Source: a virus. Taken from it: 47,403 bases of DNA. Of this stretch, positions 1 to 47,403 are shown piece by piece. The stretch covers positions 1 to 47,403 of IMG/VR virus record IMGVR_UViG_3300011438_000005; one strand, 5' to 3'. Numbering within the stretch: the first letter of the stretch is position 1; each line of letters begins with the position of its first letter. Made by a program: the position numbers and the translations under genes. The notes beneath the pieces were generated by a model. That model saw only the letters and a program-made list of their open reading frames with translations, did not search any database and had not been told where the DNA came from.

Positions 1-123
1 GCACTCGTGAATCTCGATGGCAGCCATCTCGCTCGGGTGCAATGCTGCCTCCCTCTCCCACCTGTCCGCCAGCTTCGCCAGCTTCTTTCGCAGGTCACTC
101 ACGGCGGTCCCCCTGGGAGGCGC
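1..123. repeat. Terminal direct repeat, left copy (identical to 47281-47403); unique genome length 47,280 bp
   Basis: Base-by-base comparison of the first 123 nt (gcactcgtgaatctcgatgg ... ccctgggaggcgc) with the last 123 nt shows no mismatch. The repeat contains the stop of CDS 95..538 and the GTG start (102, equivalent to 47382) of CDS 47068..47382, so an operon reads across the junction. Confidence 0.97.
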
Positions 124-538
124 CGGCGGGCAGAAGGAACTCGCCGAGCAAATGGCGCGCGCGCGGAACGGCCTCCCGGTCAGCCCATGCGCGGTTCAGT
201 CCGGACGGGTGGGGGAGCAGGTAGAGCTGCCCCTCGACTACCGTGAACGGCGCGTAGGGCAGCCCGAACGCGCTGCACACCTTCGCCCCGAGCAGCACCA
301 GCGGCGTACCGCGGGCGGCCCGGAGATCGCTCGCGGCGGCGCGGGCGGTGCGGATCCGCCAGGGACCACAGCAGAGGTTCACCCGGTCGAACCGCCGCAG
401 GTACTCGGTCCGCGACAACCCGAGGATCCGCGCCAGCCGCCCCCCGGAAGCGTTCGGTGGCAGCGGATACAAGGCGAACTCGGGCCGATTGCCGTAGGGG
501 TTTGCCTCACCGATCAACAGCGGCTTGGGGTCGCTCAC
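95..538 (-). CDS. Uracil-DNA glycosylase superfamily protein, MUG/TDG-like motifs (147 aa)
   Basis: Track ORF 95..655 trimmed to GTG 538, which has a GGGGGAG RBS just upstream and a GTGA overlap with the stop of 535..732. Motifs LLIGEANPYG and LLPHPSGLNRAW fit the two UDG-superfamily signature motifs. By eye they are closest to family 2 (GINPG ... NPSGLS), with Asn rather than Asp in motif 1. Confidence 0.7.
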   Translation of the reverse strand: MSDPKPLLIGEANPYGNRPEFALYPLPPNASGGRLARILGLSRTEYLRRFDRVNLCCGPWRIRTARAAASDLRAARGTPLVLLGAKVCSAFGLPYAPFTVVEGQLYLLPHPSGLNRAWADREAVPRARHLLGEFLLPAGASQGDRRE

Positions 539-732
539 GGCTCCCCCTGGGAGGCGGGCGCCCCGGCACAGGCCAAACACGGTGGGCACTTCTTGCAGTC
601 GCCGCGGGGAGCGTCGTGCTTGTGGCACACGTCGCAGAAGTTCCCGCGCCCGCACTGGCGGCAGCGGTAGATCAGGGCGAACGTGGGCTCCGTGCAGTTG
701 CCGGTCCGCGTGTGCTCGATGCGCTTGCTCAT
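535..732 (-). CDS. Small Cys-rich protein, putative zinc-binding (65 aa)
   Basis: Track ORF 535..846 trimmed to ATG 732 (ATGA overlap with the upstream stop). It has 9 Cys in CxxC-like spacings (CRQCGRGNFCDVC, CKKCPPCLAC). The extension upstream of ATG 732 is R/G/P-rich. Confidence 0.65.
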   Translation of the reverse strand: MSKRIEHTRTGNCTEPTFALIYRCRQCGRGNFCDVCHKHDAPRGDCKKCPPCLACAGAPASQGEP

Positions 733-947
733 GTCGCTCCCTGGTCCTTGCTCGGGTCGCTCACCTCGGGGTCCTCGACGTTGGTTCCGCCGTACTTCGC
801 AACGATCCGGTCCATGCGCTCCCTCTCCTTCGCGACCCGGGCGCACACGCGGCAGGGCGTGCCGTTCGGCTCGGTCCCGAGGTATCGGGAGTCGCGTCCG
901 CAGAGCGTGTGGGCCGCGTCGGACGGATTGACGGTGTGCCGGCTCAC
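729..947 (-). CDS. Hypothetical small protein (72 aa)
   Basis: Track ORF 729..1070 trimmed to GTG 947, with a GAGG RBS 7 nt upstream and a GTGA overlap with the stop of 944..1612. Amino-acid composition is ordinary from that point on. Confidence 0.6.
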   Translation of the reverse strand: MSRHTVNPSDAAHTLCGRDSRYLGTEPNGTPCRVCARVAKERERMDRIVAKYGGTNVEDPEVSDPSKDQGAT

Positions 948-1612
948 GGCTTCACCTCGGGGTCCGCCGGGGTCTCCGGAGCGGAGGCCAGGGTCCGGGC
1001 GCGGGCCCTCCATGCGGCCGACTCCACCACCATCTCGTGCGCCGCCTCCGGGGACCGGTGGAGCGCCCACATCAACGCGTCGTCCGCCTCCCGTAGCAAC
1101 GCGAGCGCCTCCTCCAGCGCCTTCTCGCGCGTCGAGCGGACCAGCGGGAGCGGGGCGGAGGCGGCACCCTCACGTCGTGCGGCCTCCAGCCTTGCCGGCC
1201 ACGGGGACTTCGGGCAGGCGGTGGCTAAGTGCTCAATCGCCGCGTCGTTGTTCCGCAGCGGCATGTCGCAGTAGGCGCAGGTGACGACGAGCCCATAGGC
1301 GCGCGCCGGGTGGTAGCGGACGGTGACGGCCGAGAAGCCGCAAGCGCAGGGGCGACCCTCGACCAACACGTGCGCCCCTTCGTTACCGGGGACCGGGCAC
1401 GGGGGCGCCCCCGACTCCACGGTCAGTTCACCGGACGGCTGGGGCCGCGTCTCAGCCGGGGGCGAGGGAGCGGGGGGTGAGGGAAGCGGCCTCCAATCGA
1501 TGCACCCCGGCATGCGCACGTGCGGGAGACCGTTCCCCCACCCGGGCGCGTAACAGGTTCCGAGGACGGCCTTGTCGGGTGCCGGGGCTCCGCTCGTCTC
1601 GGGGGCGCTCAC
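944..1612 (-). CDS. Hypothetical protein, Cys-containing (222 aa)
   Basis: Track ORF 944..1681 trimmed to GTG 1612 (GTGA overlap with the stop of 1609..1857). Third codon positions are G/C-rich. Confidence 0.6.
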   Translation of the reverse strand: MSAPETSGAPAPDKAVLGTCYAPGWGNGLPHVRMPGCIDWRPLPSPPAPSPPAETRPQPSGELTVESGAPPCPVPGNEGAHVLVEGRPCACGFSAVTVRYHPARAYGLVVTCAYCDMPLRNNDAAIEHLATACPKSPWPARLEAARREGAASAPLPLVRSTREKALEEALALLREADDALMWALHRSPEAAHEMVVESAAWRARARTLASAPETPADPEVKP

Positions 1613-1857
1613 GGCGTCCGCCCGCTGGCCTCGGCGGCCCGCTTCAGCACCATGACGAGGCGCATCGCCTTCAGCGGCCACCCCGGCTCGTCGTCGCGGC
1701 TTGCGTTGCGCACCAGGGTTCCGTCCTCCACCAGGGCGAACAGGTCTCGTAGCGCAGCCCGCGCTTCGTCCCTCTCCGCAAGGACCCGATCGATCCCAGA
1801 GCCGACCTCTTGCATCCCAGCCATCAGCGCATCATTCGTCCCGCTCGTCTCAGCCAT
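1609..1857 (-). CDS. Hypothetical protein (82 aa)
   Basis: Track ORF 1609..1914 trimmed to ATG 1857 (MAETSGTNDAL...), which overlaps the upstream stop by 8 nt. Confidence 0.6.
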   Translation of the reverse strand: MAETSGTNDALMAGMQEVGSGIDRVLAERDEARAALRDLFALVEDGTLVRNASRDDEPGWPLKAMRLVMVLKRAAEASGRTP

Positions 1858-2077
1858 GGCGATCACCTCGGGCGGCGGCGAGAGCGGCGCGGGCTGCGGC
1901 AACCGTCTCGTCATTCGACCGCTGCTCCAGCCACGGCAGGGCCAGGGCGAGCGCTTCGTAGAGGTCCGGAGCCGCGGCCTTGAGGAGTCCGTCCTTGCGC
2001 TCCGCGACCAAGATCGGCGCGCCGCAGGACTTGCAGCGCACGGCGCCTTCTAGTTCGTCATTCGTCAGGTCGTTCAT
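1850..2077 (-). CDS. Hypothetical small protein with CxxC (75 aa)
   Basis: Complete track ORF. A GGAGAG RBS lies 6 nt upstream of ATG 2077. Confidence 0.7.
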   Translation of the reverse strand: MNDLTNDELEGAVRCKSCGAPILVAERKDGLLKAAAPDLYEALALALPWLEQRSNDETVAAARAALAAARGDRHG

Positions 2078-2090
2078 GGCGTTCTCTCCT

Positions 2091-2528
2091 TCAGTTTCGC
2101 AGCTTGCGGGGTAGGCGCCGGGGCGGACCGGCGAGCGGCTCTCGGGCCGGCCGGTCTCCTGGGTCCTTCACCCTCGGGGACTCCTTCGTCTCCACCTCGA
2201 CCACGTGAACCACCGCGACCGACATGAAGGTGACCGGGGGGTGCTCCTTGGGCGGGGCGAGCTCCACTCCCCGCGCCCTCGCCTCGGCAACGATGCGCGG
2301 CAGGATGCGATCGGCGACCGCCTGGGCGAGCTCCTGGATCCCGGCGTCCATCTGCATCCGGAGGTACCGAGCGGAGACCTCGAGCGCGGCGAGCATTTCG
2401 ACGCCGTCGTACCCCCCATCTTGCGCGCCCTGGCACATAGCGGAGCCCAGCGCCCGGCACCGACTCGCGAGCTCGTTCTTCATCGCCTCCGGCAGGACCA
2501 CCCAGTTTTGCACGCACTTGTCGCACAT
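2091..2528 (-). CDS. Hypothetical protein (145 aa)
   Basis: Track ORF 2091..2837 trimmed to ATG 2528 (MCDKCVQNW...), 2 nt after the stop of 2531..2779. The discarded N-terminal extension is an Arg/Pro-rich shadow. Confidence 0.6.
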   Translation of the reverse strand: MCDKCVQNWVVLPEAMKNELASRCRALGSAMCQGAQDGGYDGVEMLAALEVSARYLRMQMDAGIQELAQAVADRILPRIVAEARARGVELAPPKEHPPVTFMSVAVVHVVEVETKESPRVKDPGDRPAREPLAGPPRRLPRKLRN

Positions 2529-2530
2529 GG

Positions 2531-2779
2531 TCAGTGAGCTCCCTCGGTCGAGAGACCGACGCTGGTGAGGTACTCGACGGCGATCTCGTCGGCGAGCTGG
2601 TCGAGTTCGGGGACGAGCTCGGGGTCGAGGCCGGCCTTGAACCCTCGGGCGATCGCGAGGCACGCCACGTACACAGCCGCGAAGTCGGAGCCTCCGGCCT
2701 TCGGTGGCGTGGCGTGCACGAACCGGCGCAGGTAGGCCCGCACGATCGACTCGAAGCGGAGCCGCTCGAAGGCGGTCAC
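2531..2779 (-). CDS. Hypothetical protein (82 aa)
   Basis: Track ORF 2531..2866 trimmed to GTG 2779 (GTGA overlap with the stop of 2776..3048). Confidence 0.6.
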   Translation of the reverse strand: MTAFERLRFESIVRAYLRRFVHATPPKAGGSDFAAVYVACLAIARGFKAGLDPELVPELDQLADEIAVEYLTSVGLSTEGAH

Positions 2780-3048
2780 CGGGCCGGCTCCGGCGCGCGC
2801 GCGACGGCGGCCTCGAGGCGGAGCAGCCGGTCCGCAAGGTGCTGGCACCCCCGAATCTGGTTGCACGCCGGGCAGAAGACCTGGCGCGGCGGGGCGCCGA
2901 TGGCCTGGATCCTCGGCAGGGTGTCGACCATGCGCAGCTCGAGCTCCTCCACGTAGCGCACGAGCTCGACCGCCTGCGCGCCGGTGAGGTTCGGTTTCAC
3001 ACTGAGGCGCAGGGCCTCGGTCAGACCCTCCAGAAACGCGGGTCTCAT
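2776..3048 (-). CDS. Hypothetical protein (90 aa)
   Basis: Track ORF 2776..3339 trimmed to ATG 3048 (ATGA overlap with the stop of 3045..3368). Sequence begins MRPAFLEGLTEAL and contains CPACNQIRGC. Confidence 0.6.
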   Translation of the reverse strand: MRPAFLEGLTEALRLSVKPNLTGAQAVELVRYVEELELRMVDTLPRIQAIGAPPRQVFCPACNQIRGCQHLADRLLRLEAAVARAPEPAR

Positions 3049-3368
3049 CGGCGTCCTCTCCGCCCCTGGTTGCGCTTCCACTTCTGCGCGTCGGGGCACG
3101 TCTGGTGGTGGGCGGTGCGCGGCCGGGCGCCCTCCGGTGGCGCCTCGGCGGCCTTTAGGACGAACGCGACGATCGCGCCGTCGCGGTCCATGCAGATCAC
3201 GCGGCCGTCGGGGTTCGGCTGCCAGTCGACGGGCATCACCTGGGCCTCGAGGGTCGCGAGGTTGCACCGCCGCGGCTTCATCTTCACGGTCTTCCGATCG
3301 TCCTCGAGGACCTGCGCCCAGAGGATCGCCGCACCGCAAGAGCGGCAGACCTTGGGCTGGTGGCTCAC
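3045..3368 (-). CDS. Hypothetical protein with CxxC ... HxxC (107 aa)
   Basis: Track ORF 3045..3539 trimmed to GTG 3368 (GTGA overlap with the stop of 3365..3643). Confidence 0.6.
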   Translation of the reverse strand: MSHQPKVCRSCGAAILWAQVLEDDRKTVKMKPRRCNLATLEAQVMPVDWQPNPDGRVICMDRDGAIVAFVLKAAEAPPEGARPRTAHHQTCPDAQKWKRNQGRRGRR

Positions 3369-3643
3369 GGTTCCCGGACCTCGAAGACGCGGTCGAGGTA
3401 CCAGCGCGGCGGGTCGCCCGGCTCGCGCAGGAAGCGCAGCACGAGGCCGTCGCCCTCGAAGTAGCAGAGGCCCATCACGTCGGACCCGAGATAGTGCGGG
3501 TACACGAAGAAGACCTGGCGGAGCTGGGCGGTGGGGCACTCCGGGCCGCTCGTCTCGATGTAGTAGAGCTGCTCGACCCGGAGCTTGGAGTCACAGGAGA
3601 CGAGGGCCGCGGCGAGCAGCGCGGCGAAGATGGCGCGCCTCAT
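3365..3643 (-). CDS. Small putative lipoprotein (92 aa)
   Basis: Track ORF 3365..4186 trimmed to ATG 3643 (ATGA overlap). The N-terminus MRRAIFAALLAAALVSCDSK has a positive n-region, a hydrophobic core and an LVSC lipobox. Confidence 0.7.
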   Translation of the reverse strand: MRRAIFAALLAAALVSCDSKLRVEQLYYIETSGPECPTAQLRQVFFVYPHYLGSDVMGLCYFEGDGLVLRFLREPGDPPRWYLDRVFEVREP

Positions 3644-3960
3644 GACTTCGGCTCCGCACGGACGAAGCGAGCGCCCAGAAGAAACCGGGTCACCCAGGGC
3701 CGCCCGCGGCCGCGCCCGCGGATCATTTCCCGCGCGACCTGGCGGACGATTCCGGGCGTCGCGAGCGCCTCGCGAAACATCGCCTCCTTGAGGATCCGCA
3801 CGTCCTCCTCGAGGACCATCCCCGGCGGGGCCAGGTGCTCCGCCTGGAGCTCCCCCACCCACCGCTCCCACCAAGCGGACAGGGCGTCGACCCTGGCCTG
3901 CTCGCCTTTCGTGCTGGCGACCTTCAGGAGCTCTCTCTCGGCATCCGACGTCGGGATCAT
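3640..3960 (-). CDS. Hypothetical protein (106 aa)
   Basis: Complete track ORF. ATG 3960 makes an ATGA overlap with the stop of the HNH gene. Confidence 0.7.
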   Translation of the reverse strand: MIPTSDAERELLKVASTKGEQARVDALSAWWERWVGELQAEHLAPPGMVLEEDVRILKEAMFREALATPGIVRQVAREMIRGRGRGRPWVTRFLLGARFVRAEPKS

Positions 3961-4445
3961 AGCCGCACCCTCCTCTCCACGTATGATATCCCCGCCCTCT
4001 CACAGTAGAGGCGACGCCTCTCGTTCCAGGGACGGCGGTCCTTCGCGTTCGTCTTCTCCTCGTGGCACTCGGGCAGCAGGCGCCACCCGTTCGCGCGGGT
4101 GTCCGCTCCGCCCTGGCTGCGCTCGACCCAGTGGTCGCACTCGCCGTGGGTGTACGAGCGGAACGGCCTCCCGCAACCGCAGTCACACCGGCCGTAGTAG
4201 GCGGATCCTGGCACCGAGGTGTGAACCAGGTTCCACGCCCATACCTGGTCGTGCATGTCCTCGAGGGCCTGCGCCTCGGCGCTCTCCTTCCGGCGCCGGC
4301 GAGTCTCGAGGTGGACGATCGAGACGATCGGTCGCTTCTCGGGGGCGGCGCGCGGCGAGCGTAGGAGGAGGCCGCAGGCGCGGCGATCGCCAGCGCGGTC
4401 GCGTTCCTTCAGGTAGGCGACGACGTCGCGCGTCCAGGCGTTCAC
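3957..4445 (-). CDS. HNH endonuclease (162 aa)
   Basis: Track ORF 3957..4523 trimmed to GTG 4445 (GTGA overlap). The block CDCGCGRPFRSYTHGECDHWVERSQGGADTRANGWRLLPECHEEKT has the Cys pair, His, Asn and His spacing of the HNH (beta-beta-alpha-metal) motif. Confidence 0.75.
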   Translation of the reverse strand: MNAWTRDVVAYLKERDRAGDRRACGLLLRSPRAAPEKRPIVSIVHLETRRRRKESAEAQALEDMHDQVWAWNLVHTSVPGSAYYGRCDCGCGRPFRSYTHGECDHWVERSQGGADTRANGWRLLPECHEEKTNAKDRRPWNERRRLYCERAGISYVERRVRL

Positions 4446-4615
4446 GGCCGGAGCTCGAGGGCAAGGACGAACATGGAAAGCGCGACGAGCGCCCAGAAGG
4501 CGGCGAACCCGAGCGCCTTCCACCGACAGGCCGGGCAGCAGGGCGGCACGCCCACGCGGTAGAAGGCCTCGGCGCCGACGACCGGGCGGCGGCAGTATTC
4601 GCAGGCGTCGATCAT
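4442..4615 (-). CDS. Small membrane-anchored zinc-ribbon-like protein (57 aa)
   Basis: Track ORF 4442..4792 trimmed to ATG 4615 (ATGA overlap). It has CEYC ... CCPAC followed by the hydrophobic C-terminal helix ALGFAAFWALVALSMFVLAL. Confidence 0.6.
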   Translation of the reverse strand: MIDACEYCRRPVVGAEAFYRVGVPPCCPACRWKALGFAAFWALVALSMFVLALELRP

Positions 4616-4815
4616 GGCTCGAGGTCCCTCTCGGTGACGCCGGGCGGGAGGTGGTAAGTCTCGACGCGCACGCCGCCGAAGAGGATCGGGTTCACGACCG
4701 TCGGGCAGGTCCCGAGGTGCGGGGGAGCGCCGCCCGGTGCGAGTACGACCTGAGCGTCGAGCCGCCGAAGCAGCAGGTAGGTGGAGCGGCATCCGGGGCA
4801 GAGCAGGGCGATCAT
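4612..4815 (-). CDS. Hypothetical small protein with CPGC (67 aa)
   Basis: Track ORF 4612..5046 trimmed to ATG 4815, which has a GGAGGA RBS about 7 nt upstream. Confidence 0.6.
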   Translation of the reverse strand: MIALLCPGCRSTYLLLRRLDAQVVLAPGGAPPHLGTCPTVVNPILFGGVRVETYHLPPGVTERDLEP

Positions 4816-4868
4816 GTTCGCGTCCTCCTGGCCGGCGCGGAGCTCGAGGGCTCCGCGCCGGGCCGGTC

Positions 4869-5513
4869 TTACTTCCGCTTCTCGGGCGGGCCCTTGAGGT
4901 CGCCCTTGGTCATGGAGCCGTCGCCGGCGTTCTTGAGCTTCGCGTCGGCGAGCTGCTCGAGCTGGTGCTGGCGGCAGAGCTTCTTCCCGTCGCCGGCGTT
5001 CAGGTGGGTCGCGAGGATCTTCCCCCGGCCCTTGTAGGGCGCCCACCGAACGGTGAAGTCGCCGTCGGCGGTGCGCTCGAGGTGGTACTCGCCTTCAAGC
5101 ACCACCGCGACCATGAGGTCGGTCCCGTTCGTGAAAGAGAGCTCGGGGACCTCGGCCTCGGCCCGCTTCACCTCGGCCGCGGCCTTCTTCGCCTCCGCCT
5201 CCTTCTCCTGCTCGGCCTCCTTCCGGTCCACGATCCCGCCCGCGGCCTCGAGGATCCTCCGGACCAGCGGGTCGTTCTTCGGCGCCGGCTTCTCGGTGCC
5301 CGGGATCTGGAGCTGCTCGAGGTCCTGGCCCTTGAGCTGGCGGCGCACGAGGGCGACCGACCCCCGGAGCGCCTTCACGTGGCCGGAGAGGATCTCGGCG
5401 ACGGCCTTCTTCTTGTCGACCGCCGCGTCGGCCTCGTCGAGGAGGTCCTGGAGCTTGTCGAGCAGCTCCTCCTCGAGTTCCTTCGTGAGCTTCGCGTTGC
5501 GCTGCTTCCCCAT
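4869..5513 (-). CDS. Hypothetical coiled-coil, Lys/Glu-rich protein next to the recombination genes (214 aa)
   Basis: Complete track ORF with an AAGGAG RBS upstream of ATG 5513. No recognisable catalytic motif. Confidence 0.75.
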   Translation of the reverse strand: MGKQRNAKLTKELEEELLDKLQDLLDEADAAVDKKKAVAEILSGHVKALRGSVALVRRQLKGQDLEQLQIPGTEKPAPKNDPLVRRILEAAGGIVDRKEAEQEKEAEAKKAAAEVKRAEAEVPELSFTNGTDLMVAVVLEGEYHLERTADGDFTVRWAPYKGRGKILATHLNAGDGKKLCRQHQLEQLADAKLKNAGDGSMTKGDLKGPPEKRK

Positions 5514-5519
5514 CTGGAA

Positions 5520-6833
5520 TCACTCCTTTCGTTTGTGGACCTTCACCTGGCCCCCCACGAGCGTCCGCAGGAGACCCCTCTTCGCGAGCTCGGCTTCTGC
5601 CTTCTCGCGCAGCTCCTTGATCGCTCCCTTCCTCGCCTCGGCCGGCCGGACCGCGAGGTACGCTTTCACGGCCGCCTCGATCCCGCCGAAGGTGCCCTCC
5701 ACCTTCACGCCCTTCTTCGCCGCGTCCTCCCCGAAGAGCTCGTCGAGCACCTCGTACACGAGGTTCCCCTCCCCGAGCTCGCGCTCGGTCGCGTCCGGGG
5801 GCACGCCGTACCAGCGGCCCGTTCCGTCGGTGAGCTGGAAGGGGGTCTGCCTGGCGTAGTTCCTGATCGCGGCCTTCACCTTCTCGAGCAGCGCCTCGGC
5901 CGGCGCGAGCAGGGCGTGGATCCGCGGCGCGGAGACCTCGTCGAGGTACTGGGCGCCCACCTTGGCGACGCCCTGGAGCTCGTCCGAGTCGCCGCCGATG
6001 ACCGCCCGCGCGATCGCCATCTGCGCCGGGCAGAAGCGGAGGTGTGGGCAGTAAGAGCAATGGGGGCCCACCTCCCCGGGCGGCAGGTCGGCCGGGTCCT
6101 TGGCTAACGCCTCCCGGTTCTTGCGCGCGAGGTCGGCGCGGTCCTGGAGGCGGAGCTCGAAGCGGTCCAGGTCGGCGACGGTGAGGCGGTAGGCCGGCTC
6201 GAGAAAGACCTCGTCGCCCATCACCCGGATCGCCTCGAGGTCGACCCACGACCGGCCGTAGGCGCGCGCCGCGGCGAGGGCGGCCGCGAGAAATTGCTCG
6301 TCCTCGGCCGGGTGGCGCCGGTGGCTCCGGCCCTTGTAGTCGCCCACGTAGAGGCCGTGGTTCCCGACGAGGGAGACCCGGTCGATCGTGCCCACCACCT
6401 CGGAAGGGGCGACCTCCCCGTACTCCCGCGCGAGGCCTCGGCCGATCTCCCGGCCCTTGCCGGTCTCGAGGTCGAAGGCGAAGGCGACCTCTCCCGCGAC
6501 GTTGTCGAGCTGCACGCGCTCGAGGGGGATGCAGGCGAGGACCTCCTGGTGCTCGGGCGGCGCCTCGGCGAGAGCGAGCTCGCGCGCCTCGTCGCGGCTC
6601 GCCTGGCGGATCTGCTCTCCGAGGTCCTTCCCGCTCTCGGGGTCCTTCACATTCTCGATGCGGATCGCCGCCGGGTCCTGCATGAGCTGGGCGATTCGCT
6701 CGAAAAAGGTGTGCCGCGCGGTGCCGATCCGGGCGTCCTCACTGGGCTCGTCGATCTTCGGCAGGACGTCGGTGAGCTCGCACCGGAACCAGCGCGGCAG
6801 GCCGGAGAAGGTGGGCAGGCGGGTGGTCGTCAT
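5520..6833 (-). CDS. PD-(D/E)XK nuclease with Cas4/AddB-type four-Cys cluster (RecB-family exonuclease, 437 aa)
   Basis: Track ORF 5520..7421 trimmed to ATG 6833 (ATGA overlap with the ERF stop). It has IDRV ... LYVGDYKG (D ... D-x-K). An N-terminal Cys (RWFRCEL) plus the C-terminal CSYCPHLRFC gives the C-Xn-C-X2-C-X5-C pattern of Fe-S Cas4-like nucleases. Confidence 0.75.
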   Translation of the reverse strand: MTTTRLPTFSGLPRWFRCELTDVLPKIDEPSEDARIGTARHTFFERIAQLMQDPAAIRIENVKDPESGKDLGEQIRQASRDEARELALAEAPPEHQEVLACIPLERVQLDNVAGEVAFAFDLETGKGREIGRGLAREYGEVAPSEVVGTIDRVSLVGNHGLYVGDYKGRSHRRHPAEDEQFLAAALAAARAYGRSWVDLEAIRVMGDEVFLEPAYRLTVADLDRFELRLQDRADLARKNREALAKDPADLPPGEVGPHCSYCPHLRFCPAQMAIARAVIGGDSDELQGVAKVGAQYLDEVSAPRIHALLAPAEALLEKVKAAIRNYARQTPFQLTDGTGRWYGVPPDATERELGEGNLVYEVLDELFGEDAAKKGVKVEGTFGGIEAAVKAYLAVRPAEARKGAIKELREKAEAELAKRGLLRTLVGGQVKVHKRKE

Positions 6834-7771
6834 GGCGAGACGGTCTCCTTGGGGTAGCGGGTGGCCTGGTACTTCTCCTCGAGCTCCTTGCGGCGCGCGT
6901 CGGCGGGCAGCCTCGGGAGGGTCTCGAGCACGGTCCGCCAGTCCCTCTTCGTGATCGCCTCGGCGATCAGCTCGGCGAGCGCGTCCGGAGTGGGCTTCTG
7001 CTTCGCTGGGCCCGGGAGGGAGCCCTGCTTCGCGGCCAGGTCGGCCCCGGCGCGGCGCAGGCCGTCCGCCTCCGTGGGCGTGAGGGCCGGCCCGTCGAGC
7101 GCCGGGCCCTCGAGCTCGGGGTGCTCGGGCTCGTCCTTGCGGCCCGTGTGGCCCTTGCAGTCCTTCGCCGTCGCCGCGGTCTGGTGACGTGAGCCGAACC
7201 TGCACCGGAAGTTCCCGGTTCCGGGCTGCTCGTAGGCGCCGGGCGCCCGGCGGGTCTCCTCCATCGGCAACGTCTCGCCCTCGCCGGCGTCGACGTCGGT
7301 GTCCGGCGCGATCCCGAGGAGCGCCTGCACCTGGTACCGGCGCAGGTAGGTGATCGCGATCCCGAGCGCCTTGATATCCCCGAGGTCCACGCCCACCTCG
7401 AGGACGGGGGTCCGGAACCACTCTCCGCTCTCGTGAATGAGCTCGGTCTGGAGGCGCAGGGTGGTCTGGCCGTTCCTGCTCGAGAGCTCGAAGGGCTGGA
7501 GCAGGGCGAGGCCGTTCGCCGAGAGCGCCGGCGAGATCGCCTCCCTGATCGCGGCGAGGTCCGCGTACTCGTAGGTGTAGGAGCCTCCCGCCTTCATCTG
7601 GATCCGGGCCGTGCGGTTCTTCTCGATCGGGGTGAAGGTGGCCTGGGCCTTCGCGAGCGCGGTCGCCACCGCGGCGAAGGCCTCGGACCGCTCGAGCAGG
7701 CGCGCCCGGCTGGCGATGATCTCCGCCACCGGGACGCCGAGAAAGGTCGCTACTTCGTTCGTGTGTTCCAT
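6830..7771 (-). CDS. erf: ERF-family single-strand annealing protein (313 aa)
   Basis: Complete track ORF with a GGAGGGA RBS. The block ALAKAQATFTPIEKNRTARI..GGSYTYEYADLAAIREAISPALSANGLALLQ ... ALGIAITYLRRY matches the ERF signature as I recall it. It lies adjacent to the exonuclease. Confidence 0.8.
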   Translation of the reverse strand: MEHTNEVATFLGVPVAEIIASRARLLERSEAFAAVATALAKAQATFTPIEKNRTARIQMKAGGSYTYEYADLAAIREAISPALSANGLALLQPFELSSRNGQTTLRLQTELIHESGEWFRTPVLEVGVDLGDIKALGIAITYLRRYQVQALLGIAPDTDVDAGEGETLPMEETRRAPGAYEQPGTGNFRCRFGSRHQTAATAKDCKGHTGRKDEPEHPELEGPALDGPALTPTEADGLRRAGADLAAKQGSLPGPAKQKPTPDALAELIAEAITKRDWRTVLETLPRLPADARRKELEEKYQATRYPKETVSP

Positions 7772-7794
7772 CGGGGTCCCTCCAGGACCGGGCG

Positions 7795-8010
7795 CTACGG
7801 GGTCGGGTTGGTGAGCAGGGTCAAGGGCGCCACCTTCAGTCCGCCGGCGAGCTGCTCGATCGTCTCGAGGGGTGGCGAGCGGATCCCGCGCTCGAGGGAT
7901 GAGACGTAGGACAGGGACAGGTGCGCCGCCTCGGCGAGCGCCTCCTGGCTCATTTTCTTCTTCTGCCTGGTGGTGCGCAGGTTTGCGCTGAAGTTGGACA
8001 GCAGGGACAT
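7795..8010 (-). CDS. XRE/Cro-type helix-turn-helix transcriptional regulator (71 aa)
   Basis: Complete track ORF with an AGGAGAAG RBS. The segment LRTTRQKKKMSQEALAEAAHLSLSYVSSLERGIRSPPLETIEQLAGGL is a canonical HTH_XRE pattern (SQE-LA ... S-(I/V)S-(I/L)ERG). Confidence 0.85.
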   Translation of the reverse strand: MSLLSNFSANLRTTRQKKKMSQEALAEAAHLSLSYVSSLERGIRSPPLETIEQLAGGLKVAPLTLLTNPTP

Positions 8011-8049
8011 GGGCTCTTCTCCTGTAGGTGTGGTGCTACTGGGAGAGCG

Positions 8050-8403
8050 CTACTCTATGGGTCCGACATATTGCTCGGTGAGGCATGCGTGGAGGCCGTG
8101 GACGACGCCCCAGGTCGCGAAGTTGTAGGGCCCGGAGACGGCGCCACAGTGGCACCTCCGCAGGATCGGCCCGTCGGGGCAGGCGACGCCGTGGGTGCCG
8201 CAGGGCTCGGGGTTCACCTTCACCCCGATCTGGCGCACGAGCGCGGCGCGCTCGGCTGGGTCCGGGATCCAGAAGTGCTGGGCGAAGACCTCGACGACCT
8301 CGACGCGGCTCCGTGCGCAGCCCGGGCAGCAGGTCACGTCGCGGTGGGGGCAGGCGAGGGCGCCGGTCGGGTGCTCTCTCCATCCCCGGGGAAGGCCGGT
8401 CAC
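8050..8403 (-). CDS. Hypothetical Cys-rich protein (117 aa)
   Basis: Track ORF 8050..8511 trimmed to GTG 8403 (GTGA overlap with the stop of 8400..8741). Confidence 0.6.
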   Translation of the reverse strand: MTGLPRGWREHPTGALACPHRDVTCCPGCARSRVEVVEVFAQHFWIPDPAERAALVRQIGVKVNPEPCGTHGVACPDGPILRRCHCGAVSGPYNFATWGVVHGLHACLTEQYVGPIE

Positions 8404-8741
8404 GATCTCACCGCGCCGAACAAACCGAGCTGGTCGTCGACCTCGAGGGGCGCCGGGCGCACCGGGCGCGCCGAGGGAACCCGCTTCCCGAGCCCTCCGC
8501 AGTCGCGGCACGGCTCATAGTGGGGCGGCCGGATGCGCGTGCAGGTCGACCCGGAACCCTTGCAGCAGGCGCAGGCCACGAGCAGCCGGGCCAGATCGCG
8601 CCGGGCGCGGCACGCGGGCTTGCGTCCGCCCTTGTAGTTGCGGCACGTCTCGTGGGGCGGGGCACCGCAGGTCGGGCAAACCAGCAGCAGGTCGTCCCCT
8701 GGTAGCGCGCGGATTCTCGTCGGGATCGTCGTCTCGGCCAT
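8400..8741 (-). CDS. Zinc-finger protein with DnaJ-type CxxCxGxG repeats (113 aa); first gene of the leftward unit
   Basis: Track ORF 8400..8798 trimmed to ATG 8741, with a GAGGAG RBS 7 nt upstream. Motifs are CPTCG ... C, CACCKGSGS and CRDCGGLGK. Confidence 0.65.
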   Translation of the reverse strand: MAETTIPTRIRALPGDDLLLVCPTCGAPPHETCRNYKGGRKPACRARRDLARLLVACACCKGSGSTCTRIRPPHYEPCRDCGGLGKRVPSARPVRPAPLEVDDQLGLFGAVRS

Positions 8742-8769
8742 CGGTCGGGCTCCTCTCGTGGTACGGGTA

Positions 8770-8798
8770 CACCTACTCTGGGAGAGGAGGGCCGTCAA
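8770..8798 (-). promoter_or_regulatory. Candidate leftward promoter (TTGACG-17 nt-TAGGTG on the minus strand)
   Basis: The reverse complement of 8793-8798 is TTGACG and of 8770-8775 is TAGGTG, with a 17-nt spacer. It lies about 30 nt upstream of ATG 8741. Confidence 0.35.
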
Positions 8799-8812
8799 GT
8801 CCCCTGGTGCGC

Positions 8813-8841
8813 TTGACTCAGATCCTCTGAGCGTGTAGGCA
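8813..8841 (+). promoter_or_regulatory. Candidate rightward promoter (TTGACT-17 nt-TAGGCA)
   Basis: TTGACT at 8813-8818 and TAGGCA at 8836-8841 with a 17-nt spacer, about 23 nt upstream of GTG 8864. It has the same architecture as the leftward candidate and sits back-to-back with it, 14 bp apart. Confidence 0.35.
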
Positions 8842-8863
8842 TACCGACCGAGGAGGCGACCTC

Positions 8864-9157
8864 GTGCGCGACGGTGACTTGGAGGACCTCATCCGGCGGT
8901 GTGACCGGGTGCAGCGAGAAATCAACGACCTCCAGCTCACCCTCGGCGCGGTGTGCCCGGCCTGTAGGGCTTGGCCGATCAGGGATCCAGTCACGCCTGG
9001 GCCGGCCTGGCCGACGGTCTGCCGGGCCTGCTTCGTCGAGGTCGACCAGCTCGCCGAGGAGATCGAGCGCCACGGGTTCGCGCCGGCGCACCACCTCGTC
9101 GGCGACCTCCTCGAGCTGCCCGATCTCCGCTTCCGTCGCCTCTCGAGGGCGGCGTGA
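8864..9157 (+). CDS. Hypothetical protein with two CxxC pairs (97 aa); first gene of the rightward unit
   Basis: Complete track ORF with a GTG start preceded by a GAGGAGG RBS. Third codon positions are G/C-rich. Confidence 0.7.
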   Translation: MRDGDLEDLIRRCDRVQREINDLQLTLGAVCPACRAWPIRDPVTPGPAWPTVCRACFVEVDQLAEEIERHGFAPAHHLVGDLLELPDLRFRRLSRAA

Positions 9158-9327
9158 CCAAGAAGGCGAAGCGGCCGCGGCGGGCGAAGCACAACTACAT
9201 CACCCCGAACCCGCCGCCAGGTTGTCGATTCATCATGGGTTTCGCGTTCTCCATCGGCTTCGGCTTCCCGATGCGCGCCGTCACCCTCTACGAACGTGGA
9301 CAGGACGAAATCGGAGGCCTCTCTTGA
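9154..9327 (+). CDS. Possible small protein (57 aa), not in the ORF track as a separate gene
   Basis: GTG 9154 overlaps the stop of 8864..9157 (GTGA), and its own TGA overlaps the TTG start of the methyltransferase (TTGA). It is in the frame of track ORF 8971..9327. Sequence is VTKKAKRPRRAKHNYITPNPPPGCRFIMGFAFSIGFGFPMRAVTLYERGQDEIGGLS. Confidence 0.45.
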   Translation: MTKKAKRPRRAKHNYITPNPPPGCRFIMGFAFSIGFGFPMRAVTLYERGQDEIGGLS

Positions 9328-10061
9328 CCCGCAACCGCGTAACCCTCGATCTCCCTTGCCTCGCCGGAGGCTGGCCGGTGGTCGTCTCTGACAGCCCGTG
9401 GCCCTTCCGGGACAAGGGCTCGCGCATCGCACCAAACCAGCGCCGGAAGCGGCTCGGCCGGAAGGGCTACCGGACGCTCACCGTCGACCAGATCGCGGCG
9501 CTGCCGGTGGGCCAGATCGTCGCGCCCGACGCGCTGCTCTTCCTCTGGACGACCTCGACGCACCTCCTCGACGGCTCCGCCTCGAGGGTCTGCCGCGCCT
9601 GGGGCTTCGAGCCGAAGGCGACGATCGCCTGGGTGAAGACCGGAGGGATGGATCTCCTGGCCTGGCTCCTCGAGCAGGCGGAGCGGTTCGGGTGGAACCC
9701 CTGGGTGGTGAAGCGCGCGGCGCGGTACCTCCCTGACGTCCGGAAGCTCCAGATCGGGATGGGGCACTACGTCCGCGGCGCGCACGAGCTCGTGCTCCTG
9801 GGCCGGCGCGGGCGGGCGAAGGTGGTCGACCGGGGCGTGCCGTCGGTCTTCTATGCCCCGCGGCGCGGGCACTCCCAGAAGCCGGCCGAGTTCCGCGACC
9901 TGGTCGACCGACTCACCGGCGGGAAGCCGACGCTCGAGCTCTTCGCCCGCGGGCCCGTGAAGCGCACCGAGGCGAAGAGCTGGACCTTCTGGGGCGACGA
10001 GGTGCCCACAGACTTGTCCACAGGGTTATCCACAACCGGGGCCGTCCGGAAAGTGAGGTGA
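9324..10061 (+). CDS. MT-A70 family N6-adenine DNA methyltransferase (245 aa)
   Basis: Track ORF 8874..10061 trimmed to TTG 9324, with a GGAGG RBS 6 nt upstream. Motifs are VVSDSPWPF (variant of DPPW), LLFLWTT, WGF ... WVK, GMGHYVRGAHELVLLGRRG and RRGHSQKPAEF, which is the MT-A70 (PF05063) pattern. Confidence 0.8.
   Translation: MTRNRVTLDLPCLAGGWPVVVSDSPWPFRDKGSRIAPNQRRKRLGRKGYRTLTVDQIAALPVGQIVAPDALLFLWTTSTHLLDGSASRVCRAWGFEPKATIAWVKTGGMDLLAWLLEQAERFGWNPWVVKRAARYLPDVRKLQIGMGHYVRGAHELVLLGRRGRAKVVDRGVPSVFYAPRRGHSQKPAEFRDLVDRLTGGKPTLELFARGPVKRTEAKSWTFWGDEVPTDLSTGLSTTGAVRKVR
10002..10034 (+). promoter_or_regulatory. Array of three DnaA-box-like 9-mers at 12-bp spacing (GTGCCCACA, TTGTCCACA, TTATCCACA)
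   Basis: Read directly as gtgcccaca gac ttgtccaca ggg ttatccaca. The third is the perfect TTATCCACA consensus and the second is the high-G+C (Streptomyces-type) TTGTCCACA. The array overlaps the last codons of the methyltransferase. Confidence 0.6.
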
Positions 10062-10091
10062 TAGCGTGAGCTTAGGACGGTCCTCGGGTAG

Positions 10092-10100
10092 TTATCCACA
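10092..10100 (+). promoter_or_regulatory. Second perfect DnaA box TTATCCACA (within a 13-bp exact repeat GTTATCCACAACC, also at 10025-10037)
   Basis: gtagttatccacaaccagc read directly. It has the same orientation as the array 66 bp upstream and lies in the 281-bp non-coding gap 10062-10342. Confidence 0.6.
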
Positions 10101-10162
10101 ACCAGCACGCCCCCCTACTACTGATCGGGTTAAGCGGAGGGGCTGGTTCTCTTCTCTGCTCA

Positions 10163-10176
10163 GATCGGTACCGATC
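10163..10176. other. Perfect 14-bp palindrome GATCGGTACCGATC in the non-coding gap
   Basis: Read directly and is self-complementary. A further GATC lies at 10123-10126. Confidence 0.5.
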
Positions 10177-10342
10177 ATCGGAGGGGGCAGGCGGCGCCCG
10201 CTGGCGGTCCTTCCCCCGCCGCTCGGCGCCCTCACCCTGGGGGCCCGCCGCCCCCCTCCGGGAGGCTTCGCCCGCCTGCGCCGCTGGCTCCGCGTCCATG
10301 TCGGACGCCGGGAGTAGGTCAACCCACACCGAGGGTCCGAAC

Positions 10343-10579
10343 ATGGCAACCCCTGAAGAACTGGAATGGCAGGCGAAGAGCATCGGCGAGCAAATCAAGG
10401 CGACGGCTCCCGAGGACGTCGGGTTCGCCATCGTCTTCTGGAACCGCCGGCGCAGCGAGGGGACCCCGGTCGCCTTCGCGAGTAACGCGGTCACCGACCA
10501 GGACAGGCGTGAGACCGTGAAGATCCTTCAGGACTTCGGCTCGAAGCTGAAGCCCTCGCAGATCATCCTCCCAAGCTGA
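10343..10579 (+). CDS. Hypothetical protein (78 aa)
   Basis: Track ORF 10298..10579 trimmed to ATG 10343, with a GAGGG RBS 7 nt upstream. Third codon positions are G/C-rich. Confidence 0.65.
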   Translation: MATPEELEWQAKSIGEQIKATAPEDVGFAIVFWNRRRSEGTPVAFASNAVTDQDRRETVKILQDFGSKLKPSQIILPS

Positions 10580-10656
10580 ACCCGGCCGGCCCGGCGCCCT
10601 CGAGCTCCGCTGCGGGCCGCGCCCCTCCCCAGGAGCTCGACGAGAACCGAACCGCC

Positions 10657-10920
10657 ATGACCGACAAGAACCAGGCCGAACCCCTCGTCCGCTCCTACCC
10701 CGTCGAGCCCCGCATGCAGCAGCAGATCGACGAGTGCTTCACCTACCACCCGCCGAAGCCCGACCAGGTCGGCCGGTATGTCGACCTCCGAGCGGCCGGG
10801 CGCGAGCTCGCGCTCCTCATCGCGCGCTCGTCCCCCCCCTCGAGGGCCCAGTCCGTCGCCCTGACGAAGCTCGAGGAGTCGATCATGTGGGCCAACGCGG
10901 CGATCGCTCGGGGCGAGTAG
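10657..10920 (+). CDS. Conserved phage hypothetical protein (87 aa)
   Basis: Complete track ORF. I have seen the block FTYHPPKPDQVGRYVDLR ... PPSRAQSVALTKLEESIMWANAAIA in many phage hypothetical proteins. Function is unknown to me. Confidence 0.7.
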   Translation: MTDKNQAEPLVRSYPVEPRMQQQIDECFTYHPPKPDQVGRYVDLRAAGRELALLIARSSPPSRAQSVALTKLEESIMWANAAIARGE

Positions 10921-10923
10921 GCG

Positions 10924-11901
10924 ATGGCCCTCATCCTGAGCGGGACCTGCGAGGTGCTGGAGTGCCACGGGTGCGGCGCGATGTACCTCGTTGGGGAGCG
11001 GCCGCACCGGGCGAATCCGGGCGCGGCGGAGCGCTGGAAGGAGACCCACGCGGCGTGCGCCAGCGCGAACACCTACCTCGAGGCCGCGGCGCCGAAGATG
11101 CAGGCGGACCTCGAGGAGCTCATCCGGGACCGCATGCGGAAGGCGGTGGCCGACGCCGGCGGCTCCCTCGCGACCGAAGAGGAGGTCGCGCAGCACGCAA
11201 CGGCTGACGTCGTTCGGGCGATCATGAACGCGCTCGACCTCGGCCTCCTGCCGGGCCGGCTGCACGCCACCCGGAAACACGTCGACCAGCTCCAGGCGCG
11301 CATCGTCGACCTCCAGCAGCTCCTCCAGGCGGACATGCTGAAGCTCGAGGACGAACGGCGGGAGCGGGCGATCACCGAGGCGGCGCACGTGAAGGCCTCG
11401 ACGGCGTGGTCGCTTGCCCGGGAGCGGGTCGAAGCGCTCGAGGCGAAGCTCGAGCGGGAGACGACGGCATGGGCGGCTACCCTCCAGCGCGAGGAGGCGC
11501 TCCTGGCCGAGCTCGCCGCGGCGCGGGTGGCGCTCTTGGCCCATTGCTGCGCCGGCTGCGGCCTGGTTCTCCCGGACCGGGAAGCGGCCGCGGCGCACGT
11601 CACCACGTGCAAGGACCACCCGATCGGGCGCCAGGTCCTCGCCCTCGAGGAGCAGCTCGCGTCCGCGCGGGAGGAGATCGATAGGCTCCGGGCCGGGGGC
11701 CTGGCGGCGCTCGAGACGCTCAAGGGCCTGGCCGAGGGCAACTCGACCGACCTCACCGAGCTCGAGCCCCCCGAGCAGGAGCTCGCCGCGCGCATCACGG
11801 CGCTCTTGCTCGTGAACGCCGACCTCCAGGTCAGGCTCGACGCGGCGAACGGGCACTCCCCCTTCTCCGACGCCGATCCGCCGGAGGGGCGGCGCGCGTG
11901 A
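10924..11901 (+). CDS. Hypothetical coiled-coil protein with Cys pairs (325 aa)
   Basis: Complete track ORF. It has long heptad-like Leu/Glu/Ala/Arg stretches plus CHGCG and CCAGCG ... C..H motifs. Confidence 0.7.
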   Translation: MALILSGTCEVLECHGCGAMYLVGERPHRANPGAAERWKETHAACASANTYLEAAAPKMQADLEELIRDRMRKAVADAGGSLATEEEVAQHATADVVRAIMNALDLGLLPGRLHATRKHVDQLQARIVDLQQLLQADMLKLEDERRERAITEAAHVKASTAWSLARERVEALEAKLERETTAWAATLQREEALLAELAAARVALLAHCCAGCGLVLPDREAAAAHVTTCKDHPIGRQVLALEEQLASAREEIDRLRAGGLAALETLKGLAEGNSTDLTELEPPEQELAARITALLLVNADLQVRLDAANGHSPFSDADPPEGRRA

Positions 11902-12164
11902 CCTGGCTGTTCGCGTCAATTTTCGCCCTATTCGGGGCCTCCGGCCTCTTCGTCGCCGGCATGACCTTCGGGCGGCACCTCGCTCGACGCCAGGCGCTCG
12001 AAGAGGCCTCGTCCTTCCTCCGTGGGGCGGCCCTGCACGCCCTATCGGAGGGGTACGTGGGGCGCGCCTCGGGCCTCTCCTACGGCGCCGAGCTCCTGGT
12101 CGACTTCCCGGACCGCCCTCCAGCCCCCCTGCGCTCCCCGAACCTCGAGGGCCCCACCCGATGA
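11898..12164 (+). CDS. Hypothetical membrane protein, N-terminal TM helix (88 aa)
   Basis: Complete track ORF. The GTG start makes a GTGA overlap with the upstream stop. The N-terminus is WLFASIFALFGASGLFVAGMTF. Confidence 0.65.
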   Translation: MTWLFASIFALFGASGLFVAGMTFGRHLARRQALEEASSFLRGAALHALSEGYVGRASGLSYGAELLVDFPDRPPAPLRSPNLEGPTR

Positions 12165-12415
12165 CCCGCCGCTCCACGAAGCAGCGCCGCGCGGCCCGCC
12201 GGCGCTCCCAGCCCTACCGGCTGACGGCGACCGACCTCCGCGGCTGGGCCAACCCCCTGCGCCACCCCGGCCTCGCGGCGTTCGCCGACCTCTTCCAGCG
12301 CGCCTTCCTCGAGCCGATCCTCGAGCGAGTGCTCGTCTCCTCTCCCGAGCTGCGCCGCATCACGAACGAGCTCGAGGACCTGCGCACCGCCCGTACGTCA
12401 CACCACCCTACGTGA
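12161..12415 (+). CDS. Hypothetical basic protein (84 aa)
   Basis: Complete track ORF with an ATGA overlap with the upstream stop. Confidence 0.6.
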   Translation: MTRRSTKQRRAARRRSQPYRLTATDLRGWANPLRHPGLAAFADLFQRAFLEPILERVLVSSPELRRITNELEDLRTARTSHHPT

Positions 12416-12429
12416 CGCCGCACGTAGGG
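12406..12429 (+). terminator. Perfect 9-bp stem hairpin (CCCTACGTG-acgccg-CACGTAGGG) spanning the stop codon of 12161..12415
   Basis: Read directly. It has no downstream T-tract and lies at the start of the 154-bp gap before terS. Confidence 0.3.
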
Positions 12430-12569
12430 CCCCGGGCTGGACGACCCGTGCGGTTCTGCGCTACAGGGGGTGTGACCGGACGGCCCCCCAGGTCGGCCAG
12501 GGGGCGGTCTCGGGGCTTCGCCACCCCGGGACCGCCCTCTTTCTACCAGGGGGCGAGGGGCTCGACCTG

Positions 12570-13253
12570 GTGGCGAAACGGACGAACATCGACGCGGACG
12601 GCCTCAACCCCCGACAGCGTCGCTTCGCCCTGGAATACCTCCTCGACCTCAACGCCACCCAGGCGGCCATCCGGGCCGGCTACAGCGTCGGCACCGCCCG
12701 GGTCCAGGGCCCGCGCTTGTTGTCGCATGCTGCCGTCGCGGCCTTTCTCCAGCCCCGGCTCGAGAAGAAGGAGCGGCGGCTCGAGCTGACGGCGCAGCGG
12801 CTCGACGACGAGCTCGCGCGGATCGCCTTCGTCGACCCCGGGAAGCTCGTCAACGAGAACGGCCGGCACCTCGGGCTGCACGAGCTCGACGAGGACACCC
12901 GCCGGGCTGTCGCCGGCGTGAAGGTGCGCACCGCCACGGTCCTGCGCGGCAAGGACGCCCGCCACGCGGCCGCCGGCATCGGGATCGAGCCTGGGGGCGA
13001 CGACGTGCCGCTCGTCGAGGAGCTCACCCTCGGCACCCTGGAAGTGAAGCTCTCGCCCAAGGTCGAGGCCATCATGGGCGCGAACAAGGTCCTCGGCCGG
13101 CTGCGCGACCGCATCCACCTGACGGGCCGGGTGCGGAACCTCTCGCATGAGCAGATCCTCCTCCTCGCGCGCCAGATTCGCACGAAGCTCGCCGGGCCTC
13201 GCAGCCTGGCGGGGAAGGCGAAGCCGGGGACGTCGACTGGAGGTGGGCGGTGA
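12570..13253 (+). CDS. terS: Terminase small subunit, Terminase_2 (P27-type) (227 aa)
   Basis: Complete track ORF with a GTG start. LNPRQRRFALEYLLDLNATQAAIRAGYS is the N-terminal HTH signature of PF03592-type small terminases. It lies immediately upstream of terL. Confidence 0.85.
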   Translation: MAKRTNIDADGLNPRQRRFALEYLLDLNATQAAIRAGYSVGTARVQGPRLLSHAAVAAFLQPRLEKKERRLELTAQRLDDELARIAFVDPGKLVNENGRHLGLHELDEDTRRAVAGVKVRTATVLRGKDARHAAAGIGIEPGGDDVPLVEELTLGTLEVKLSPKVEAIMGANKVLGRLRDRIHLTGRVRNLSHEQILLLARQIRTKLAGPRSLAGKAKPGTSTGGGR

Positions 13254-14899
13254 AGGCCGGGCTCGCCGCGACCGCTTCGCCGGCGTCCCCGGCCCCGCTC
13301 GAGGAGCGCGCCCCCTTCGATCCCCAGGAGCTCCTCGACCTCGCGGCCGCGCTCTCCGTGCCCCTCGAGGAGCTCGAGGAGGAGCTCGCCGCCCTCCCGC
13401 CGGACTCGGGCACCGAGGAGGCCGCGGCCCAGCTCCTCGCCACCTGGATCGACGACCCCGCGGCCTTCGTCCTCGAGCTCTTCGCGCCGGCGCCCACCGA
13501 GGCGAGCCCCGACGGGATCGATCGCTGGCAGCATCGGGTCCTCGAGGGCGTGGTCGCCGCGCAGCGGGTGGCGCTCAAGGCCTGCAAGGGCCCGGGAAAG
13601 ACCTGCGTCCTCGCCTGGGTGATCTGGTGGTTCCTGTGCACGAGGCCCCACGCGAACGTGATCGCCATGTCAATCACGCGGGAGAACCTCCGGGACAACC
13701 TCTGGAAGGAGCTCGCGAAGTGGTACGCGAAGAGCCCTTACCTGCAACGGGTCTTCTCCTTCACGGCGGAGCGCATCGCCGCCCGCGAGGCGCCGCTCAC
13801 CTGGTGGTGCTCCGCCCGCGGCTGGGCGAAGGACGCCGACCCCGAGCAGCAGGCGAACACCCTCGCCGGCCTCCATGGGGAACACGTCCTCATCGTTTGC
13901 GACGAGGTGTCCGACTTCCCGGATGGCGTTGTGGCGGCCGCCGAGGGCATCTTCCAGACCGAGGGCCAGGAGGCGAAGCTCCTGGTGAGCGGCAACCCGA
14001 CCCGCCAGGACGGGCCGCTCTATCGAATCTGCACCCAGGACCGCCGGGTGTGGAGCGAGCCGAAGGGCCTGGTCGTCGAGATCACCGGCGACCCCGACGA
14101 CCCGAACCGCTCGCCGCGGATCTCGCTCGAGGCCTCGAGGGAGGCGATCCGCCAGCACGGCCGGGACAACCCCTGGGTGATGACGAACATCCTCGGGCTC
14201 TTCCCGAGGGTCGCCTTCGACAAGCTGCTCGGCCCGAACGAGGTCTTGCGCGCCGTGAACCGGGAGATCCTGCGCGCGCACTACGTCCACGAGCCGAAGG
14301 TCATGGGGCTCGACGTCGCGTGGGAAGGCGAGGATCAGAGCGTCCTCATCATGCGCCAGGGCTCGGTGGTCTTCCTTCCGAAGAGCTGGCGCAACCTCGA
14401 GGACTGGGAGCTCGCCGACCAGGTCGCCTTCCTCGTGATGAAGCACCGGCCCGACCGGGTGTACGTCGACGGCATCGGGATCGGCCGCGGCGTGATCTCG
14501 CACCTCCGGCTCCGGGTGGGCGGCCGCTGCAAGGTGATCGACGTGCAGGCCGGCGCCTCGCCGACCGACGCTCGGTACCTCAACCTGCGCACGGAAATGT
14601 GGGCTGCGATGGCGGCCGCCGTGAAGCGCCGCCTTCGCCTCCCCGACCACGCGCAGCTCCGCGCCGACCTGTGCGGGCCGAAGATCGGCATGAACGACGG
14701 CGGCGGGAAGACCTACAAGGTCGCGCTCGAGACGAAGCCGAAGATGAAGAAGCGCGGCCTCCCGAGCCCCGACTTCGGCGACGCGCTCGCCATGACCTTC
14801 GCCATGCCCGACCCCCTCACCAGGCGCGGCGAGCCCGTCCCCGAGGAGCTCGAGGGCGTGGGGACCACCTACACCCAGACGTTCAACCCGCTGGCCTGA
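13250..14899 (+). CDS. terL: Terminase large subunit (549 aa)
   Basis: Complete track ORF with a GTGA overlap with terS. It has a Walker A-like ACKGPGKT and a Walker B-like VLIVCDEVSD. Size and position are typical. Confidence 0.85.
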   Translation: MKAGLAATASPASPAPLEERAPFDPQELLDLAAALSVPLEELEEELAALPPDSGTEEAAAQLLATWIDDPAAFVLELFAPAPTEASPDGIDRWQHRVLEGVVAAQRVALKACKGPGKTCVLAWVIWWFLCTRPHANVIAMSITRENLRDNLWKELAKWYAKSPYLQRVFSFTAERIAAREAPLTWWCSARGWAKDADPEQQANTLAGLHGEHVLIVCDEVSDFPDGVVAAAEGIFQTEGQEAKLLVSGNPTRQDGPLYRICTQDRRVWSEPKGLVVEITGDPDDPNRSPRISLEASREAIRQHGRDNPWVMTNILGLFPRVAFDKLLGPNEVLRAVNREILRAHYVHEPKVMGLDVAWEGEDQSVLIMRQGSVVFLPKSWRNLEDWELADQVAFLVMKHRPDRVYVDGIGIGRGVISHLRLRVGGRCKVIDVQAGASPTDARYLNLRTEMWAAMAAAVKRRLRLPDHAQLRADLCGPKIGMNDGGGKTYKVALETKPKMKKRGLPSPDFGDALAMTFAMPDPLTRRGEPVPEELEGVGTTYTQTFNPLA

Positions 14900-14915
14900 A
14901 GAGGAGAAGCGAGCG

Positions 14916-15122
14916 ATGGGCAAAGCACCGAAGGTCCCCGCGGCCCCGCTTCCGCCCCCTCCTCCGCCGGACGTCTTCGACGCTGCGGTGCGCTCCGCGC
15001 GCGCGGCCGAGTTCTCCGCCCAGTCGCGCGCGAAGGGCCGCAAGCGGAGCGTCCTCACCTCGGCCGCCGGCGACCAGGCGGCCATCCCCACGGTCGGCGG
15101 GAAGACCCTGCTCGGCCAGTGA
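14916..15122 (+). CDS. Hypothetical small Pro-rich protein (68 aa)
   Basis: Complete track ORF with a GAGGAGAAG RBS. Confidence 0.65.
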   Translation: MGKAPKVPAAPLPPPPPPDVFDAAVRSARAAEFSAQSRAKGRKRSVLTSAAGDQAAIPTVGGKTLLGQ

Positions 15123-15137
15123 AAAGGAGCGCGACCG

Positions 15138-15368
15138 ATGGAAGCGAAGGGCAAGGTGGTGGCGGTGCGGAAGGGCTGGGGTGGCATGTACCCCTCCATG
15201 CCGATGGAGGAGGGCGGGAAGCCGGAGCTCGAGATCGAGCTCGACGGCGGTGGCCGGATGACGCTGCCCGTCTCCCAGGCTGAAGCGAAGGAGTACCCCT
15301 TCGGCTCGAAGTGCACCGTGAAGCTCGAGCTCGCCGGCGAGCCCCCCAGCGACGGCGCGGATGACTGA
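15138..15368 (+). CDS. Hypothetical small protein (76 aa)
   Basis: Complete track ORF with an AAGGAG RBS. Confidence 0.65.
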   Translation: MEAKGKVVAVRKGWGGMYPSMPMEEGGKPELEIELDGGGRMTLPVSQAEAKEYPFGSKCTVKLELAGEPPSDGADD

Positions 15369-17199
15369 CATGCCCTCCTACGAGAGCGGATCGACGACCG
15401 AGAAGAAGGGACGCGCACGGCCGAAGGTGAGCGACCGGCAGCGCTACCTGAAGCGCTGGTCCGCCCTCAAGAGCTCGAGGGGCACCTGGGAGGCCCACTG
15501 GCGGGATATTACCGACCACACCTCGCCGCGGCGGTACCGCCGCGAGCTCACCGACGTGAACCGGGGCACGAAGAAGAACGACAAGATGCTGGACCCCATC
15601 GGGCTGATCTCCCAGCGCACCCTCGCCTCCGGCATGATGGCAGGGATCACCTCGCCCTCGAGGCCGTGGATGCGCCTCGGGGTTCCGGTGCCCCAGCTCG
15701 CCGAGCTCGAGAGCGTGAAGGCCTGGGCCTGGGAAGTCACCGAGCGCATGCTCGCGCAGCTCCGCCGGACCAACTTCTACGTCGCCACCGCCTCGAGCGT
15801 GTACGTCGACCTCTCCGGGCCGGCCACCCACCTGTCCATCGTCCTGCGCGACAAGGAGACCTGCCTCCGCTTCTACCCCCGCCAGCTCGGGTCCTACTGG
15901 CTCGCGAGCTCCTCGAAGGGGAAGATCGACACCGTGTACGAGGACCTCCAGCTCACCGTCGCCCAGGTGATCGAGGAGTTCGGCGAGGACCAGGTCTCGT
16001 ACCGGGTTCGCAACCTCTGGGAGACGGACAAGCTCGACGTCCTCGTGACCATCCTGCACGCCGTCGAGCCGAACCCCGACTACGACCCCGAGAAGGCCGA
16101 CCGCCGGGGCATGCGCTGGCGCTCGTGCTGGATGGAGTGCGAGAACGCCGAGGACCGCAACGTCGGCTTTCTGCGCGAGAGCGGGCACCGGCGGTTCCCG
16201 GCCCTCGTGCCGCGCTGGGCAGTCGACGGGCAAGACGTCTACGGCTCGCGCTCCCCGGGCATGGACTCCCTGCCCACCCTGAAGAGCCTTCAGAAGCTCG
16301 AGTACCGGCACGCCCTCCTCACGGCCCTCGCCGCCGAGCCGCCCGTCACGGCGCCGGCGAGCATGAAGGAGTCGGGCGAGGAGGTGCACCTCGTCCCCCG
16401 TGGCGTGACCTACGTCGCCGACTCGCCCGGGCCGGGCCGCGTCGAGGTGAAGGCCGCGATCGACCTCCAGGCGAACGCCCACGCCCTCGAGCGCGTCGAG
16501 GCCGCGATCGAGAAGCGGCAGAGGAGCATCCGGGAGTTCTTCCTCGTCGACTTCTGGCTCGCGATGCTGAACGACGACCGGGCCACGCCGGCGACGGCCG
16601 AGGAGGTCCGGGCGAAGAAGGAGGAGCGCATGCTCCAGCTCGGGCCGGTGCTCGAGCAGATCCAGACCGAGTACCTCGAGCCGCTCATCGACCTCCTCTT
16701 CGAAGCCATGATGGAGGACGGGCTCCTGCCGCCCCCTCCGCGCGAGGTCGTCGAGTGGATGCAGGAGCGCGGCCTCGAGGTGCTCGCCTTCGACGTCGAG
16801 TACGTCTCGATCGCCGCGGCCGCCCAGAAGGCGCTCGGCATCACGAACGTCAAGGCCTTCCTCGAGATCGTGGGCCTCGCCGCCGGCGCCGACGCGCAGG
16901 CGGTGGACAACGTCGACGTCGACGTCCTGGTCGACGAGGCGGCCCGGGTGCTCGGGATCAACCCGAAGATCGTGCGGGCCATGCCCGTCGTTGACCAGCT
17001 TCGCGCGGCTCGGTCGCGCCAGCAGCAGGCCGCCGAGGTGGGCGACGCCGCCGTGAAGGCCGCCGGCGCCGCGAAGAACCTCGGCACCACCCCCGCCCCC
17101 TCCGCCGACAACGCGCTCGGCGCGCTCGGGCCGGCCCTCCAGGCGCTCGGCCCCGGGGGCTCCACCCTCCTGCCCTACCCGACGAACGTGGCTCCATGA
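15361..17199 (+). CDS. Portal protein, T7-type head-to-tail connector (612 aa)
   Basis: Complete track ORF (alternative ATG at 15370). The N-terminal block RYLKRWSALKSSRGTWEAHWRDITDHTSPRR ... LASGMMAGITSPSRPWMRL resembles the podovirus head-to-tail connecting protein family. Size and position downstream of terL fit. Confidence 0.8.
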   Translation: MTDMPSYESGSTTEKKGRARPKVSDRQRYLKRWSALKSSRGTWEAHWRDITDHTSPRRYRRELTDVNRGTKKNDKMLDPIGLISQRTLASGMMAGITSPSRPWMRLGVPVPQLAELESVKAWAWEVTERMLAQLRRTNFYVATASSVYVDLSGPATHLSIVLRDKETCLRFYPRQLGSYWLASSSKGKIDTVYEDLQLTVAQVIEEFGEDQVSYRVRNLWETDKLDVLVTILHAVEPNPDYDPEKADRRGMRWRSCWMECENAEDRNVGFLRESGHRRFPALVPRWAVDGQDVYGSRSPGMDSLPTLKSLQKLEYRHALLTALAAEPPVTAPASMKESGEEVHLVPRGVTYVADSPGPGRVEVKAAIDLQANAHALERVEAAIEKRQRSIREFFLVDFWLAMLNDDRATPATAEEVRAKKEERMLQLGPVLEQIQTEYLEPLIDLLFEAMMEDGLLPPPPREVVEWMQERGLEVLAFDVEYVSIAAAAQKALGITNVKAFLEIVGLAAGADAQAVDNVDVDVLVDEAARVLGINPKIVRAMPVVDQLRAARSRQQQAAEVGDAAVKAAGAAKNLGTTPAPSADNALGALGPALQALGPGGSTLLPYPTNVAP

Positions 17200-17462
17200 A
17201 CGCTCGCGAGCTCCACGAACGACGCATCCGGGCCCGCCGGCCCCTCTACGCTCAGGCGATCGCCGAGCTAACCCTCGCCTACGCGGCCGGCGAGAACCCG
17301 AGGACGTGCTGGGTGAAGGCGCTTGCGCCCCTCGACCGCACCGAGCGCTCGAGCGTCCGCGCCGCGTTCCTGAAGGAGCTCGAGCGCGCGAAGGTCGGCC
17401 AGGCTCGCGTCGAGCAGCTCCGGGCCTCCCTGCCGCATGAGCTCCCCGAGGTGTACGAGTGA
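17196..17462 (+). CDS. Hypothetical protein (88 aa)
   Basis: Complete track ORF with an ATGA overlap with the portal stop. Confidence 0.65.
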   Translation: MNARELHERRIRARRPLYAQAIAELTLAYAAGENPRTCWVKALAPLDRTERSSVRAAFLKELERAKVGQARVEQLRASLPHELPEVYE

Positions 17463-17812
17463 GCCGCCGAGGACTCGCGCGCGCCACGGTGGCGGACCTC
17501 GAGGCGGAGCGCCAGGCGACGCGCGAGGGAGACCTGCGCTGGTGCCTCGAGGACTCCCGCGGCCGCCGGCTCCTGCGAGAGCTGCTCTACAACCCCGAGC
17601 TCGGCCTCGGCCTCGACACGATCCCGCTCACGCCGAACGGCTCGCTCATGTTCGCTGAGATGGGGAAGCGCGCCGCGGCGAAGAAGATCGACGACCGGAT
17701 CCGCAAGGACTTTCACGACCTTTGGCTCGAGATGCACCGCGAGGCCCACGAGGCGAAGGAAGAGCACACCAACCTCCGCGAGACGGCGGAGAGCACCGAA
17801 ACGGGAGAGTGA
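17459..17812 (+). CDS. Hypothetical protein, possibly Bbp19-like (117 aa)
   Basis: Complete track ORF with a GTGA overlap. From memory, the block WCLEDSRGRRLLRELLY ... MFAEMGKRAAAKKI resembles the small Bbp19-type proteins found near portal genes of BPP-1-like phages. This is tentative. Confidence 0.55.
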   Translation: MSRRGLARATVADLEAERQATREGDLRWCLEDSRGRRLLRELLYNPELGLGLDTIPLTPNGSLMFAEMGKRAAAKKIDDRIRKDFHDLWLEMHREAHEAKEEHTNLRETAESTETGE

Positions 17813-17816
17813 CCCA

Positions 17817-18689
17817 ATGAGGATCTTCGGAGACCCGAGGTTCGCACAGGCGCCCGCCGACGCGGACAACACGGGCAGCGGCGACACCACCGACACCGAC
17901 GAGGTCGACCCGGCAGCAGCGGGCGACGACGCCGGCGAGAAGGACGCCGAAGGCAAGAGCGCGAAGGGCGCCGACGACCAGGCCGGGAAGGGCAAGAAGC
18001 CCGCCGCGGCGGCCGCCGGCGAGAAGGGCGCCAAGGACAAGGGTCAGCCCAAGGGGAAGAGCACCCTCCTCGGGAAGACCGGCACCGCGAAGGCGGGCGA
18101 CGCCGCCGGCGCGGGCAAGGACGACGGGGAGGGCAAGGGCGGAGGCGAGAGCGACCTCGACGCCTGGAAGCCGACGATCCCCGACGGCACCGAGCTCGAC
18201 GAGGAGCTCCTCGGAGAAGCGAAGACCTGGGGCAAGCAGCACGGCCTCAAGGGCGAGCAGCTCCAAGGAGTCGTCGACCTGGGCCTCAAGATGCAGCAGC
18301 GGGCGGCCCAGGCCCTCATCGAGGCGCACGAGGCGTACGTGCAGGACCTCACCAGCAAGGTCAAGGCCGACAAGGAGATCGGCGGCGGGAAGCTCGAGAA
18401 GACGATCGAGTCGGCACTCGGGGCGCTCAAGCGCTTCGCGGGTGCGGACTACGAGACCGTCCGCTCCGAGCTCGACCGCACCGGCCTGGGGAGCCATCCC
18501 GCCGTGATCAGGTTCCTCGCCAAGATCGCGAAGGCGACGGCCGAGGACGACACGCTCGAGCGCACCAGTGGCGGCAAGGAGGGGGCGAAGCCCGCGAACC
18601 CCATGTCCCGTTTCACGGCCAAGATGTACCCCAAGATGAACAAGGAGCTCGCACGGGAGAGGGGCGAAGACGTCGACGACGACGCCTGA
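17817..18689 (+). CDS. Putative scaffolding protein (290 aa)
   Basis: Complete track ORF lying between the portal and capsid genes. The N-terminal half is low-complexity G/A/K/D and the C-terminal half is helical. Confidence 0.6.
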   Translation: MRIFGDPRFAQAPADADNTGSGDTTDTDEVDPAAAGDDAGEKDAEGKSAKGADDQAGKGKKPAAAAAGEKGAKDKGQPKGKSTLLGKTGTAKAGDAAGAGKDDGEGKGGGESDLDAWKPTIPDGTELDEELLGEAKTWGKQHGLKGEQLQGVVDLGLKMQQRAAQALIEAHEAYVQDLTSKVKADKEIGGGKLEKTIESALGALKRFAGADYETVRSELDRTGLGSHPAVIRFLAKIAKATAEDDTLERTSGGKEGAKPANPMSRFTAKMYPKMNKELARERGEDVDDDA

Positions 18690-18729
18690 CCCTCGCGCCC
18701 TGGCGGGACTCCGGAAGGAGTAAATCCAC

Positions 18730-19719
18730 ATGGCAACGATCGGCACGGACCTTCCGAACATGTCCGACCTGATGAAGGGGCTCGACCCCGACGGCGCAGT
18801 CGCAACCGTCGTGGAGGCCCTCACGAAGCGGAACCCCGTCCTCGAGGACATGGTCGTCAAGGAGGGGAACCTCACCACGGGGCACCGCGTCACCACGCGC
18901 GTCGGCCTCCCCTCGGTCGGGTGGCGCCGCTACAACGAAGGCGTCGCGATCTCCAAGGGCAAGAAGGGGCAGTATGACGAGGCGTGCGGCCAGCTCGAGG
19001 GCATGAGCGCGGTTGACGTGAAGCTCGCCCGCCTCGGCGGCAACGAGGCCGCGTTCCGCGCCTCGGAGGACATGGCGTTCGTGCAGAGCATGAACAACGA
19101 GCTCTCCACGGGCGTCTTCTACCACTCGACGAAGACCGCCCCGGAGAAGTTCATGGGGCTCTCTCCGCGCCTCGACTCGACCACCGGGCCGTGGGGCGGC
19201 CAGATCGTCTTCTCCACCGCGGGGGCGAACGGCAACGACAACGCCTCCCTGTGGCTCGTGTGCTGGGGTCCCGAATCGGTGTACGGAATCTATCCCAAGG
19301 GCACCCAGGGCGGGCTCGTCCCCGACGACCTCGGGAAGCAGCTCTGGGACGACGGCTCCGGCAAGAAGTACCGCGCCTGGGTCACCCACTGGAGCTGGGA
19401 CTTCGGCCTGGTGGTGCAGGACGCCCGCCAGCTCGTCCGGATCGGGAACATCGACCTCGGCCAGATCGCGGCGAACACCGACGAGCTCGTCGACGCGGCC
19501 ATTTCGGCCTATTACCGCATCTTCGACCCGCAGATCGGCCGGCTGGTGTTCTACACCAACCGTACGGTCGCGACCTACCTGCACAAGCAGGCGAAGAACG
19601 CGACGAAGAACAGCACGCTCTCGATCGAGACGGTCGCGGGCCGGCCCATCACCTCTCTCCTCGGCATCCCGATCCACGTGACCGACGCCCTGGGGAGCAC
19701 GGAGGCCGTCCTCTCGTAA
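18730..19719 (+). CDS. Major capsid protein (329 aa)
   Basis: Complete track ORF with a GGAAGGAG RBS. Size and position after the scaffold fit, and the composition is typical of HK97-fold capsid proteins of BPP-1-like podoviruses. The call rests on position and resemblance, not on a search. Confidence 0.75.
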   Translation: MATIGTDLPNMSDLMKGLDPDGAVATVVEALTKRNPVLEDMVVKEGNLTTGHRVTTRVGLPSVGWRRYNEGVAISKGKKGQYDEACGQLEGMSAVDVKLARLGGNEAAFRASEDMAFVQSMNNELSTGVFYHSTKTAPEKFMGLSPRLDSTTGPWGGQIVFSTAGANGNDNASLWLVCWGPESVYGIYPKGTQGGLVPDDLGKQLWDDGSGKKYRAWVTHWSWDFGLVVQDARQLVRIGNIDLGQIAANTDELVDAAISAYYRIFDPQIGRLVFYTNRTVATYLHKQAKNATKNSTLSIETVAGRPITSLLGIPIHVTDALGSTEAVLS

Positions 19720-19761
19720 CCCGAGGCGGACCACCAAACCCTCGCAAAAAGGAGAGAGACC

Positions 19762-20226
19762 ATGTTGATGGACAAGCAGCAGATCCTCGCCGACGCGCAG
19801 ACGCTCATCCACGCGGCCGGCTCCTGGAACAGCGACAACATCATCGACCTGTGGGGCGGGGTCTCCCTGCCTTCCGGGCCGCTCGGCACCCCGCCGTACG
19901 ACTTCGGCAAGGGTGGCTCGATGCGGATCCTGGCGCAGATCGTCGAGACCTTCCTGGCGGCGGCCGGTGCGGCCACCCTTCAGATCGCGCTCGTGAACGC
20001 CGACGACGCGCCCCTCACCGTCAACCCGATCACCCTCGCCAAGACGGAGGCGATCACCAAGGTCGACCTCGTCGCCGGCTACCAGTTCACGGAGCTCGGG
20101 TTCGTTCCCGCGAAGTGCGTGCGGCGGTACCTCGGCGCGATCCTGACCATCGCCACCAACCCGGGCACCGCGGGCAAGCTGACGCTCGCGCTGCTCTTCG
20201 ATCGCCAGGAGGTCGGCCTCGTCTGA
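19762..20226 (+). CDS. Putative capsid decoration/cement protein (Bbp16-like, 154 aa)
   Basis: Complete track ORF with an AAGGAGAGAG RBS, directly after the capsid gene. The pattern TLQIALVNADDAPL ... RRYLGAILTIATNPGTAGKLTLALL recalls BPP-1 cement proteins. This is tentative. Confidence 0.55.
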   Translation: MLMDKQQILADAQTLIHAAGSWNSDNIIDLWGGVSLPSGPLGTPPYDFGKGGSMRILAQIVETFLAAAGAATLQIALVNADDAPLTVNPITLAKTEAITKVDLVAGYQFTELGFVPAKCVRRYLGAILTIATNPGTAGKLTLALLFDRQEVGLV

Positions 20227-20311
20227 GGCTGACCGAGCTGTAAACCCATGACGAGCGGCGGGGCCGGCCAGGTCGGCGGCTCCGCCCCTCGAGCAGGCCC
20301 CGGAGAAGCGC

Positions 20312-20785
20312 ATGGCCGAGACGAAGATGCTGAAGTACCGGATCCCCAACGACCCCATCGGGAACGCCTACTACCGGGCGGGAACCCGCTACGAGCCTGG
20401 TTCGGTGGTGCGGCTCCCCGAGGGAGAGCTCGCCGCCGGCTGGACCCTCGTGAAGGGCAAGCCCACGCCCACGGCGCGCCACGCCTGGAAGCTCATCGAG
20501 GACGGGAAGCCCGAGGCGAGCGACGCCGCGGCCTCCGAGCTCGAGGGCGCCAGGAAGGCCCGCGAGGAGCTGAAGAAGCAGCTCGAGGAGCAGGAGCGCC
20601 TGCTCGCCGAGCTCGAGGACGCCGCCGGCGAGCAGCAGGCCGCGGCCGGCGCCGCCGAGGCCGAAGCGCCCGAGGAGGAGCTCGAGGAGCTCGAGGCGAC
20701 CGACCCGACCGACGAGGGCCAGGCGGAGGATCCCGAGAAGCCGAAGGGCAAGAAGAAGAAGCGCTCGAAGGACCAGGAGGTCTAA
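20312..20785 (+). CDS. Hypothetical protein with an acidic coiled-coil and a KKKKR tail (157 aa)
   Basis: Complete track ORF with a GGAGAAG RBS. Confidence 0.65.
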   Translation: MAETKMLKYRIPNDPIGNAYYRAGTRYEPGSVVRLPEGELAAGWTLVKGKPTPTARHAWKLIEDGKPEASDAAASELEGARKAREELKKQLEEQERLLAELEDAAGEQQAAAGAAEAEAPEEELEELEATDPTDEGQAEDPEKPKGKKKKRSKDQEV

Positions 20786-20805
20786 GCAGCGGCGGGCATT
20801 GGTGA

Positions 20806-20837
20806 CCCCTCGAGCGTCCGGTGAGGCGCTCGAGGGG
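20806..20837 (+). terminator. Perfect 11-bp GC-rich hairpin (CCCCTCGAGCG-10 nt loop-CGCTCGAGGGG) in an intergenic gap
   Basis: Read directly. It sits between the stop at 20785 and ATG 20858 and has no T-tract. Confidence 0.35.
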
Positions 20838-20857
20838 GCCCGCGCAAGGAGAAGCCG

Positions 20858-21517
20858 ATGGCCGATTCCAACACGACGATCGCGAACATCGCTCTCGGCC
20901 GCGCCGGGGCGACGAAGCGCCTGAACGCGCTCGAGACCGATGGGTCCCCCGAGGCGCTCTTCCTGCGCGACCTCCTGCCCCAGTACCGCGACGAGCTCCT
21001 CGAGGGGTTCGACTGGCCCTTCGCCCGGCGCCGCGCGCTGCTCAACCCGCTCGCCACCGTGACCCGGACGGACTGGTCGTTCGTCTACGCCCCGCCGGCC
21101 GATATGCACGCCGACCGCTTCGTCGTCCTGCCCGGGCTGCGCAACCCCGGCCCGAGCGACGCCGTCGCCTACCGCCTCGAGGCCGGCGACCCACCGGAAG
21201 GGGGCGCCGAAGACGACCCGTACGCCGGCGAGCCCGCCTCGCAGATCATCCTGTGCGACCTCGCGAACGCCGAGCTGCTCTACACCGGCAAGTGCACGAA
21301 CCCGGCCCGCTTCTCCGCTCACTTCACCGCGGCGCTCTCCTGGCAGCTCGCCCTCGACGTCGCGCTCTACCTCACGAAGAAGCAGGACCTCGCCGACCTC
21401 GCCTCGAGGCGGCTCGACCTCGCCCTCGCGAAGGCGCGCGCCTACTCGGCGAACCGCGGCATGCGGGACGCCACCTCGACCCCCGACTTCATGCTCGACT
21501 TCACCCAGCCCACCTGA
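20858..21517 (+). CDS. Putative head-tail adaptor / tail tubular protein A (T7 gp11-like, 219 aa)
   Basis: Complete track ORF. The N-terminus TIANIALGRAGATKRLNALETDGSPEALFLRDLLPQYRDELLEGFDWPFA follows the gp11-type pattern (I/V)N-x-(I/A)L ... W-x-F. It lies directly upstream of the nozzle gene. Confidence 0.6.
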   Translation: MADSNTTIANIALGRAGATKRLNALETDGSPEALFLRDLLPQYRDELLEGFDWPFARRRALLNPLATVTRTDWSFVYAPPADMHADRFVVLPGLRNPGPSDAVAYRLEAGDPPEGGAEDDPYAGEPASQIILCDLANAELLYTGKCTNPARFSAHFTAALSWQLALDVALYLTKKQDLADLASRRLDLALAKARAYSANRGMRDATSTPDFMLDFTQPT

Positions 21518-21519
21518 CC

Positions 21520-24177
21520 ATGCCCCAGCCCTTTCGACAGGAGTCGTTCGCCGGTGGGGAAATCTCCCCGCGCGCGCGAAGCCGCACCGCCCTCGCGAAG
21601 TACGGGGTCGGCCTGCGCCGGGCGCGCAACGTGATCCCGACCCCCGAGGGCGCGCTCCTCAACCGGCCTGGCACGAACCTCGTGCGGGAGGCGAAGGACT
21701 CGGCGGCCGCCGTCGACCGGCCGATCCGCCTCATCCCCTTCGTCTTCTCCGAGAGCCCCGGCCAGGCCTACCTCCTCGAGTTCGGGCACCTGTACGTCCG
21801 CTTCCACGTGGGGGGCGCCACGGTGGCTGACCCCATCCTCCCAGCGAACCCGTACGAGGTGGTGAGCCCCTACACCGCGGCAGACCTCGCGCGCCTGAAG
21901 TTCGCGCAGCAGGGCGACGTCCTCACCCTCGCCCGCGGCGGCTACGTCGAGCGCGAGCTCGTGCGCAACGGCCACACCGACTGGGCCTTCCGCACCCTCG
22001 ACTTCGACGTGCCGCTCCCCAGCGGGCCGGGCGTCTACCTCGACGTCTCGGTGCTCGACCTCGCCGCCGACGGGACCCACCCCGCGAAACAGTGGTCCTT
22101 CCGGTACACCGAGCTGTGGCGCGGCCAGGAGGGCGTCGAGTGGGAGACGGCGCCCTTCATCGTCGACTCGGTCGCGGTGCAGGATCAGGACCAGTGGCAC
22201 GCGAAGTTCACCTATCCGGTGGGCGCGAAGGCCTACAAGGCCGCGGTCCTGTACCGCTCGCTCCTCGCGGCTAACCTCAACCACGACCCTGCCGCGCTCG
22301 GGATCTGGTGGGTGGTCGACGGCCTCGCGCAGATCCCGCCCAACCTCTACACGAACCCGGCGCCCCAGGAGCTCGTCCTCTACCCCGATCGCATCGTCAA
22401 GCTCTTCGCTCCGGCCCAGTTCGGCCTCACCGTGAACGACGGCTCGTTCATGTTCGGGCGGGGCGTCTACCGCGGCCGCGGCGAGCTCTTCGGCTACGTC
22501 GGCGACATGCTGCTCGACCTCACCTTCAACGACCCCGGGGACCTCCCGGACATAGCCCGCACGCCACCCCAGGGACGCAACCCCTTCAAGGTCTTTGACG
22601 AGACGGGAGCGCTCGTGCGCACGGAGCACGCGAAGGTGGTCACCTTCGCCGACCAGCGCCGCGTGTTCTTCGACACCGACGAGCGGCCGGCCTTCGGCTT
22701 CTTCTCGAGGACCGGGGATTACGGCAACTTCGACCACCACCAGCCCAAGCTCGCCGACGACGCCTTCGAGCTCGAGCTCGCCGGCCGGCTGCGCGAGGAG
22801 ATCCGATGGGCGGTGGGGCTCGACCAGATCCTCGTCGGCACCCAGAGCTCGGTCTGGGCCATCCGGTCGACCCAGGGCTCGGTCGTCGGCCCGGGGGCGA
22901 TGGAGGCGAAGCTCCAGAGCGCCGCCGGCGCCTCGTGGCTCGACCCGATCCTCGTGCCCCCCGACGTCGTGCTCTACGTGCGCACGAAGGGCTGCGGCCT
23001 GCGCGATCTCGTCTACGACGACGGGCGCGGGAAGTTCGTGGGCTCCGACCTGGTCGTCCTCGCCCGCCACCTCTTCACGGGCTACTCGATCGTCGACGCC
23101 GCGTACGCCGAGGACCCCTTCTCGGTGATCTGGCTCGTGCGCTCCGACGGGAAGCTCCTGTCCCTCACCTACCAGCGGGAGCAGGAGGTCTGGGCCTGGG
23201 CCTGGCACGACACCGACGGCCTGGTCGAGAACGTGTGCACCCTCCCCGAGGGCACCGAGGACGCGGTCTATCTGTGCGTGAAGCGGCAGCAAGGGGACGG
23301 GACCTGGCACCGCTTCATCGAGCGCATGCGCTCGAGGACGATCCCGAGGACGAGGTCCGGCCGGGCCGACCCGCGCTTCGGTCTCTTCCTCGACTGCGCG
23401 ACCACGCTCGATCAGCGGCACGTCGGGCCGGTGGGCGACGTCACCGTGAACGAGATCGCGGGCGGTGGGTACGGCGAGGGCGCCTCGGTCGAGGTGGTGG
23501 CTCACTCATTCGCCTACGGGTCCACGATCGGGCCGGGCTGGGAGGTCGCGCTCGACCCCGAGGCCGACCTGCCGATCCGCCTCGCGGTCCTCGTCCGGGT
23601 GGACGCGACGCACCTCACTTGCGAGGTCCTGGTTCCGGTGCCCGTCGCTTTCCAGGCGACGGCGACGGTCAACTGGGCGATGCCCCGGCCCAACGCGGCA
23701 AGCCTCCAGCACCTCGAGGGCCGCACCGTGACCGCCCTCGTCGACGGGACGCCGGTGGATGGGCTCGTGGTCGTCGGCGGGGAAGTGGCCCTGCCGATGG
23801 CGGGAACGATCATCCACGCCGGCCTGCCCTTCGTCTCCGAGGCGGAGCTCCTGCCGCTCGTCGTCCAGGGGCGCGAGGCGCGCACGAAGGTCAAGAACGT
23901 GGCGCGCGTGGTCCTCGAGCTCGAGGAGTCCCTCGGGGTCGAGGTGGCGGAGCGCGTCGCGGACAGCCTCGGCGCGCCCACCCCGGACGCCGACTGGAAC
24001 CCCTGGGACCAGCGCGAGGTCGACGAGGTCTCGGGCCGGCCCCAGCTCTTCACGGGCGAGGTGGAGCTCACCGCGATCTCGACCTGGAACCGGGGAGGGA
24101 TCGCCGCGGTGCGGCAGCGCCAGCCCCTCCCCTTCACGCTGCTCGCGGCAACGAGGGAGGTCGACGTCGGTGGGTAG
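21520..24177 (+). CDS. Putative tail tubular protein B / nozzle (T7 gp12-like, 885 aa)
   Basis: Track ORF 20821..24177 trimmed to ATG 21520, 2 nt after the adaptor stop. The N-terminus FAGGEISPRARSRTALAKYGVGLRRARNVIPTPEGALLNRPGT follows the gp12-type pattern. Size is typical. Confidence 0.65.
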   Translation: MPQPFRQESFAGGEISPRARSRTALAKYGVGLRRARNVIPTPEGALLNRPGTNLVREAKDSAAAVDRPIRLIPFVFSESPGQAYLLEFGHLYVRFHVGGATVADPILPANPYEVVSPYTAADLARLKFAQQGDVLTLARGGYVERELVRNGHTDWAFRTLDFDVPLPSGPGVYLDVSVLDLAADGTHPAKQWSFRYTELWRGQEGVEWETAPFIVDSVAVQDQDQWHAKFTYPVGAKAYKAAVLYRSLLAANLNHDPAALGIWWVVDGLAQIPPNLYTNPAPQELVLYPDRIVKLFAPAQFGLTVNDGSFMFGRGVYRGRGELFGYVGDMLLDLTFNDPGDLPDIARTPPQGRNPFKVFDETGALVRTEHAKVVTFADQRRVFFDTDERPAFGFFSRTGDYGNFDHHQPKLADDAFELELAGRLREEIRWAVGLDQILVGTQSSVWAIRSTQGSVVGPGAMEAKLQSAAGASWLDPILVPPDVVLYVRTKGCGLRDLVYDDGRGKFVGSDLVVLARHLFTGYSIVDAAYAEDPFSVIWLVRSDGKLLSLTYQREQEVWAWAWHDTDGLVENVCTLPEGTEDAVYLCVKRQQGDGTWHRFIERMRSRTIPRTRSGRADPRFGLFLDCATTLDQRHVGPVGDVTVNEIAGGGYGEGASVEVVAHSFAYGSTIGPGWEVALDPEADLPIRLAVLVRVDATHLTCEVLVPVPVAFQATATVNWAMPRPNAASLQHLEGRTVTALVDGTPVDGLVVVGGEVALPMAGTIIHAGLPFVSEAELLPLVVQGREARTKVKNVARVVLELEESLGVEVAERVADSLGAPTPDADWNPWDQREVDEVSGRPQLFTGEVELTAISTWNRGGIAAVRQRQPLPFTLLAATREVDVGG

Positions 24178-24646
24178 GGTGACCTTCGAGCCTGCGCGTC
24201 TCCACCACGCCCTCGAGCTCGCGCCGCGGCTTCGCGCCGGCGACGCGGCCGAGGTGCGCGCGAGCGATGGCGTCGACGCCGAGGAGGCCCTGGTCGACTC
24301 CCTGCGGTGGACCGAGCGGCACGGCGGGGGAGCGTTCGCCGGGTTCCTCGACGGGGACCTGGCGGCGCTCTTCGGTGTCGCCCGGCGGAGCCTGATCTCG
24401 CCGGTGGGCGTGCCCTGGCTCCTCACCGGGGAGGTCGTCTCCCGCCACCCCTTCGCCTTCTTCCGCGCCTCGCGGGCGGTGGTGGCGACCTGGCTCGAAG
24501 ACTTCGAGGAGCTCGAGCAGAACGTCGACGCGAGGTACACCGAGGCCCTGCGCTGGGCGGCGCGCCTCGGCTTCATGGTGGGCCCGCCCAAGCCGTTCGG
24601 CGTGCACGGCCTACCCTTCCACCGGATCACGTTGCGGAGGAGCTGA
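24170..24646 (+). CDS. Putative internal virion protein A (T7 gp13 position, 158 aa)
   Basis: Track ORF 23759..24646 trimmed to GTG 24170, with a GGGAGG RBS 10 nt upstream (alternative GTG at 24179). The pattern GFLDGDLAALFGV ... VPWLLTGE ... EQNVDARYTEALRWAARLGF resembles gp13-like proteins. This is tentative. Confidence 0.5.
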   Translation: MGRVTFEPARLHHALELAPRLRAGDAAEVRASDGVDAEEALVDSLRWTERHGGGAFAGFLDGDLAALFGVARRSLISPVGVPWLLTGEVVSRHPFAFFRASRAVVATWLEDFEELEQNVDARYTEALRWAARLGFMVGPPKPFGVHGLPFHRITLRRS

Positions 24647-24810
24647 TGCCCAACGCCCAGGAGCGGAAGCTCAAGAAGGTGGCGAAGACCTTGCTCGGCA
24701 AGGGTGACCTGAAGCGCCTTCCGGGCGAGAGCGCCAAGGAGGCGATGGCCCGCTTCGTGTACGGCACGATGCGGAACCAGGGATGGAAGCCGAAGACGGA
24801 GAAGCGCTGA
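24646..24810 (+). CDS. Hypothetical small basic protein (54 aa)
   Basis: In the frame of track ORF 24307..24810. ATG 24646 shares one base with the upstream TGA, and a GGAGGAGC RBS is present. Confidence 0.55.
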   Translation: MPNAQERKLKKVAKTLLGKGDLKRLPGESAKEAMARFVYGTMRNQGWKPKTEKR

Positions 24811-25262
24811 TGTGCAGCCCTCTTGTGATCGGCGGCGTGCAGGCCTACGGCCAGATCCAGCAAGGCAACTATGAGGCCAAGGTCGAGAACCAGAACGCGC
24901 AATTTCTCGAGGGCGCCGCGGGCGTCGCGCAGCAGCGCGGCGGAAACGCGGCCGGCCTCCGCCGCATGAAGGGCTCCCAGGACATCGGCGAGGCGCGCGC
25001 CTCCGCCGGCGCCTCCGGCCTCGACGTGGGCTCCGGATCGGTCGTCGACATGATCGCCGACTCCCGCATGCTCTCCGAGCTCGACGCGCAGACCGAGACG
25101 AACAACGCCGCGCGCGAGGCCTGGGGGTACAAGGTCCAGGCCACCGAGGCGCGCGCCCGGGCGAAGCTCGCGAAGACGAAGTCGCGCTACAACGCCGCGG
25201 CGACGCTGCTCGGCGGGCTCGGGTCGACGGTCGAGCAGGGCGCGAAGATGGCGGGGGCCTGA
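24810..25262 (+). CDS. Putative internal virion protein (gp14 position, 150 aa)
   Basis: Track ORF 24783..25262 trimmed to ATG 24810, which shares one base with the upstream TGA. It has a hydrophobic N-terminus and is Gln/Ala/Gly-rich. Confidence 0.55.
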   Translation: MCSPLVIGGVQAYGQIQQGNYEAKVENQNAQFLEGAAGVAQQRGGNAAGLRRMKGSQDIGEARASAGASGLDVGSGSVVDMIADSRMLSELDAQTETNNAAREAWGYKVQATEARARAKLAKTKSRYNAAATLLGGLGSTVEQGAKMAGA

Positions 25263-25264
25263 GC

Positions 25265-27247
25265 ATGGCACCCCGACTCCGCCTCCAGACGCTCCCCGAG
25301 GTCGCCCCGATCCAGGGGCCCACGCCCCAGTACCACCTCGACGCTTCGGGCGCGTTCGGCGAGCAGCTCGTCCAGCAGGTCGGGCGCCTCGAGGGCGCGG
25401 CCGTGTCCGAAGGCCAGAAGCGCCTCGAGGAGCAGCGCGGCCGGGCGGACGTCGCCGCGATCGAGGAGGCCGAGGCGCGCTTCCAGCTCGACGTGAACGA
25501 CCGCATGTACGGGAAGGACGGCAAGGGCTTCCTCTCGCTCGAGGGCCACGACGCGCTCAAGGCCTCGACGACCACCTTCGACGAGATCCAGAAGCGCCGC
25601 GCCGAGATCGAGGGCACCCTCACCGATCGGCAGCGGACGGCCTTCCGGGCCCGGACGAACGGGACCCTCGTCGCCACCCAGCGCCAGCTCGAGGGCCACG
25701 TCGCCCAACAGGTCAAGGTGGTCGAGGGCCAGGCCTTCGCCTCGAGGCGCGCCGCGGCGCTCGACACGGTCGCGAACGGCTACCTCGACGCCGGCACGAT
25801 CGACCGGGAGCGGCAGAACCTCGAGCCGCTCGTGATGGCCGAGGCCAAGCGCCGGGGGCTCGAGGGCGCGGGCACCTACCCTCCGCCCGCCGATTCGGCG
25901 GCCGGGCAGGTCCTCCATGAGTGGCGGAACGACGTCGCGAAGACCGTGCTCGAGCGCCTCCTCGCCGACAAGGACGCCACGCGCGCCAAGGCCTTCCTGG
26001 CGCAGCCCAGCGCACCTGGCGGCGCGAGCGTCCGGGAAGCGCTCGGCCAGGAGGGCGCGAAGTACGAGGCCGCGATCGCCCACGTCTCCGAGCAGGTCGA
26101 GTCTTTCGACCGAGCAGCCTCCGCCGTCGAGGCGGCGCGGAACCCCTCGACCGGCAAGGTCGACGAGCGCTCGGCACGGAAGACGGTCGCCGATGCGCCG
26201 CCCGCCCTGCGCGCGACCACCCGGGCCCACCTCGAGCAGCTCCTCAACGGGGAGAGCGAGAGCTGGCGCGCCACGGTGGGCGACTGGTGGAACCAGGCGA
26301 AGACCGCCTACGAGGGCGGGCCGGACGGGAAGGCGCGGCGCGGCCTCCAGGCGATCCCCGGCAACGTCTCGAGCTGGCTCCGGGCGAACGCGCCCGACGC
26401 CTGGCGCAGCATGCAGGACTGGGCGAAGGCCGACATCGAGCACGCCCGCAGCGGCGCCTCCACGCCCGACCAGGAGGCCGCGTTCACCGAGCTCATGGTG
26501 AAGGCGATCGACAACCCCGACCAGTTCGTCACCCTCACCGGCCCCGAGATCGAGCAAAAGCACCTCTCGCGCGTCTCCCCGAAGGAGCGGCGCGCCCTGC
26601 TCGGCACGATCCTTCAGGCGAAGGCGCAGGCGCACCGGCCGGACGAGACCCTCCCGGCGAACGTCGTGAAGGAGATCCTCTCGAAGGGCCGGCCGGGCGG
26701 CGGCGGAGCGAGCCTCTTCCCCGCGAAGGGCGACGACCCCGGCCAGTGGCCCCCCGAGAAGAGCCAACTCTTCAACGTGATCTTTCGGGACCTCCTCGCC
26801 TACCAGGCGCAGGAGAAGGCGCGCACCGGGAAGGTGCCCGAGCTCGACGCCTTCTCGAAGAGGATCGACGGCTGGATGCAGCGCGGCACCGTGAAGGACA
26901 CCGGCGTCTTCTTCGACGACAAGGGCGTGCCTCGCGTGAAGGCCCTCACCTCGCCCGCCTATCAGGGCAAGGACTTCGAGGTGGACTCCCCGCCCGCGGC
27001 GCCGGTCCCGAACCCGAAGCGGGCGGAGTTCCGCGCGCTCCTGCGTGGCGACCGCAAGGCCGCGGTACCTGAGACCGAGGCCGTGCTCCAGTACCTCTGG
27101 GCGATCGACCCCACGAACCCGAAGGGGAACCCCCAGGCGCAGCCTCCGGCCGAGTTCTTCCAGACCTACGACCTCGACGAGCTCGACCTCCGCGCCGCGG
27201 GCGGCCGGGCCGGCGAGGCGTCGGTGCCGTACAACCGCGTGCCCTGA
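25265..27247 (+). CDS. Putative internal virion/core protein (gp15 position, 660 aa)
   Basis: Complete track ORF, largely helical in character. The call rests on position between the gp14-like and giant genes. Confidence 0.6.
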   Translation: MAPRLRLQTLPEVAPIQGPTPQYHLDASGAFGEQLVQQVGRLEGAAVSEGQKRLEEQRGRADVAAIEEAEARFQLDVNDRMYGKDGKGFLSLEGHDALKASTTTFDEIQKRRAEIEGTLTDRQRTAFRARTNGTLVATQRQLEGHVAQQVKVVEGQAFASRRAAALDTVANGYLDAGTIDRERQNLEPLVMAEAKRRGLEGAGTYPPPADSAAGQVLHEWRNDVAKTVLERLLADKDATRAKAFLAQPSAPGGASVREALGQEGAKYEAAIAHVSEQVESFDRAASAVEAARNPSTGKVDERSARKTVADAPPALRATTRAHLEQLLNGESESWRATVGDWWNQAKTAYEGGPDGKARRGLQAIPGNVSSWLRANAPDAWRSMQDWAKADIEHARSGASTPDQEAAFTELMVKAIDNPDQFVTLTGPEIEQKHLSRVSPKERRALLGTILQAKAQAHRPDETLPANVVKEILSKGRPGGGGASLFPAKGDDPGQWPPEKSQLFNVIFRDLLAYQAQEKARTGKVPELDAFSKRIDGWMQRGTVKDTGVFFDDKGVPRVKALTSPAYQGKDFEVDSPPAAPVPNPKRAEFRALLRGDRKAAVPETEAVLQYLWAIDPTNPKGNPQAQPPAEFFQTYDLDELDLRAAGGRAGEASVPYNRVP

Positions 27248-27253
27248 GCCCCC

Positions 27254-30200
27254 ATGCCCCTCACCCCCGCCGAAGCGATCGACGCCGCCCGCAAGGGCGA
27301 CCGCGCCGCGCTGGGCCTCGTGCGCGAGGAGCCCACGGTGCCAGTGGCGGCGCCGGCGGAGGAGCAGCCCATCGGACCGCCCGAGCCTCCGCGCGTGACG
27401 CCGGCGGAAGCCGTCGCCGGCGCCCGGGCGCGGGCCGGCCAGGAGCGGGACCTCGACGCGGGCTTCCAGGCCTGGAAGGCGACCCAGACCTCGCTCACCC
27501 CGGAGCGCGGGATCGACGTTGCGATGGTCGCGCGCGCCACGGGCAAGCCCTTCGACTTCGTCGCCGATCACCTCGACGAGCTCAAGAAGGGGGTCGACCA
27601 GGAGCGGCTCAAGAAGGGGATCCTCGAGTCGCCCACCCTCCAGCGCCTCATGCAGGACCCGCAGTCCGCCGCGGTGGTGAAGGACCGTCTCGACGACTTC
27701 TCCACCTGGGAGTGGATCTTCGGGCGCTGGACCCGCACGCCCACGAAGCGGTGGGACCCCCTCGCGAACGGCTACGCCTACGAGCTCAAGGGCCCGGAGA
27801 CGATGGCGGACGCCCCGGCCTGGGTGCAGGCGGCGCGCGGGGGCTGGGCGGAGAGCGTCCAGGTTCCGGCCCTCGCCGCGAAGGTCCTCGGCGGGCAGGG
27901 CACGCCCGAGGACGAGGCGGAGCTCGAGCGGCTCGACAAGGAGTACGGCGGCCGGACCTACGGCGCCCACAACCCGGCGACGCGCGCGCTCGTGGGCGCG
28001 CCGAAGATGCTGCCCTACATCGTGGGCTCCGCCCTCGCGCGGCTCGCCGGCGGGGCGGCCGCCGGCCTGGCGGGTGGCGGCGCCGGCGCCGCGGCGGGAG
28101 CTCCTGCGGCGGGAGTGGGCGCCGTACCTGGCGCGGCGGTCGGGGGGATCTCCGCGGCCGCGGTGGGCCAGTATGTCGCGGGCGCGGCCTTCGACTTCTT
28201 CGAGAACGTGGGCCCGCTGTACCTCCAGCTCCGCCGGATGAAGAACGCGGACGGCGATCCCCTCCTCTCCGACGAGGAGGCGAAGGGGTACGCCGTCTCG
28301 ACCTCGGCCGGCCTCTCGCTCCTCACCTCGGGGATCGGCGCGAAGGTCGCAACCTCGGTGCCCTGGCTCAAGGACGTCCTGAAGAAGCAGGCGGAGCGGG
28401 GCGCCCAGGCGGCCTTCGTCCACGCCGGCGGAGCCGAGGCGCTGAAGTACGCCACGATCCAGTACGGGAAACACGTCGCCTCCGGTGCCGCCCTCATGGC
28501 GACCCAGGCCGCGGGCAACGCCGCCACCGTCGAGCTCTCGCGCGCGCAGCACGGCGAGGCCGCGGACTGGTGGAACGTCGGGCGCGCTGCGCGCGACGGC
28601 GCGGTTACCGGCCTCCAGGACATGCTCCTCATCGCGGGGTGGACGCCAGCGCGGGAGTACCTGCGCGAGGTGGGGCTCACCGCCCAGATCCAGGCCGAGG
28701 GCCTGCGCTACGACGCCCTCATCGAGCAGGCCGGCAAGAGCAAGATCCTCGAGCACCCCGAGACCGGCGACCACGTGCTCGACCAAGTCGCGCTCGCGCA
28801 GGGCTCGCCCGTCATGCTGGCGGACCCCGCCGGGTGGGACGCCTACTGGACCGGGCGGAAGTTCAACCCGCGCGAGGTGGCGGGCGAGGTCGCCGGCGAC
28901 AGCGGCGCTCAGTACGACCGGGCGAAGGCCGGCCTCGACACCGACCTCAGCTTCCCCTTGCAGAAGTGGGCCTCGAAGTTCAAGGGGACCGAGCACCTCC
29001 TCGGGCTCCGCGATGACGTGAAGTTCACCGGGGAGACCCGGACCCGGCGCCAGCAGGCCGCATGGGCGAAGCAGCTCGAGGGCCTCCGGAAGGTGGCCGA
29101 GGGGGTCGGGAAGGACGAGCAGGTCGGCGAGCTCGACGGGATCGAGCATGCGAAGTACCTCGAGGTGCTCGCCGCGAAGCCGGAGCTCGGCGAGGCCCAC
29201 GCGCAAGCGGTGGCGCGGCTCTTCCGGGACTCGATCGCCTTCTTCGCCTCGAAAGCGCAGCTCACCCCCGCCCAGGTCGCCCAGCAGTTCCCGCTCCCCA
29301 TCCACGGCGAGGGCCCCGCCGGGCCGCGCGTCGCCACCCCGGCCCCGGAAGGGGTTCCCGTGCCAGAGGTCCAGGCAAGGCCGCAGGGCCCCGCGACACC
29401 GCCGGTGGGGCCCGTGGAGGCGCCAGGTCCCCGGAGGCCCGCAGAATGGCCGGCCGGTCGCGGGAAGGACCTTCCCGCGGAGACGCGAGCCCTCATCCTC
29501 GCCGCCTACCGAGGCGACCGCCGCGCGATCCTCCAGCTCAAGCGCGCCGCGTTCGTCGACGCCCTGGTGCCCCAGGTCGGCAACCAGCGGGCCCACGAGG
29601 AGTTTCTCCGCTCGAAGGGCTCCGAAGGGGGCGTCCACGTCGTGCTGGACATGCCCGGCCTGAAGGCCCGGAACGACCTGTACGGCCAGATCGCAGGGGA
29701 CCAGGCGCTCCAAGTCTTCGGCCGGGAGCTCGCCGAGGCCTCGAGGCCCCAGCGCGGCAAGGCCCACCGCATGAGCACGGGCGATGAATTCTATGGACAT
29801 TTCGACACCGCGGCCCAGGCCGACGCCTTCCTCGAGGACTTCAAGGGCCGCCTCGCCGGCCCGGCCGGGAAGCTCCGGGAGAAGGACCAGCTCTCGCTCT
29901 ACGCCGGCGTGGGCGCCACCAAGGAGGCCGCGGTCGCCGAGCTCGTGAAGGCGAAGGGCGCGGCGAAGGCGAAGTACGGCGACTCTCGCGCGGGCGGCGC
30001 GCTCGGGCACGGGGAGTCCTTCGTCTCGAGGGACGAGCTCGCGGTGGTGGCGCCCCCCTCCGCCGTCTCGCCGGCGCCGGCGAAGGACGTGGGCAAGGCG
30101 GCGGAGCGGGCGTTCTCCTTCCTGCGCTCCGGGAAGGGCGGCGCCGAGCTCGCCGACCTGGTGCGGGCCGCGAAGGAGGCCTCGGCCGCGGGCGGCAAGG

Positions 30201-33200
30201 GCGAGGTGCCGAAGGAGCTCCGCAAGCAGGTTGACGCGGTGCAGAAAGAGATCCGGGACCTCGAGGCGAAGCGCGCCAAGGCCGCCGGGAAGGCCGAGCC
30301 CGGCGACAAGGACGAGCAGGTCCGGCGCCAGATCGAGGCCCAGGATCCCGTGATGCGGCGCAGCACGACTCGCCGGGTGCACCTCGTCCTCGCCCCGGAC
30401 GAGGAGGGCGGCGCGCCGCGCTGGCAGGTCCTCGGCCCCGAGGCGCCCCCCGCCGGCGCCGAGATCCGGCCGGTGACCATGCCGGAGTGGCTCTCCGGCG
30501 AGCGGTTCGCCGGCGAGCGGCCGGCGTGGGAGTGGACCTGGAGCGCGCTCCAGGATGGCTCCGCAGCCCCGGAGCAGGCCCAGAAGCTCGTGCAGGCCTA
30601 CATGCGGCGGGCCTTTGAGGACTTCCCGCCCAACGACTTCGCGCTCCGCCAGGGGTACGCCGTCGCCCGGATCCTCGACGGCTTCGGCGGAAAGAAGCTC
30701 AAGAGCGTTTTCGACGACCTGCGCGCGTGGATGCGGCTCCCCGAGGGCGCCCGGCCGGAGGACCCGCTGCCCGAGGTGGCATGGGGGCACCTCATCGACT
30801 TCGCCCAGCGGGACATCCGGTACGTGACCACCCAGAAGGGCTTTGCGAACAAGCAGGTCACGTCGACCATGCTCGAGTGGCTGCGCATCACGCGCGCCGA
30901 GCTCGACCCTTCGAGGCCCACCTTCGCGAAGCGGCCGCCGAAGTTCTACGGCCAGGCCGTCACCCTCGAGGAAGCGCGCGCGCCCACCGCAGCCGACCCG
31001 ATCGCCGCGAAGCTCGAGGGCCTGCGCGCGCGGGCGGGCGAGCTCGAGGCGCAGGCGCGCGAGGCGCGCGTGCAGACCGCGGCGGCCCGGCCCAAGCTCG
31101 ACGCCCAGGCCGTGATCGACGTGGTCGGCGCCGACGCACAGGGCGCCTTCCGCGGCCTCATCGCCGAGGGCGGGATCCACCCCGACGAGCTCGCGAAGCG
31201 CCTCGGCCTCGAGGACGGCGTCGAGCTCCTCTCCGCGATGGCGGCCGCCCACCGAGAGAAGACCGGGGACGTCGGGGTCGTCGAGCTCGACCAGGGCGCG
31301 GTGGTGCTGCGCCAGGGCGAAGTCTCCGAGGCGAGCGGCTCGCCGTGGCACTCGGCCGTCGAGCGGGCGATCGAGTCGGTGCTGCTCAAGGTCAATACGA
31401 CCCCCCTCAAGGACGACGAGGCCACGCCGAGGGAGTGGCTCGCGAAGATCCGGAAGACCCCGGGCGTGAAGGCCGAGGAGATCGAGATTCTGGGTCTCGA
31501 CGCCCTGCTCGGCGGAGCGGACCAGACGAAGCGGGCCCGCTGGGCGATCGTCGCCGCGGTGCGCCAGCGGCGCATCGTCGTTACGGAGCGGATTCTCGGC
31601 GAGCCGCCGAAGCTCGACGCGATGGGCCAGGCCATCCGGCGCGCGATGGTGGAGGAGCTCCACGCCGAGGGGCTCGAATACGCTCCGGCGGGCGATGGCG
31701 CCGGGCCGGGCTTCCGGCTCGCCGACGAGCGGTTTGGGATCGTCACCCTTTCGCAGGCGCGCGACATAATGACGAGGCGGAGCAGGGGGGACCGCGGTGG
31801 CGTGTTCGCCCCGATCCCGGACTCCCAGCTCGAGGCGATCGTAAACGCCGGCGCGAACCTCGTGGCCCTCGAGAAGGACGGCGGGGACGGCATCCTCTGG
31901 TACCTCACCGACGGCGCGCCGGTCCCCGCCCACGGGAGCCTCATTTCCACCGCGGCATGGATCGCCCAGGAGCTCAGTCACCGGGAGCTCGAGGGCCGGG
32001 TCACGAAGGACATGCTCGAGCCCGTCCGAAAGACGCTCCAGGAGCAGCTCGACGCGAGCCTCGAGGAGACGGGCGCGAAGGTGATGCAGGTCTGGGAGAT
32101 GGGGGCCGACTCGTTCACTTTCAGTCCCCCGGGATTCCAGGTAATCGCCGGCGCGCTCGCTGGCGCCGGCCGAGGGGTCGGGCCGCGCTTCGCCACCCGG
32201 GCCGAGGCGGAGGCGCATGCGCTCGTGATGCAGAAGGCGTACCGGGAGCTCAAGCGCCCCGAGTACGAGTCGGCGGTGCGCACCTACCAGGGCCACCTCG
32301 ACAACCTCGCTTTCTTCGAGGGGAAGCACCTCGAGGAGTACGCGAGCCCGGAGGAGAAGCTCAAGGTTCACTACGGCGGCCCCCAGGGCTACACGGTCGG
32401 CAACGAGGCCGAGGGCACCTACCGAGAGATCCTCCTCTTCCGGCCCGAGCAGCCGACCGGAGTGAACGAGCTCCTGCGCCAGGGCTTCTACCAGTCGCCA
32501 CACTTCCAGGGGGACGCCGGCCTGAACGGCGACCTCATGGCCCACGCCCGGGTGTCGGAACACCGCCTCGGCGACGACTCGCGCGTCCTCCTCATCGAAG
32601 AGATCCAGTCGGACCTCCACCAGGCCGGACGAGAGAAGGGCTACACCGACGCGCAGGTCGACCCGGCCCGGTTCAAGGTGGACAGCGGGAAGACCACCCC
32701 CTCGGGCGTGACCCTCTGGCGCGTCGAGGACCCCGTCACGAGGCGCGTCGAGACCCTCCGGAGCGACTTCCAGCGGAACGTCGTCGACGAGGCGAGCGCG
32801 CGTGCGCACTTCGCGTCCCTGCTCGTGCGCGAGCTCCGCCAGGTGCAGGCCTCGAAGAAGGCGGTCCCGGATACCCCGTTCAAGGAGACCTGGGAGGAGC
32901 TCGTCGTCAAGCGCGTGCTGCGCTACGCGGCGGAGAAGGGCCACAACCGGATCGCCCTCACCCCGGGCGAGGTGCACACCCGCCGATGGGGCTCCGAGCT
33001 CATCGCGTGGGAGAAGGGCCCGAAGACGGAGAGCGCGCCGGAGCTCGTCGTGTCCTGGGAGGACGCGCGCGGGAAGCTCATGCGGGCGATCCAGGATCAC
33101 AGCGACACGGTGCAGCCCCGCAACGAGCGCTTTTGGTCCGGACGCCTCGCGGAACTATCGGAGGCGAAAACCGAGCAAGAGGCGGCTGACGCGATCGGCC

Positions 33201-36200
33201 GAGGTGGCGAGTCGTTCGCCGAGGCGATTCACCGGCTCGAGCGCGCCGAGCTCAACGGCTTCGGCCTCGGGGATCTCCTCGGCACGCACGAGGTCCAGGG
33301 GTTCCACCTCCGCGTGAAGGAGCAGTCGGGCGGCCAGGTGGCGGGGCTCAACCTCGAGGAGGCCGCGGTGGCGCGGGGCCTCGTGCACCAGGGCGGCGCG
33401 CCGGACTTCGTCGCCTCCGAGGCGGACCTCGAGGCGAAGCTCACCGCGAGCCTGCCCCGGTGGTCGGCGGAGCGCCGCGCGGCCGTCGCGAAGAAGCTCT
33501 GGGCGAAGATGCAGACCCAGGACCAGGGCGCGAGCGCGCCGCGCGCCGAGGCCTTCACCCAGGCCTACGACCGGAGGATCAAGGGCGTCCTCGAGAAGCT
33601 CGCGAAGAAGTACCGCGGCAAGCTCGAGGTGGCTCCCCTCGGCGACGTCTTCAAGGGCTCCGCCCGCTGGGAAATCTTCAGGATGAACCCCGGCGAGCTG
33701 CGCAACGCGCTCGCCTCGAAGATCAGCGTCCGGCTCGAGCAGCTTTGGCAGGCCGAAAAGGATCGCTACGCTGCCCTCACCCTCGAGGAGCAGCGGCGCC
33801 CGGACACGAAGCTCATGTCCGACGCGGAGCGCGAGACGGAGCGCTCGCTGCACAGCACGATCTCGAATCTCTCCGGTGGCTCAGACATTCTGCACGCGAT
33901 CGGCATCCCGGACCGCGACCCGGTGGGCACCTACAACGCCATGCGCGAGTGGTCGGATCGGGTGGGGATCCCCATCGACGACCTCGTGAACGATCCCCAC
34001 ATCGAGGTGTGGACGGTCGACCTGCCGCAGGAGGGCCGCAACCGGATCCTGCGCGAGGGCCTGCCCCTCTTCCAGGAGGGCCGCGGCCTCGTGAAGTTCC
34101 GGGTGCCCGGCTCCCCCGGCGAAGGGATCGAGCTCGACCTCACCCTGCTCGCCCGGGCCGACGAGTCGACCGCGGCGCACGAGCTCGGTCACTGGATGGG
34201 CCTCGTTCTCGGCCAGCTCGCGAGCCGCGTCGGCGCCGCGCCGGAGCTGCAAGGACTGTACGCGACGGCCCTGAAGGCGATGGGCTACACCGACCACGAC
34301 CAGCGGATCGCCGCGCTCCTCGAGCTCCAGGCGCTCGCACGCCGGGAGGCGGAGGGGGCCACCCTCACCGCGGCGGAGAAGACCCGCCGGACCACCCTCG
34401 AGGCCGGCGAGGAGCAGCTCTCCCACGCCTTCGAGCTCTACCTCTCCGAGGGCAAGGCCCCCACCGTGGAGCTCGGGCGCATCTTCTCCCGGTTCAAGCT
34501 CTGGATGGTCCGGATCTACAAGGGCCTCGCCGGCGTGCAAGCCACCTACGAAAAGGACTATGGGCGGCCGCTCGAGCTCTCCGACGACGTCCGGCGCATG
34601 TTCGACCGGATCCTCGGCGCGGACGAGGCGGTGCGCCAGGCGGAGCTCGACCTCGAGGGCGCCCAGCTCGAGGCGGCGGTGCGCGCGGCCGCCCCGCCGG
34701 CGGAGGCTGACCAGATCGTCCGGGACCTCCTCGAGGCGCGCCGCCTCGGCAAGGAGCAGGTCCACCGCCTCCTCCTCGCCGAGGACTCGCGCGAACGGCA
34801 GGAGTTCTTCCAGCGGGAGCGCGAGAAGGCCTCGACCGAGATCGCGGCCGAGCTCGACAAGCAGCCTGGGTACAGGGCGCAGCGGTTCCTCCGGGAGGGG
34901 GTCATGCCCGAGGGCCAGGCGCTCCCCGACGAGCTCGTGACCGACGTCGGCGAGCCCCGCATGCTCGACCGCGACGAGGCGGTCGCCCGGTACGGCGCCG
35001 ATTTCGTGAACCGGGCGCTCCGCGGCCTCACCACCCGCGGCGACCGGGCCGTCCCCGCGGACGTCGCGGCCGAGGCCTTCGAGTTCAAGAGCGGCGACGA
35101 GCTCGTGCAGGCGCTCGCGAAGCTGCCGAACCGGGCCGAGACGATCCGCACGCGCGTGGAGGAGCGGCTCCAGCGGGACTTCGGCCCGACGCTGCTCGAG
35201 AACCCCGCGAAGCTCGCCGACGAGGCGATGGACGGGATCCACAACGAGGCGAAGGCCCGGTCCATCCTCGCCGGGATGCGCCTGCTCGCCCGCAAGCTCT
35301 ACCCAGCGCTCGACCCTCGCTTCCGGTCCGTCGACCTGGTCGCGCTCGAGCGGCGCGCGCGCGAGCTCGTCGACGAGCGGCCGCTCACCGAGGCGGCGCC
35401 GGGCCGGGCCCTCCAAGCGGAGAAGCGCCAGGGCCGGCTCGCCCTCGAGCTGCTCGGGAAGGCCGTCCGCGAGAAGGACGAGACCACCCGGCGGGAGATC
35501 GCGGCGCAGGCCTTCGACGCGCATGAACAGGCGCTCTTCTCACACTTCATGTGGAGGGCCGCGAAGGAGGCCCGGGACCAGGCCGACAAGGACGTCGCCC
35601 GCCTGCGCACCGTCTCGGGGCCCCGGATCCGGGCCGACCTCGGCAAGGCCGGCGCCGACTATCAGGAGCGCGTCGACGACCTGCTCGCCTCCGTCGAGCT
35701 GCGCGCCTCGAGGAGCGTCGCCGAGGTGGGCCGGCGCCGGGATATCAACGCCGCGGCCGGTGGCGACACCGTCGCGGCCGCCTCCATGCTCGCCTGGATC
35801 GAGCAGCAGCGCGCGCTCAACCGCGACCCCTACGTGCCCGACCGGGTGATCGAGCTCCTGAAGAAGACCCAACACTGGCGCGAGCTCACGCCGGCGGAGC
35901 TCGCCGACCTCCGCTCCACGGTCGACTCCATCGTCCACCTCGCCCACGTGAAGACGACCCTCCTCACCACCCAGGGGCGGCGGGAGCGGAAGGCAATCAT
36001 CGGCGAGCTCTCCCAGCGGCTCTTCGAGAGCTTCGGCGACAACGCGATCGTCGTCGACCGGAACACCCTCTCCTTCAAGAAGAGGGCGCTTCGCGCCGTC
36101 AAGCGGCTCCAGGCCGGCGTGATCCGGCCCGAGGAGTTCTTCCGGGAGGCGGACGGCGGCGACCTCAACGGCCCCTTTACTCGCTACCTCTGGAACGTGG

Positions 36201-38173
36201 TCTCCGACTCCGCGCACAGGTGGAGCGACCTCGCCGACCAGGTGGCGAAGCCGGTGCTCGCCGAGCTCGAAAAAATGCCCATGAGCGAGAAGCTGCGCTG
36301 GCGCGGCGAGCGGTTCACCGTGAAGGGCCAGCCCTACACGATGGAGGCCGCGCTCGCCGTGGCGCTCAACTGGGGCAACCCCTCCAACCGCCAGAAGCTC
36401 GTGAAGGGGTGGAGATACGGCGGCCTCGAGAAGTTCGGCCTCCAGGCATGGGATGGCCCGGAGACCGGGCAGGAGTTCCTCCGCCACCTCACCGCTGGCG
36501 ACTGGAAGCTCGTGCAGCGGATCTGGGACCAGCTCGAGACCCTTTGGCCCCAGATGGAGGAGCTCGAAAAGCGCATGACCGGCCTCGCCCCGCCGAAGAT
36601 CAAGCGGGAGAAGTTCACCGTGCGCACCCCCGACGGCCAGGACCTCGAGCTCGACGGCGGGTACTATCCGATGGTCTATGATCGGCGCTTCTCCAGGGCC
36701 GGCGCGGCGCAGGGCGAGAAGAGCGACCTCGGCTCCTTCCAGCTCTTCTCCCCCGGCGCGGAGCGCGCGATCACTCCCCACGGGCACCTCAACGCCCGCG
36801 TCGAGGACTTCGCCAGGCCGGTGGACCTCTCCCTCGTCGGCCTGTACCGCCACATGGGGCACGCCACGAAGGACGTCGCCATGCGCGAGGCCTTGATCTC
36901 GGTCCACGAGATCCTCACCGACTCGGACTTCCGGGCCGCCCTCCAGCGCACCGCCGGCGAGGAGGTCCTGCCGCTCCTCGACAAGTGGCTGCGCGACACC
37001 GCGAACGACCTCGTGATCCCGGACGGCGGCGAGGGCCAGTGGCTCGCGTTCAACAACATAACGCGCTCCGGCCTCACCGGCTCGATCTTCGCCTTCAACG
37101 CGGCGCAGAGTCTTCAGAACCTCACCGGCGTCTTCAACGCTGCCGACCGCGTCGACGCCCGGTACCTCTGGAAGGGGATCTCGCAAGTCTCGAAGCAGCG
37201 CGGCGCCGTGATCGAGTGGATCAAGCGCGTCGACCCGGAAATGCGGCACCGCGCCCGGAACCTCGACCGCGACCTGGCGGCCGAGTTCCGCCGCACCCTC
37301 GGGCGAACGGGCCCGGTCGCGCGCGCGAAGCAGGTCGCGATGTGGGCCTTCCAGGCCTCCGACGCCGTGACCGCGTACGCCGTGTGGCTCGGCGCCTACC
37401 ACCAGGCGCTCGACGGGAAGGTCGACGGGGTCGGCACCACCCAGCAGGAGGCCGTGCGCTGGGCCTCCCAGACCGTCCGCCTCTCGTTGACGTCCAACAT
37501 GACGAAAGACCTCCCCGCGCTCATGCGCTCGCCGCACGCCAAGTGGTTCACGATGTTCGCGGGCTGGGCGAATAGCCGCCTCAACCGCCTGATCGCCGGC
37601 TCGAGCGACGCCAGGCGCGACTGGAGCGACAAGCGGCGCGGCCGGGCGATCCGGAAGTTCACCCGCATCACCTTCTGGTTCCTCGCCGCGGCCGTGATCT
37701 CTGACCTCGCGGTAGGGAAGGGCGCCCAGGACGACGACGAGGACGGGCGCGTCGACGGGGCCGACTGGGCCCGCTTCATCGCCCGCCGCGCCGCGCTCGC
37801 TCCGTTCTCGGTCGTGCCGCTCGTCGGCCCCCTGGCCCGGGCGGTCGTCGACAAGCGCAGGGACGTCTCCCTCGCCCCGGTCGAGCGAATCTACTCCCAG
37901 GCCGCGCAGGCCATCGGCACCGGCATCGACGCGGGGCGCAAGTGGCTCGCCGGCGACGAGGAGTGGACCCAGGATCTCGCCGACTTCGCCCTCTCCGGCG
38001 CCGAGGCCGCGGCGATGGGCACCGGCCTTCCCGTCTCCCAGGCGAAGGCCTCGCTCGGCTACTGGCTCGACCCGGACCGCGACCCGGAGGACACCGCCCT
38101 CGAGCGGGCACTCGGCACCACGTACGGGAAGAAGCGCAAGGGCTCCCTCTCGACTGCCCTCACAGGAGAATGA
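27254..38173 (+). CDS. Giant 3,639-aa protein in the gp16 (ejectosome/internal core) position; multi-domain polyvalent-type protein with a GGDEF-like domain and an HExxH motif
   Basis: Uninterrupted track ORF of 10,920 nt with G/C-rich third positions throughout. ATG 27254 lies 6 nt after the upstream stop. Features by amino-acid position: a Gly/Ala-rich hydrophobic stretch (about 255-315), GGDEF-like domain (about 765-910, STGDEF at 840-845), EEIQSD block (about 1782), HELGH (2309-2313) and a C-terminal TM helix (FTRITFWFLAAAVISDLAV). Confidence 0.85.
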   Translation: MPLTPAEAIDAARKGDRAALGLVREEPTVPVAAPAEEQPIGPPEPPRVTPAEAVAGARARAGQERDLDAGFQAWKATQTSLTPERGIDVAMVARATGKPFDFVADHLDELKKGVDQERLKKGILESPTLQRLMQDPQSAAVVKDRLDDFSTWEWIFGRWTRTPTKRWDPLANGYAYELKGPETMADAPAWVQAARGGWAESVQVPALAAKVLGGQGTPEDEAELERLDKEYGGRTYGAHNPATRALVGAPKMLPYIVGSALARLAGGAAAGLAGGGAGAAAGAPAAGVGAVPGAAVGGISAAAVGQYVAGAAFDFFENVGPLYLQLRRMKNADGDPLLSDEEAKGYAVSTSAGLSLLTSGIGAKVATSVPWLKDVLKKQAERGAQAAFVHAGGAEALKYATIQYGKHVASGAALMATQAAGNAATVELSRAQHGEAADWWNVGRAARDGAVTGLQDMLLIAGWTPAREYLREVGLTAQIQAEGLRYDALIEQAGKSKILEHPETGDHVLDQVALAQGSPVMLADPAGWDAYWTGRKFNPREVAGEVAGDSGAQYDRAKAGLDTDLSFPLQKWASKFKGTEHLLGLRDDVKFTGETRTRRQQAAWAKQLEGLRKVAEGVGKDEQVGELDGIEHAKYLEVLAAKPELGEAHAQAVARLFRDSIAFFASKAQLTPAQVAQQFPLPIHGEGPAGPRVATPAPEGVPVPEVQARPQGPATPPVGPVEAPGPRRPAEWPAGRGKDLPAETRALILAAYRGDRRAILQLKRAAFVDALVPQVGNQRAHEEFLRSKGSEGGVHVVLDMPGLKARNDLYGQIAGDQALQVFGRELAEASRPQRGKAHRMSTGDEFYGHFDTAAQADAFLEDFKGRLAGPAGKLREKDQLSLYAGVGATKEAAVAELVKAKGAAKAKYGDSRAGGALGHGESFVSRDELAVVAPPSAVSPAPAKDVGKAAERAFSFLRSGKGGAELADLVRAAKEASAAGGKGEVPKELRKQVDAVQKEIRDLEAKRAKAAGKAEPGDKDEQVRRQIEAQDPVMRRSTTRRVHLVLAPDEEGGAPRWQVLGPEAPPAGAEIRPVTMPEWLSGERFAGERPAWEWTWSALQDGSAAPEQAQKLVQAYMRRAFEDFPPNDFALRQGYAVARILDGFGGKKLKSVFDDLRAWMRLPEGARPEDPLPEVAWGHLIDFAQRDIRYVTTQKGFANKQVTSTMLEWLRITRAELDPSRPTFAKRPPKFYGQAVTLEEARAPTAADPIAAKLEGLRARAGELEAQAREARVQTAAARPKLDAQAVIDVVGADAQGAFRGLIAEGGIHPDELAKRLGLEDGVELLSAMAAAHREKTGDVGVVELDQGAVVLRQGEVSEASGSPWHSAVERAIESVLLKVNTTPLKDDEATPREWLAKIRKTPGVKAEEIEILGLDALLGGADQTKRARWAIVAAVRQRRIVVTERILGEPPKLDAMGQAIRRAMVEELHAEGLEYAPAGDGAGPGFRLADERFGIVTLSQARDIMTRRSRGDRGGVFAPIPDSQLEAIVNAGANLVALEKDGGDGILWYLTDGAPVPAHGSLISTAAWIAQELSHRELEGRVTKDMLEPVRKTLQEQLDASLEETGAKVMQVWEMGADSFTFSPPGFQVIAGALAGAGRGVGPRFATRAEAEAHALVMQKAYRELKRPEYESAVRTYQGHLDNLAFFEGKHLEEYASPEEKLKVHYGGPQGYTVGNEAEGTYREILLFRPEQPTGVNELLRQGFYQSPHFQGDAGLNGDLMAHARVSEHRLGDDSRVLLIEEIQSDLHQAGREKGYTDAQVDPARFKVDSGKTTPSGVTLWRVEDPVTRRVETLRSDFQRNVVDEASARAHFASLLVRELRQVQASKKAVPDTPFKETWEELVVKRVLRYAAEKGHNRIALTPGEVHTRRWGSELIAWEKGPKTESAPELVVSWEDARGKLMRAIQDHSDTVQPRNERFWSGRLAELSEAKTEQEAADAIGRGGESFAEAIHRLERAELNGFGLGDLLGTHEVQGFHLRVKEQSGGQVAGLNLEEAAVARGLVHQGGAPDFVASEADLEAKLTASLPRWSAERRAAVAKKLWAKMQTQDQGASAPRAEAFTQAYDRRIKGVLEKLAKKYRGKLEVAPLGDVFKGSARWEIFRMNPGELRNALASKISVRLEQLWQAEKDRYAALTLEEQRRPDTKLMSDAERETERSLHSTISNLSGGSDILHAIGIPDRDPVGTYNAMREWSDRVGIPIDDLVNDPHIEVWTVDLPQEGRNRILREGLPLFQEGRGLVKFRVPGSPGEGIELDLTLLARADESTAAHELGHWMGLVLGQLASRVGAAPELQGLYATALKAMGYTDHDQRIAALLELQALARREAEGATLTAAEKTRRTTLEAGEEQLSHAFELYLSEGKAPTVELGRIFSRFKLWMVRIYKGLAGVQATYEKDYGRPLELSDDVRRMFDRILGADEAVRQAELDLEGAQLEAAVRAAAPPAEADQIVRDLLEARRLGKEQVHRLLLAEDSRERQEFFQREREKASTEIAAELDKQPGYRAQRFLREGVMPEGQALPDELVTDVGEPRMLDRDEAVARYGADFVNRALRGLTTRGDRAVPADVAAEAFEFKSGDELVQALAKLPNRAETIRTRVEERLQRDFGPTLLENPAKLADEAMDGIHNEAKARSILAGMRLLARKLYPALDPRFRSVDLVALERRARELVDERPLTEAAPGRALQAEKRQGRLALELLGKAVREKDETTRREIAAQAFDAHEQALFSHFMWRAAKEARDQADKDVARLRTVSGPRIRADLGKAGADYQERVDDLLASVELRASRSVAEVGRRRDINAAAGGDTVAAASMLAWIEQQRALNRDPYVPDRVIELLKKTQHWRELTPAELADLRSTVDSIVHLAHVKTTLLTTQGRRERKAIIGELSQRLFESFGDNAIVVDRNTLSFKKRALRAVKRLQAGVIRPEEFFREADGGDLNGPFTRYLWNVVSDSAHRWSDLADQVAKPVLAELEKMPMSEKLRWRGERFTVKGQPYTMEAALAVALNWGNPSNRQKLVKGWRYGGLEKFGLQAWDGPETGQEFLRHLTAGDWKLVQRIWDQLETLWPQMEELEKRMTGLAPPKIKREKFTVRTPDGQDLELDGGYYPMVYDRRFSRAGAAQGEKSDLGSFQLFSPGAERAITPHGHLNARVEDFARPVDLSLVGLYRHMGHATKDVAMREALISVHEILTDSDFRAALQRTAGEEVLPLLDKWLRDTANDLVIPDGGEGQWLAFNNITRSGLTGSIFAFNAAQSLQNLTGVFNAADRVDARYLWKGISQVSKQRGAVIEWIKRVDPEMRHRARNLDRDLAAEFRRTLGRTGPVARAKQVAMWAFQASDAVTAYAVWLGAYHQALDGKVDGVGTTQQEAVRWASQTVRLSLTSNMTKDLPALMRSPHAKWFTMFAGWANSRLNRLIAGSSDARRDWSDKRRGRAIRKFTRITFWFLAAAVISDLAVGKGAQDDDEDGRVDGADWARFIARRAALAPFSVVPLVGPLARAVVDKRRDVSLAPVERIYSQAAQAIGTGIDAGRKWLAGDEEWTQDLADFALSGAEAAAMGTGLPVSQAKASLGYWLDPDRDPEDTALERALGTTYGKKRKGSLSTALTGE

Positions 38174-38175
38174 CC

Positions 38176-39183
38176 ATGAAGAAGCTCCTCCCCCTGCTCC
38201 TCCTCCTCGCCGGCCAGGCGCTCGGCGCGGTCCCCTCGGCCACGAGCTCGAGCGGCCCGTATACCTGTAACGGCGTCACCACCGCCTACACCGCGGGCTT
38301 CCCCTTCCACGCGAACGCCGACCTGGTCGTCCGCAAGACCTTCACCTCGACGGGCGCCACCTCCACCCTCACGATCACCACCGACTACACGGTCACCGGC
38401 GCCGGCGCGGCCGCGGGCGGGACCGTGACCCTCGTCGCCGGCTCGGTGTGTACCTCGGGCTGGACGCTCACGATCAAGCGGGTCGTGCCCATCACCCAGC
38501 CCCTCGCGCTCTCCCCGTCCGGCTCGTACCAGGCGACGGCGAAGCCTATCGAGCGGTCCGGCTTCGATCGGCAGACCTTCATTTCCCAGCAGCTCGACCG
38601 GGAGAAGGCGCAGGTATCGGGCGGCCTGCCCTGTGCCGCGGGAGACTTCCTCACCAGCGCCGACGGTCGCGTGCTCGACTGCGCAACGCCGGCAAGCGGC
38701 GGTGGCACGGTGACCCTCGACGGGGGGACGACGCTCGAATCGGGCACGGGGATCCCCACCGCCCCGGCCGGTCCGGCGAGCCTCTACATGCGAAGGTCCG
38801 ACGGCACCCTGTGGATGTTCTACGAGTCCGCTTGGCACCTCATCGCCGGGCCCGGCTCCTCGAGCGGTGGCGGTCCCGTGGCGGCCTTCGTGGTCGAGCA
38901 GGGATCCGCGGGCACAATCTCGAAGCAGGTCGGGTGTACGGTGGTGAACGCGGGAGCTCCTGGCTTCGGGCCCTACGTGGTAACGCTCGACGTTCCCCTC
39001 GCGCTCAACCGTCAGGCGATCGTCGTCTCCGGGCAACCCTTCGCGGGCGACGCGGTGGTCGTTAATTACATCAAGTCCTCCACGACCACGATCCTCGTCT
39101 TCACAGAGGAGTGGGTCGCCGGTGCCTTCGCCTACGGGAACGACGTCGGGATCTCGTTCTCGCTCTTCGATCTCGGACCGTAA
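38176..39183 (+). CDS. Putative tail fibre protein with a signal-peptide-like N-terminus (335 aa)
   Basis: Track ORF 37942..39183 trimmed to ATG 38176, with an AGGAGAA RBS. It occupies the gp17 position. YTCNGVTTAYTAGFPFHANADLVVRK ... TDYTVTG ... GTVTL is a common tail-fibre N-terminal pattern. The N-terminus is MKKLLPLLLLLAGQALGA. Confidence 0.6.
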   Translation: MKKLLPLLLLLAGQALGAVPSATSSSGPYTCNGVTTAYTAGFPFHANADLVVRKTFTSTGATSTLTITTDYTVTGAGAAAGGTVTLVAGSVCTSGWTLTIKRVVPITQPLALSPSGSYQATAKPIERSGFDRQTFISQQLDREKAQVSGGLPCAAGDFLTSADGRVLDCATPASGGGTVTLDGGTTLESGTGIPTAPAGPASLYMRRSDGTLWMFYESAWHLIAGPGSSSGGGPVAAFVVEQGSAGTISKQVGCTVVNAGAPGFGPYVVTLDVPLALNRQAIVVSGQPFAGDAVVVNYIKSSTTTILVFTEEWVAGAFAYGNDVGISFSLFDLGP

Positions 39184-39216
39184 AGGATGCGCCACCCGCA
39201 CAAAAAGGAGCTCCGC

Positions 39217-40059
39217 ATGCGTCACCTGAAAGCAGCCTCCACCTTCCTCGTCCTCCTCGTCCTTCTCCTCGCGCCCCTCGAGGCGCTCGCGCAGATCGGC
39301 CCGAGGCTCCTCTGGGACTCGGAGTCGGTCGCTGGCGGCGCGCTCGTCCAGTCGCCGATCCTCGACCTGGCGAGAGCGAAGGCGGAGGTCGTCGAGCTTT
39401 TCATCGACAATACCGCGGCGAACAGCTTCAACCGCGCACTCACCGTCACGAGCTATCTTCAGGACGGGACCCAGTTCGACAGCGTCGTCGTCCTGCCCAG
39501 CGTGCCCCTCGGCGGAGCGCCCACGGGGTCGACGTACCCGCTCGGCTTGGTGCGCGCGCTCATGGGCCCGATTCCCCCGACGACTGAAGATGGCGCCTAC
39601 CTGCTGTATGACGAGACGAGCGCGGTAAACACCTTCGTCCAAAGCCCCACTCTCTTTACGATGGGCTTCTCGAGGGTCTCGATCAGTGGCCTCCTGAACG
39701 GCTCCCTGGGCACCGTGCCCACGCTTCAGGTCTCGTCGGACGTCTGGACCATCAAGATCCCCGGCGCCTCGCTCAATGCCGGGGAGGCGCTTCAATACGT
39801 AGTCGGCCCCGGGATTCTCCAGACCGCCGATGCGCCCACTACCAAGTTCTACGCCGGCGGGGTCAACCTCCCCCTGGGTCAGTTTTTCAACGCCTCCTAT
39901 CCTGCCGCCGGAGCGTCACTCACCATGCGCCTGAGGATCACCGGTCACGGGCGGCCGCCCGGGACTTTCGCCTACCAGATGATCCTCCCGCCGAAGATCC
40001 GTTTCTCCTTGAGCGCGGGCGGCACCGGCGCGGCCCGCATGATGGCGTTTGCCCTCTGA
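39217..40059 (+). CDS. Hypothetical protein with a Sec-type signal peptide (280 aa)
   Basis: Track ORF 39187..40059 trimmed to ATG 39217, with an AAGGAG RBS 6 nt upstream. The N-terminus is MRHLKAASTFLVLLVLLLAPLEALAQ. By eye it has more A/T at third positions than its neighbours. Confidence 0.65.
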   Translation: MRHLKAASTFLVLLVLLLAPLEALAQIGPRLLWDSESVAGGALVQSPILDLARAKAEVVELFIDNTAANSFNRALTVTSYLQDGTQFDSVVVLPSVPLGGAPTGSTYPLGLVRALMGPIPPTTEDGAYLLYDETSAVNTFVQSPTLFTMGFSRVSISGLLNGSLGTVPTLQVSSDVWTIKIPGASLNAGEALQYVVGPGILQTADAPTTKFYAGGVNLPLGQFFNASYPAAGASLTMRLRITGHGRPPGTFAYQMILPPKIRFSLSAGGTGAARMMAFAL

Positions 40060-40067
40060 GGCTCGCC

Positions 40068-40538
40068 GTGGCCGAGGAGCTCCAGGACACGCCGAAGCCG
40101 GAGCGCAAGCTCTCCGCGCAGCGCGTCATGATCTGGTTCGGGTGGGCGGAGCGGCCGCCCAACTCGAAGACCCCGGCCGGCCGGCTCGAGGACCTCCTCG
40201 GCCGGCTCGGCATCAGGGGCGGCTCGCTCGCGGCGCTGATCTGGCTAGGCTACCAGGGGATCGCGGCCATCAACCGCCAGTCGACCGCGCTCGAGGGCCT
40301 CGGCAAGGGGACGGCTGCGCTGGTGAAGCAGGGCGAGGAGAGCACGGCCACACTCAAGCGGCTCGTCGACTCCCACGACCTCAACCGGCGCGAGCAGGAG
40401 CTCACCACCCGGGAGACGAAGATCGTCGGCGAGAATGTGGGGAAGCTCGCGGCGACCCTTGGGGTGAAGCTCGGGGAGACCACGCCGATCGCCTCCAAGG
40501 ACGTACCTGCGAAACCAGTCGGAAGGGCGGGACGATGA
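40068..40538 (+). CDS. Hypothetical protein with one central TM helix (156 aa)
   Basis: Complete track ORF with a GTG start and a GAGG RBS 6 nt upstream. The helix is GGSLAALIWLGYQGIAAI. Confidence 0.6.
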   Translation: MAEELQDTPKPERKLSAQRVMIWFGWAERPPNSKTPAGRLEDLLGRLGIRGGSLAALIWLGYQGIAAINRQSTALEGLGKGTAALVKQGEESTATLKRLVDSHDLNRREQELTTRETKIVGENVGKLAATLGVKLGETTPIASKDVPAKPVGRAGR

Positions 40539-40858
40539 CGGACCAGCGGAAAAGGCCCACCGAGGCGAAGCTCGCCGAGACGGTGGGCCAGGCCTGCGAG
40601 GCGGCGCACGGTGGGCTCGTCGCCGGCGTGATGGCTGGCATGGACGCGCTCCTCGACCGCAAGCTCGAGAGGCTCGACGACACGGTGCGCAGCACCGGGC
40701 TCGCACTCGAGGAGATCCTCCAGGCAACGAAGCTCGACGCCGAGGCGCGCGCGGAGTTCCGGACTACGCTGGAGCGGGTCGAGGAGCGGCTCTCCGTGCT
40801 GGAACAGTGGCGCAAGGACCAGGTCGCGATGGCGGCGGACGCTGCCAGGGGTGGGTGA
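40535..40858 (+). CDS. Hypothetical protein (107 aa)
   Basis: In the frame of track ORF 40049..40858. ATG 40535 makes an ATGA overlap with the upstream stop. Confidence 0.6.
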   Translation: MTDQRKRPTEAKLAETVGQACEAAHGGLVAGVMAGMDALLDRKLERLDDTVRSTGLALEEILQATKLDAEARAEFRTTLERVEERLSVLEQWRKDQVAMAADAARGG

Positions 40859-41274
40859 TGGATAGGACGAAGCTCGCCGCAGAGCTGCGGCGCGACGAAG
40901 ACGTGCGGCTCTTCCCGTACGTCGACCAGGTCGGGAAGACCACGATCGGCGCCGGCCGGAACCTCACCGACAAGGGGATCAGCCTCGAGGAGGCCGAGCT
41001 CCTCCTCGAGCACGACATAGCCGAGGTGGTGGACGAGCTCGAGCGCCGCCTGCCCTGGTGGTCGACGCTCGACGAGGTCCGCCAGCGGGTGCTCGCGAAC
41101 ATGGCCTTTAACATGGGCGTCCAGGGGCTCCTCGGCTTCCGGAACACCCTCGCCCTGGTGCAGCTCGGGAGGTACCAGGAGGCCGCGGCGAACATGCTGC
41201 TCTCGAAGTGGGCCCAGCAGGTCGGCCCGCGCGCCCTGCGCCTCTCGAAGATGATGGAGAAAGGCACCACGTAA
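40858..41274 (+). CDS. Endolysin, T4-type lysozyme (GH24, Phage_lysozyme) (138 aa)
   Basis: Track ORF 40807..41274 trimmed to ATG 40858. LRRDEDVRLFPYVDQVGKTTIGAGRNL reproduces the Glu-8aa-Asp-5aa-Thr catalytic spacing of T4 lysozyme (E11, D20, T26). Confidence 0.85.
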   Translation: MDRTKLAAELRRDEDVRLFPYVDQVGKTTIGAGRNLTDKGISLEEAELLLEHDIAEVVDELERRLPWWSTLDEVRQRVLANMAFNMGVQGLLGFRNTLALVQLGRYQEAAANMLLSKWAQQVGPRALRLSKMMEKGTT

Positions 41275-41298
41275 CCCGCACTCCCCGTGGAGGGGCTC

Positions 41299-41556
41299 AT
41301 GGCAATCGGCGTCACGCCTGGAAGGACCACCACCGAGTACCGCCTGGCGCTCGCGTACATGGGGGTGGGCTTCGGCTTCGCCCTGCTCGGGATCGTGCTC
41401 TGCTCGATCTATTCGCTCGCCTGGGGCGGGGTCGCGGCGAGCTCGAGCGGGACGCTGCTCGCCGGCGTCGGCCTCGCTTCGTACCAGCGCGGCCGCGCCG
41501 AGGTGAAGGGCAAAGCGGCGGCCGCCCGCGTCCACCCCGCCCGCGTGGGGCTCTGA
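41299..41556 (+). CDS. Putative holin, two TM helices (85 aa)
   Basis: Track ORF 41287..41556. ATG 41299 is preferred because a GGAGG RBS lies 5 nt upstream (alternative GTG at 41287). The helices are LALAYMGVGFGFALLGIVLCSIY and GTLLAGVGLASY, followed by a basic tail. It lies directly after the endolysin. Confidence 0.55.
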   Translation: MAIGVTPGRTTTEYRLALAYMGVGFGFALLGIVLCSIYSLAWGGVAASSSGTLLAGVGLASYQRGRAEVKGKAAAARVHPARVGL

Positions 41557-41559
41557 GTC

Positions 41560-41952
41560 ATGGGCACCTGGGAACGCACCGGGCGCTCGAGCTGGCGCTC
41601 GATCCAGCTCGCCTCCGGCATCGGCGAGGCGCCGGGCGCCGATCCCACGCTCGGCGTGGACCTCTCTCGTCACTGGGCGCTCATGCCCAGCTTCCGCGCG
41701 CCGGCCGGGCAGACCTTCGACGGGACCGGCCTCTTCCGGGCGTGGGTCTGGGTCCAGGCGCGGCTCCTCTGGATCCCCGCGCCCCAGATGGACGACGACG
41801 CCACGATGCTCGCCGGCCTCTTCGAGGCGGCCCTACCCCCAGTCGTGGTCCGCCTCGACTCGGTGCGCTTTATGTTCGTTCCGGACGGCGTCGGGCTCTC
41901 CGGCGGCACCGACGTCACCACCGACTACACCCTCGGCCTCGGGAGGCCCTGA
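41560..41952 (+). CDS. Hypothetical protein (130 aa)
   Basis: Complete track ORF with G/C-rich third positions. Confidence 0.6.
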   Translation: MGTWERTGRSSWRSIQLASGIGEAPGADPTLGVDLSRHWALMPSFRAPAGQTFDGTGLFRAWVWVQARLLWIPAPQMDDDATMLAGLFEAALPPVVVRLDSVRFMFVPDGVGLSGGTDVTTDYTLGLGRP

Positions 41953-41953
41953 A

Positions 41954-44371
41954 ATGCGCGCTCTTCTCCTTCTCGCCCTGCTCCCCTCCTTCGCCCTCGC
42001 GCAGGCCGACCGCGTGCGGGTGTGCGACAAGACGATCACCACCCAGTGTGCCGAGGTCGCCTCCGATGGCACCCTCAAGGTGACGACCAGCGCCGGCGGC
42101 GGCGCGACCTTCGGCAACGCCTTCCCCGCCACGGGCACGGCGGCCGGGGCGAAGGTGATCACCGGGACCCCGAGCTACACCGTCGGCACGATGCAGGCCC
42201 CGACCCTCACCACAGCGGGCGAGCTGCGCATCGCCGGCACGATCTCGGCGAGCTCGAGCGCGACCGCGACGGCGGCCCCGCCCACCTACGGCGAGGGCAG
42301 CTCGCAACCCTTCTCCCAGGACCTCGCGGGCTGGCTCCGGACGAGGAGCCTCCACACGACGGCCGCCTCGCCGATGGCCTGCCGGATCTCGGACGGCTCG
42401 AGCTTCTTCCTACCCCTCACCGACACCCAGCTCCGCGCCTCGGCGGTTCCCGTGTCCGGGACATTCTGGCAGGCCACGCAACCCGTCTCCGGGCCGCTCA
42501 CCGATGCGCAGCTCCGCGCGGTGGCGGTCCCGATCTCCGGAACCTTCTGGCAGGCGACCCAGCCCGTGAGCGCCGCGGCCCTTCCCCTTCCGGCCGGCGC
42601 CTCGACGGAGGGCACGCTCTCGACCCTCAACGGCAAGGTGCCCTCCGGCCTCACGGTCACCGCGACCCGCCTCCTGGTCGACGGCTCGGGAGTCACCCAG
42701 CCCGTGTCCGGGACCGTCACCGCCACCGGGCCCCTCACCGACGCGCAGCTCCGCGCCTCTGCCGTGCCCACCACCGACGCCCACACGACGGCGGCGGCGC
42801 CCCTCTCCTGCCGCCTCTCCGACGGGGCGGCCTTCTACACCGCGGGCGGCGGAGGCGGGGGCACCTCGAGCTCCTACGGCGCCGCCTTCCCGGCCACCGG
42901 CACGGCCGCGGGCTTCTCGGACGGGACGAACATGGTCCTCGCCCGGGCCGGCGCGACGAACGCCGACGCCGAGGCGGTGCTCACGGCCGGCGCCCTCGAG
43001 GCCTCCTCGCACCTCATGGGCTACAACGGGACGACCTGGGATCGGGTGCGGACTGCGAACACCGGCCGGCTCCAGGTCGACGTGGTCACCGGCGGCGGCT
43101 CCAACGGCTCGGTGAGCTCCGTCGCCTCGGCCACGCCGGCGTCCGCCACCTTCGCCGGCGCGAAGGTCGTGTCGAGCGCGCCGAGCTACACGAACGGGAA
43201 CCTCGAGGGCGTCACCCTCGACACCGCGGGCAACCTGCGCACCGGCATCACCACCATCGACACCGTCCAGTCGGCGTGCGTCCTCAACGCTCTCAACTCC
43301 ACGTGCGCGGTCACGATGGCGGGCAAATCGAGCGTGGGCATGGTCGAGACGGCGACCTCCTCGCCCACCGGGATCATCCTCACGCCGGAGTTCTCGCTCG
43401 ACAACACCTCATGGGTGGCGACGTACTTCGACGACCCGGCCACCGGCGCGAAGGCGGCCACGATCCCGAACGCCACACACGCGGTCGGGATTACGCGGAC
43501 GCTCGTCGGGGTAGGAGCCGGCGGCTTCGCCCGCGTCCGCGCTTCTTCGTGGACGAGCGGGAGCGTCACCGTCACCGTGAGGGCCTCCGACGTCGACGAC
43601 CCGACGCTGCTCGCCTCCGGCGCCCCGGGCGCACTCGGCGCGCCGCCGACGGCCCTCCAGGTAGCAGCCCAGGACGCGACCACCGCGACCACCCTGAACG
43701 CCCTGAAGAGCGGGGCCCTGAACACCACGCCGGGCGCGGTGCCATGGCTGCTGACGGCGGACGGCGTCTCATGCAGCGCAGTCAGCGCGGTGACGGCGGG
43801 CAACGTGGCGGTGGCGTCGTTCGACTCGGTCACGGGCGCCATGAACGTCCGGCTGACCGACTCCTCCACCTACCTCGCCCCCTCGGTGCTGGCGAACGAC
43901 ACCACCGCGATCGCCAACGGCCTGGGCGTGCAGCCGGCCGTCGCGCGAGCGGCTCCCACCGCGGTCACCGCCGGGCGCGGGGAAATGCTCCAGATCGACA
44001 CCGTTTCGGGCGGCGTCTTCGACACGCCGGCCACCACCACGCACGACGTCGGGACCACCTCGGTCACCTACACCGCGAACACCGCACTCAACGTCAAGGC
44101 GAGCGCGGGCAACGTGTACGGGATCTCAGCAATCAACGCCGCGGCCTCGGTGTGCTGGCTCCAGTTCTATAACACCGCCGGTACGCCCACGTGCGGCACC
44201 TCGGTGGTCTGGTCGGTGCCGCTGCCGGTGACGCCCGGCGTCTTCAACCTGCCGCCTGGCGCCTTCCCGCTGCGCAACCACGCCACGGGGATCGGGATCT
44301 GCGTCTCGACCACCGCGACCGGCGGGACGACCTGCGGCTCGGCGTCGTCGGGAACGATCTTCTTCAAGTAG
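41954..44371 (+). CDS. Large repeat-containing protein with a Sec-type signal peptide; possible second fibre/receptor-binding or secreted protein (805 aa)
   Basis: Complete track ORF with a GGGAGG RBS. The N-terminus is MRALLLLALLPSFALAQA. It has tandem 27-aa repeats (LTD(T/A)QLRA.AVP(V/I)SGTFWQATQPVS), a Thr/Ser/Gly/Ala-rich beta-type composition and a Cys-containing C-terminal domain. Confidence 0.7.
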   Translation: MRALLLLALLPSFALAQADRVRVCDKTITTQCAEVASDGTLKVTTSAGGGATFGNAFPATGTAAGAKVITGTPSYTVGTMQAPTLTTAGELRIAGTISASSSATATAAPPTYGEGSSQPFSQDLAGWLRTRSLHTTAASPMACRISDGSSFFLPLTDTQLRASAVPVSGTFWQATQPVSGPLTDAQLRAVAVPISGTFWQATQPVSAAALPLPAGASTEGTLSTLNGKVPSGLTVTATRLLVDGSGVTQPVSGTVTATGPLTDAQLRASAVPTTDAHTTAAAPLSCRLSDGAAFYTAGGGGGGTSSSYGAAFPATGTAAGFSDGTNMVLARAGATNADAEAVLTAGALEASSHLMGYNGTTWDRVRTANTGRLQVDVVTGGGSNGSVSSVASATPASATFAGAKVVSSAPSYTNGNLEGVTLDTAGNLRTGITTIDTVQSACVLNALNSTCAVTMAGKSSVGMVETATSSPTGIILTPEFSLDNTSWVATYFDDPATGAKAATIPNATHAVGITRTLVGVGAGGFARVRASSWTSGSVTVTVRASDVDDPTLLASGAPGALGAPPTALQVAAQDATTATTLNALKSGALNTTPGAVPWLLTADGVSCSAVSAVTAGNVAVASFDSVTGAMNVRLTDSSTYLAPSVLANDTTAIANGLGVQPAVARAAPTAVTAGRGEMLQIDTVSGGVFDTPATTTHDVGTTSVTYTANTALNVKASAGNVYGISAINAAASVCWLQFYNTAGTPTCGTSVVWSVPLPVTPGVFNLPPGAFPLRNHATGIGICVSTTATGGTTCGSASSGTIFFK

Positions 44372-44383
44372 GGAGGTGCGGTC

Positions 44384-44512
44384 ATGCTTTCGATGCGAGT
44401 CAACTACGTCTTTTCCGACCCGGCGCAGCTTCCCCCAATGATCGGGCTCCACCTCGGCCTGCCCGTCGCGGCCGGCGAGGTCCAGATCGGGCTCGAGGAG
44501 ACTCCCGGATGA
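44384..44512 (+). CDS. Possible small protein (42 aa), below the ORF-track size cut-off
   Basis: ATG 44384 lies 6 nt after a GGGAGGTG RBS, and its TGA makes an ATGA overlap with the next gene. My translation is MLSMRVNYVFSDPAQLPPMIGLHLGLPVAAGEVQIGLEETPG. Confidence 0.45.
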   Translation: MLSMRVNYVFSDPAQLPPMIGLHLGLPVAAGEVQIGLEETPG

Positions 44513-45306
44513 AGACCAGGCGCGGCGCCCTCGCCGCCCTCGCGCTGCTCCTCGCGGGCCCGGCCGTCGCCGGGCACCGTCACTGGTACACCGGCGCCGT
44601 CGGGAGCGGCGCGACCCAGTGGAACCCACCCGGCATCCAGCGCGACGCCGGCGCGAGCACCTTCCCCGTCGTCACCACGGGGAGCGGCACGGGCAGCTCG
44701 GGGACGACCTTCCTGTCGTCGGCCTTCTCGACCTCCTCGTCGGCGGGGCTGCTCGTCGTCGTAGTGAGCATGGGCAACCTCGACGGGAACAACCAGGGCC
44801 AGCCCGTCCTCACGGGCGCGGGACTCACGTGGACGAAGCGGGTCGAGGCGCTCATCACCTCGGCCCCGAGCGCGGTTACCCACCTGGCGCAGGTCTGGAC
44901 CGCGCCCTACTCCTCGGCGATCTCCTCCCAGCAGCTCACCCTCACGATGGGCTTCGCCTCCATCGACTTCGCGCGCTCGCTCACGATCGACGCCCTGGCG
45001 GGCTGGGCCGGAACCTTCGGCGCGACGGCCACCAACACCACGTCGAGCTCGGCCGAGACGGCGACGCTCTCCGGCGTGGCGAGCGGCTCCTGGAGCTACG
45101 TCGGGGTCTTCCGGGAGTCGACGGACACGACGGTCACCCCGAACGGCTCGACGACCGAGCTTTCCGACGCCTTCCTCTCCGGCCCGAGCCCCACCGTCGG
45201 CACGGCCTCCGGGATCAGCACCACCGGCACCGGCTCGCTCACCCTTGGCTGGACGAACACGATGGACTTCGGCGCGGTGGCTGCGCTCGAGGTCAAGAGC
45301 AACTGA
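44509..45306 (+). CDS. Hypothetical protein with a signal peptide, possibly Tat-type (265 aa)
   Basis: Track ORF 44191..45306 trimmed to ATG 44509. The N-terminus MKTRRGALAALALLLAGPAVAG contains T-R-R-x-x-L. The rest is Ser/Thr/Gly-rich. Confidence 0.65.
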   Translation: MKTRRGALAALALLLAGPAVAGHRHWYTGAVGSGATQWNPPGIQRDAGASTFPVVTTGSGTGSSGTTFLSSAFSTSSSAGLLVVVVSMGNLDGNNQGQPVLTGAGLTWTKRVEALITSAPSAVTHLAQVWTAPYSSAISSQQLTLTMGFASIDFARSLTIDALAGWAGTFGATATNTTSSSAETATLSGVASGSWSYVGVFRESTDTTVTPNGSTTELSDAFLSGPSPTVGTASGISTTGTGSLTLGWTNTMDFGAVAALEVKSN

Positions 45307-45488
45307 TGGCCCAGATCCTCAAGCTCGCCCTCGAGAAGTACGGCCCGCTCGGCGCCGCGCTCCTGCTCCTCGGCTGGCTGCTCTACCGGGCCGACCAGCG
45401 CTCCGACGCCGACCGAGCCTTCTACTACAACGACCTCTCCCAGCAGCTCGTCGAGACGCGCGAGGCCTGCCGGGCAGCGAAGCCGTAG
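45306..45488 (+). CDS. Small single-TM membrane protein (60 aa)
   Basis: In the frame of track ORF 44619..45488. ATG 45306 shares one base with the upstream TGA. The helix is GPLGAALLLLGWLLY. Confidence 0.55.
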   Translation: MAQILKLALEKYGPLGAALLLLGWLLYRADQRSDADRAFYYNDLSQQLVETREACRAAKP

Positions 45489-45531
45489 TCCCCCGGGCAC
45501 TCTCGCCTGGGCCACGAAGGGAGCGCAGCTC

Positions 45532-45810
45532 ATGATCCCCCTCATCGGTAGGTTCGTCCACAATCTCCTCTGGAGCCCGGAGCGCGCGGTGCTCTGGTTC
45601 CGGTCCTCGGTCGGCTTCGTCGCCGGCGTCGGCGCCACCGTCGTCACCGCCCCGCCGGAGACGATCCTGGCCTGGGGCTGGAAGGACTGGGCTGTGCGTC
45701 TCGCGGTGGGCGCGATCCTCGCCACCGCGCTCGCCTCGAAGGCTGGCGACAAGAACACCCTTACGCCGAAGGAGCAGGAGCGGGTCGCCGAGCGGCCTCC
45801 CGCGCCATGA
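45532..45810 (+). CDS. Membrane protein, two TM helices (holin-like, 92 aa)
   Basis: Complete track ORF. The helices are AVLWFRSSVGFVAGVGATVV and WAVRLAVGAILATALA. Confidence 0.6.
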   Translation: MIPLIGRFVHNLLWSPERAVLWFRSSVGFVAGVGATVVTAPPETILAWGWKDWAVRLAVGAILATALASKAGDKNTLTPKEQERVAERPPAP

Positions 45811-46550
45811 TCCCCATCCTCGGCCAGGCCAAGGCCTTCGCGCCCTGGCTCCTCGCCGGCGCCCTCGTCCTCGTGAGCGGGTACTCCGCTCGCGGGTGCG
45901 CCGAGCGGCGCCTCCTCGAGGCCGACCGCGCCCGCCTCGAGGAGGAGGCGCGCGCCCGGGCCGCCGAGGTGCCCGTCGTCCAGGTCGTGACTCAGCGCGT
46001 CGTCGACGAGGAGGCGGAGAAGGCGAAGCGGGAGAACCCGGAGCTCCGCGCGGAGCTCACCCGGGCGGCGAAGGAGATCGGCAAGCTGCGCGCCCTCCTG
46101 GTCGTGCGCGGCACCACCGCGCCCACCCCAGTCACCGCGCAGCCCCTCCCGGCCCCGGAAGGGTGTCCAAGGTGCCAGCTCGGGGAGCTCGACCAGCTCG
46201 AGCTCGCCGTCGACGGCGTCGGGGTCGAGGGCGAGGAGGGGGCGACCATGCTCGTTGCCACCCTCGAGGCCTCCCGAGTCTCGGATGGGGCACTCCTGGC
46301 CCGGGCCCCGCTCTCGGCGCCCGTCACGGTGGCCTTCCGGACGCCAGCCGTGGAGGCCGGAAACCGGGCAAGGTGGCGCGCGGGGCCGGTGGGTGGTGTC
46401 TCCGGCCAGGGGTGGCTCGCCGGCGCCGCCCTGGTGAGCCCTGAGCTACGGCTGCCGCTGCTCGGATGGTACGCGAGCGGCACGGCCCTGGCGGCTGGCG
46501 GGACCGGAGGCACCCTCCTTCTGGGTGGTGTGCTCGTCCGTCCACCCTGA
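45807..46550 (+). CDS. Membrane-anchored coiled-coil protein (i-spanin-like architecture, 247 aa)
   Basis: Complete track ORF with an ATGA overlap. It has the N-terminal TM helix FAPWLLAGALVLVSGY followed by a charged helical region. It is the last gene of the rightward unit. Confidence 0.6.
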   Translation: MIPILGQAKAFAPWLLAGALVLVSGYSARGCAERRLLEADRARLEEEARARAAEVPVVQVVTQRVVDEEAEKAKRENPELRAELTRAAKEIGKLRALLVVRGTTAPTPVTAQPLPAPEGCPRCQLGELDQLELAVDGVGVEGEEGATMLVATLEASRVSDGALLARAPLSAPVTVAFRTPAVEAGNRARWRAGPVGGVSGQGWLAGAALVSPELRLPLLGWYASGTALAAGGTGGTLLLGGVLVRPP

Positions 46551-46772
46551 ACGGCAGGCGCCGAGGCGTCGGCGGGCGGCCATCCAGCGCGCGCCGGCCT
46601 CCCGCCGTAGCCGGCCGTTCGCCGCGCCGGCGAGCTCGAGCTCGGCCAGGTCGAGCGCCGCGGCGGCTCGGTCGTAGCAGGCAAGCCGCTCGAGCTGGGC
46701 GGGGACGCGGTCCAGGACCTCGACGGCGGGCGGCCCGGCGACCACGAGGGCGAGAAGGCCCGCGGCGATCAA
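46446..46772 (-). CDS. Hypothetical protein with an N-terminal hydrophobic helix (108 aa); last gene of the leftward unit
   Basis: Track ORF 46446..46892 trimmed to TTG 46772, with a GGAGGAGCC RBS and a TTGA overlap with the upstream stop. Its 3' end overlaps the convergent gene 45807..46550 by 105 nt. Confidence 0.5.
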   Translation of the reverse strand: MIAAGLLALVVAGPPAVEVLDRVPAQLERLACYDRAAAALDLAELELAGAANGRLRREAGARWMAARRRLGACRSGWTDEHTTQKEGASGPASRQGRAARVPSEQRQP

Positions 46773-47071
46773 GGCTCCTCCGGGTACAGGACCACCTCGC
46801 GGTGCCACTCCCGGGCCCCCATGCAGTCGAGCATCATGGAACGGAAGGTCCAGCCCGGCATGCGATAGGCGGTGGCGGCCCAGTCGAGGCAAGCGTTCCA
46901 GTCCTTCTCCAGGACGCGCTCCGGGTGGCGCTCGTTCTTCCAGGACAGGGAGACCGGGGCGCAGCCGGCGGAGAGGAGCAGCAGCACGAGGGCTGCCACG
47001 ACCATCGCAAGCGTCGCCAACTGGAGAACGAAGTTCACGAGGGCGATGGTCTGGCGGGTCTGGGGCGTCAT
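46769..47071 (-). CDS. Small putative lipoprotein (100 aa)
   Basis: Track ORF 46769..47341 trimmed to ATG 47071 (ATGA overlap). The hydrophobic stretch IALVNFVLQLATLAMVVAALVLLLLSAGC ends in a lipobox-like SAGC. Confidence 0.6.
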   Translation of the reverse strand: MTPQTRQTIALVNFVLQLATLAMVVAALVLLLLSAGCAPVSLSWKNERHPERVLEKDWNACLDWAATAYRMPGWTFRSMMLDCMGAREWHREVVLYPEEP

Positions 47072-47382
47072 GGCGCTCCTCTCGGCGCGGGGCCCGGGGA
47101 GCGGCCGGCGGGCGAGAATTCGTGGAAGAGCGGGCTCTCGCGATTCCAGTGGATCGCTCGGTCGCGGTGCAAGCCGCAGCGAGAGCACCCTCCGGGCTCC
47201 GGCTCCTCGCTCCCCTCTACAGGAGCGGCGGGGGCCGGCTCCACCGGGGCGGCGTCCAGGGCGGATCGCAGGGCAAGGGAGCACTCGTGAATCTCGATGG
47301 CAGCCATCTCGCTCGGGTGCAATGCTGCCTCCCTCTCCCACCTGTCCGCCAGCTTCGCCAGCTTCTTTCGCAGGTCACTCAC
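47068..47382 (-). CDS. Hypothetical protein (104 aa); its 5' end lies in the terminal repeat
   Basis: Complete track ORF. The start is GTG 47382 (equivalent to 102), preceded by a GGGGGA RBS, and it overlaps the stop of the UDG-like gene by 8 nt in the circular map. Confidence 0.65.
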   Translation of the reverse strand: MSDLRKKLAKLADRWEREAALHPSEMAAIEIHECSLALRSALDAAPVEPAPAAPVEGSEEPEPGGCSRCGLHRDRAIHWNRESPLFHEFSPAGRSPGPAPRGAP

Positions 47383-47403
47383 GGCGGTCCCCCTGGGAGG
47401 CGC
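47281..47403. repeat. Terminal direct repeat, right copy (identical to 1-123)
   Basis: Same comparison as for 1-123. It carries the 5' end of CDS 47068..47382. Confidence 0.97.

Follow-up and report, generated by a model that had tools for sequence, protein, structure and literature searches.

In the genome of an uncultured, short-tailed phage we found a cluster of DnaA boxes that we read, at roughly even odds (about 0.5), as the central part of a replication origin that depends on host DnaA and is organised like the basal unwinding system (BUS) of bacterial oriC. The window, i.e., the whole stretch of DNA analysed here, is a complete virus record of 47.4 kb (47,403 nt; 71% G+C), closed by an assembly terminal repeat. 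We infer DnaA binding, unwinding, helicase loading and origin activity at this element from its sequence.

Three DnaA boxes on the plus strand make up the cluster: TTGTCCACA (10014-10022), a perfect TTATCCACA at 10026-10034, which is the penultimate box, and a second perfect TTATCCACA at 10092-10100. The last one points towards a set of candidate DnaA-trios, and its T..CCACA is invariant in a nine-locus alignment. A weak box-like 9-mer, GTGCCCACA (10002-10010, same strand), precedes the first box by 12 bp. The initial annotation had counted it as one of three same-strand 9-mers; their strand and exact 12-bp steps (10002, 10014 and 10026) hold, but GTGCCCACA is a box only if two mismatches are allowed. 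Degenerate ..CCAC(A/G) 9-mers resembling it are found one 12-bp step upstream in relatives too. The 13-mer GTTATCCACAACC is present in two copies (10025-10037 and 10091-10103). All the sequences and coordinates first annotated, including the 12-bp periodicity, the 13-bp repeat, a GATC at 10123 and a 14-bp palindrome, were re-found exactly.

Matches to TTATCCACA with at most one mismatch number three in the whole window, all inside the cluster, against 0.74 expected. When TTATCCACA and TTGTCCACA are scored together, five matches appear genome-wide against 4.9 expected, i.e., the total is not enriched. Three same-strand matches within 100 bp arose in 1 of 4000 composition-matched random genomes (simulation, P ~2.5e-4), which agrees with the earlier claim that such clustering is unlikely by chance. 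The whole-genome one-mismatch scan that had been proposed as a check showed no comparable box density elsewhere in the window: the group at 10014, 10026 and 10092 (87 bp, two boxes perfect) is the only same-strand DnaA-box cluster of the genome. GATC and the palindrome, put forward alongside the boxes, are both present, but the GATC argument is weak, as GATC is common genome-wide (325 observed vs 273 expected) and three GATC per 60 bp also occur elsewhere; the count alone is not significant, and we do not accept GATC enrichment as a signal at genome scale. The turn in GC skew, near 9 kb, falls where gene orientation switches and is therefore uninformative on the origin. Scans of the window for tRNA and Rfam families gave no matches, and the single-strand fold of 10030-10200 is not unusual (z = -0.31).

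The array lies at the end of an MT-A70 DNA methyltransferase gene (9324-10061, plus strand; Pfam MT-A70 9e-21, phrog_359), whose non-conserved 3′ tail (about 10002-10061) reads through it. The tails of homologous methyltransferases are not conserved as protein, yet 'LST' is kept, which is TT(A/G)TCCACA in frame. An interspace (10035-10091) containing the methyltransferase stop codon (10059-10061) separates the array from the last box, which is followed on the same strand by a 14-nt GC-rich spacer, ACCAGCACGCCCCC (10101-10114). This spacer is 13-14 nt long in 9/9 loci and ends C-rich (CCCC/CCCT-like). Next come the candidate trios CTA CTA CTG ATC (10115-10126; 3′-GAT GAT GAC TAG-5′ on the other strand); Table S1 of PMC8287927 served to check their orientation and notation. 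A candidate unwinding region, the least stable local duplex, extends from the first trio (10115-10191) and includes the GATC at 10123, the palindrome GATCGGTACCGATC (10163-10176) and then GGAGGGGG. By nearest-neighbour stability, the 60-bp stretch from 10115 is among the least stable 0.05% of the genome; the region is AT-rich only in relative terms (about 55-58% G+C in a 71% genome). Positions 10153-10191 are identical to the relative L004 at 37 of 39 sites.

The 281-bp gap after the methyltransferase gene, previously described as non-coding, is the largest stretch with no obvious gene but holds a weakly conserved, possible small basic reading frame (10066-10317, plus strand), homologous to 58-64-aa frames of L003, L004 and L005. 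In the window this frame has no canonical start codon at the homologous position, and its first ~40 codons have low third-position G+C. The first conserved gene downstream of the element (10343-10579, plus strand) encodes a 78-aa protein, 45-57% identical in seven relatives; it belongs to no Pfam or PHROG family, and its predicted alpha-beta-beta-alpha model returned no match in a fold search.

Eight syntenic relatives (L003, L004, L005/L006, L106 and L101-L104), with methyltransferases 50-57% identical to that of the window, all carry a box array at the corresponding junction, and its position, orientation and spacing are conserved. Within 200-390 bp there are 3-6 boxes per relative, vs 0-3 in the other 3-47 kb of the locus, and 80 loci with more distant methyltransferases (308 kb) contain three perfect boxes, none clustered. 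The common layout consists of 2-3 direct boxes 12 bp apart, an interspace, the last box (0-1 mismatch in 8/8 relatives), a 13-14-nt GC-rich spacer and CTA CTn nTA. The 9-mers, CTAC and one further T, at position 8, are invariant across the nine loci, in contrast to the diverging protein tails and spacers, and the composite box/CTAC motif occurs once per locus. Measured start-to-start, the distance from penultimate to last box is 66 bp in the window, 55 bp in L106 and 44 bp in the other seven relatives, so that the lengths differ by whole 11-bp steps. The single least stable 60-bp stretch of each relative locus starts 0-25 bp after the last box (8/8). The methyltransferase stop codon of L101-L104 is itself part of an inverted box, TGT-GGA-TAA. 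This conserved position, orientation and spacing supports DnaA as the ligand, which was the common ground of the three roles initially offered (origin, decoy or transcriptional control). Single-protein searches found no close IMG/VR relatives, DNA similarity to cultured phages gave nothing useful, and a search for prophage copies in 185,579 species genomes returned one remote Polyangiales match only, which does not identify the host. The sequences of the two closest terminase relatives stop short of the gap.

The BUS rule, as published, asks for a box with at most two mismatches, a spacer of 0-16 nt (mode 13) and at least three trios with a central A on the bound strand (PMC8287927). We applied it more stringently, with at most one box mismatch instead of the published two, and obtained exactly one match on both strands of the 47.4-kb genome, at 10092; the rule also matches in 6/8 relatives, and the first trio is always GAT. 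The 10092 box is perfect when scored against the general consensus. It is oriented towards the trios GAT GAT GAC TAG across a spacer of 14 nt (13-14 nt in the relatives) with a GC-cluster end, and easily melted duplex follows. At least three trios with the required central base are found in 7/9 loci. The closest published form is the single-box BUS with a 14-nt spacer (Richardson et al.; Pelliciari et al. 2021, PMC8287927), the nearest examples being the oriC of Acidovorax sp. JS42, listed in Table S1 as TTGTCCACA, a 14-nt spacer and CTACTACTA (PMC8287927), and that of Polaromonas naphthalenivorans. Orientation and spacer of the phage element equal those of the Table S1 origins of Acidovorax JS42, Polaromonas and S. 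coelicolor. It shares with the BUS a TT(A/G)TCCACA facing the trios, a 13-14-nt spacer ending in a GC cluster, a first trio GAT followed by GAT/GAC, unstable DNA beyond and co-oriented boxes upstream. Unlike chromosomal BUS, it sits in a phage genome and does not adjoin dnaA or dnaN, it shares part of its length with the end of the methyltransferase gene and with a small reading frame of one clade, and it has only 3-4 trios, the second of which is broken in two relatives (CTA CGn, bound strand GAT GCn, in L101 and L102).

Genome-wide, Pfam and PHROGs revealed no initiator, helicase, primase or polymerase, so that the absence of recognisable replication genes remarked on earlier holds from the early through the middle to the late region. 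The majority of early genes could not be assigned a function; the largest protein among them (214 aa), when its structure was predicted and compared with known folds, showed nothing initiator-like. The cultured phages CP2, AF and BPP-1 have the same layout, i.e., recombination genes in a leftward operon, then a divergent control region, then a rightward operon that runs to terS and terL, with a replication function just right of the control region. The equivalent slot is occupied by a replication initiation protein in CP2 (Xanthomonas), by an O-like protein and a primase/helicase in AF (Pseudomonas), and by cro, the Bpm methylase and a primase in BPP-1 (Bordetella), where the replication function comes directly after the adenine methylase. 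These three encode their own initiator and/or primase-helicase and show no DnaA-box clusters, whereas the window family has the box/trio module and no such genes were found in it. Among the roles proposed at first, that of an origin is favoured by the presence of replication genes, and no arrays, in the slot of the cultured relatives, as well as by the spacer, the GAT-type trios and the least stable DNA after the last box. As the phage has no recognisable replication-initiation genes of its own and carries an oriC-like module in the replication slot of its relatives, its copying is probably started by host DnaA.

We propose that host DnaA would occupy the three high-affinity boxes (10014, 10026 and 10092) and bind weakly to the 9-mer at 10002; all four point in the same direction. 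The 66-bp interspace would let DnaA bound to the array and to the last box cooperate, perhaps through a bending protein, a role that may be likened to that of the R1-R5M interspace of E. coli. A DnaA-ATP filament could then extend from the last box, across the 14-nt GC spacer, onto the trios (3′-GAT GAT GAC-5′ on the bound strand) and melt the least stable stretch next to them (about 10115-10190), at which the host helicase would be loaded. The phage ERF annealase and PD-(D/E)XK nuclease could serve later amplification.

In the Left-DOR (DnaA-oligomerization region) of E. coli oriC, R1 stands beside the unwinding element and an interspace bound by IHF/HU is followed by the co-directional R5M, tau2, I1 and I2, while the Right-DOR is oppositely directed (PMC10325909). 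The phage element resembles the Left-DOR in having a single high-affinity box next to the unwinding region and then an interspace and a co-oriented array, and L101-L104 likewise have an oppositely oriented box pair further out. It differs from E. coli oriC in that no IHF consensus was identified and no 13-mer repeats are present, and in its 12-bp array spacing and its interspaces of 44, 55 or 66 bp (start-to-start). The iteron origins P1 oriR, pSC101, F and RK2 likewise have DnaA boxes adjoining the unwinding region, and P1 oriR also has GATC-bearing repeats, but all of them need a plasmid or phage Rep and iterons (general knowledge and PMC4980987), neither of which was found in the window. 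A Rep/iteron origin with auxiliary DnaA boxes was accordingly rejected: no Rep, O-like or primase-helicase family and no other iteron-like non-coding repeat family was found in the genome.

Several points speak against an origin. There are only 3-4 trios, the published minimum, with the second trio broken in L101 and L102. The next genes follow closely on the element, a place where one would expect a promoter as well, and a TAG situated 11 nt upstream of the last box in 6/8 relatives (at 3 and 19 nt in the window) could be the -10 of a promoter flanked by DnaA boxes. Since the small frame of the window's clade starts right after the trios, some of the conservation may be coding. Host initiation control also seems ill suited to rapid lytic amplification, and an early gene could encode an unrecognised initiator.

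It is worth weighing, although we find it unlikely, whether the boxes belong to a DnaA-controlled transcription element. They would either flank or overlap the promoter of a middle operon that begins with the small frame, the 78-aa gene and an Acb2-like gene, or make bound DnaA an orientation-dependent roadblock behind the methyltransferase gene; the timing of expression would follow the state of host DnaA, and CTAC would be part of the promoter or of the initial transcribed region. The position of the element is compatible with this: in five relatives the next start codon follows after 50-95 nt, and in three a small frame begins 10-17 nt downstream. TTRTCC-N17/18-TACnnn loosely resembles a -35/-10 pair, the TAG upstream of the last box resembles the early -10 TAG(T/G)C(A/G), albeit weakly (5.7-10.7 bits), and AT-rich unstable DNA is typical of promoters too. 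An early-type score at 10066 of the window is also weak (10.7 bits). However, the phages' own divergent early promoters (8742-8863 in the window; TTGAC(G/T)-N17/18-TAG(T/G)C(A/G), conserved in relatives) reach 17-24 bits, whereas the box/CTAC pair gets -8 to +3 bits with a matrix built from 14 such sites of the window phage family, and a host sigma-70 promoter of the family's early type at this place was discarded on these scores. The invariant TACnnnT spacing is one base too long for a canonical TAnnnT -10. Transcriptional control would also leave unexplained the 2-3 extra co-oriented boxes, the inverted pair of L101-L104 and why arrays and replication genes occur in complementary sets of phages. 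We also rejected a promoter class read by a phage sigma factor, the window having no sigma-70 region-4 gene, the composite motif being unique per locus and the gaps upstream of terS carrying a different conserved element. A simple sigma-70 and terminator scan of 8300-13300 gave no promoter-like sites, and its two terminator-like matches (8614 and 12699) are both outside the cluster. The rightward early promoter would transcribe through the methyltransferase gene into the array.

We consider it improbable that the array is a sink that titrates host DnaA as phage copies accumulate and so shuts off host initiation, or a tether to membrane-bound DnaA, in either case with no origin firing. Phage T5 offers the precedent: its injection-stop (iss) pairs are consensus boxes 3 bp apart, located in inverted repeats of the terminal repeat and far from mapped origins, and their tie to membrane-bound DnaA has been hypothesised (bioRxiv 10.1101/866236). 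High-affinity pairs of this kind are conserved in T5-like phages, with a non-replicative role proposed (bioRxiv 10.1101/866236), and at least 119 IMG/VR contigs have boxes in tandem, 3 bp apart. The window shares with T5 iss the phage-borne consensus boxes and their 3-bp separation, but its boxes have no large surrounding inverted repeats, and the ends of its record are those given by the assembly terminal repeat. T5 encodes its own replication proteins, and no trio-like tail has been described for its iss. A sink needs no invariant spacer or CTAC, no unstable flank and no fixed box orientation; such a tail is present in only 2/119 other tandem-box contigs, and the T5 role is itself a hypothesis.

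Least credible to us is that the ligand of the 9-mers is encoded by the phage, for example as an initiator or regulator that goes unrecognised among its small early proteins, with the DnaA-box match being coincidence or mimicry: early genes are indeed mostly unassigned, and relatives encode XRE-type helix-turn-helix (HTH) and sigma-70 region-4 domain proteins, but the motif keeps to the universal DnaA consensus, with most of its variation at the A/G third position, while the proteins are about 50% identical, the sigma-70 region-4 gene is absent from the window, the gene between promoter and methyltransferase is not conserved, the XRE protein sits more plausibly on inverted CTCCTC repeats at early promoters, and the 214-aa early protein shows no initiator-like fold.

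Going one step beyond the host-DnaA origin itself, we tentatively hypothesize, at somewhat less than even odds for all its parts jointly, that a BPP-1/CP2-like phage lineage swapped its initiator and primase-helicase module for a miniature chromosome origin, made of DnaA-box array, interspace, last box, GC spacer, DnaA-trios and unwinding tract, and became a host-dependent 'minichromosome'. As parts of the same tentative reading, timing might be governed by the phage adenine methyltransferase next to the element and by the conserved tract with GATC, and a Comamonadaceae-like host among the high-GC Burkholderiales is suggested by the one-box layout with its 14-nt spacer.

DnaA-trios were defined on chromosomes. 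Our literature searches brought up no publication that describes a box-plus-trio origin on a phage; what comes nearest are the T5 box pairs, with their proposed role, and software-predicted origins in single phage papers. If the origin reading is true, a tailed phage can dispense with an initiator, helicase and primase of its own by carrying the DNA-opening grammar of its host's chromosome, which would explain how phages without recognisable replication genes are copied and would provide a sequence signature for locating origins in uncultured phages. Origin grammar varies from one bacterial group to another, so this signature would also be a new kind of host clue. At about 130 bp, the phage version is compact and minimised by nature, and would lend itself well to tests of the unwinding model.

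Direct reading of 9700–10600, where the methyltransferase gene gives way to the adjoining gap, recovered on the + strand and at exact 12-bp steps a weak box-like 9-mer, GTGCCCACA, at 10002, and the DnaA boxes TTGTCCACA at 10014 and TTATCCACA at 10026. A second copy of TTATCCACA, the last box, lies at 10092 within a repeated 13-mer, GTTATCCACAACC, so the cluster stands as the initial annotation had described it. The cluster is also unique: a pattern search allowing one mismatch found three TTATCCACA matches genome-wide (0.74 expected), all inside it. When TTATCCACA and TTGTCCACA are scored together, the genome holds five matches against 4.9 predicted by composition, but three same-strand matches inside 100 bp occurred in only 1 of 4000 simulated random genomes; the signal therefore lies in the clustering and the perfect matches, not in the count. 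The GATC at 10123 and the palindrome GATCGGTACCGATC at 10163–10176 are present as well; however, the argument drawn from GATC carries little weight, since the tetranucleotide is frequent throughout the genome (325 observed, 273 expected). CTAG is strongly avoided in the whole genome, with 2 copies where trinucleotide frequencies predict 28.6.

The record is complete (47,403 bp, ≈71% G+C), and its genes were mapped using coding-potential gene calls, Pfam and PHROGs. A leftward early operon (95–8741: ERF annealase, PD-(D/E)XK nuclease, XRE-type HTH, HNH and many small unknown proteins) is followed on its right by a 122-bp divergent control region (8742–8863) and a rightward operon. The latter starts with a 97-aa gene, a mini-gene and the MT-A70 methyltransferase (9324–10061); after a 281-bp gap come a 78-aa gene, an Acb2/Tad1-like gene, a 325-aa gene and 88-aa and 84-aa genes, and then the late part (terS, terL, portal, capsid, internal virion proteins, a 3,639-aa protein, tail genes and lysozyme). 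The initial annotation had noted an absence of recognisable phage replication genes, rightly: Pfam and PHROGs detected no family of initiators, helicases, primases or polymerases in the whole genome, nor was there any other non-coding repeat family able to act as iterons. Structure predictions gave no initiator-like or informative fold match for the 78-aa protein or for a conserved 214-aa early protein (4869–5513, − strand) that adjoins the nuclease. The latter is predicted to have a long N-terminal helix and a C-terminal four-strand-plus-helix domain, with weak, non-significant PUR-alpha-like matches, and could bind single strands as a partner of ERF and the nuclease. Two genes downstream of the element, an Acb2/Tad1-type hairpin-domain protein (10657–10920, + strand, Pfam 2e-19) is likely a sponge for cyclic-nucleotide immune signals.

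Three cultured phages share the structural module and genome layout of the window, and their replication genes occupy exactly the element's slot: a “replication initiation protein”, encoded second in the rightward operon, in CP2 (Xanthomonas), an O-like initiator and primase/helicase in AF (Pseudomonas), and cro, the Bpm adenine methylase and then a primase in BPP-1 (Bordetella). All three lack a DnaA-box cluster. As slot genes without clusters (three phages) stand against arrays (nine loci), arrays and phage-encoded replication genes are complementary.

The other array-bearing loci came from a methyltransferase search, which returned homologues at 50–59% identity. The C-terminal tails of these homologues show no protein-level conservation, yet Leu-Ser-Thr, the translation of in-frame TT(A/G)-TCC-ACA, recurs in them. 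Eight loci are syntenic (L003, L004, L005, identical to L006, L106, L101, L102, L103 and L104), with nuclease, ERF and HTH leftward, divergent promoters, and then a variable gene, MT-A70, a 183–266-bp gap, small genes, terS and terL. All eight have three to six boxes (≤1 mismatch) within 200–390 bp where the methyltransferase gene ends and the gap follows, and only 0–3 in the remainder of each locus. A control set of 80 loci (308 kb) whose methyltransferases are more distant yielded three perfect boxes and zero clusters; two non-syntenic methyltransferase loci, L107 and L108, have no comparable gap.

The anatomy of the element is conserved. Its upstream array comprises two or three co-oriented boxes at steps of 11–13 bp, mostly 12 bp; in L103, L104 and L106 one 9-mer is degenerate, leaving well-matched boxes 35 bp apart. 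L101–L104 have an additional inverted pair, TGTGGATAA-N3-nGTGGAnnn, and its TAA terminates the methyltransferase gene: these proteins end Cys-Gly-stop, and the codons TGT-GGA-TAA spell a perfect DnaA box in inverted orientation, which thereby provides the stop codon (L101 6659–6667, L102 6745–6753, L103 6790–6798, L104 6775–6783). Measured start to start from the array, the last box follows after 44 bp in seven loci; the figure is 55 bp for L106 and 66 bp for the window. These distances lie whole steps of 11 bp apart, close to a turn of the helix, and so suggest a face-of-helix relationship. In the alignment the last box is invariant at T..CCACA, as is the CTAC-n-n-n-T that follows a spacer of 13–14 nt with a C-rich end. 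The candidate trio tract reads CTA CTA CTG ATC in the window, CTA CTA CTA in L103 and L104, and CTA CT(T/G) CTA in L004 and L003. In each of the eight relatives, the 60-bp duplex with the lowest stability in the locus begins 0–25 bp past the last box, and the same position in the window is within the least stable 0.05% of the genome.

Further along, a 39-nt stretch holding GATCGGTACCGATC and GGAGGGGG is identical at 37 of 39 positions between the window (10153–10191) and L004 (2294–2332), despite methyltransferases only ≈56% identical. A looser core, CCGATCA(T/A)CG(G/A)AGG, is common to L003, L005 and L106, the L106 copy having no reading frame. A small basic frame in the gap (10066–10317, + strand) has homologues of 58–64 aa in L003, L004 and L005, with ..FFRSLLRSVPIIGGG.. 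and a ..VGR(S/R)E end in common. In the window the homologous start position is CGG, no start codon, and the sole in-frame canonical start, GTG at 10066, would read through the last box and trios.

This layout resembles the basal unwinding system (BUS) of bacterial oriC, which consists of a DnaA box (≤2 mismatches), a spacer of 0–16 nt, most commonly 13, and three or more trios whose middle base on the bound strand is adenine, 3′-GAT-5′ being favoured beside the box (Pelliciari et al. 2021, PMC8287927). Table S1 of that study uses complement-strand notation, so that AATAGGTGT...GATGAT there is TTATCCACA...CTACTA on the top strand. Applied to both strands of the whole genome with a stricter cut-off (≤1 box mismatch), the rule matches exactly once, at 10092, with a spacer of 14 and four trios. 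Six of the eight relatives match as well, at the homologous site; in L101 and L102 the second trio is broken (CTA CGn). Origins with the same layout in Table S1 are those of Acidovorax sp. JS42 (TTGTCCACA, 14 nt with a GGGCT end, CTACTACTA), Polaromonas (TTGTCCACA, 14 nt with a TCCCT end, CTACTACTACTA...) and S. coelicolor (TTATCCACG GTATCCACA GGCC CTACTACTACTG). The lone box at a candidate unwinding tract, interspace and co-directional array parallel the Left-DOR, R1–R5M interspace and Right-DOR of E. coli, and the oppositely directed pair in one clade of relatives recalls Right-DOR.

DnaA-controlled transcription would be an unlikely role for the element, which lies just upstream of the next genes; a weak promoter candidate (5.7–10.7 bits) with its TAG 11 nt upstream of the last box occurs in six of the eight relatives, and on these grounds a DnaA-flanked promoter, possibly coupled to origin activation, stays a candidate. 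However, on a position-weight matrix from 14 early promoter sites, which themselves score 17–24 bits, the last box and CTAC together reach −8 to +3 bits, and the invariant T-A...T spacing in CTACnnnT is one base longer than canonical TAnnnT. Those early promoters, TTGAC(G/T)-N17/18-TAG(T/G)C(A/G), are divergent, conserved across the family (8742–8863 in the window and equivalents) and set within inverted CTCCTC/GAGGAG repeats, where the XRE-type protein encoded next to them plausibly has its operators. A DnaA sink or tether is improbable, and binding of the 9-mers by a phage-encoded protein slightly more so, as the only conserved DNA-binding protein found in all members is the XRE repressor-like one, with plausible inverted-repeat operators of its own at early promoters.

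The box/CTAC motif is also unlikely to be a phage sigma-factor target, given its single occurrence per locus, the different element upstream of terS and the absence of a sigma-70 region-4 gene from the window. A sigma-70 region-4 protein of 180–220 aa is encoded between gap and terS in six of the eight relatives (L003 6324–6986, L005 6241–6789, L101 8311–8961, L102 9029–9658, L103 9327–9902, L104 8049–8627), but tblastn (E up to 0.01) detected no homologue in the window. Gaps upstream of terS have a different conserved element, GGACGGCCCTCCACCGTC and then a GC-rich hairpin (L005 9572–9686, L101 10579–10793, L102 10809–11015, L103 10660–10848, L104 9385–9573), more diverged in the window (12416–12569); it could be a late promoter, a terminator or a packaging signal.

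Tandem boxes with a 3-bp gap occur in at least 119 IMG/VR contigs by pattern scan, two of which, among the matches listed, have the box–spacer–CTAC tail. One is L218, an unrelated contig (41% G+C) whose ORFs gave no Pfam matches; its 560–800 region looks like a textbook oriC-type module, in which a pair of inverted boxes and three boxes in direct array are followed by tandem TTATCCACA boxes, GCCC, CTACTACTACTG and AT-rich DNA. Our literature searches turned up no account of a box-plus-trio origin carried by a phage.

The 9-mers adhere to the universal DnaA consensus, with variation mainly between A and G at position three, among phages whose proteins are ≈50% identical, and we infer DnaA to be their most economical candidate ligand. 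The initial observation, offered as a host-DnaA origin, a decoy or transcriptional control, is confirmed, and we favour the first of these, at a probability of about one half: DnaA would bind the element, unwind it and fire an origin there. The one-box, 14-nt-spacer layout and kinship to the Bordetella phage hint weakly at a high-GC Burkholderiales host. In this family, a BUS-type origin dependent on host DnaA would replace the replication module of its relatives.

Follow-up and report, generated by a model that had tools for sequence, protein, structure and literature searches.

What does a reading frame of 3,639 codons encode when it sits among the late genes of a podovirus, and what might its product do at infection? 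This question was raised by a 47,403-nt viral DNA, the whole of which was analysed and is called the window here. The first-pass annotation placed the gene in the slot of the T7 internal core protein gp16 and proposed a polyvalent, multi-enzyme product. The explanation that we favor, and regard as probably correct, is a late polyvalent protein at the IVP-D position, which would be an expanded form of Bbp10 of phage BPP-1. Its conserved N-module would be separated by a variable cargo bay from a C-module that combines an HExxH motif with a helical region.

Integrity of the giant reading frame

The gene is intact. The frame runs from 27254 to 38173 on the plus strand, starts with ATG, and takes up 10,920 nt, or 23% of the window. 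The predicted product is ~398 kDa in size, has a pI of 6.3 and lacks cysteine. The chance probability of an equally long stop-free run, estimated from the base composition of the window, was ~1e-29. GC content at codon positions 1, 2 and 3 was ~0.74, 0.48 and 0.95 in each of the 12 full 900-nt tiles of the frame. The third-position value (GC3) stayed within 0.91-0.97 in these tiles, and was 0.85 in the last tile of 40 codons. The uniform GC3 of the full tiles therefore indicated a single coding frame over the whole ORF. An antisense ORF of 2,637 codons (25187..33100) had a positional GC of 0.94/0.49/0.75 and is a shadow ORF.

The source is a metagenomic contig, GC content dips slightly at 32-34 kb, and a 917-aa insert is missing from the closest relative, P0002. 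These observations might be attributed to an assembly or sequencing artefact that joined ordinary genes, for example a Bbp10-like gene and a separate effector gene, by frameshift or chimera. However, the frame did not change along the full tiles, and independent, collinear homologues covered every junction. P0002 matched aa 3-1354 and aa 2272-3639 of the giant protein, P0024 matched aa 950-1394, P0019 matched aa 1356-3628, and P0020 matched aa 1722-3637. The identical 3,639-aa product was present on two contigs, with JGI, Logan and ENA as the three sources, and the metagenomic relatives were as a rule single ORFs of 2,300-4,330 aa. Because the junctions are spanned by homologues, GC3 is steady and the product has been recorded repeatedly, a frameshift or chimeric fusion is extremely unlikely. 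The single ORF was found exactly as it had been called.

Table 1. Features of the giant protein and of its neighboring genes (positions in the window; aa, residues of the giant protein)
Feature	Position	Strand	Remark
IVP-A-like internal virion protein gene, gp13 position	24182..24646	+	phrog_308, E=3e-26
T7 gp14-like internal virion protein gene	24783..25262	+	phrog_418, E=7e-35
660-aa protein, gp15/IVP-C position	25265..27247	+	N-terminal ~150 aa resemble BPP-1 Bbp11
LPD22 domain, aa 80-158	27491..27727	+	Pfam PF18834
Gly/Ala-rich hydrophobic stretch, aa ~250-320, hydropathy peak aa 285-305	28001..28213	+	candidate membrane-inserting segment
GGDEF domain (diguanylate-cyclase-type palm), aa ~770-935	29561..30058	+	Pfam, PDB profile
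Block A, aa ~950-1350	30101..31303	+	common to P0002, P0018, P0024, P0026
917-aa insert relative to closest relative P0002, aa ~1356-2270	31319..34063	+	alignment A3
Core IEEIQSDWHQ domain of insert, aa 1719-1925	32408..33028	+	alignment A5
Zincin-like metallopeptidase motif region, aa 2272-2425	34067..34528	+	opens conserved C-module
Almost all-helical C-terminal chassis	34529..38170	+	phrog_9880; also in Bbp10 and in numerous giant proteins of phages
Pair of C-terminal segments of moderate hydrophobicity, aa 3469-3490 and 3513-3533	37658..37852	+	candidate membrane helices
Gene with T7-type tail-fibre N-terminal domain, downstream of giant gene	38176..39183	+	

Gene neighborhood and relation to Bbp10

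The giant gene is the last and largest after the genes at the gp14 and gp15 positions, and the tail fibre gene follows it (Table 1). Further flanking late genes encode the portal, protease, capsid and tail-tube. The gp14-like gene scored 24.5 bits against Pfam T7_gp14, under the cut-off of 27. No SLT domain was detected in the 660-aa protein. The matches to phrog_308, phrog_418 and the tail-fibre domain confirmed the proposed slot after the gp13/14/15-position genes and ahead of the tail fibre. The T7-like setting inferred at first did not hold, although the gene order still matches. The phage is a BPP-1/epsilon15-like podovirus that resembles Bordetella phage BPP-1 rather than T7, and the gene order is syntenic with bbp14-bbp9 of BPP-1 and with the locus of a relative (L002).

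Judged by its sequence, the giant protein corresponds in expanded form to BPP-1 Bbp10 (NP_958679; 2,052 aa; phrog_9880). Bbp10 is encoded at the same position, with a gp14-like gene and the Bbp11 homologue ahead of it and the tail fibre gene behind it. It also has an N-terminal LPD22 domain (88.5 bits) and an [AD]xSTxxHExxH motif like that of the giant protein, and Bbp10 and its homologues share the C-module with 24-28% identity over about 1,150-1,400 aa. The giant protein is the longer of the two, by 1,587 aa. Bbp10 consists of LPD22, PBECR1, the HExxH motif and the C-module. Where Bbp10 has the small PBECR1 nuclease domain alone, the giant protein carries the GGDEF domain, block A and the IEEIQSDWHQ insert. 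For its N-terminal 2,000 aa, a search of the phage collection found no more than two matches, both short and local. Homologues of Bbp10 were also seen in Pseudomonas AF/HU1, Xanthomonas CP2, and Caulobacter, Vibrio and cyanobacterial podoviruses.

Bbp10 has been given as the BPP-1 homologue of T7 gp16 (IVP-D) by means of joined HMMs (Hardies 2016, Table 2, PMC4819975). The same study already stated that IVP-D homologues host domains destined for the cytoplasm (Hardies 2016, PMC4819975). From the position of the giant gene and this table entry for Bbp10, we infer that the giant protein is an IVP-D. In T7, too, gp16 is the product of the largest gene, which closes the internal-virion-protein cassette, and the C-terminal part of gp16 is mainly helical. 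T7 gp16 has 1,318 aa, so that the giant protein, which has no SLT domain, is ~2.8 times as long, in agreement with the nearly threefold difference noted initially. A comparison of the family alignment (A4) with T7 gp16 and epsilon15 gp17 by hhalign, which had low power with these single-sequence targets, gave <1% probability of homology. The solved ejection proteins showed no similarity to the giant protein by sequence or fold.

Homologues are labelled 'lysin', 'lysis protein' or 'endolysin' in Caulobacter, Nostoc and Octadecabacter phage records, and the relative P0003 has an N-terminal SLT domain. This could imply a non-virion late protein that works in the producing cell, for example as a lysis or cell-wall factor. 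However, the labels seem to be derived from SLT or crystallin-motif pieces of some members, and no muralytic domain was detected in the giant protein. The window has a separate endolysin gene at 40807-41274, and the giant gene lies within the internal-virion-protein cassette, between the gp14-like gene and the tail fibre gene. We consider such a role in the producing cell very improbable.

End modules and cargo bay

The N-module comprises LPD22, the Gly/Ala-rich hydrophobic stretch, a helical region and the GGDEF domain with its catalytic residues kept, and by sequence comparison it is conserved. LPD22 (PF18834) scored 35.1 bits on a tile and 29.6 bits on the whole protein, against a cut-off of 28.6. 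Iyer's polyvalent proteins have this domain as one of their signatures, and in the present family it is the hallmark of the N-terminus. The Gly/Ala-rich stretch had a weak match in a PHROG of a tail-associated lysin, in the Gly-rich part of that PHROG. Membrane-type segments had been described both here and near the C-terminus. The segments were found in both places, but the Kyte-Doolittle hydropathy of aa 285-305, 3469-3490 and 3513-3533 was only moderate (1.4-1.7).

The GGDEF-like palm domain suspected at first was located by the Pfam tile score and the profile match to cyclases in the PDB. GGDEF (PF00990) scored 26.1 bits on a 500-aa tile and 23.7 bits on the whole protein (cut-off 23.8), and the family profile matched PDB diguanylate cyclases with E=5e-4. 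PADLOC and NCBIfam searches returned only a weak GGDEF match. The residues D799, K804, N807, D816 and G843-D844-E845-F846 are present. By analogy with PleD, we take D799 to be the metal residue, and N807 and D816 to be the guanine contacts. The motif reads T842-G-D-E-F846, with Thr in place of the first Gly, and no I-site is present in the domain. The catalytic residues are conserved in P0003-P0007. At the same place P0002 carries a divergent second version that is more canonical (RWGGDEL) and scored 39.6 bits. Scans of IMG/VR for relatives of this GGDEF lineage found none by peptide patterns and one contig by a DNA pattern.

The C-module starts with the HExxH region, which includes LFQ (2272-2274), S2305-T2306, H2309-E-L-G-H2313, E2387 and E2394. 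HExxH occurs once in the giant protein, at aa 2309. Over ~75 diverse members, H2309, E2310, H2313 and E2387 were 100% conserved and E2394 was 99% conserved. The motif was found in 11 of the 13 large relatives (P0002-P0015 without the partial P0008) and in BPP-1 Bbp10. AF2 predicted a strand-strand-helix(HExxH)-helices order with the motif residues in helices, and the strand-strand-helix order is compatible with a zincin fold. No Pfam model, MPTase-PolyVal included, matched the region at E<=10, and neither profile nor Foldseek searches found a zincin fold for it in the PDB. The motif and the predicted secondary structure support a zincin-like reading of HExxH...E. The HExxH zincin of the first-pass annotation was therefore retained as a fully conserved motif, but not as an optional cargo enzyme, since it is the invariant start of the C-module.

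The helical chassis that follows is ~1,200 aa long. The C-module (aa 2269-3627) matched positions 935-2228 of the 2231-position profile phrog_9880 with E=5.9e-198. By tblastn it matched large proteins in 49 phage records, including those of BPP-1, Pseudomonas AF/HU1, Xanthomonas CP2 and Caulobacter phages. An AF2 model that covered aa 2262-3460 was nearly all helix, with a mean pLDDT of 73. In BFVD it matched 50 giant viral proteins in their C-terminal pieces. About half of these proteins are named, and among the names are LPD, ART-PolyVal, nuclease, N-acetyltransferase, MuF-C and crystallin-motif. The hits of the model among PDB structures were all to generic long helices (MukB, spliceosome, dynein) with E>=0.1, and the chains of T7 gp16 and of the cyanophage A4 pre-ejectosome were not matched.

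Between the two modules, aa ~940-2271 form what the sequence comparison delimits as a variable cargo bay. In the giant protein, this bay is occupied by block A and the 917-aa insert. In the relatives compared, the bay holds ddrB-ParB with a PBECR5 nuclease, GNAT, or ART (ART-PolyVal). The suggested comparison with relatives thus identified the 917-aa block as an insertion with respect to P0002, and the contents of the bay differ. The insert is one copy of a ~700-aa protein family that is also free-standing in phages. H, R, E, S, Q, G and P residues are invariant in its core IEEIQSDWHQ domain, and in this protein the motif reads LLIEEIQSDLHQAGREKGY ... VPDTPFKETW. An exhaustive HMMER search found 4,176 cluster representatives with the domain at E<=1e-3, in proteins of up to 7,483 aa. 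The exhaustive search was necessary for the central region, where two word-indexed searches gave few homologues. Long blocks of no recognisable function had been reported in this protein. Consistent with this, block A had no match in Pfam, and the IEEIQSDWHQ domain had none in Pfam (LPD models included), NCBIfam, PADLOC or the PDB. Because its polar residues are invariant, we take the IEEIQSDWHQ domain to be a putative enzyme.

Several candidate assignments of the insert were set aside. A 23-sequence profile of the domain hit only EME1 among PDB sequences, at E=1.2, which was treated as chance. The AF2 model of aa 1350-2275, built from an 11-sequence alignment, had a mean pLDDT of 43 and was discarded. 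Its Foldseek matches in the PDB, mainly SARS-CoV-2 protease at E>1, were noise and were discarded as well. A PD-(D/E)xK-like fold for the 'ND...IEEIQ' hairpin was a guess from motif spacing and is not claimed.

The borderline GGDEF score, the TGDEF substitution and the missing I-site, together with the central domain to which no known fold could be assigned, might also be expected of a purely structural ejection or channel protein. Its enzyme-like domains would then be inactive relics or folded spacers, and T7 gp16 is itself mainly a channel and motor component. This possibility seems improbable. Among the relatives, GGDEF occurs in two divergent versions that both retain the catalytic residues, and HExxH with its two downstream Glu residues is 99-100% conserved over very divergent members. 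The central domain holds invariant H, R, E, S and Q residues, and the relatives swap in the clearly enzymatic ART, PBECR nuclease and GNAT domains.

Comparable giant phage proteins and possible role

The giant protein joins unrelated domains (LPD22, GGDEF and the HExxH motif) in one chain, and its gene lies among late virion genes. By these sequence features it belongs to the described polyvalent class of giant multi-domain phage proteins. LPD22, GGDEF, the conserved HExxH and the gene order of the cassette bear out the idea of a polyvalent multi-enzyme protein in the gp16 slot. The polyvalent proteins of Iyer 2017 (PMC5512222) are likewise giant chains of unrelated enzymatic domains with LPDs and a zincin-like motif. 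GGDEF was named there as an occasional domain (Iyer, Burroughs, Anand, de Souza, Aravind 2017, PMC5512222). The giant protein differs from them in its IEEIQSDWHQ domain, which matches no LPD model, and in its zincin motif, which matches no Pfam model. The known concept of polyvalent ejection proteins is left unchanged by the giant protein.

Its size and concept had been viewed as unusual, with the N4 virion RNA polymerase as the only comparable virion protein. Both are less unusual than that, in that relatives reach 4,330 aa, Bbp10 is polyvalent, and gp47 of Stx phage phi24B is known. N4 gp50 has about 3,500 aa, is present in ~4 copies per virion, and is proposed to travel like beads on a string (PMC13434306). 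Also giant and single-chain, this ejection protein is encoded in a gp16-analogous slot and brings an enzyme into the cell, but its cargo is different, and the giant protein has no RNA polymerase domain. The similar size, the same slot and the palm-type GGDEF domain might suggest that the unassigned blocks hide a virion RNA polymerase of the N4 type or some other nucleic-acid polymerase. However, no RNA-polymerase family matched the Pfam tiles even at E<=10, and neither N4 vRNAP nor any other polymerase among PDB sequences matched the protein or the family profile. These searches agree with the absence of T7-type RNAP motifs noted earlier, and a polymerase in these blocks is hardly credible. 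The phi24B gp47 protein has 2,811 aa, with LPD5, LPD1, LPD38 and a MuF-C metallopeptidase. It was found in virions by proteomics and is a proposed ejection protein (bioRxiv 10.64898/2026.04.10.717836). It is also a giant LPD protein with a metallopeptidase, but it has another LPD set and comes from another podovirus lineage.

With N4 vRNAP, phi24B gp47 and the proteins of Iyer 2017 counted in favor as precedents, packaging and ejection of the giant polyvalent protein are plausible. The C-module may hold a few copies in the capsid core, above the portal, where the gp14-like protein and the 660-aa protein would accompany them. At infection, the protein would thread through the tail as loosely linked domains, and its hydrophobic segments might help to form or anchor a trans-envelope channel. 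The N-terminal and central domains would then reach the cytoplasm, where the GGDEF domain may produce c-di-GMP or a related nucleotide. Enzymes of unassigned type could act on host targets and in this way disarm the host. The zincin might cleave the polyprotein itself, perhaps close to the conserved LFQ junction; host proteins or cell-wall peptides are the other candidate substrates.

A more specific version is doubtful. In it, the phage would inject an active GGDEF cyclase tethered to the ejection machinery together with a novel IEEIQSDWHQ enzyme as soon as infection starts, and the zincin at the border of cargo and chassis would cut at LFQ or close to it and so free the cargo into the cytoplasm. 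If true, this would be the first virion-delivered cyclic-dinucleotide synthase, and IEEIQSDWHQ would be one of the most frequent cargo domains that have gone unrecognised in giant phage proteins. It would also imply a general podovirus delivery design of a cargo bay, a self-releasing protease and a channel-forming chassis.

The family offers a clear natural case of podoviruses rebuilding their largest ejection protein through module swaps. Whole inserted domains distinguish even close relatives, and the N-module before them and the protease-plus-helical chassis after them stay fixed. The N-module raises the question of whether a c-di-GMP-type cyclase enters the cell along with phage DNA and, if so, whether it would reprogram the host, exclude rival phages or interfere with immunity based on nucleotides. 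The bay raises that of the role of the IEEIQSDWHQ domain, which occurs in giant phage proteins by the thousands and also in solo proteins of phages. Prophage relatives were scattered over many Gram-negative phyla, with <=40% identity over the best segment and 24-28% for near-full-length matches.

Genomic setting and coding status of the giant gene

The genes around the giant ORF follow the order of bbp21 to bbp9 in Bordetella phage BPP-1, and the metagenomic relative L002 showed the same order as the window cassette. Because this order is shared with both, the phage was classified as BPP-1/epsilon15-like and not T7-like. However, the positional argument of the first-pass annotation, which placed the giant ORF in the gp16 slot, held, as the cassette is equivalent to gp13-gp14-gp15-gp16-gp17 in T7.

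The resemblance of the 660-aa protein to Bbp11 was confined to its first ~150 residues. Pfam found no SLT domain in this protein, and no muralytic domain was found in the internal-protein set of this phage. In contrast, the giant protein of the relative P0003 bears an SLT domain at its extreme N-terminus. The product of the tail-fibre-type gene starts (window 38176-38240) with MKKLLPLLLLLAGQALGAVPS, a signal-peptide-like N-terminus that is uncommon in tail fibres, and its AGGAGA ribosome-binding site is embedded in the final codons of the giant ORF. Transcription of the left arm (window 1-10000) is largely leftward. No tRNA genes were found in the window, and no T7-like RNA polymerase was found in the giant ORF.

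The giant ORF occupies 23% of the 47.4-kb window and encodes a protein of ~398 kDa with a pI of 6.3 (computed). Despite DNA that is G+C-rich enough for long accidental ORFs (~71% in the window), this ORF is coding. The GC content at codon positions 1/2/3 was ~0.74/0.48/0.95 in 12/12 full 900-nt tiles, with GC3 between 0.91 and 0.97 per full tile and 0.85 in the last tile of 40 codons. The overlapping antisense ORF of 2,637 codons had values of 0.94/0.49/0.75, which marked it as a shadow ORF that mirrors the high-GC3 sense frame and not as a gene. A frameshift or chimera could also produce such a long frame. However, two contigs and three source collections record an identical protein, and one or more independent homologues ran collinearly across every module junction. 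Together with the coding signal, these observations make such an origin unlikely.

Genes of the window and layers of the giant protein (aa positions refer to the giant protein unless stated)
Feature	Position	Strand	Remarks
Erf-type recombinase	6830-7771	-	left arm
Small terminase			left flank
Large terminase			left flank
Portal			left flank; 'head-tail adaptor' PHROG
Prohead protease			left flank
Major head protein			left flank
Bbp16-type cement protein			left flank
Two tail-tube proteins			left flank
IVP-A-like protein	24182-24646		left flank
T7 gp14-like protein	24783-25262		left flank
660-aa protein	25265-27247		left flank; gp15/Bbp11 position
Antisense ORF	25187-33100	-	2,637 codons; overlaps giant gene
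Giant ORF	27254..38173	+	ATG start; 3,639 codons
First right-flank gene	starts 38176		T7-type tail-fibre N-terminal domain at its aa 21-139
Endolysin			right flank, farther on
N-module	aa ~60-937		common to the relatives P0002-P0007
LPD22	aa 80-158		N-module; Pfam 35.1 bits (tile)
Gly/Ala-rich hydrophobic stretch	aa ~250-320		N-module
Helical region			N-module
GGDEF domain	aa ~770-935		N-module
Variable centre	aa ~940-2271
Conserved C-module	aa 2272-3639		in every relative and Bbp10

Cargo bay and C-module chassis

Local alignment against 14 metagenomic relatives, mostly of 2,300-3,450 aa, divided the giant protein into three layers. The variable centre behaves as a cargo bay, filled by different domains in different relatives: ddrB-ParB and a PBECR5 nuclease in P0003, ddrB-ParB and GNAT in P0005, and ART-PolyVal in P0012. 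The closest relative, P0002 (2,852 aa), was 54% identical in the N part and 70% in the C part, and had only ~45 residues opposite 917 residues of the giant protein. Block A of the centre (aa ~950-1350), which had no Pfam match, also occurs in P0002 and in three further relatives, P0018, P0024 and P0026.

The C-terminal layer is widespread. Residues 2269-3627 matched phrog_9880, the family of BPP-1 Bbp10, at E=6e-198, and tblastn with the C-module matched the largest structural-cassette protein in 49 phage records, with 24-28% identity among the matches listed. These included BPP-1 Bbp10, Pseudomonas AF, Pseudomonas HU1 and Xanthomonas CP2, and also Caulobacter, Vibrio and cyanobacterial podoviruses. 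Apart from two short local matches, the searched phage collection contained nothing comparable to the N-terminal 2,000 residues. Prophage copies of the C-module, with 24-28% identity near full length and at most 40% over the best segment, were found in Pseudomonas, Paraburkholderia, Caballeronia, Ralstonia, Rhodospirillum, Roseovarius, Desulfovibrio, Geobacter, Vulgatibacter, Acidobacteria and others. In Pfam, Bbp10 itself carried LPD22 (88.5 bits) and PBECR1 (32 bits), so the family's cultured prototype already counts as polyvalent as Iyer et al. 2017 (PMC5512222) use the term.

The AF2 model of the C-module was nearly all helix and had no solved structural relative in the PDB (best E=0.1). 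A search of BFVD (E<=1e-3) matched it to the C-terminal parts of 50 giant viral proteins. Roughly half of these were nameless, and the names of the others included 'Large polyvalent protein associated domain-containing', 'ART-PolyVal-like', 'crystallin motif-containing', 'nuclease', 'N-acetyltransferase', 'MuF C-terminal domain' and 'structural protein'. These matches implied that a large class of polyvalent phage proteins shares the C-module as its chassis. Hardies et al. 2016 (PMC4819975) described Bbp10 as the IVP-D (T7 gp16) homologue of BPP-1, noted that IVPs 'variably host ... domains destined for the cytoplasm', and placed the N4 vRNAP within an IVP-D homologue. With single sequences as targets, hhalign failed to recover homology to T7 gp16 or epsilon15 gp17, and the IVP-D assignment of the giant protein is based on position, helicity and that study.

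GGDEF domain, central insert and HExxH motif

The GGDEF domain scored 23.7 bits in Pfam for the whole protein and 26.1 bits for a tile, against a cut-off of 23.8, and the family profile matched solved diguanylate cyclases in the PDB at E=5e-4. In the alignment to these cyclases, LDMPGLKARNDLYGQIAGD pairs with the canonical D-x-x-x-F-K-x-x-N-D-x-x-G-H-x-x-G-D, and the catalytic loop at aa 842-846 reads T-G-D-E-F. By PleD equivalence, we take D799 to be the metal-binding Asp, and N807 and D816 to be the guanine-reading Asn and Asp. The string 'HRMSTGDEF' was identical across P0003-P0007, as was 'DMPGLKARND' in P0003, P0004, P0005 and P0007; P0006 has a variant of the latter. P0002 has a distinct, more canonical GGDEF ('RWGGDEL') in the same location. 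Two divergent versions thus both retain the active-site residues, which argues for a working cyclase. The RxxD inhibitory site is absent from the domain. In Myxococcus phage Mx1 (4079-4810 of its locus, L041), a solo GGDEF-like 'nucleotide cyclase' with 29% identity to aa 726-867 is encoded between the genes for the prohead protease and the major capsid protein. This may be another head-packaged cyclase, and its placement gives a second hint of cyclases travelling in phage heads.

An exhaustive HMMER search with aa 1080-2272 (E<=1e-3) matched 4,176 cluster representatives, and aa ~1719-1925, the IEEIQSDWHQ domain, was the region matched by nearly all of the best 150. Among 162 collected domain-bearing sequences, 100 exceeded 2,000 aa (longest 7,483 aa), 37 were below 1,000 aa, 45 had two or more domain copies, and 65 also had a zincin start, at a median of 200 residues downstream. 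When aligned with ten stand-alone proteins, mostly of ~600-740 aa, aa ~1356-2270 as a whole proved to be one inserted copy of the family. The common motifs were FYSAAEQA; LPGGENYREILL; SSHFxEPNxLAHxRxNDR...LLIEEIQSDWHQAGREKGY; GVPDAPFKxTWxxLAxKR...GYD; GGEGMKKYYDE; and ITPEM...GQPLF. One stand-alone member of 740 aa, P0169, is encoded on a P22-like phage contig (L038, 10001-12223) directly upstream of the terminase genes, outside any ejection-protein cassette. The domain had no match in Pfam, NCBIfam, PADLOC or PDB, and AF2 gave no usable model of the region (pLDDT 43). Its invariant H, R, E, S, Q, G and P residues suggest an enzyme, and the domain is possibly an LPD of Iyer's set that did not make it into Pfam.

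HExxH occurs once in the giant protein, at aa 2309. Of the 13 large relatives in the comparison (P0002-P0015, with the partial P0008 set aside), 11 carried the extended motif [AD]xSTxxHExxH, as did Bbp10 at aa 797. Among ~75 diverse family members, H2309, E2310, H2313 and E2387 were 100% conserved, E2394 99%, and S2305 and T2306 96-97%. The tripeptide LFQ (aa 2272-2274, window 34067-34075), ~35 residues before HExxH, was 91-96% conserved in the same set; Bbp10 carries FYQ instead. LFQ is a possible processing site. The AF2 model of aa 2262-3460 (mean pLDDT 73) has it in a linker predicted with low confidence. Stand-alone proteins of the insert family terminate soon after the LFQ-like GQPLF motif. 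In the model, two short strands precede the HExxH helix and the conserved glutamates lie in a later helix, in agreement with the polyvalent-protein zincin-like metallopeptidases described by Iyer 2017 (PMC5512222). Since the fold had no match in Pfam, PDB sequences or Foldseek, we regard a zincin-like metallopeptidase as probable rather than proven. The HExxH module named in the first-pass annotation lies outside the variable cargo.

The same annotation had considered this domain combination in an ejectosome slot unfamiliar. The combination is indeed new, but the kind of protein is already known and some relatives are longer. Polyvalent proteins, GGDEF-bearing ones included, were described in 2017 (Iyer, PMC5512222), and IVP-D homologues bearing cytoplasmic enzymes in 2016 (Hardies et al., PMC4819975). 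Experiments have established a giant ejection protein in N4 (PMC13434306), and another was reported for phi24B (bioRxiv 10.64898/2026.04.10.717836). What is new is the clean evidence of a cargo bay delimited by an invariant protease motif, the rare GGDEF-bearing lineage, whose signature was found on only one contig in IMG/VR, and the recognition of the inserted domain as very common yet nameless.

Proposed route of ejection

By analogy with T7 gp14/15/16, N4 gp50 and phi24B gp47, a few copies of the giant protein would be built into the capsid core via the helical C-module and threaded out via the tail during infection. The hydrophobic segments might help to form or anchor an envelope-spanning conduit, and the N-terminal and central domains would arrive in the cytoplasm. 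There the GGDEF domain could raise c-di-GMP or a related nucleotide, possibly to reprogram the host, exclude superinfecting phages or interfere with nucleotide signalling. About four copies of gp50 are present per N4 virion, and its beads-on-a-string ejection through a ~35-angstrom channel has been proposed (PMC13434306). The 2,811-aa LPD protein gp47 of phi24B was found in virions by proteomics (bioRxiv 10.64898/2026.04.10.717836).

The invariant zincin motif lies exactly at the boundary of cargo and chassis, right after the conserved LFQ, and thus seems well placed to free the cargo by self-cleavage, one option discussed for polyvalent proteins by Iyer 2017 (PMC5512222). Host proteins or peptidoglycan peptides are equally possible targets. 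Neither the giant protein nor its 660-aa neighbour contains cysteine, whereas most other counted proteins of this phage do (up to 8). The median among large relatives (n=110) was 0 Cys per 1,000 aa, which looks like family-wide avoidance. The lack of cysteine is compatible with unfolded passage through the oxidising periplasm, a link that is a correlation only.

Follow-up and report, generated by a model that had tools for sequence, protein, structure and literature searches.

A divergent GGDEF-family domain in a giant phage polyvalent protein with an ejection-protein core, a candidate cyclase for delivery at cell entry

Iyer, Burroughs, Anand, de Souza and Aravind (Iyer et al. 2017, J Bacteriol, PMC5512222) named GGDEF as one of the domains carried by injected polyvalent proteins of phages, with WP_004096050.1 of Acetonema longum as an example, and described it there as "not very widespread", giving no clade analysis. 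The general idea of GGDEF domains in injected polyvalent proteins has therefore been in print, as a proposal from sequences, since 2017. Hardies et al. 2016 (PMC4819975) described homologues of IVP-D (gp16) that carry enzyme domains bound for the cytoplasm, among them the virion RNA polymerase gp50 of phage N4 and the methylase gp60 of Pseudomonas phage H66. An earlier note on the DNA analysed here knew of no ejectosome protein carrying a domain of this kind, a claim to novelty that is too strong in view of these two precedents. In the literature we searched, no publication connects GGDEF with an ejection protein or puts a virion-delivered synthase of a cyclic-nucleotide signal to the test. 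Cyclases with altered signatures are also on record, since ECA3270 (SGDEF) and VCA0965 (AGDEF) are active enzymes (Hunter et al. 2014, PMC3974145), from which it follows that the first signature position tolerates variation in some family members.

The window considered here is the whole of a 47,403-nt stretch of viral DNA (IMG/VR record IMGVR_UViG_3300011438_000005), and features are given on its plus strand unless stated otherwise. Its source is a short-tailed phage, a podovirus of the epsilon15/BPP-1 type, whose giant protein is probably injected with the DNA; phage and host are both uncultured. The giant open reading frame (27254..38173, from the ORF list and its translation) encodes 3639 amino acids with a GC3 of 0.95 in the coding frame, and gene calls on two metagenome contigs give the identical 3639-aa product. 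GC content is 71%, which probably accounts for an overlapping antisense ORF of 2637 aa (25187-33100). The giant gene had no megablast match among 50,697 phage records.

By homology, the 3639-aa product is a polyvalent protein fused to an ejection-protein core of the IVP-D (T7 gp16) type, with an architecture defined by PHROG, Pfam and BLASTP. Near the N-terminus lies an LPD22 domain (aa 81-158, 27494..27727; Pfam PF18834, over the cut-off with the full-length protein at E 8.5e-7 as well as with its N-terminal piece at 2.6e-8), a typical domain of phage and plasmid polyvalent proteins that is also found in the relatives P0005, P0007 and P0003. A Pro-rich linker and then a short lead-in (29306..29509, from the translation) lie directly 5' of the GGDEF domain and fall outside the confidently modelled part. 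The GGDEF domain (aa 753-930) is followed by a variable central cassette (aa ~931-2269, 30044..34060) in which Pfam recognised no domain and BLASTP against the relatives P0003, P0004, P0005, P0007, P0027 and P0108 found no similarity, the N-terminal part and the C-terminal core alone being alignable with these proteins. The conserved C-terminal core (PHROG, tblastn) occupies aa 2270-3639 (34061..38170). LPD22, GGDEF and the IVP-D core are unrelated domains in one chain, as expected of a polyvalent protein, and no sensory or receiver domain was recognised along the whole 3639 aa.

The C-terminal core matches phrog_9880 (E 5.9e-198) and retrieves 49 podophage records by tblastn. Its 1370 residues align with Bbp10 of Bordetella phage BPP-1 (tblastn, E 8e-68, 27% identity, 78% coverage), and as Bbp10 is an IVP-D homologue in Table 2 of Hardies et al. 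2016 (PMC4819975), the core can be placed through it in the IVP-D (T7 gp16) family. Against all PDB chains, among which the cryo-EM structures of T7 ejection proteins are presumed to be included, phmmer found no match to the core at E values up to 1, nor any PDB match to the protein at the gp15 position; IVP-D proteins are described as diverging past the reach of ordinary sequence searches (PMC4819975). Directly upstream of the giant gene are genes for portal, protease/scaffold, capsid and tail tube, followed by a gp14-like gene and a gene at the gp15 position. The gp14 (IVP-B)-like gene, two genes upstream of the giant ORF (24810..25262), scores below the cut-off of 27 against Pfam T7_gp14 (24.9 bits, E 2.1e-5), and the syntenic genes of relatives carry T7_gp14 as an unmarked precomputed match. 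The 660-aa gene at the gp15 (IVP-C) position (25265..27247), assigned by synteny and PHROG, has a lysin-like N-terminus that matches phrog_10475 and phrog_1044 (endolysin) over aa 12-199 (E 1e-12), and relatives have genes of 641-646 aa at the same position. The order gp14-like, gp15-position, giant gene is found here and in the related loci L003 and L008. Homology and synteny together suggest that the giant protein is packaged and ejected. In those proteins of the window that were scanned there was no recognisable PilZ, EAL, HD-GYP or other c-di-GMP-related family, neither receptor nor phosphodiesterase, a point against a role in c-di-GMP synthesis; there are no tRNA genes in the window.

Residues 753-930 (29510..30043) form a genuine, divergent GGDEF-family domain, a palm of the diguanylate-cyclase type delimited by Pfam, AlphaFold (AF2), Foldseek and a family profile. 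The earlier note had claimed such a domain within a giant virion-position protein, and profile HMM, family-to-PDB comparison, fold and catalytic residues agree in bearing this out. The excised 250-aa region lies above the PF00990 cut-off of 23.8 bits (27.8 bits, E 2.5e-6), the whole protein marginally below it (23.7 bits), and relatives of the domain score 31-61 bits. All 18 weak PDB matches are GGDEF-domain proteins, nearly all of them named diguanylate cyclases, and the family profile retrieves 53 PDB sequences of which nearly all are diguanylate cyclases or GGDEF proteins (best E 8e-17). The AF2 model of the domain has a pLDDT of 94.9 and a pTM of 0.90, with the expected palm fold, and the top 50 Foldseek matches in the PDB are GGDEF structures throughout (E down to 2.8e-9, TM 0.56-0.69), the best being DgcB 6ttr (E 2.8e-9, TM 0.69). 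A class III adenylyl/guanylyl cyclase is rejected on the family profile (3e-5, as against 8e-17 for GGDEF); a class III or Cas10/mCpol-type palm is rejected because the top structural matches are all GGDEF; and chance resemblance of motifs is ruled out by the PF00990 score, the family-profile matches in the PDB and Foldseek. The domain had been placed at 29545-29985. It does lie there, but its 178 residues have sharp boundaries that extend further, taking in a helix at the N-terminus and, at the C-terminus, the extension KYGDSR...GHGESF, and the former start was one base out of frame, codon 765 beginning at 29546.

Relatives of the domain were recovered by exhaustive HMMER search, and judged by profile scores the domain sits in a clade that stands well apart from cellular GGDEF proteins. 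This clade comprises 396 clusters at 50% identity and includes giant polyvalent proteins with the domain at the same position, proteins of ~400 aa and the stand-alone cyclase of Myxococcus phage Mx1; there are also stand-alone relatives of 200-400 aa. The surroundings available for the short relatives P0011, P0016 and P0046 are brief or made up of anonymous genes. The GGDEF domain is fused in cis to the IVP-D core, at aa ~720-980, in no fewer than seven giant relatives (P0003, P0004, P0005, P0007, P0027, P0045 and P0100), and polyvalent relatives also carry ART-PolyVal, PBECR5, ddrB-ParB, LPD39 and S-AdoMet lyase domains. Identity to distant giant relatives is 41-54% in the GGDEF segment and ~26% in the C-terminal core, and the motif MSTGDEF is identical in five clusters (P0001 to P0004 and P0010) whose matched part of the domain is just 57-66% identical; the better conservation of the GGDEF segment and the invariance of MSTGDEF despite this divergence point to constraint on the domain. 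The nearest relative is ~63% identical, at which synonymous sites would be saturated for dN/dS. Nearly all remaining clade members have a canonical RxGGDEF. No match came from a word-indexed protein search with the 250-aa region, from a domain scan of IMG/VR viral contigs or from a comparison of the STGDEF-clade alignment with JGI metagenome contigs, and a capsid-protein scan of genome contigs found neither prophage relatives nor a host.

The five blocks that had been aligned by eye with the cyclase family coincide with family-conserved columns (D769/N777; D799..N807..D816; R839..GDEF; G885/G887; A900/K901). DALVPQVGN (aa 769-777, nt 29558-29584) belongs to the motif D769-x7-N777-Q778 (29558..29587), the equivalent of DxLTGLxNRR, in which D769 and N777 are conserved in at least 97% of the family. 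By motif alignment Q778 occupies the position of the canonical cross-dimer Arg, where 124 of 144 relatives have K or R and four of four STGDEF-clade members have Q. VVLDMPGLK (aa 796-804) leads into the substrate and metal block D799-M-P-G-L-K804-A-R-N807-D...G-Q812...G-D816 (29648..29701), delimited by family alignment and by PDB 4urg, with whose D-x-x-G-F-K-A-I-N-D-x-Y-G-H-x-x-G-D it aligns. Conservation in the family is at least 90% for D799, N807 and D816, K804 is kept (K in 83 of 144 members), and P801 and Q812 are clade-specific, in place of N/D and H. The first metal Asp, D799 (29648-29650), and the acidic pair D844/E845 are retained, as the earlier note had it, each in at least 95% of 148 relatives. 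N807 and D816, the equivalents of PleD N335 and D344, keep their canonical nine-residue spacing; the corresponding Asn and Asp have guanine-recognition roles, GTP specificity is driven by the Asp at the Watson-Crick face, and as general base the enzymes use the Glu of GGDEF (PMC6456294).

The signature hairpin R839-M-S841-T842-G-D844-E845-F846 (29768..29791) was delimited by BLASTP against the Mx1 cyclase and a MAFFT family alignment, with STGDEF at aa 841-846 and TGDEF at nt 29777-29791, exactly where it had been placed. It is one residue longer than the R-x-G-G-D-E-F of relatives and is modelled confidently (block pLDDT 95-97). G-D-E-F is kept, and Ser/Thr replaces the first Gly together with one extra residue; the change had been described as Gly to Thr, which is right as to the loss of Gly, but no simple substitution accounts for the longer loop. 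All well-studied cyclases have Gly-Gly where this hairpin has Ser-Thr, an observation that counts against an active cyclase. In VCA0965 the first signature position supports activity with G, A, H or M only, and most substitutions there, among which Thr would fall, abolished the motility effect (PMC3974145). Our literature search turned up nothing on Thr, or on an inserted residue, at this place in the hairpin. Further along, LSLYAGVGA (aa 880-888) precedes AVAELVKAKGAAK (aa 893-905), in which family alignment places a phosphate-binding-type motif, A-K901-G-A-A-K905 (29954..29968), equivalent to A-K-x-x-G-R; K901 is shared by 138 of 144 relatives, and K905, a Lys for Arg, is invariant in the clade. 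From established knowledge of GGDEF enzymes we take K901 and K905 to be phosphate-binding residues and R839 to be the Arg that precedes the signature. The catalytic set D799, K804, N807, D816, R839, G843, D844, E845, F846, K901 and K905 is thus retained. Five residues upstream of the signature, where an RxxD I-site would stand, the sequence is R-P-Q-R-G-K-A-H-R, in agreement with the earlier report of its absence; a canonically spaced RxxD occurs in five of 148 relatives and in no member of the clade. Six sites that the family conserves have undergone fixed changes in the STGDEF subclade. They include the signature loop and the cross-dimer position, and the five outside the hairpin are K/R778 to Q, N/D801 to P, H812 to Q, S883 to Y and D/E894 to V/L/A. 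Because of these changes, catalytic competence is not to be assumed.

With about an even chance of being right, we propose that this genuine GGDEF cargo on an ejection protein serves as a feedback-insensitive cyclase, which reaches the host at entry and drives its c-di-GMP up. The IVP-D (gp16-like) core would have a few copies of the giant protein packaged, and these would be expelled along with the DNA into the cell envelope and cytoplasm. The GGDEF modules, held between flexible Pro-rich linkers and brought close by the oligomeric ejectosome, could then pair, each binding one GTP.Mg, and the pair would condense two GTP to c-di-GMP. Since the RxxD I-site is absent, synthesis would proceed without product inhibition, and c-di-GMP would rise from the first minutes of infection independently of host control, so that motility, pili, exopolysaccharide or the cell cycle might be reprogrammed in favour of the phage.

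A competing account, which we hold to be a good deal less probable though still a serious contender, is that the GGDEF domain is catalytically dead and has been kept as a nucleotide-binding (GTP or c-di-GMP), interaction or structural module of the ejection protein. Dead GGDEF modules are exemplified by PelD, PopA, FimX and CdpA. The non-canonical S-T-G-D-E-F hairpin with its one-residue insertion fits such a module, as does the replacement of five more family-conserved residues in the STGDEF subclade; roughly one GGDEF domain in four is degenerate, many of these being receptors, and most first-position changes abolish the motility effect of VCA0965, in which activity is seen with G, A, H and M alone (PMC3974145). 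Set against this are the metal, base and phosphate residues and the general-base Glu, all of which are kept, the canonical RxGGDEF of nearly all other clade members, and the absence here of the RxxD I-site that GGDEF receptors of c-di-GMP normally use for binding. A degenerate GGDEF receptor has usually lost more than one of these metal, base, phosphate and general-base residues.

We think it unlikely that the domain is active with altered chemistry, the STGDEF subclade making a product other than c-di-GMP (for example 3',3'-cGAMP, a different cyclic dinucleotide or linear pppNpN) that could serve as a decoy or disturb defence signalling by cyclic nucleotides. In favour of this, the subclade has six fixed changes, and fixed derived residues under constraint suit a change of function better than decay; the cross-dimer position has Gln, where 94% of diguanylate cyclases have Arg and where Hypr GGDEFs with Tyr, Ser, Ala or Gln make mainly cGAMP (PMC6456294). 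The main specificity residue, however, is Asp (D816) and not Ser or Thr, and in GacA and WspR mutants an Asp here makes the enzyme use GTP and produce c-di-GMP (PMC6456294); N807 is canonical as well, and we found no precedent for GGDEF products beyond purine cyclic dinucleotides. Least probable, to the point of being very doubtful, is an active cyclase that works late in the producer cell and not after ejection, with c-di-GMP from excess giant protein perhaps changing the cell surface or blocking superinfection: the gene is part of the late structural module and would hence be expressed far beyond the few packaged copies, and the stand-alone relatives of 200-400 aa are not necessarily virion proteins, but the cis fusion to the IVP-D core, which recurs in one and the same place in seven or more giant relatives, and the co-occurrence with the injected-effector domains ART-PolyVal, PBECR5, ddrB-ParB and S-AdoMet lyase speak against it, and the two timings are in any event mutually compatible.

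Phages degrade, sequester or block cyclic-nucleotide signals. If the GGDEF cargo is active and delivered, a pre-made enzyme would shift a host second messenger before any phage gene is expressed. A broader and quite improbable extension, built on sequence comparison, is that the whole clade consists of apparently phage-borne, virion-delivered cyclases devoid of an I-site, within which the STGDEF subclade has acquired a new product or regulation. The first part of this extension would embrace the podovirus ejection-protein fusions and at least one small head-module protein (that of Mx1), and the second would tie the novelty of STGDEF to the longer catalytic hairpin and the cross-dimer Gln. Were it true, phages would be injecting a second-messenger synthase, and host nucleotide signalling would be taken over or jammed at entry. 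The six clade-specific substitutions could show how far a GGDEF hairpin can be altered, with the Mx1 cyclase serving as a natural canonical comparator for the 178-aa module.

Among 50,697 phage records the only match to the domain is this Mx1 protein, WNM70324.1 (OR576727.2), annotated as "nucleotide cyclase", with 32% identity over 140 aa (E 7e-18). This protein falls in the same clade, has DxMVPxxGN, lacks an I-site and is encoded in a head module, where its neighbours are a 1239-aa prohead protease on one side and the major capsid protein on the other; unlike the present domain it is a stand-alone protein of 243 aa with a canonical NGGDEF, from a 170-kb phage. PleD, WspR, DgcB (6ttr) and GcbC (5euh) share the fold (TM 0.6-0.7), and canonical cyclases share the metal Asp, the Lys, the guanine-binding Asn and Asp, the Arg, D-E-F and the C-terminal Lys, at an identity of just 17-25%. 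They differ in having DxLTGLxNRR where the present domain has DxLVPxxGNQ, and the longer S-T-G-D-E-F loop, the absence of RxxD and the embedding in a virion protein likewise set this domain apart from them. ECA3270 and VCA0965 resemble it in a non-Gly first signature position with D-E-F and the other catalytic residues intact, but their loops are of normal length, without the extra residue, and they have an I-site. In Hypr GGDEFs such as GacA (Hallberg et al. 2019, PMC6456294) the cross-dimer Arg is also replaced, by Tyr in GacA and by Gln here, whereas those enzymes are response regulators with Ser at the Watson-Crick-face position, at which Asp (D816) is kept here. The polyvalent GGDEF proteins of Iyer et al. 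are likewise giant, multi-domain proteins of phages or prophages, encoded in a neighbourhood of virion genes and predicted to be injected, and the LPD22 of the present protein is a domain defined in that study; their example combines GGDEF with SNF2, methylase, zincin and ART domains, in place of the LPD22, GGDEF and IVP-D core found here. N4 gp50 and H66 gp60 share with the present protein a C-terminal IVP-D core preceded by N-terminal or central enzyme cargo in one very large virion protein, the cargo being a polymerase in N4 gp50, a methylase in H66 gp60 and, in this phage, a second-messenger synthase domain.

The giant open reading frame at 27254-38173 on the plus strand encodes a protein of 3639 aa and carries, at aa 753-930, a domain that four independent lines of evidence (Pfam, phmmer against the PDB, a family profile, and AlphaFold2 with Foldseek) agree in assigning to the GGDEF type, as an earlier note on this DNA had proposed from the sequence alone. 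The peptides quoted in that note all lie where it had placed them, among them TGDEF at 29777-29791 and D799 at 29648-29650; its region of 29545-29985 holds as well, but the start is one base out of frame and the folded unit is slightly larger (nt 29510-30043). The HMM search with PF00990 that had been suggested as a check gave 27.8 bits for the excised region (E 2.5e-6, cut-off 23.8) and 23.7 bits inside the whole giant protein, and this score marginally below the cut-off may be the reason why the precomputed annotation of the protein shows LPD22 only. Single-sequence phmmer against all PDB chains returned 18 weak matches (best E 0.006), all 18 of them GGDEF-domain proteins, and nearly throughout these are named diguanylate cyclases. 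When 1.84 billion representative proteins were searched exhaustively with HMMER, 396 clusters came out at E <=1e-3, 50 of them at E <=1e-10. The family profile A1, built from the domains of 44 relatives in these clusters, matched 53 PDB sequences (best 8e-17, to 5euh), almost all of them diguanylate cyclases or further proteins with a GGDEF domain, among which is the c-di-GMP receptor 3pjw; class III cyclases came no better than 3e-5. Modelled with AlphaFold2 on the alignment of family domains, aa 753-930 are also predicted to take the palm fold (mean pLDDT 94.9, pTM 0.90), and Foldseek puts nothing but GGDEF structures among the model's 50 best PDB matches, led by DgcB 6ttr (E 2.8e-9, TM 0.69).

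A Pro-rich linker beginning at aa 685 and then a short lead-in come before the domain, and another Pro-rich stretch (aa 930-944) adjoins its end. Near its end is an extension, K-Y-G-D-S-R ... G-H-G-E-S-F (aa 907-923, 29972-30022), which canonical cyclases lack; it is kept in the giant-protein members of the family (protein clusters of the P0001-P0009 type) and is predicted with high confidence to form an extra strand. Two PHROGs labelled "unknown function", phrog_5594 and phrog_9661, match the GGDEF region (giant ORF aa 752-847), and PHROGs therefore seems to contain phage GGDEF families without that annotation.

In an alignment of 148 relatives the near-invariant columns are D769, G776, N777, A780, G793, D799, N807, G811, G815, D816, R839, the signature G-G-D-E-F, G885, G887, A893, A900 and K901. 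The window domain retains the metal-binding D799, K804 of the F-K motif, R839 before the signature, the guanine-reading N807 and D816 (with the nine-residue spacing of solved enzymes), G843-D844-E845-F846 and the C-terminal lysine pair K901 and K905. GTP specificity is driven by an Asp at the Watson-Crick-face position, while the Asp of GGDEF holds Mg and its Glu serves as a general base acting across the dimer (Hallberg et al. 2019, PMC6456294). The signature hairpin itself is altered, reading R-M-S-T-G-D-E-F against R-x-G-G-D-E-F in relatives, with one extra residue and Ser plus Thr at the Gly position. Five more replacements fall at positions conserved in the family: Q778 for K/R, P801 for N/D, Q812 for H, Y883 for S and V894 for D/E; the cross-dimer Arg at the 778 position is present in 94% of cyclases (PMC6456294). 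All six changes are common to the four closest clusters, whose identity to the window sequence, over the matched stretch of the domain, is no more than 57-66%; five are invariant among them, and position 894 is hydrophobic throughout (V/L/A). The RxxD site for product inhibition (I-site) is absent from the window domain in the family alignment, and no more than 5 of the 148 relatives show its canonical spacing.

On these data we give about an even chance to the domain being a working c-di-GMP synthase. In favor of an enzyme, to judge from sequence, are the full catalytic residue set and signs of constraint: between the window protein and distant giant relatives compared by BLASTP (clusters P0004, P0005 and P0007) the GGDEF segment is 54%, 45% and 41% identical, respectively, as compared to ~26% for the C-terminal core and ~28% for the rest of the N-terminal part. 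Natural enzymes with SGDEF and AGDEF are active, and the functional motif has been proposed to be (G/S/A)G(D/E)EF (Hunter et al., PMC3974145). Against an enzyme, the first signature position of VCA0965 supports activity with G, A, H or M only (PMC3974145), we found no precedent for a lengthened signature hairpin, and the window domain has lost the cross-dimer basic residue. These last points would suit a non-catalytic binding module, a reading to which we assign roughly one chance in four and against which the intact catalytic set and the constraint argue. That the domain is a synthase with an altered product appears less probable again, and the guanine-reading pair is in place.

How such a domain would reach a host cell is suggested by its carrier and by the window around it, which has a GC content of 71% and carries a podovirus structural module: small terminase (12570-13250), portal (15361-17196), protease/scaffold (17817-18686), major capsid protein (18730-19716, Pfam GP7), a Bbp16-like gene, tail-tube protein (20821-24174), a gp14-like gene (24810-25262), at the gp15 (IVP-C) position a gene for a 660-aa protein whose N-terminus is lysin-like (25265-27247), and the giant gene. 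The frame of the giant gene has a GC3 of 0.95, and an identical product has been called on two metagenome contigs (ENA ERZ27267719); an open frame of 2637 aa lies opposite on the minus strand (25187-33100) and is probably a by-product of the 71% GC. Residues 12-199 of the 660-aa protein match endolysin PHROGs (E 1e-12), so that this protein, rather than the gp16-like one, may carry the ejectosome's ability to degrade the wall. Accessory genes include an ERF-family recombinase (6830-7768, minus strand; Pfam E 2e-17), a DNA methyltransferase (8874-10058, plus strand; phrog_359, E 1e-47) and a weak Mom-like match (PF25680) at ~47370-47840, a region that is placed by the gene calls of locus L002 and extends beyond the window end at 47403. 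No integrase or tRNA gene was seen in the window.

BLASTP against relatives splits the giant protein into three parts. The conserved N-terminal part (about aa 60-940) runs from LPD22 through GGDEF and includes a Gly/Ala-rich hydrophobic stretch (GSALARLAGGAAAGLAGGGAGAAAG...VGQYVAGAAF; aa 258-313, 28025-28192), which weakly matches the "tail associated lysin" family phrog_1047 (E 5.7e-4) and may be a membrane-inserting segment. The central part (aa 931-2269, ~1330 aa, 30044-34060) has no Pfam match and no BLASTP similarity to the equivalent part of the giant relatives compared, and looks like a swappable effector cassette; somewhere in their sequences relatives carry other cargo, namely ddrB-ParB with PBECR5, S-AdoMet lyase, LPD39 and, right behind GGDEF in P0007, ART-PolyVal. 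The conserved C-terminal core (1370 aa) matches phrog_9880 (E 6e-198), 49 cultured podophage records by tblastn, including Pseudomonas AF, Xanthomonas CP2, Caulobacter and Vibrio phages, and, also by tblastn, Bbp10 of BPP-1 (E 8e-68), which is listed as the homologue of IVP-D, the T7 gp16-type internal virion protein, in the epsilon15 subgroup (Hardies et al. 2016, PMC4819975). At the beginning of this core stand HELGH (aa 2309-2313, 34178-34192) and, ~80 residues on, QLSHAFELY (aa 2388-2396, 34415-34441), which are reminiscent of zincin-type peptidase domains in polyvalent proteins and N4 gp50; the region matched no Pfam family. The genes of two syntenic relatives, P0003 with 3298 aa (loci L003 and L004) and P0005 with 3095 aa (locus L008), lie at the corresponding place, behind a T7_gp14 gene and one for 640 aa. 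Phmmer of the core and of the gp15-position protein against the PDB gave no direct match to solved T7 gp15 or gp16. Carrier homology and synteny thus point to packaging and ejection of the giant protein, and the alternative that it acts late, in the producer cell, seems quite unlikely.

In the mechanism that we propose, a few copies of the giant protein would be packaged via the IVP-D core and expelled together with the DNA, and the GGDEF modules, tethered by flexible linkers and kept close by the oligomeric ejectosome, would come together in pairs, with a GTP.Mg bound to each, and synthesize c-di-GMP free of product inhibition. By rough estimate, a handful of enzyme pairs at ~1 turnover per second would yield something like a thousand molecules within ten minutes, or about micromolar in a bacterial cell, which would be inside the physiological range of the signal. 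Possible gains to the phage would be the shutdown of motility or pili, a cell-surface change excluding other phages, or a push to the cell cycle; no c-di-GMP receptors were found among the other window genes scanned.

Members of the clade to which the domain belongs score 161-217 bits against the profile in a collection of 5.8 billion proteins, whereas the top-scoring cellular sensor cyclases reach 71 bits, and the clade is therefore distinct as a group. It is marked by the motif D-x-[ML]-[VT]-P-x-x-G-N-[KR], which replaces DxLTGLxNRR, and by the lack of an I-site. Three forms occur: the domain lies at ~aa 720-980 in giant proteins (2300-3900 aa) and at residues 200-360 in proteins of ~400 aa, or it stands alone in proteins of 200-250 aa. 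Pfam GGDEF was matched in 21 of 22 long members, which also bear LPD22 (5), PBECR5 (2), LPD39, ddrB-ParB and S-AdoMet lyase; in P0007 an ART-PolyVal match (E 6.8e-5, under Pfam's cut-off) adjoins the GGDEF domain on its C-terminal side. All of these are polyvalent-protein domains. BFVD holds eight viral proteins with a GGDEF fold, including a 396-aa protein of an uncultured Caudovirales phage (30% identity), the Bordetella phage CN1 "GGDEF domain protein", Bacillus phage G gp350 and the Bacillus phage SP-15 "diguanylate cyclase". Scans for close relatives (megablast of phage records, word-indexed protein search, IMG/VR viral contigs and JGI metagenome contigs) gave no match, nor did genome contigs scanned with the capsid protein for host or prophage relatives. 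Look-ups of two other window genes by their exact products also found nothing, probably because the annotated starts differ. Among 50,697 deposited phage genomes the sole match to the window domain is in Myxococcus phage Mx1; a second query, a 396-aa clade member, also matched weakly in eight unannotated human-faeces fragments. The Mx1 "nucleotide cyclase" (243 aa; locus L001:6043-6774, OR576727.2 17173-17904; Pfam GGDEF E 1.3e-9) belongs to the same clade, with 32% identity, but unlike the window domain it stands alone and has a canonical NGGDEF motif. Its gene is flanked by those of the major capsid protein and a "prohead protease" of 1239 aa, where genes for head-internal proteins typically lie.

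Among the papers listed by a full-text search, none links GGDEF with ejectosome, ejection-protein or gp16 terms, and we found no experimental work on GGDEF-bearing ejection or polyvalent proteins. GGDEF domains in phage polyvalent proteins have been reported as "not very widespread", with Acetonema longum WP_004096050.1 as an example, and such proteins were proposed to interfere with or exploit host nucleotide signalling (Iyer et al. 2017, PMC5512222); enzyme cargo on IVP-D proteins is likewise established (Hardies et al. 2016, PMC4819975). A putatively injected GGDEF-bearing phage protein is thus of a kind already predicted computationally. New here are a GGDEF domain fused to an IVP-D core, an I-site-less clade of this size and coherence, with members so far from phages and metagenomes, and the constrained STGDEF variant.
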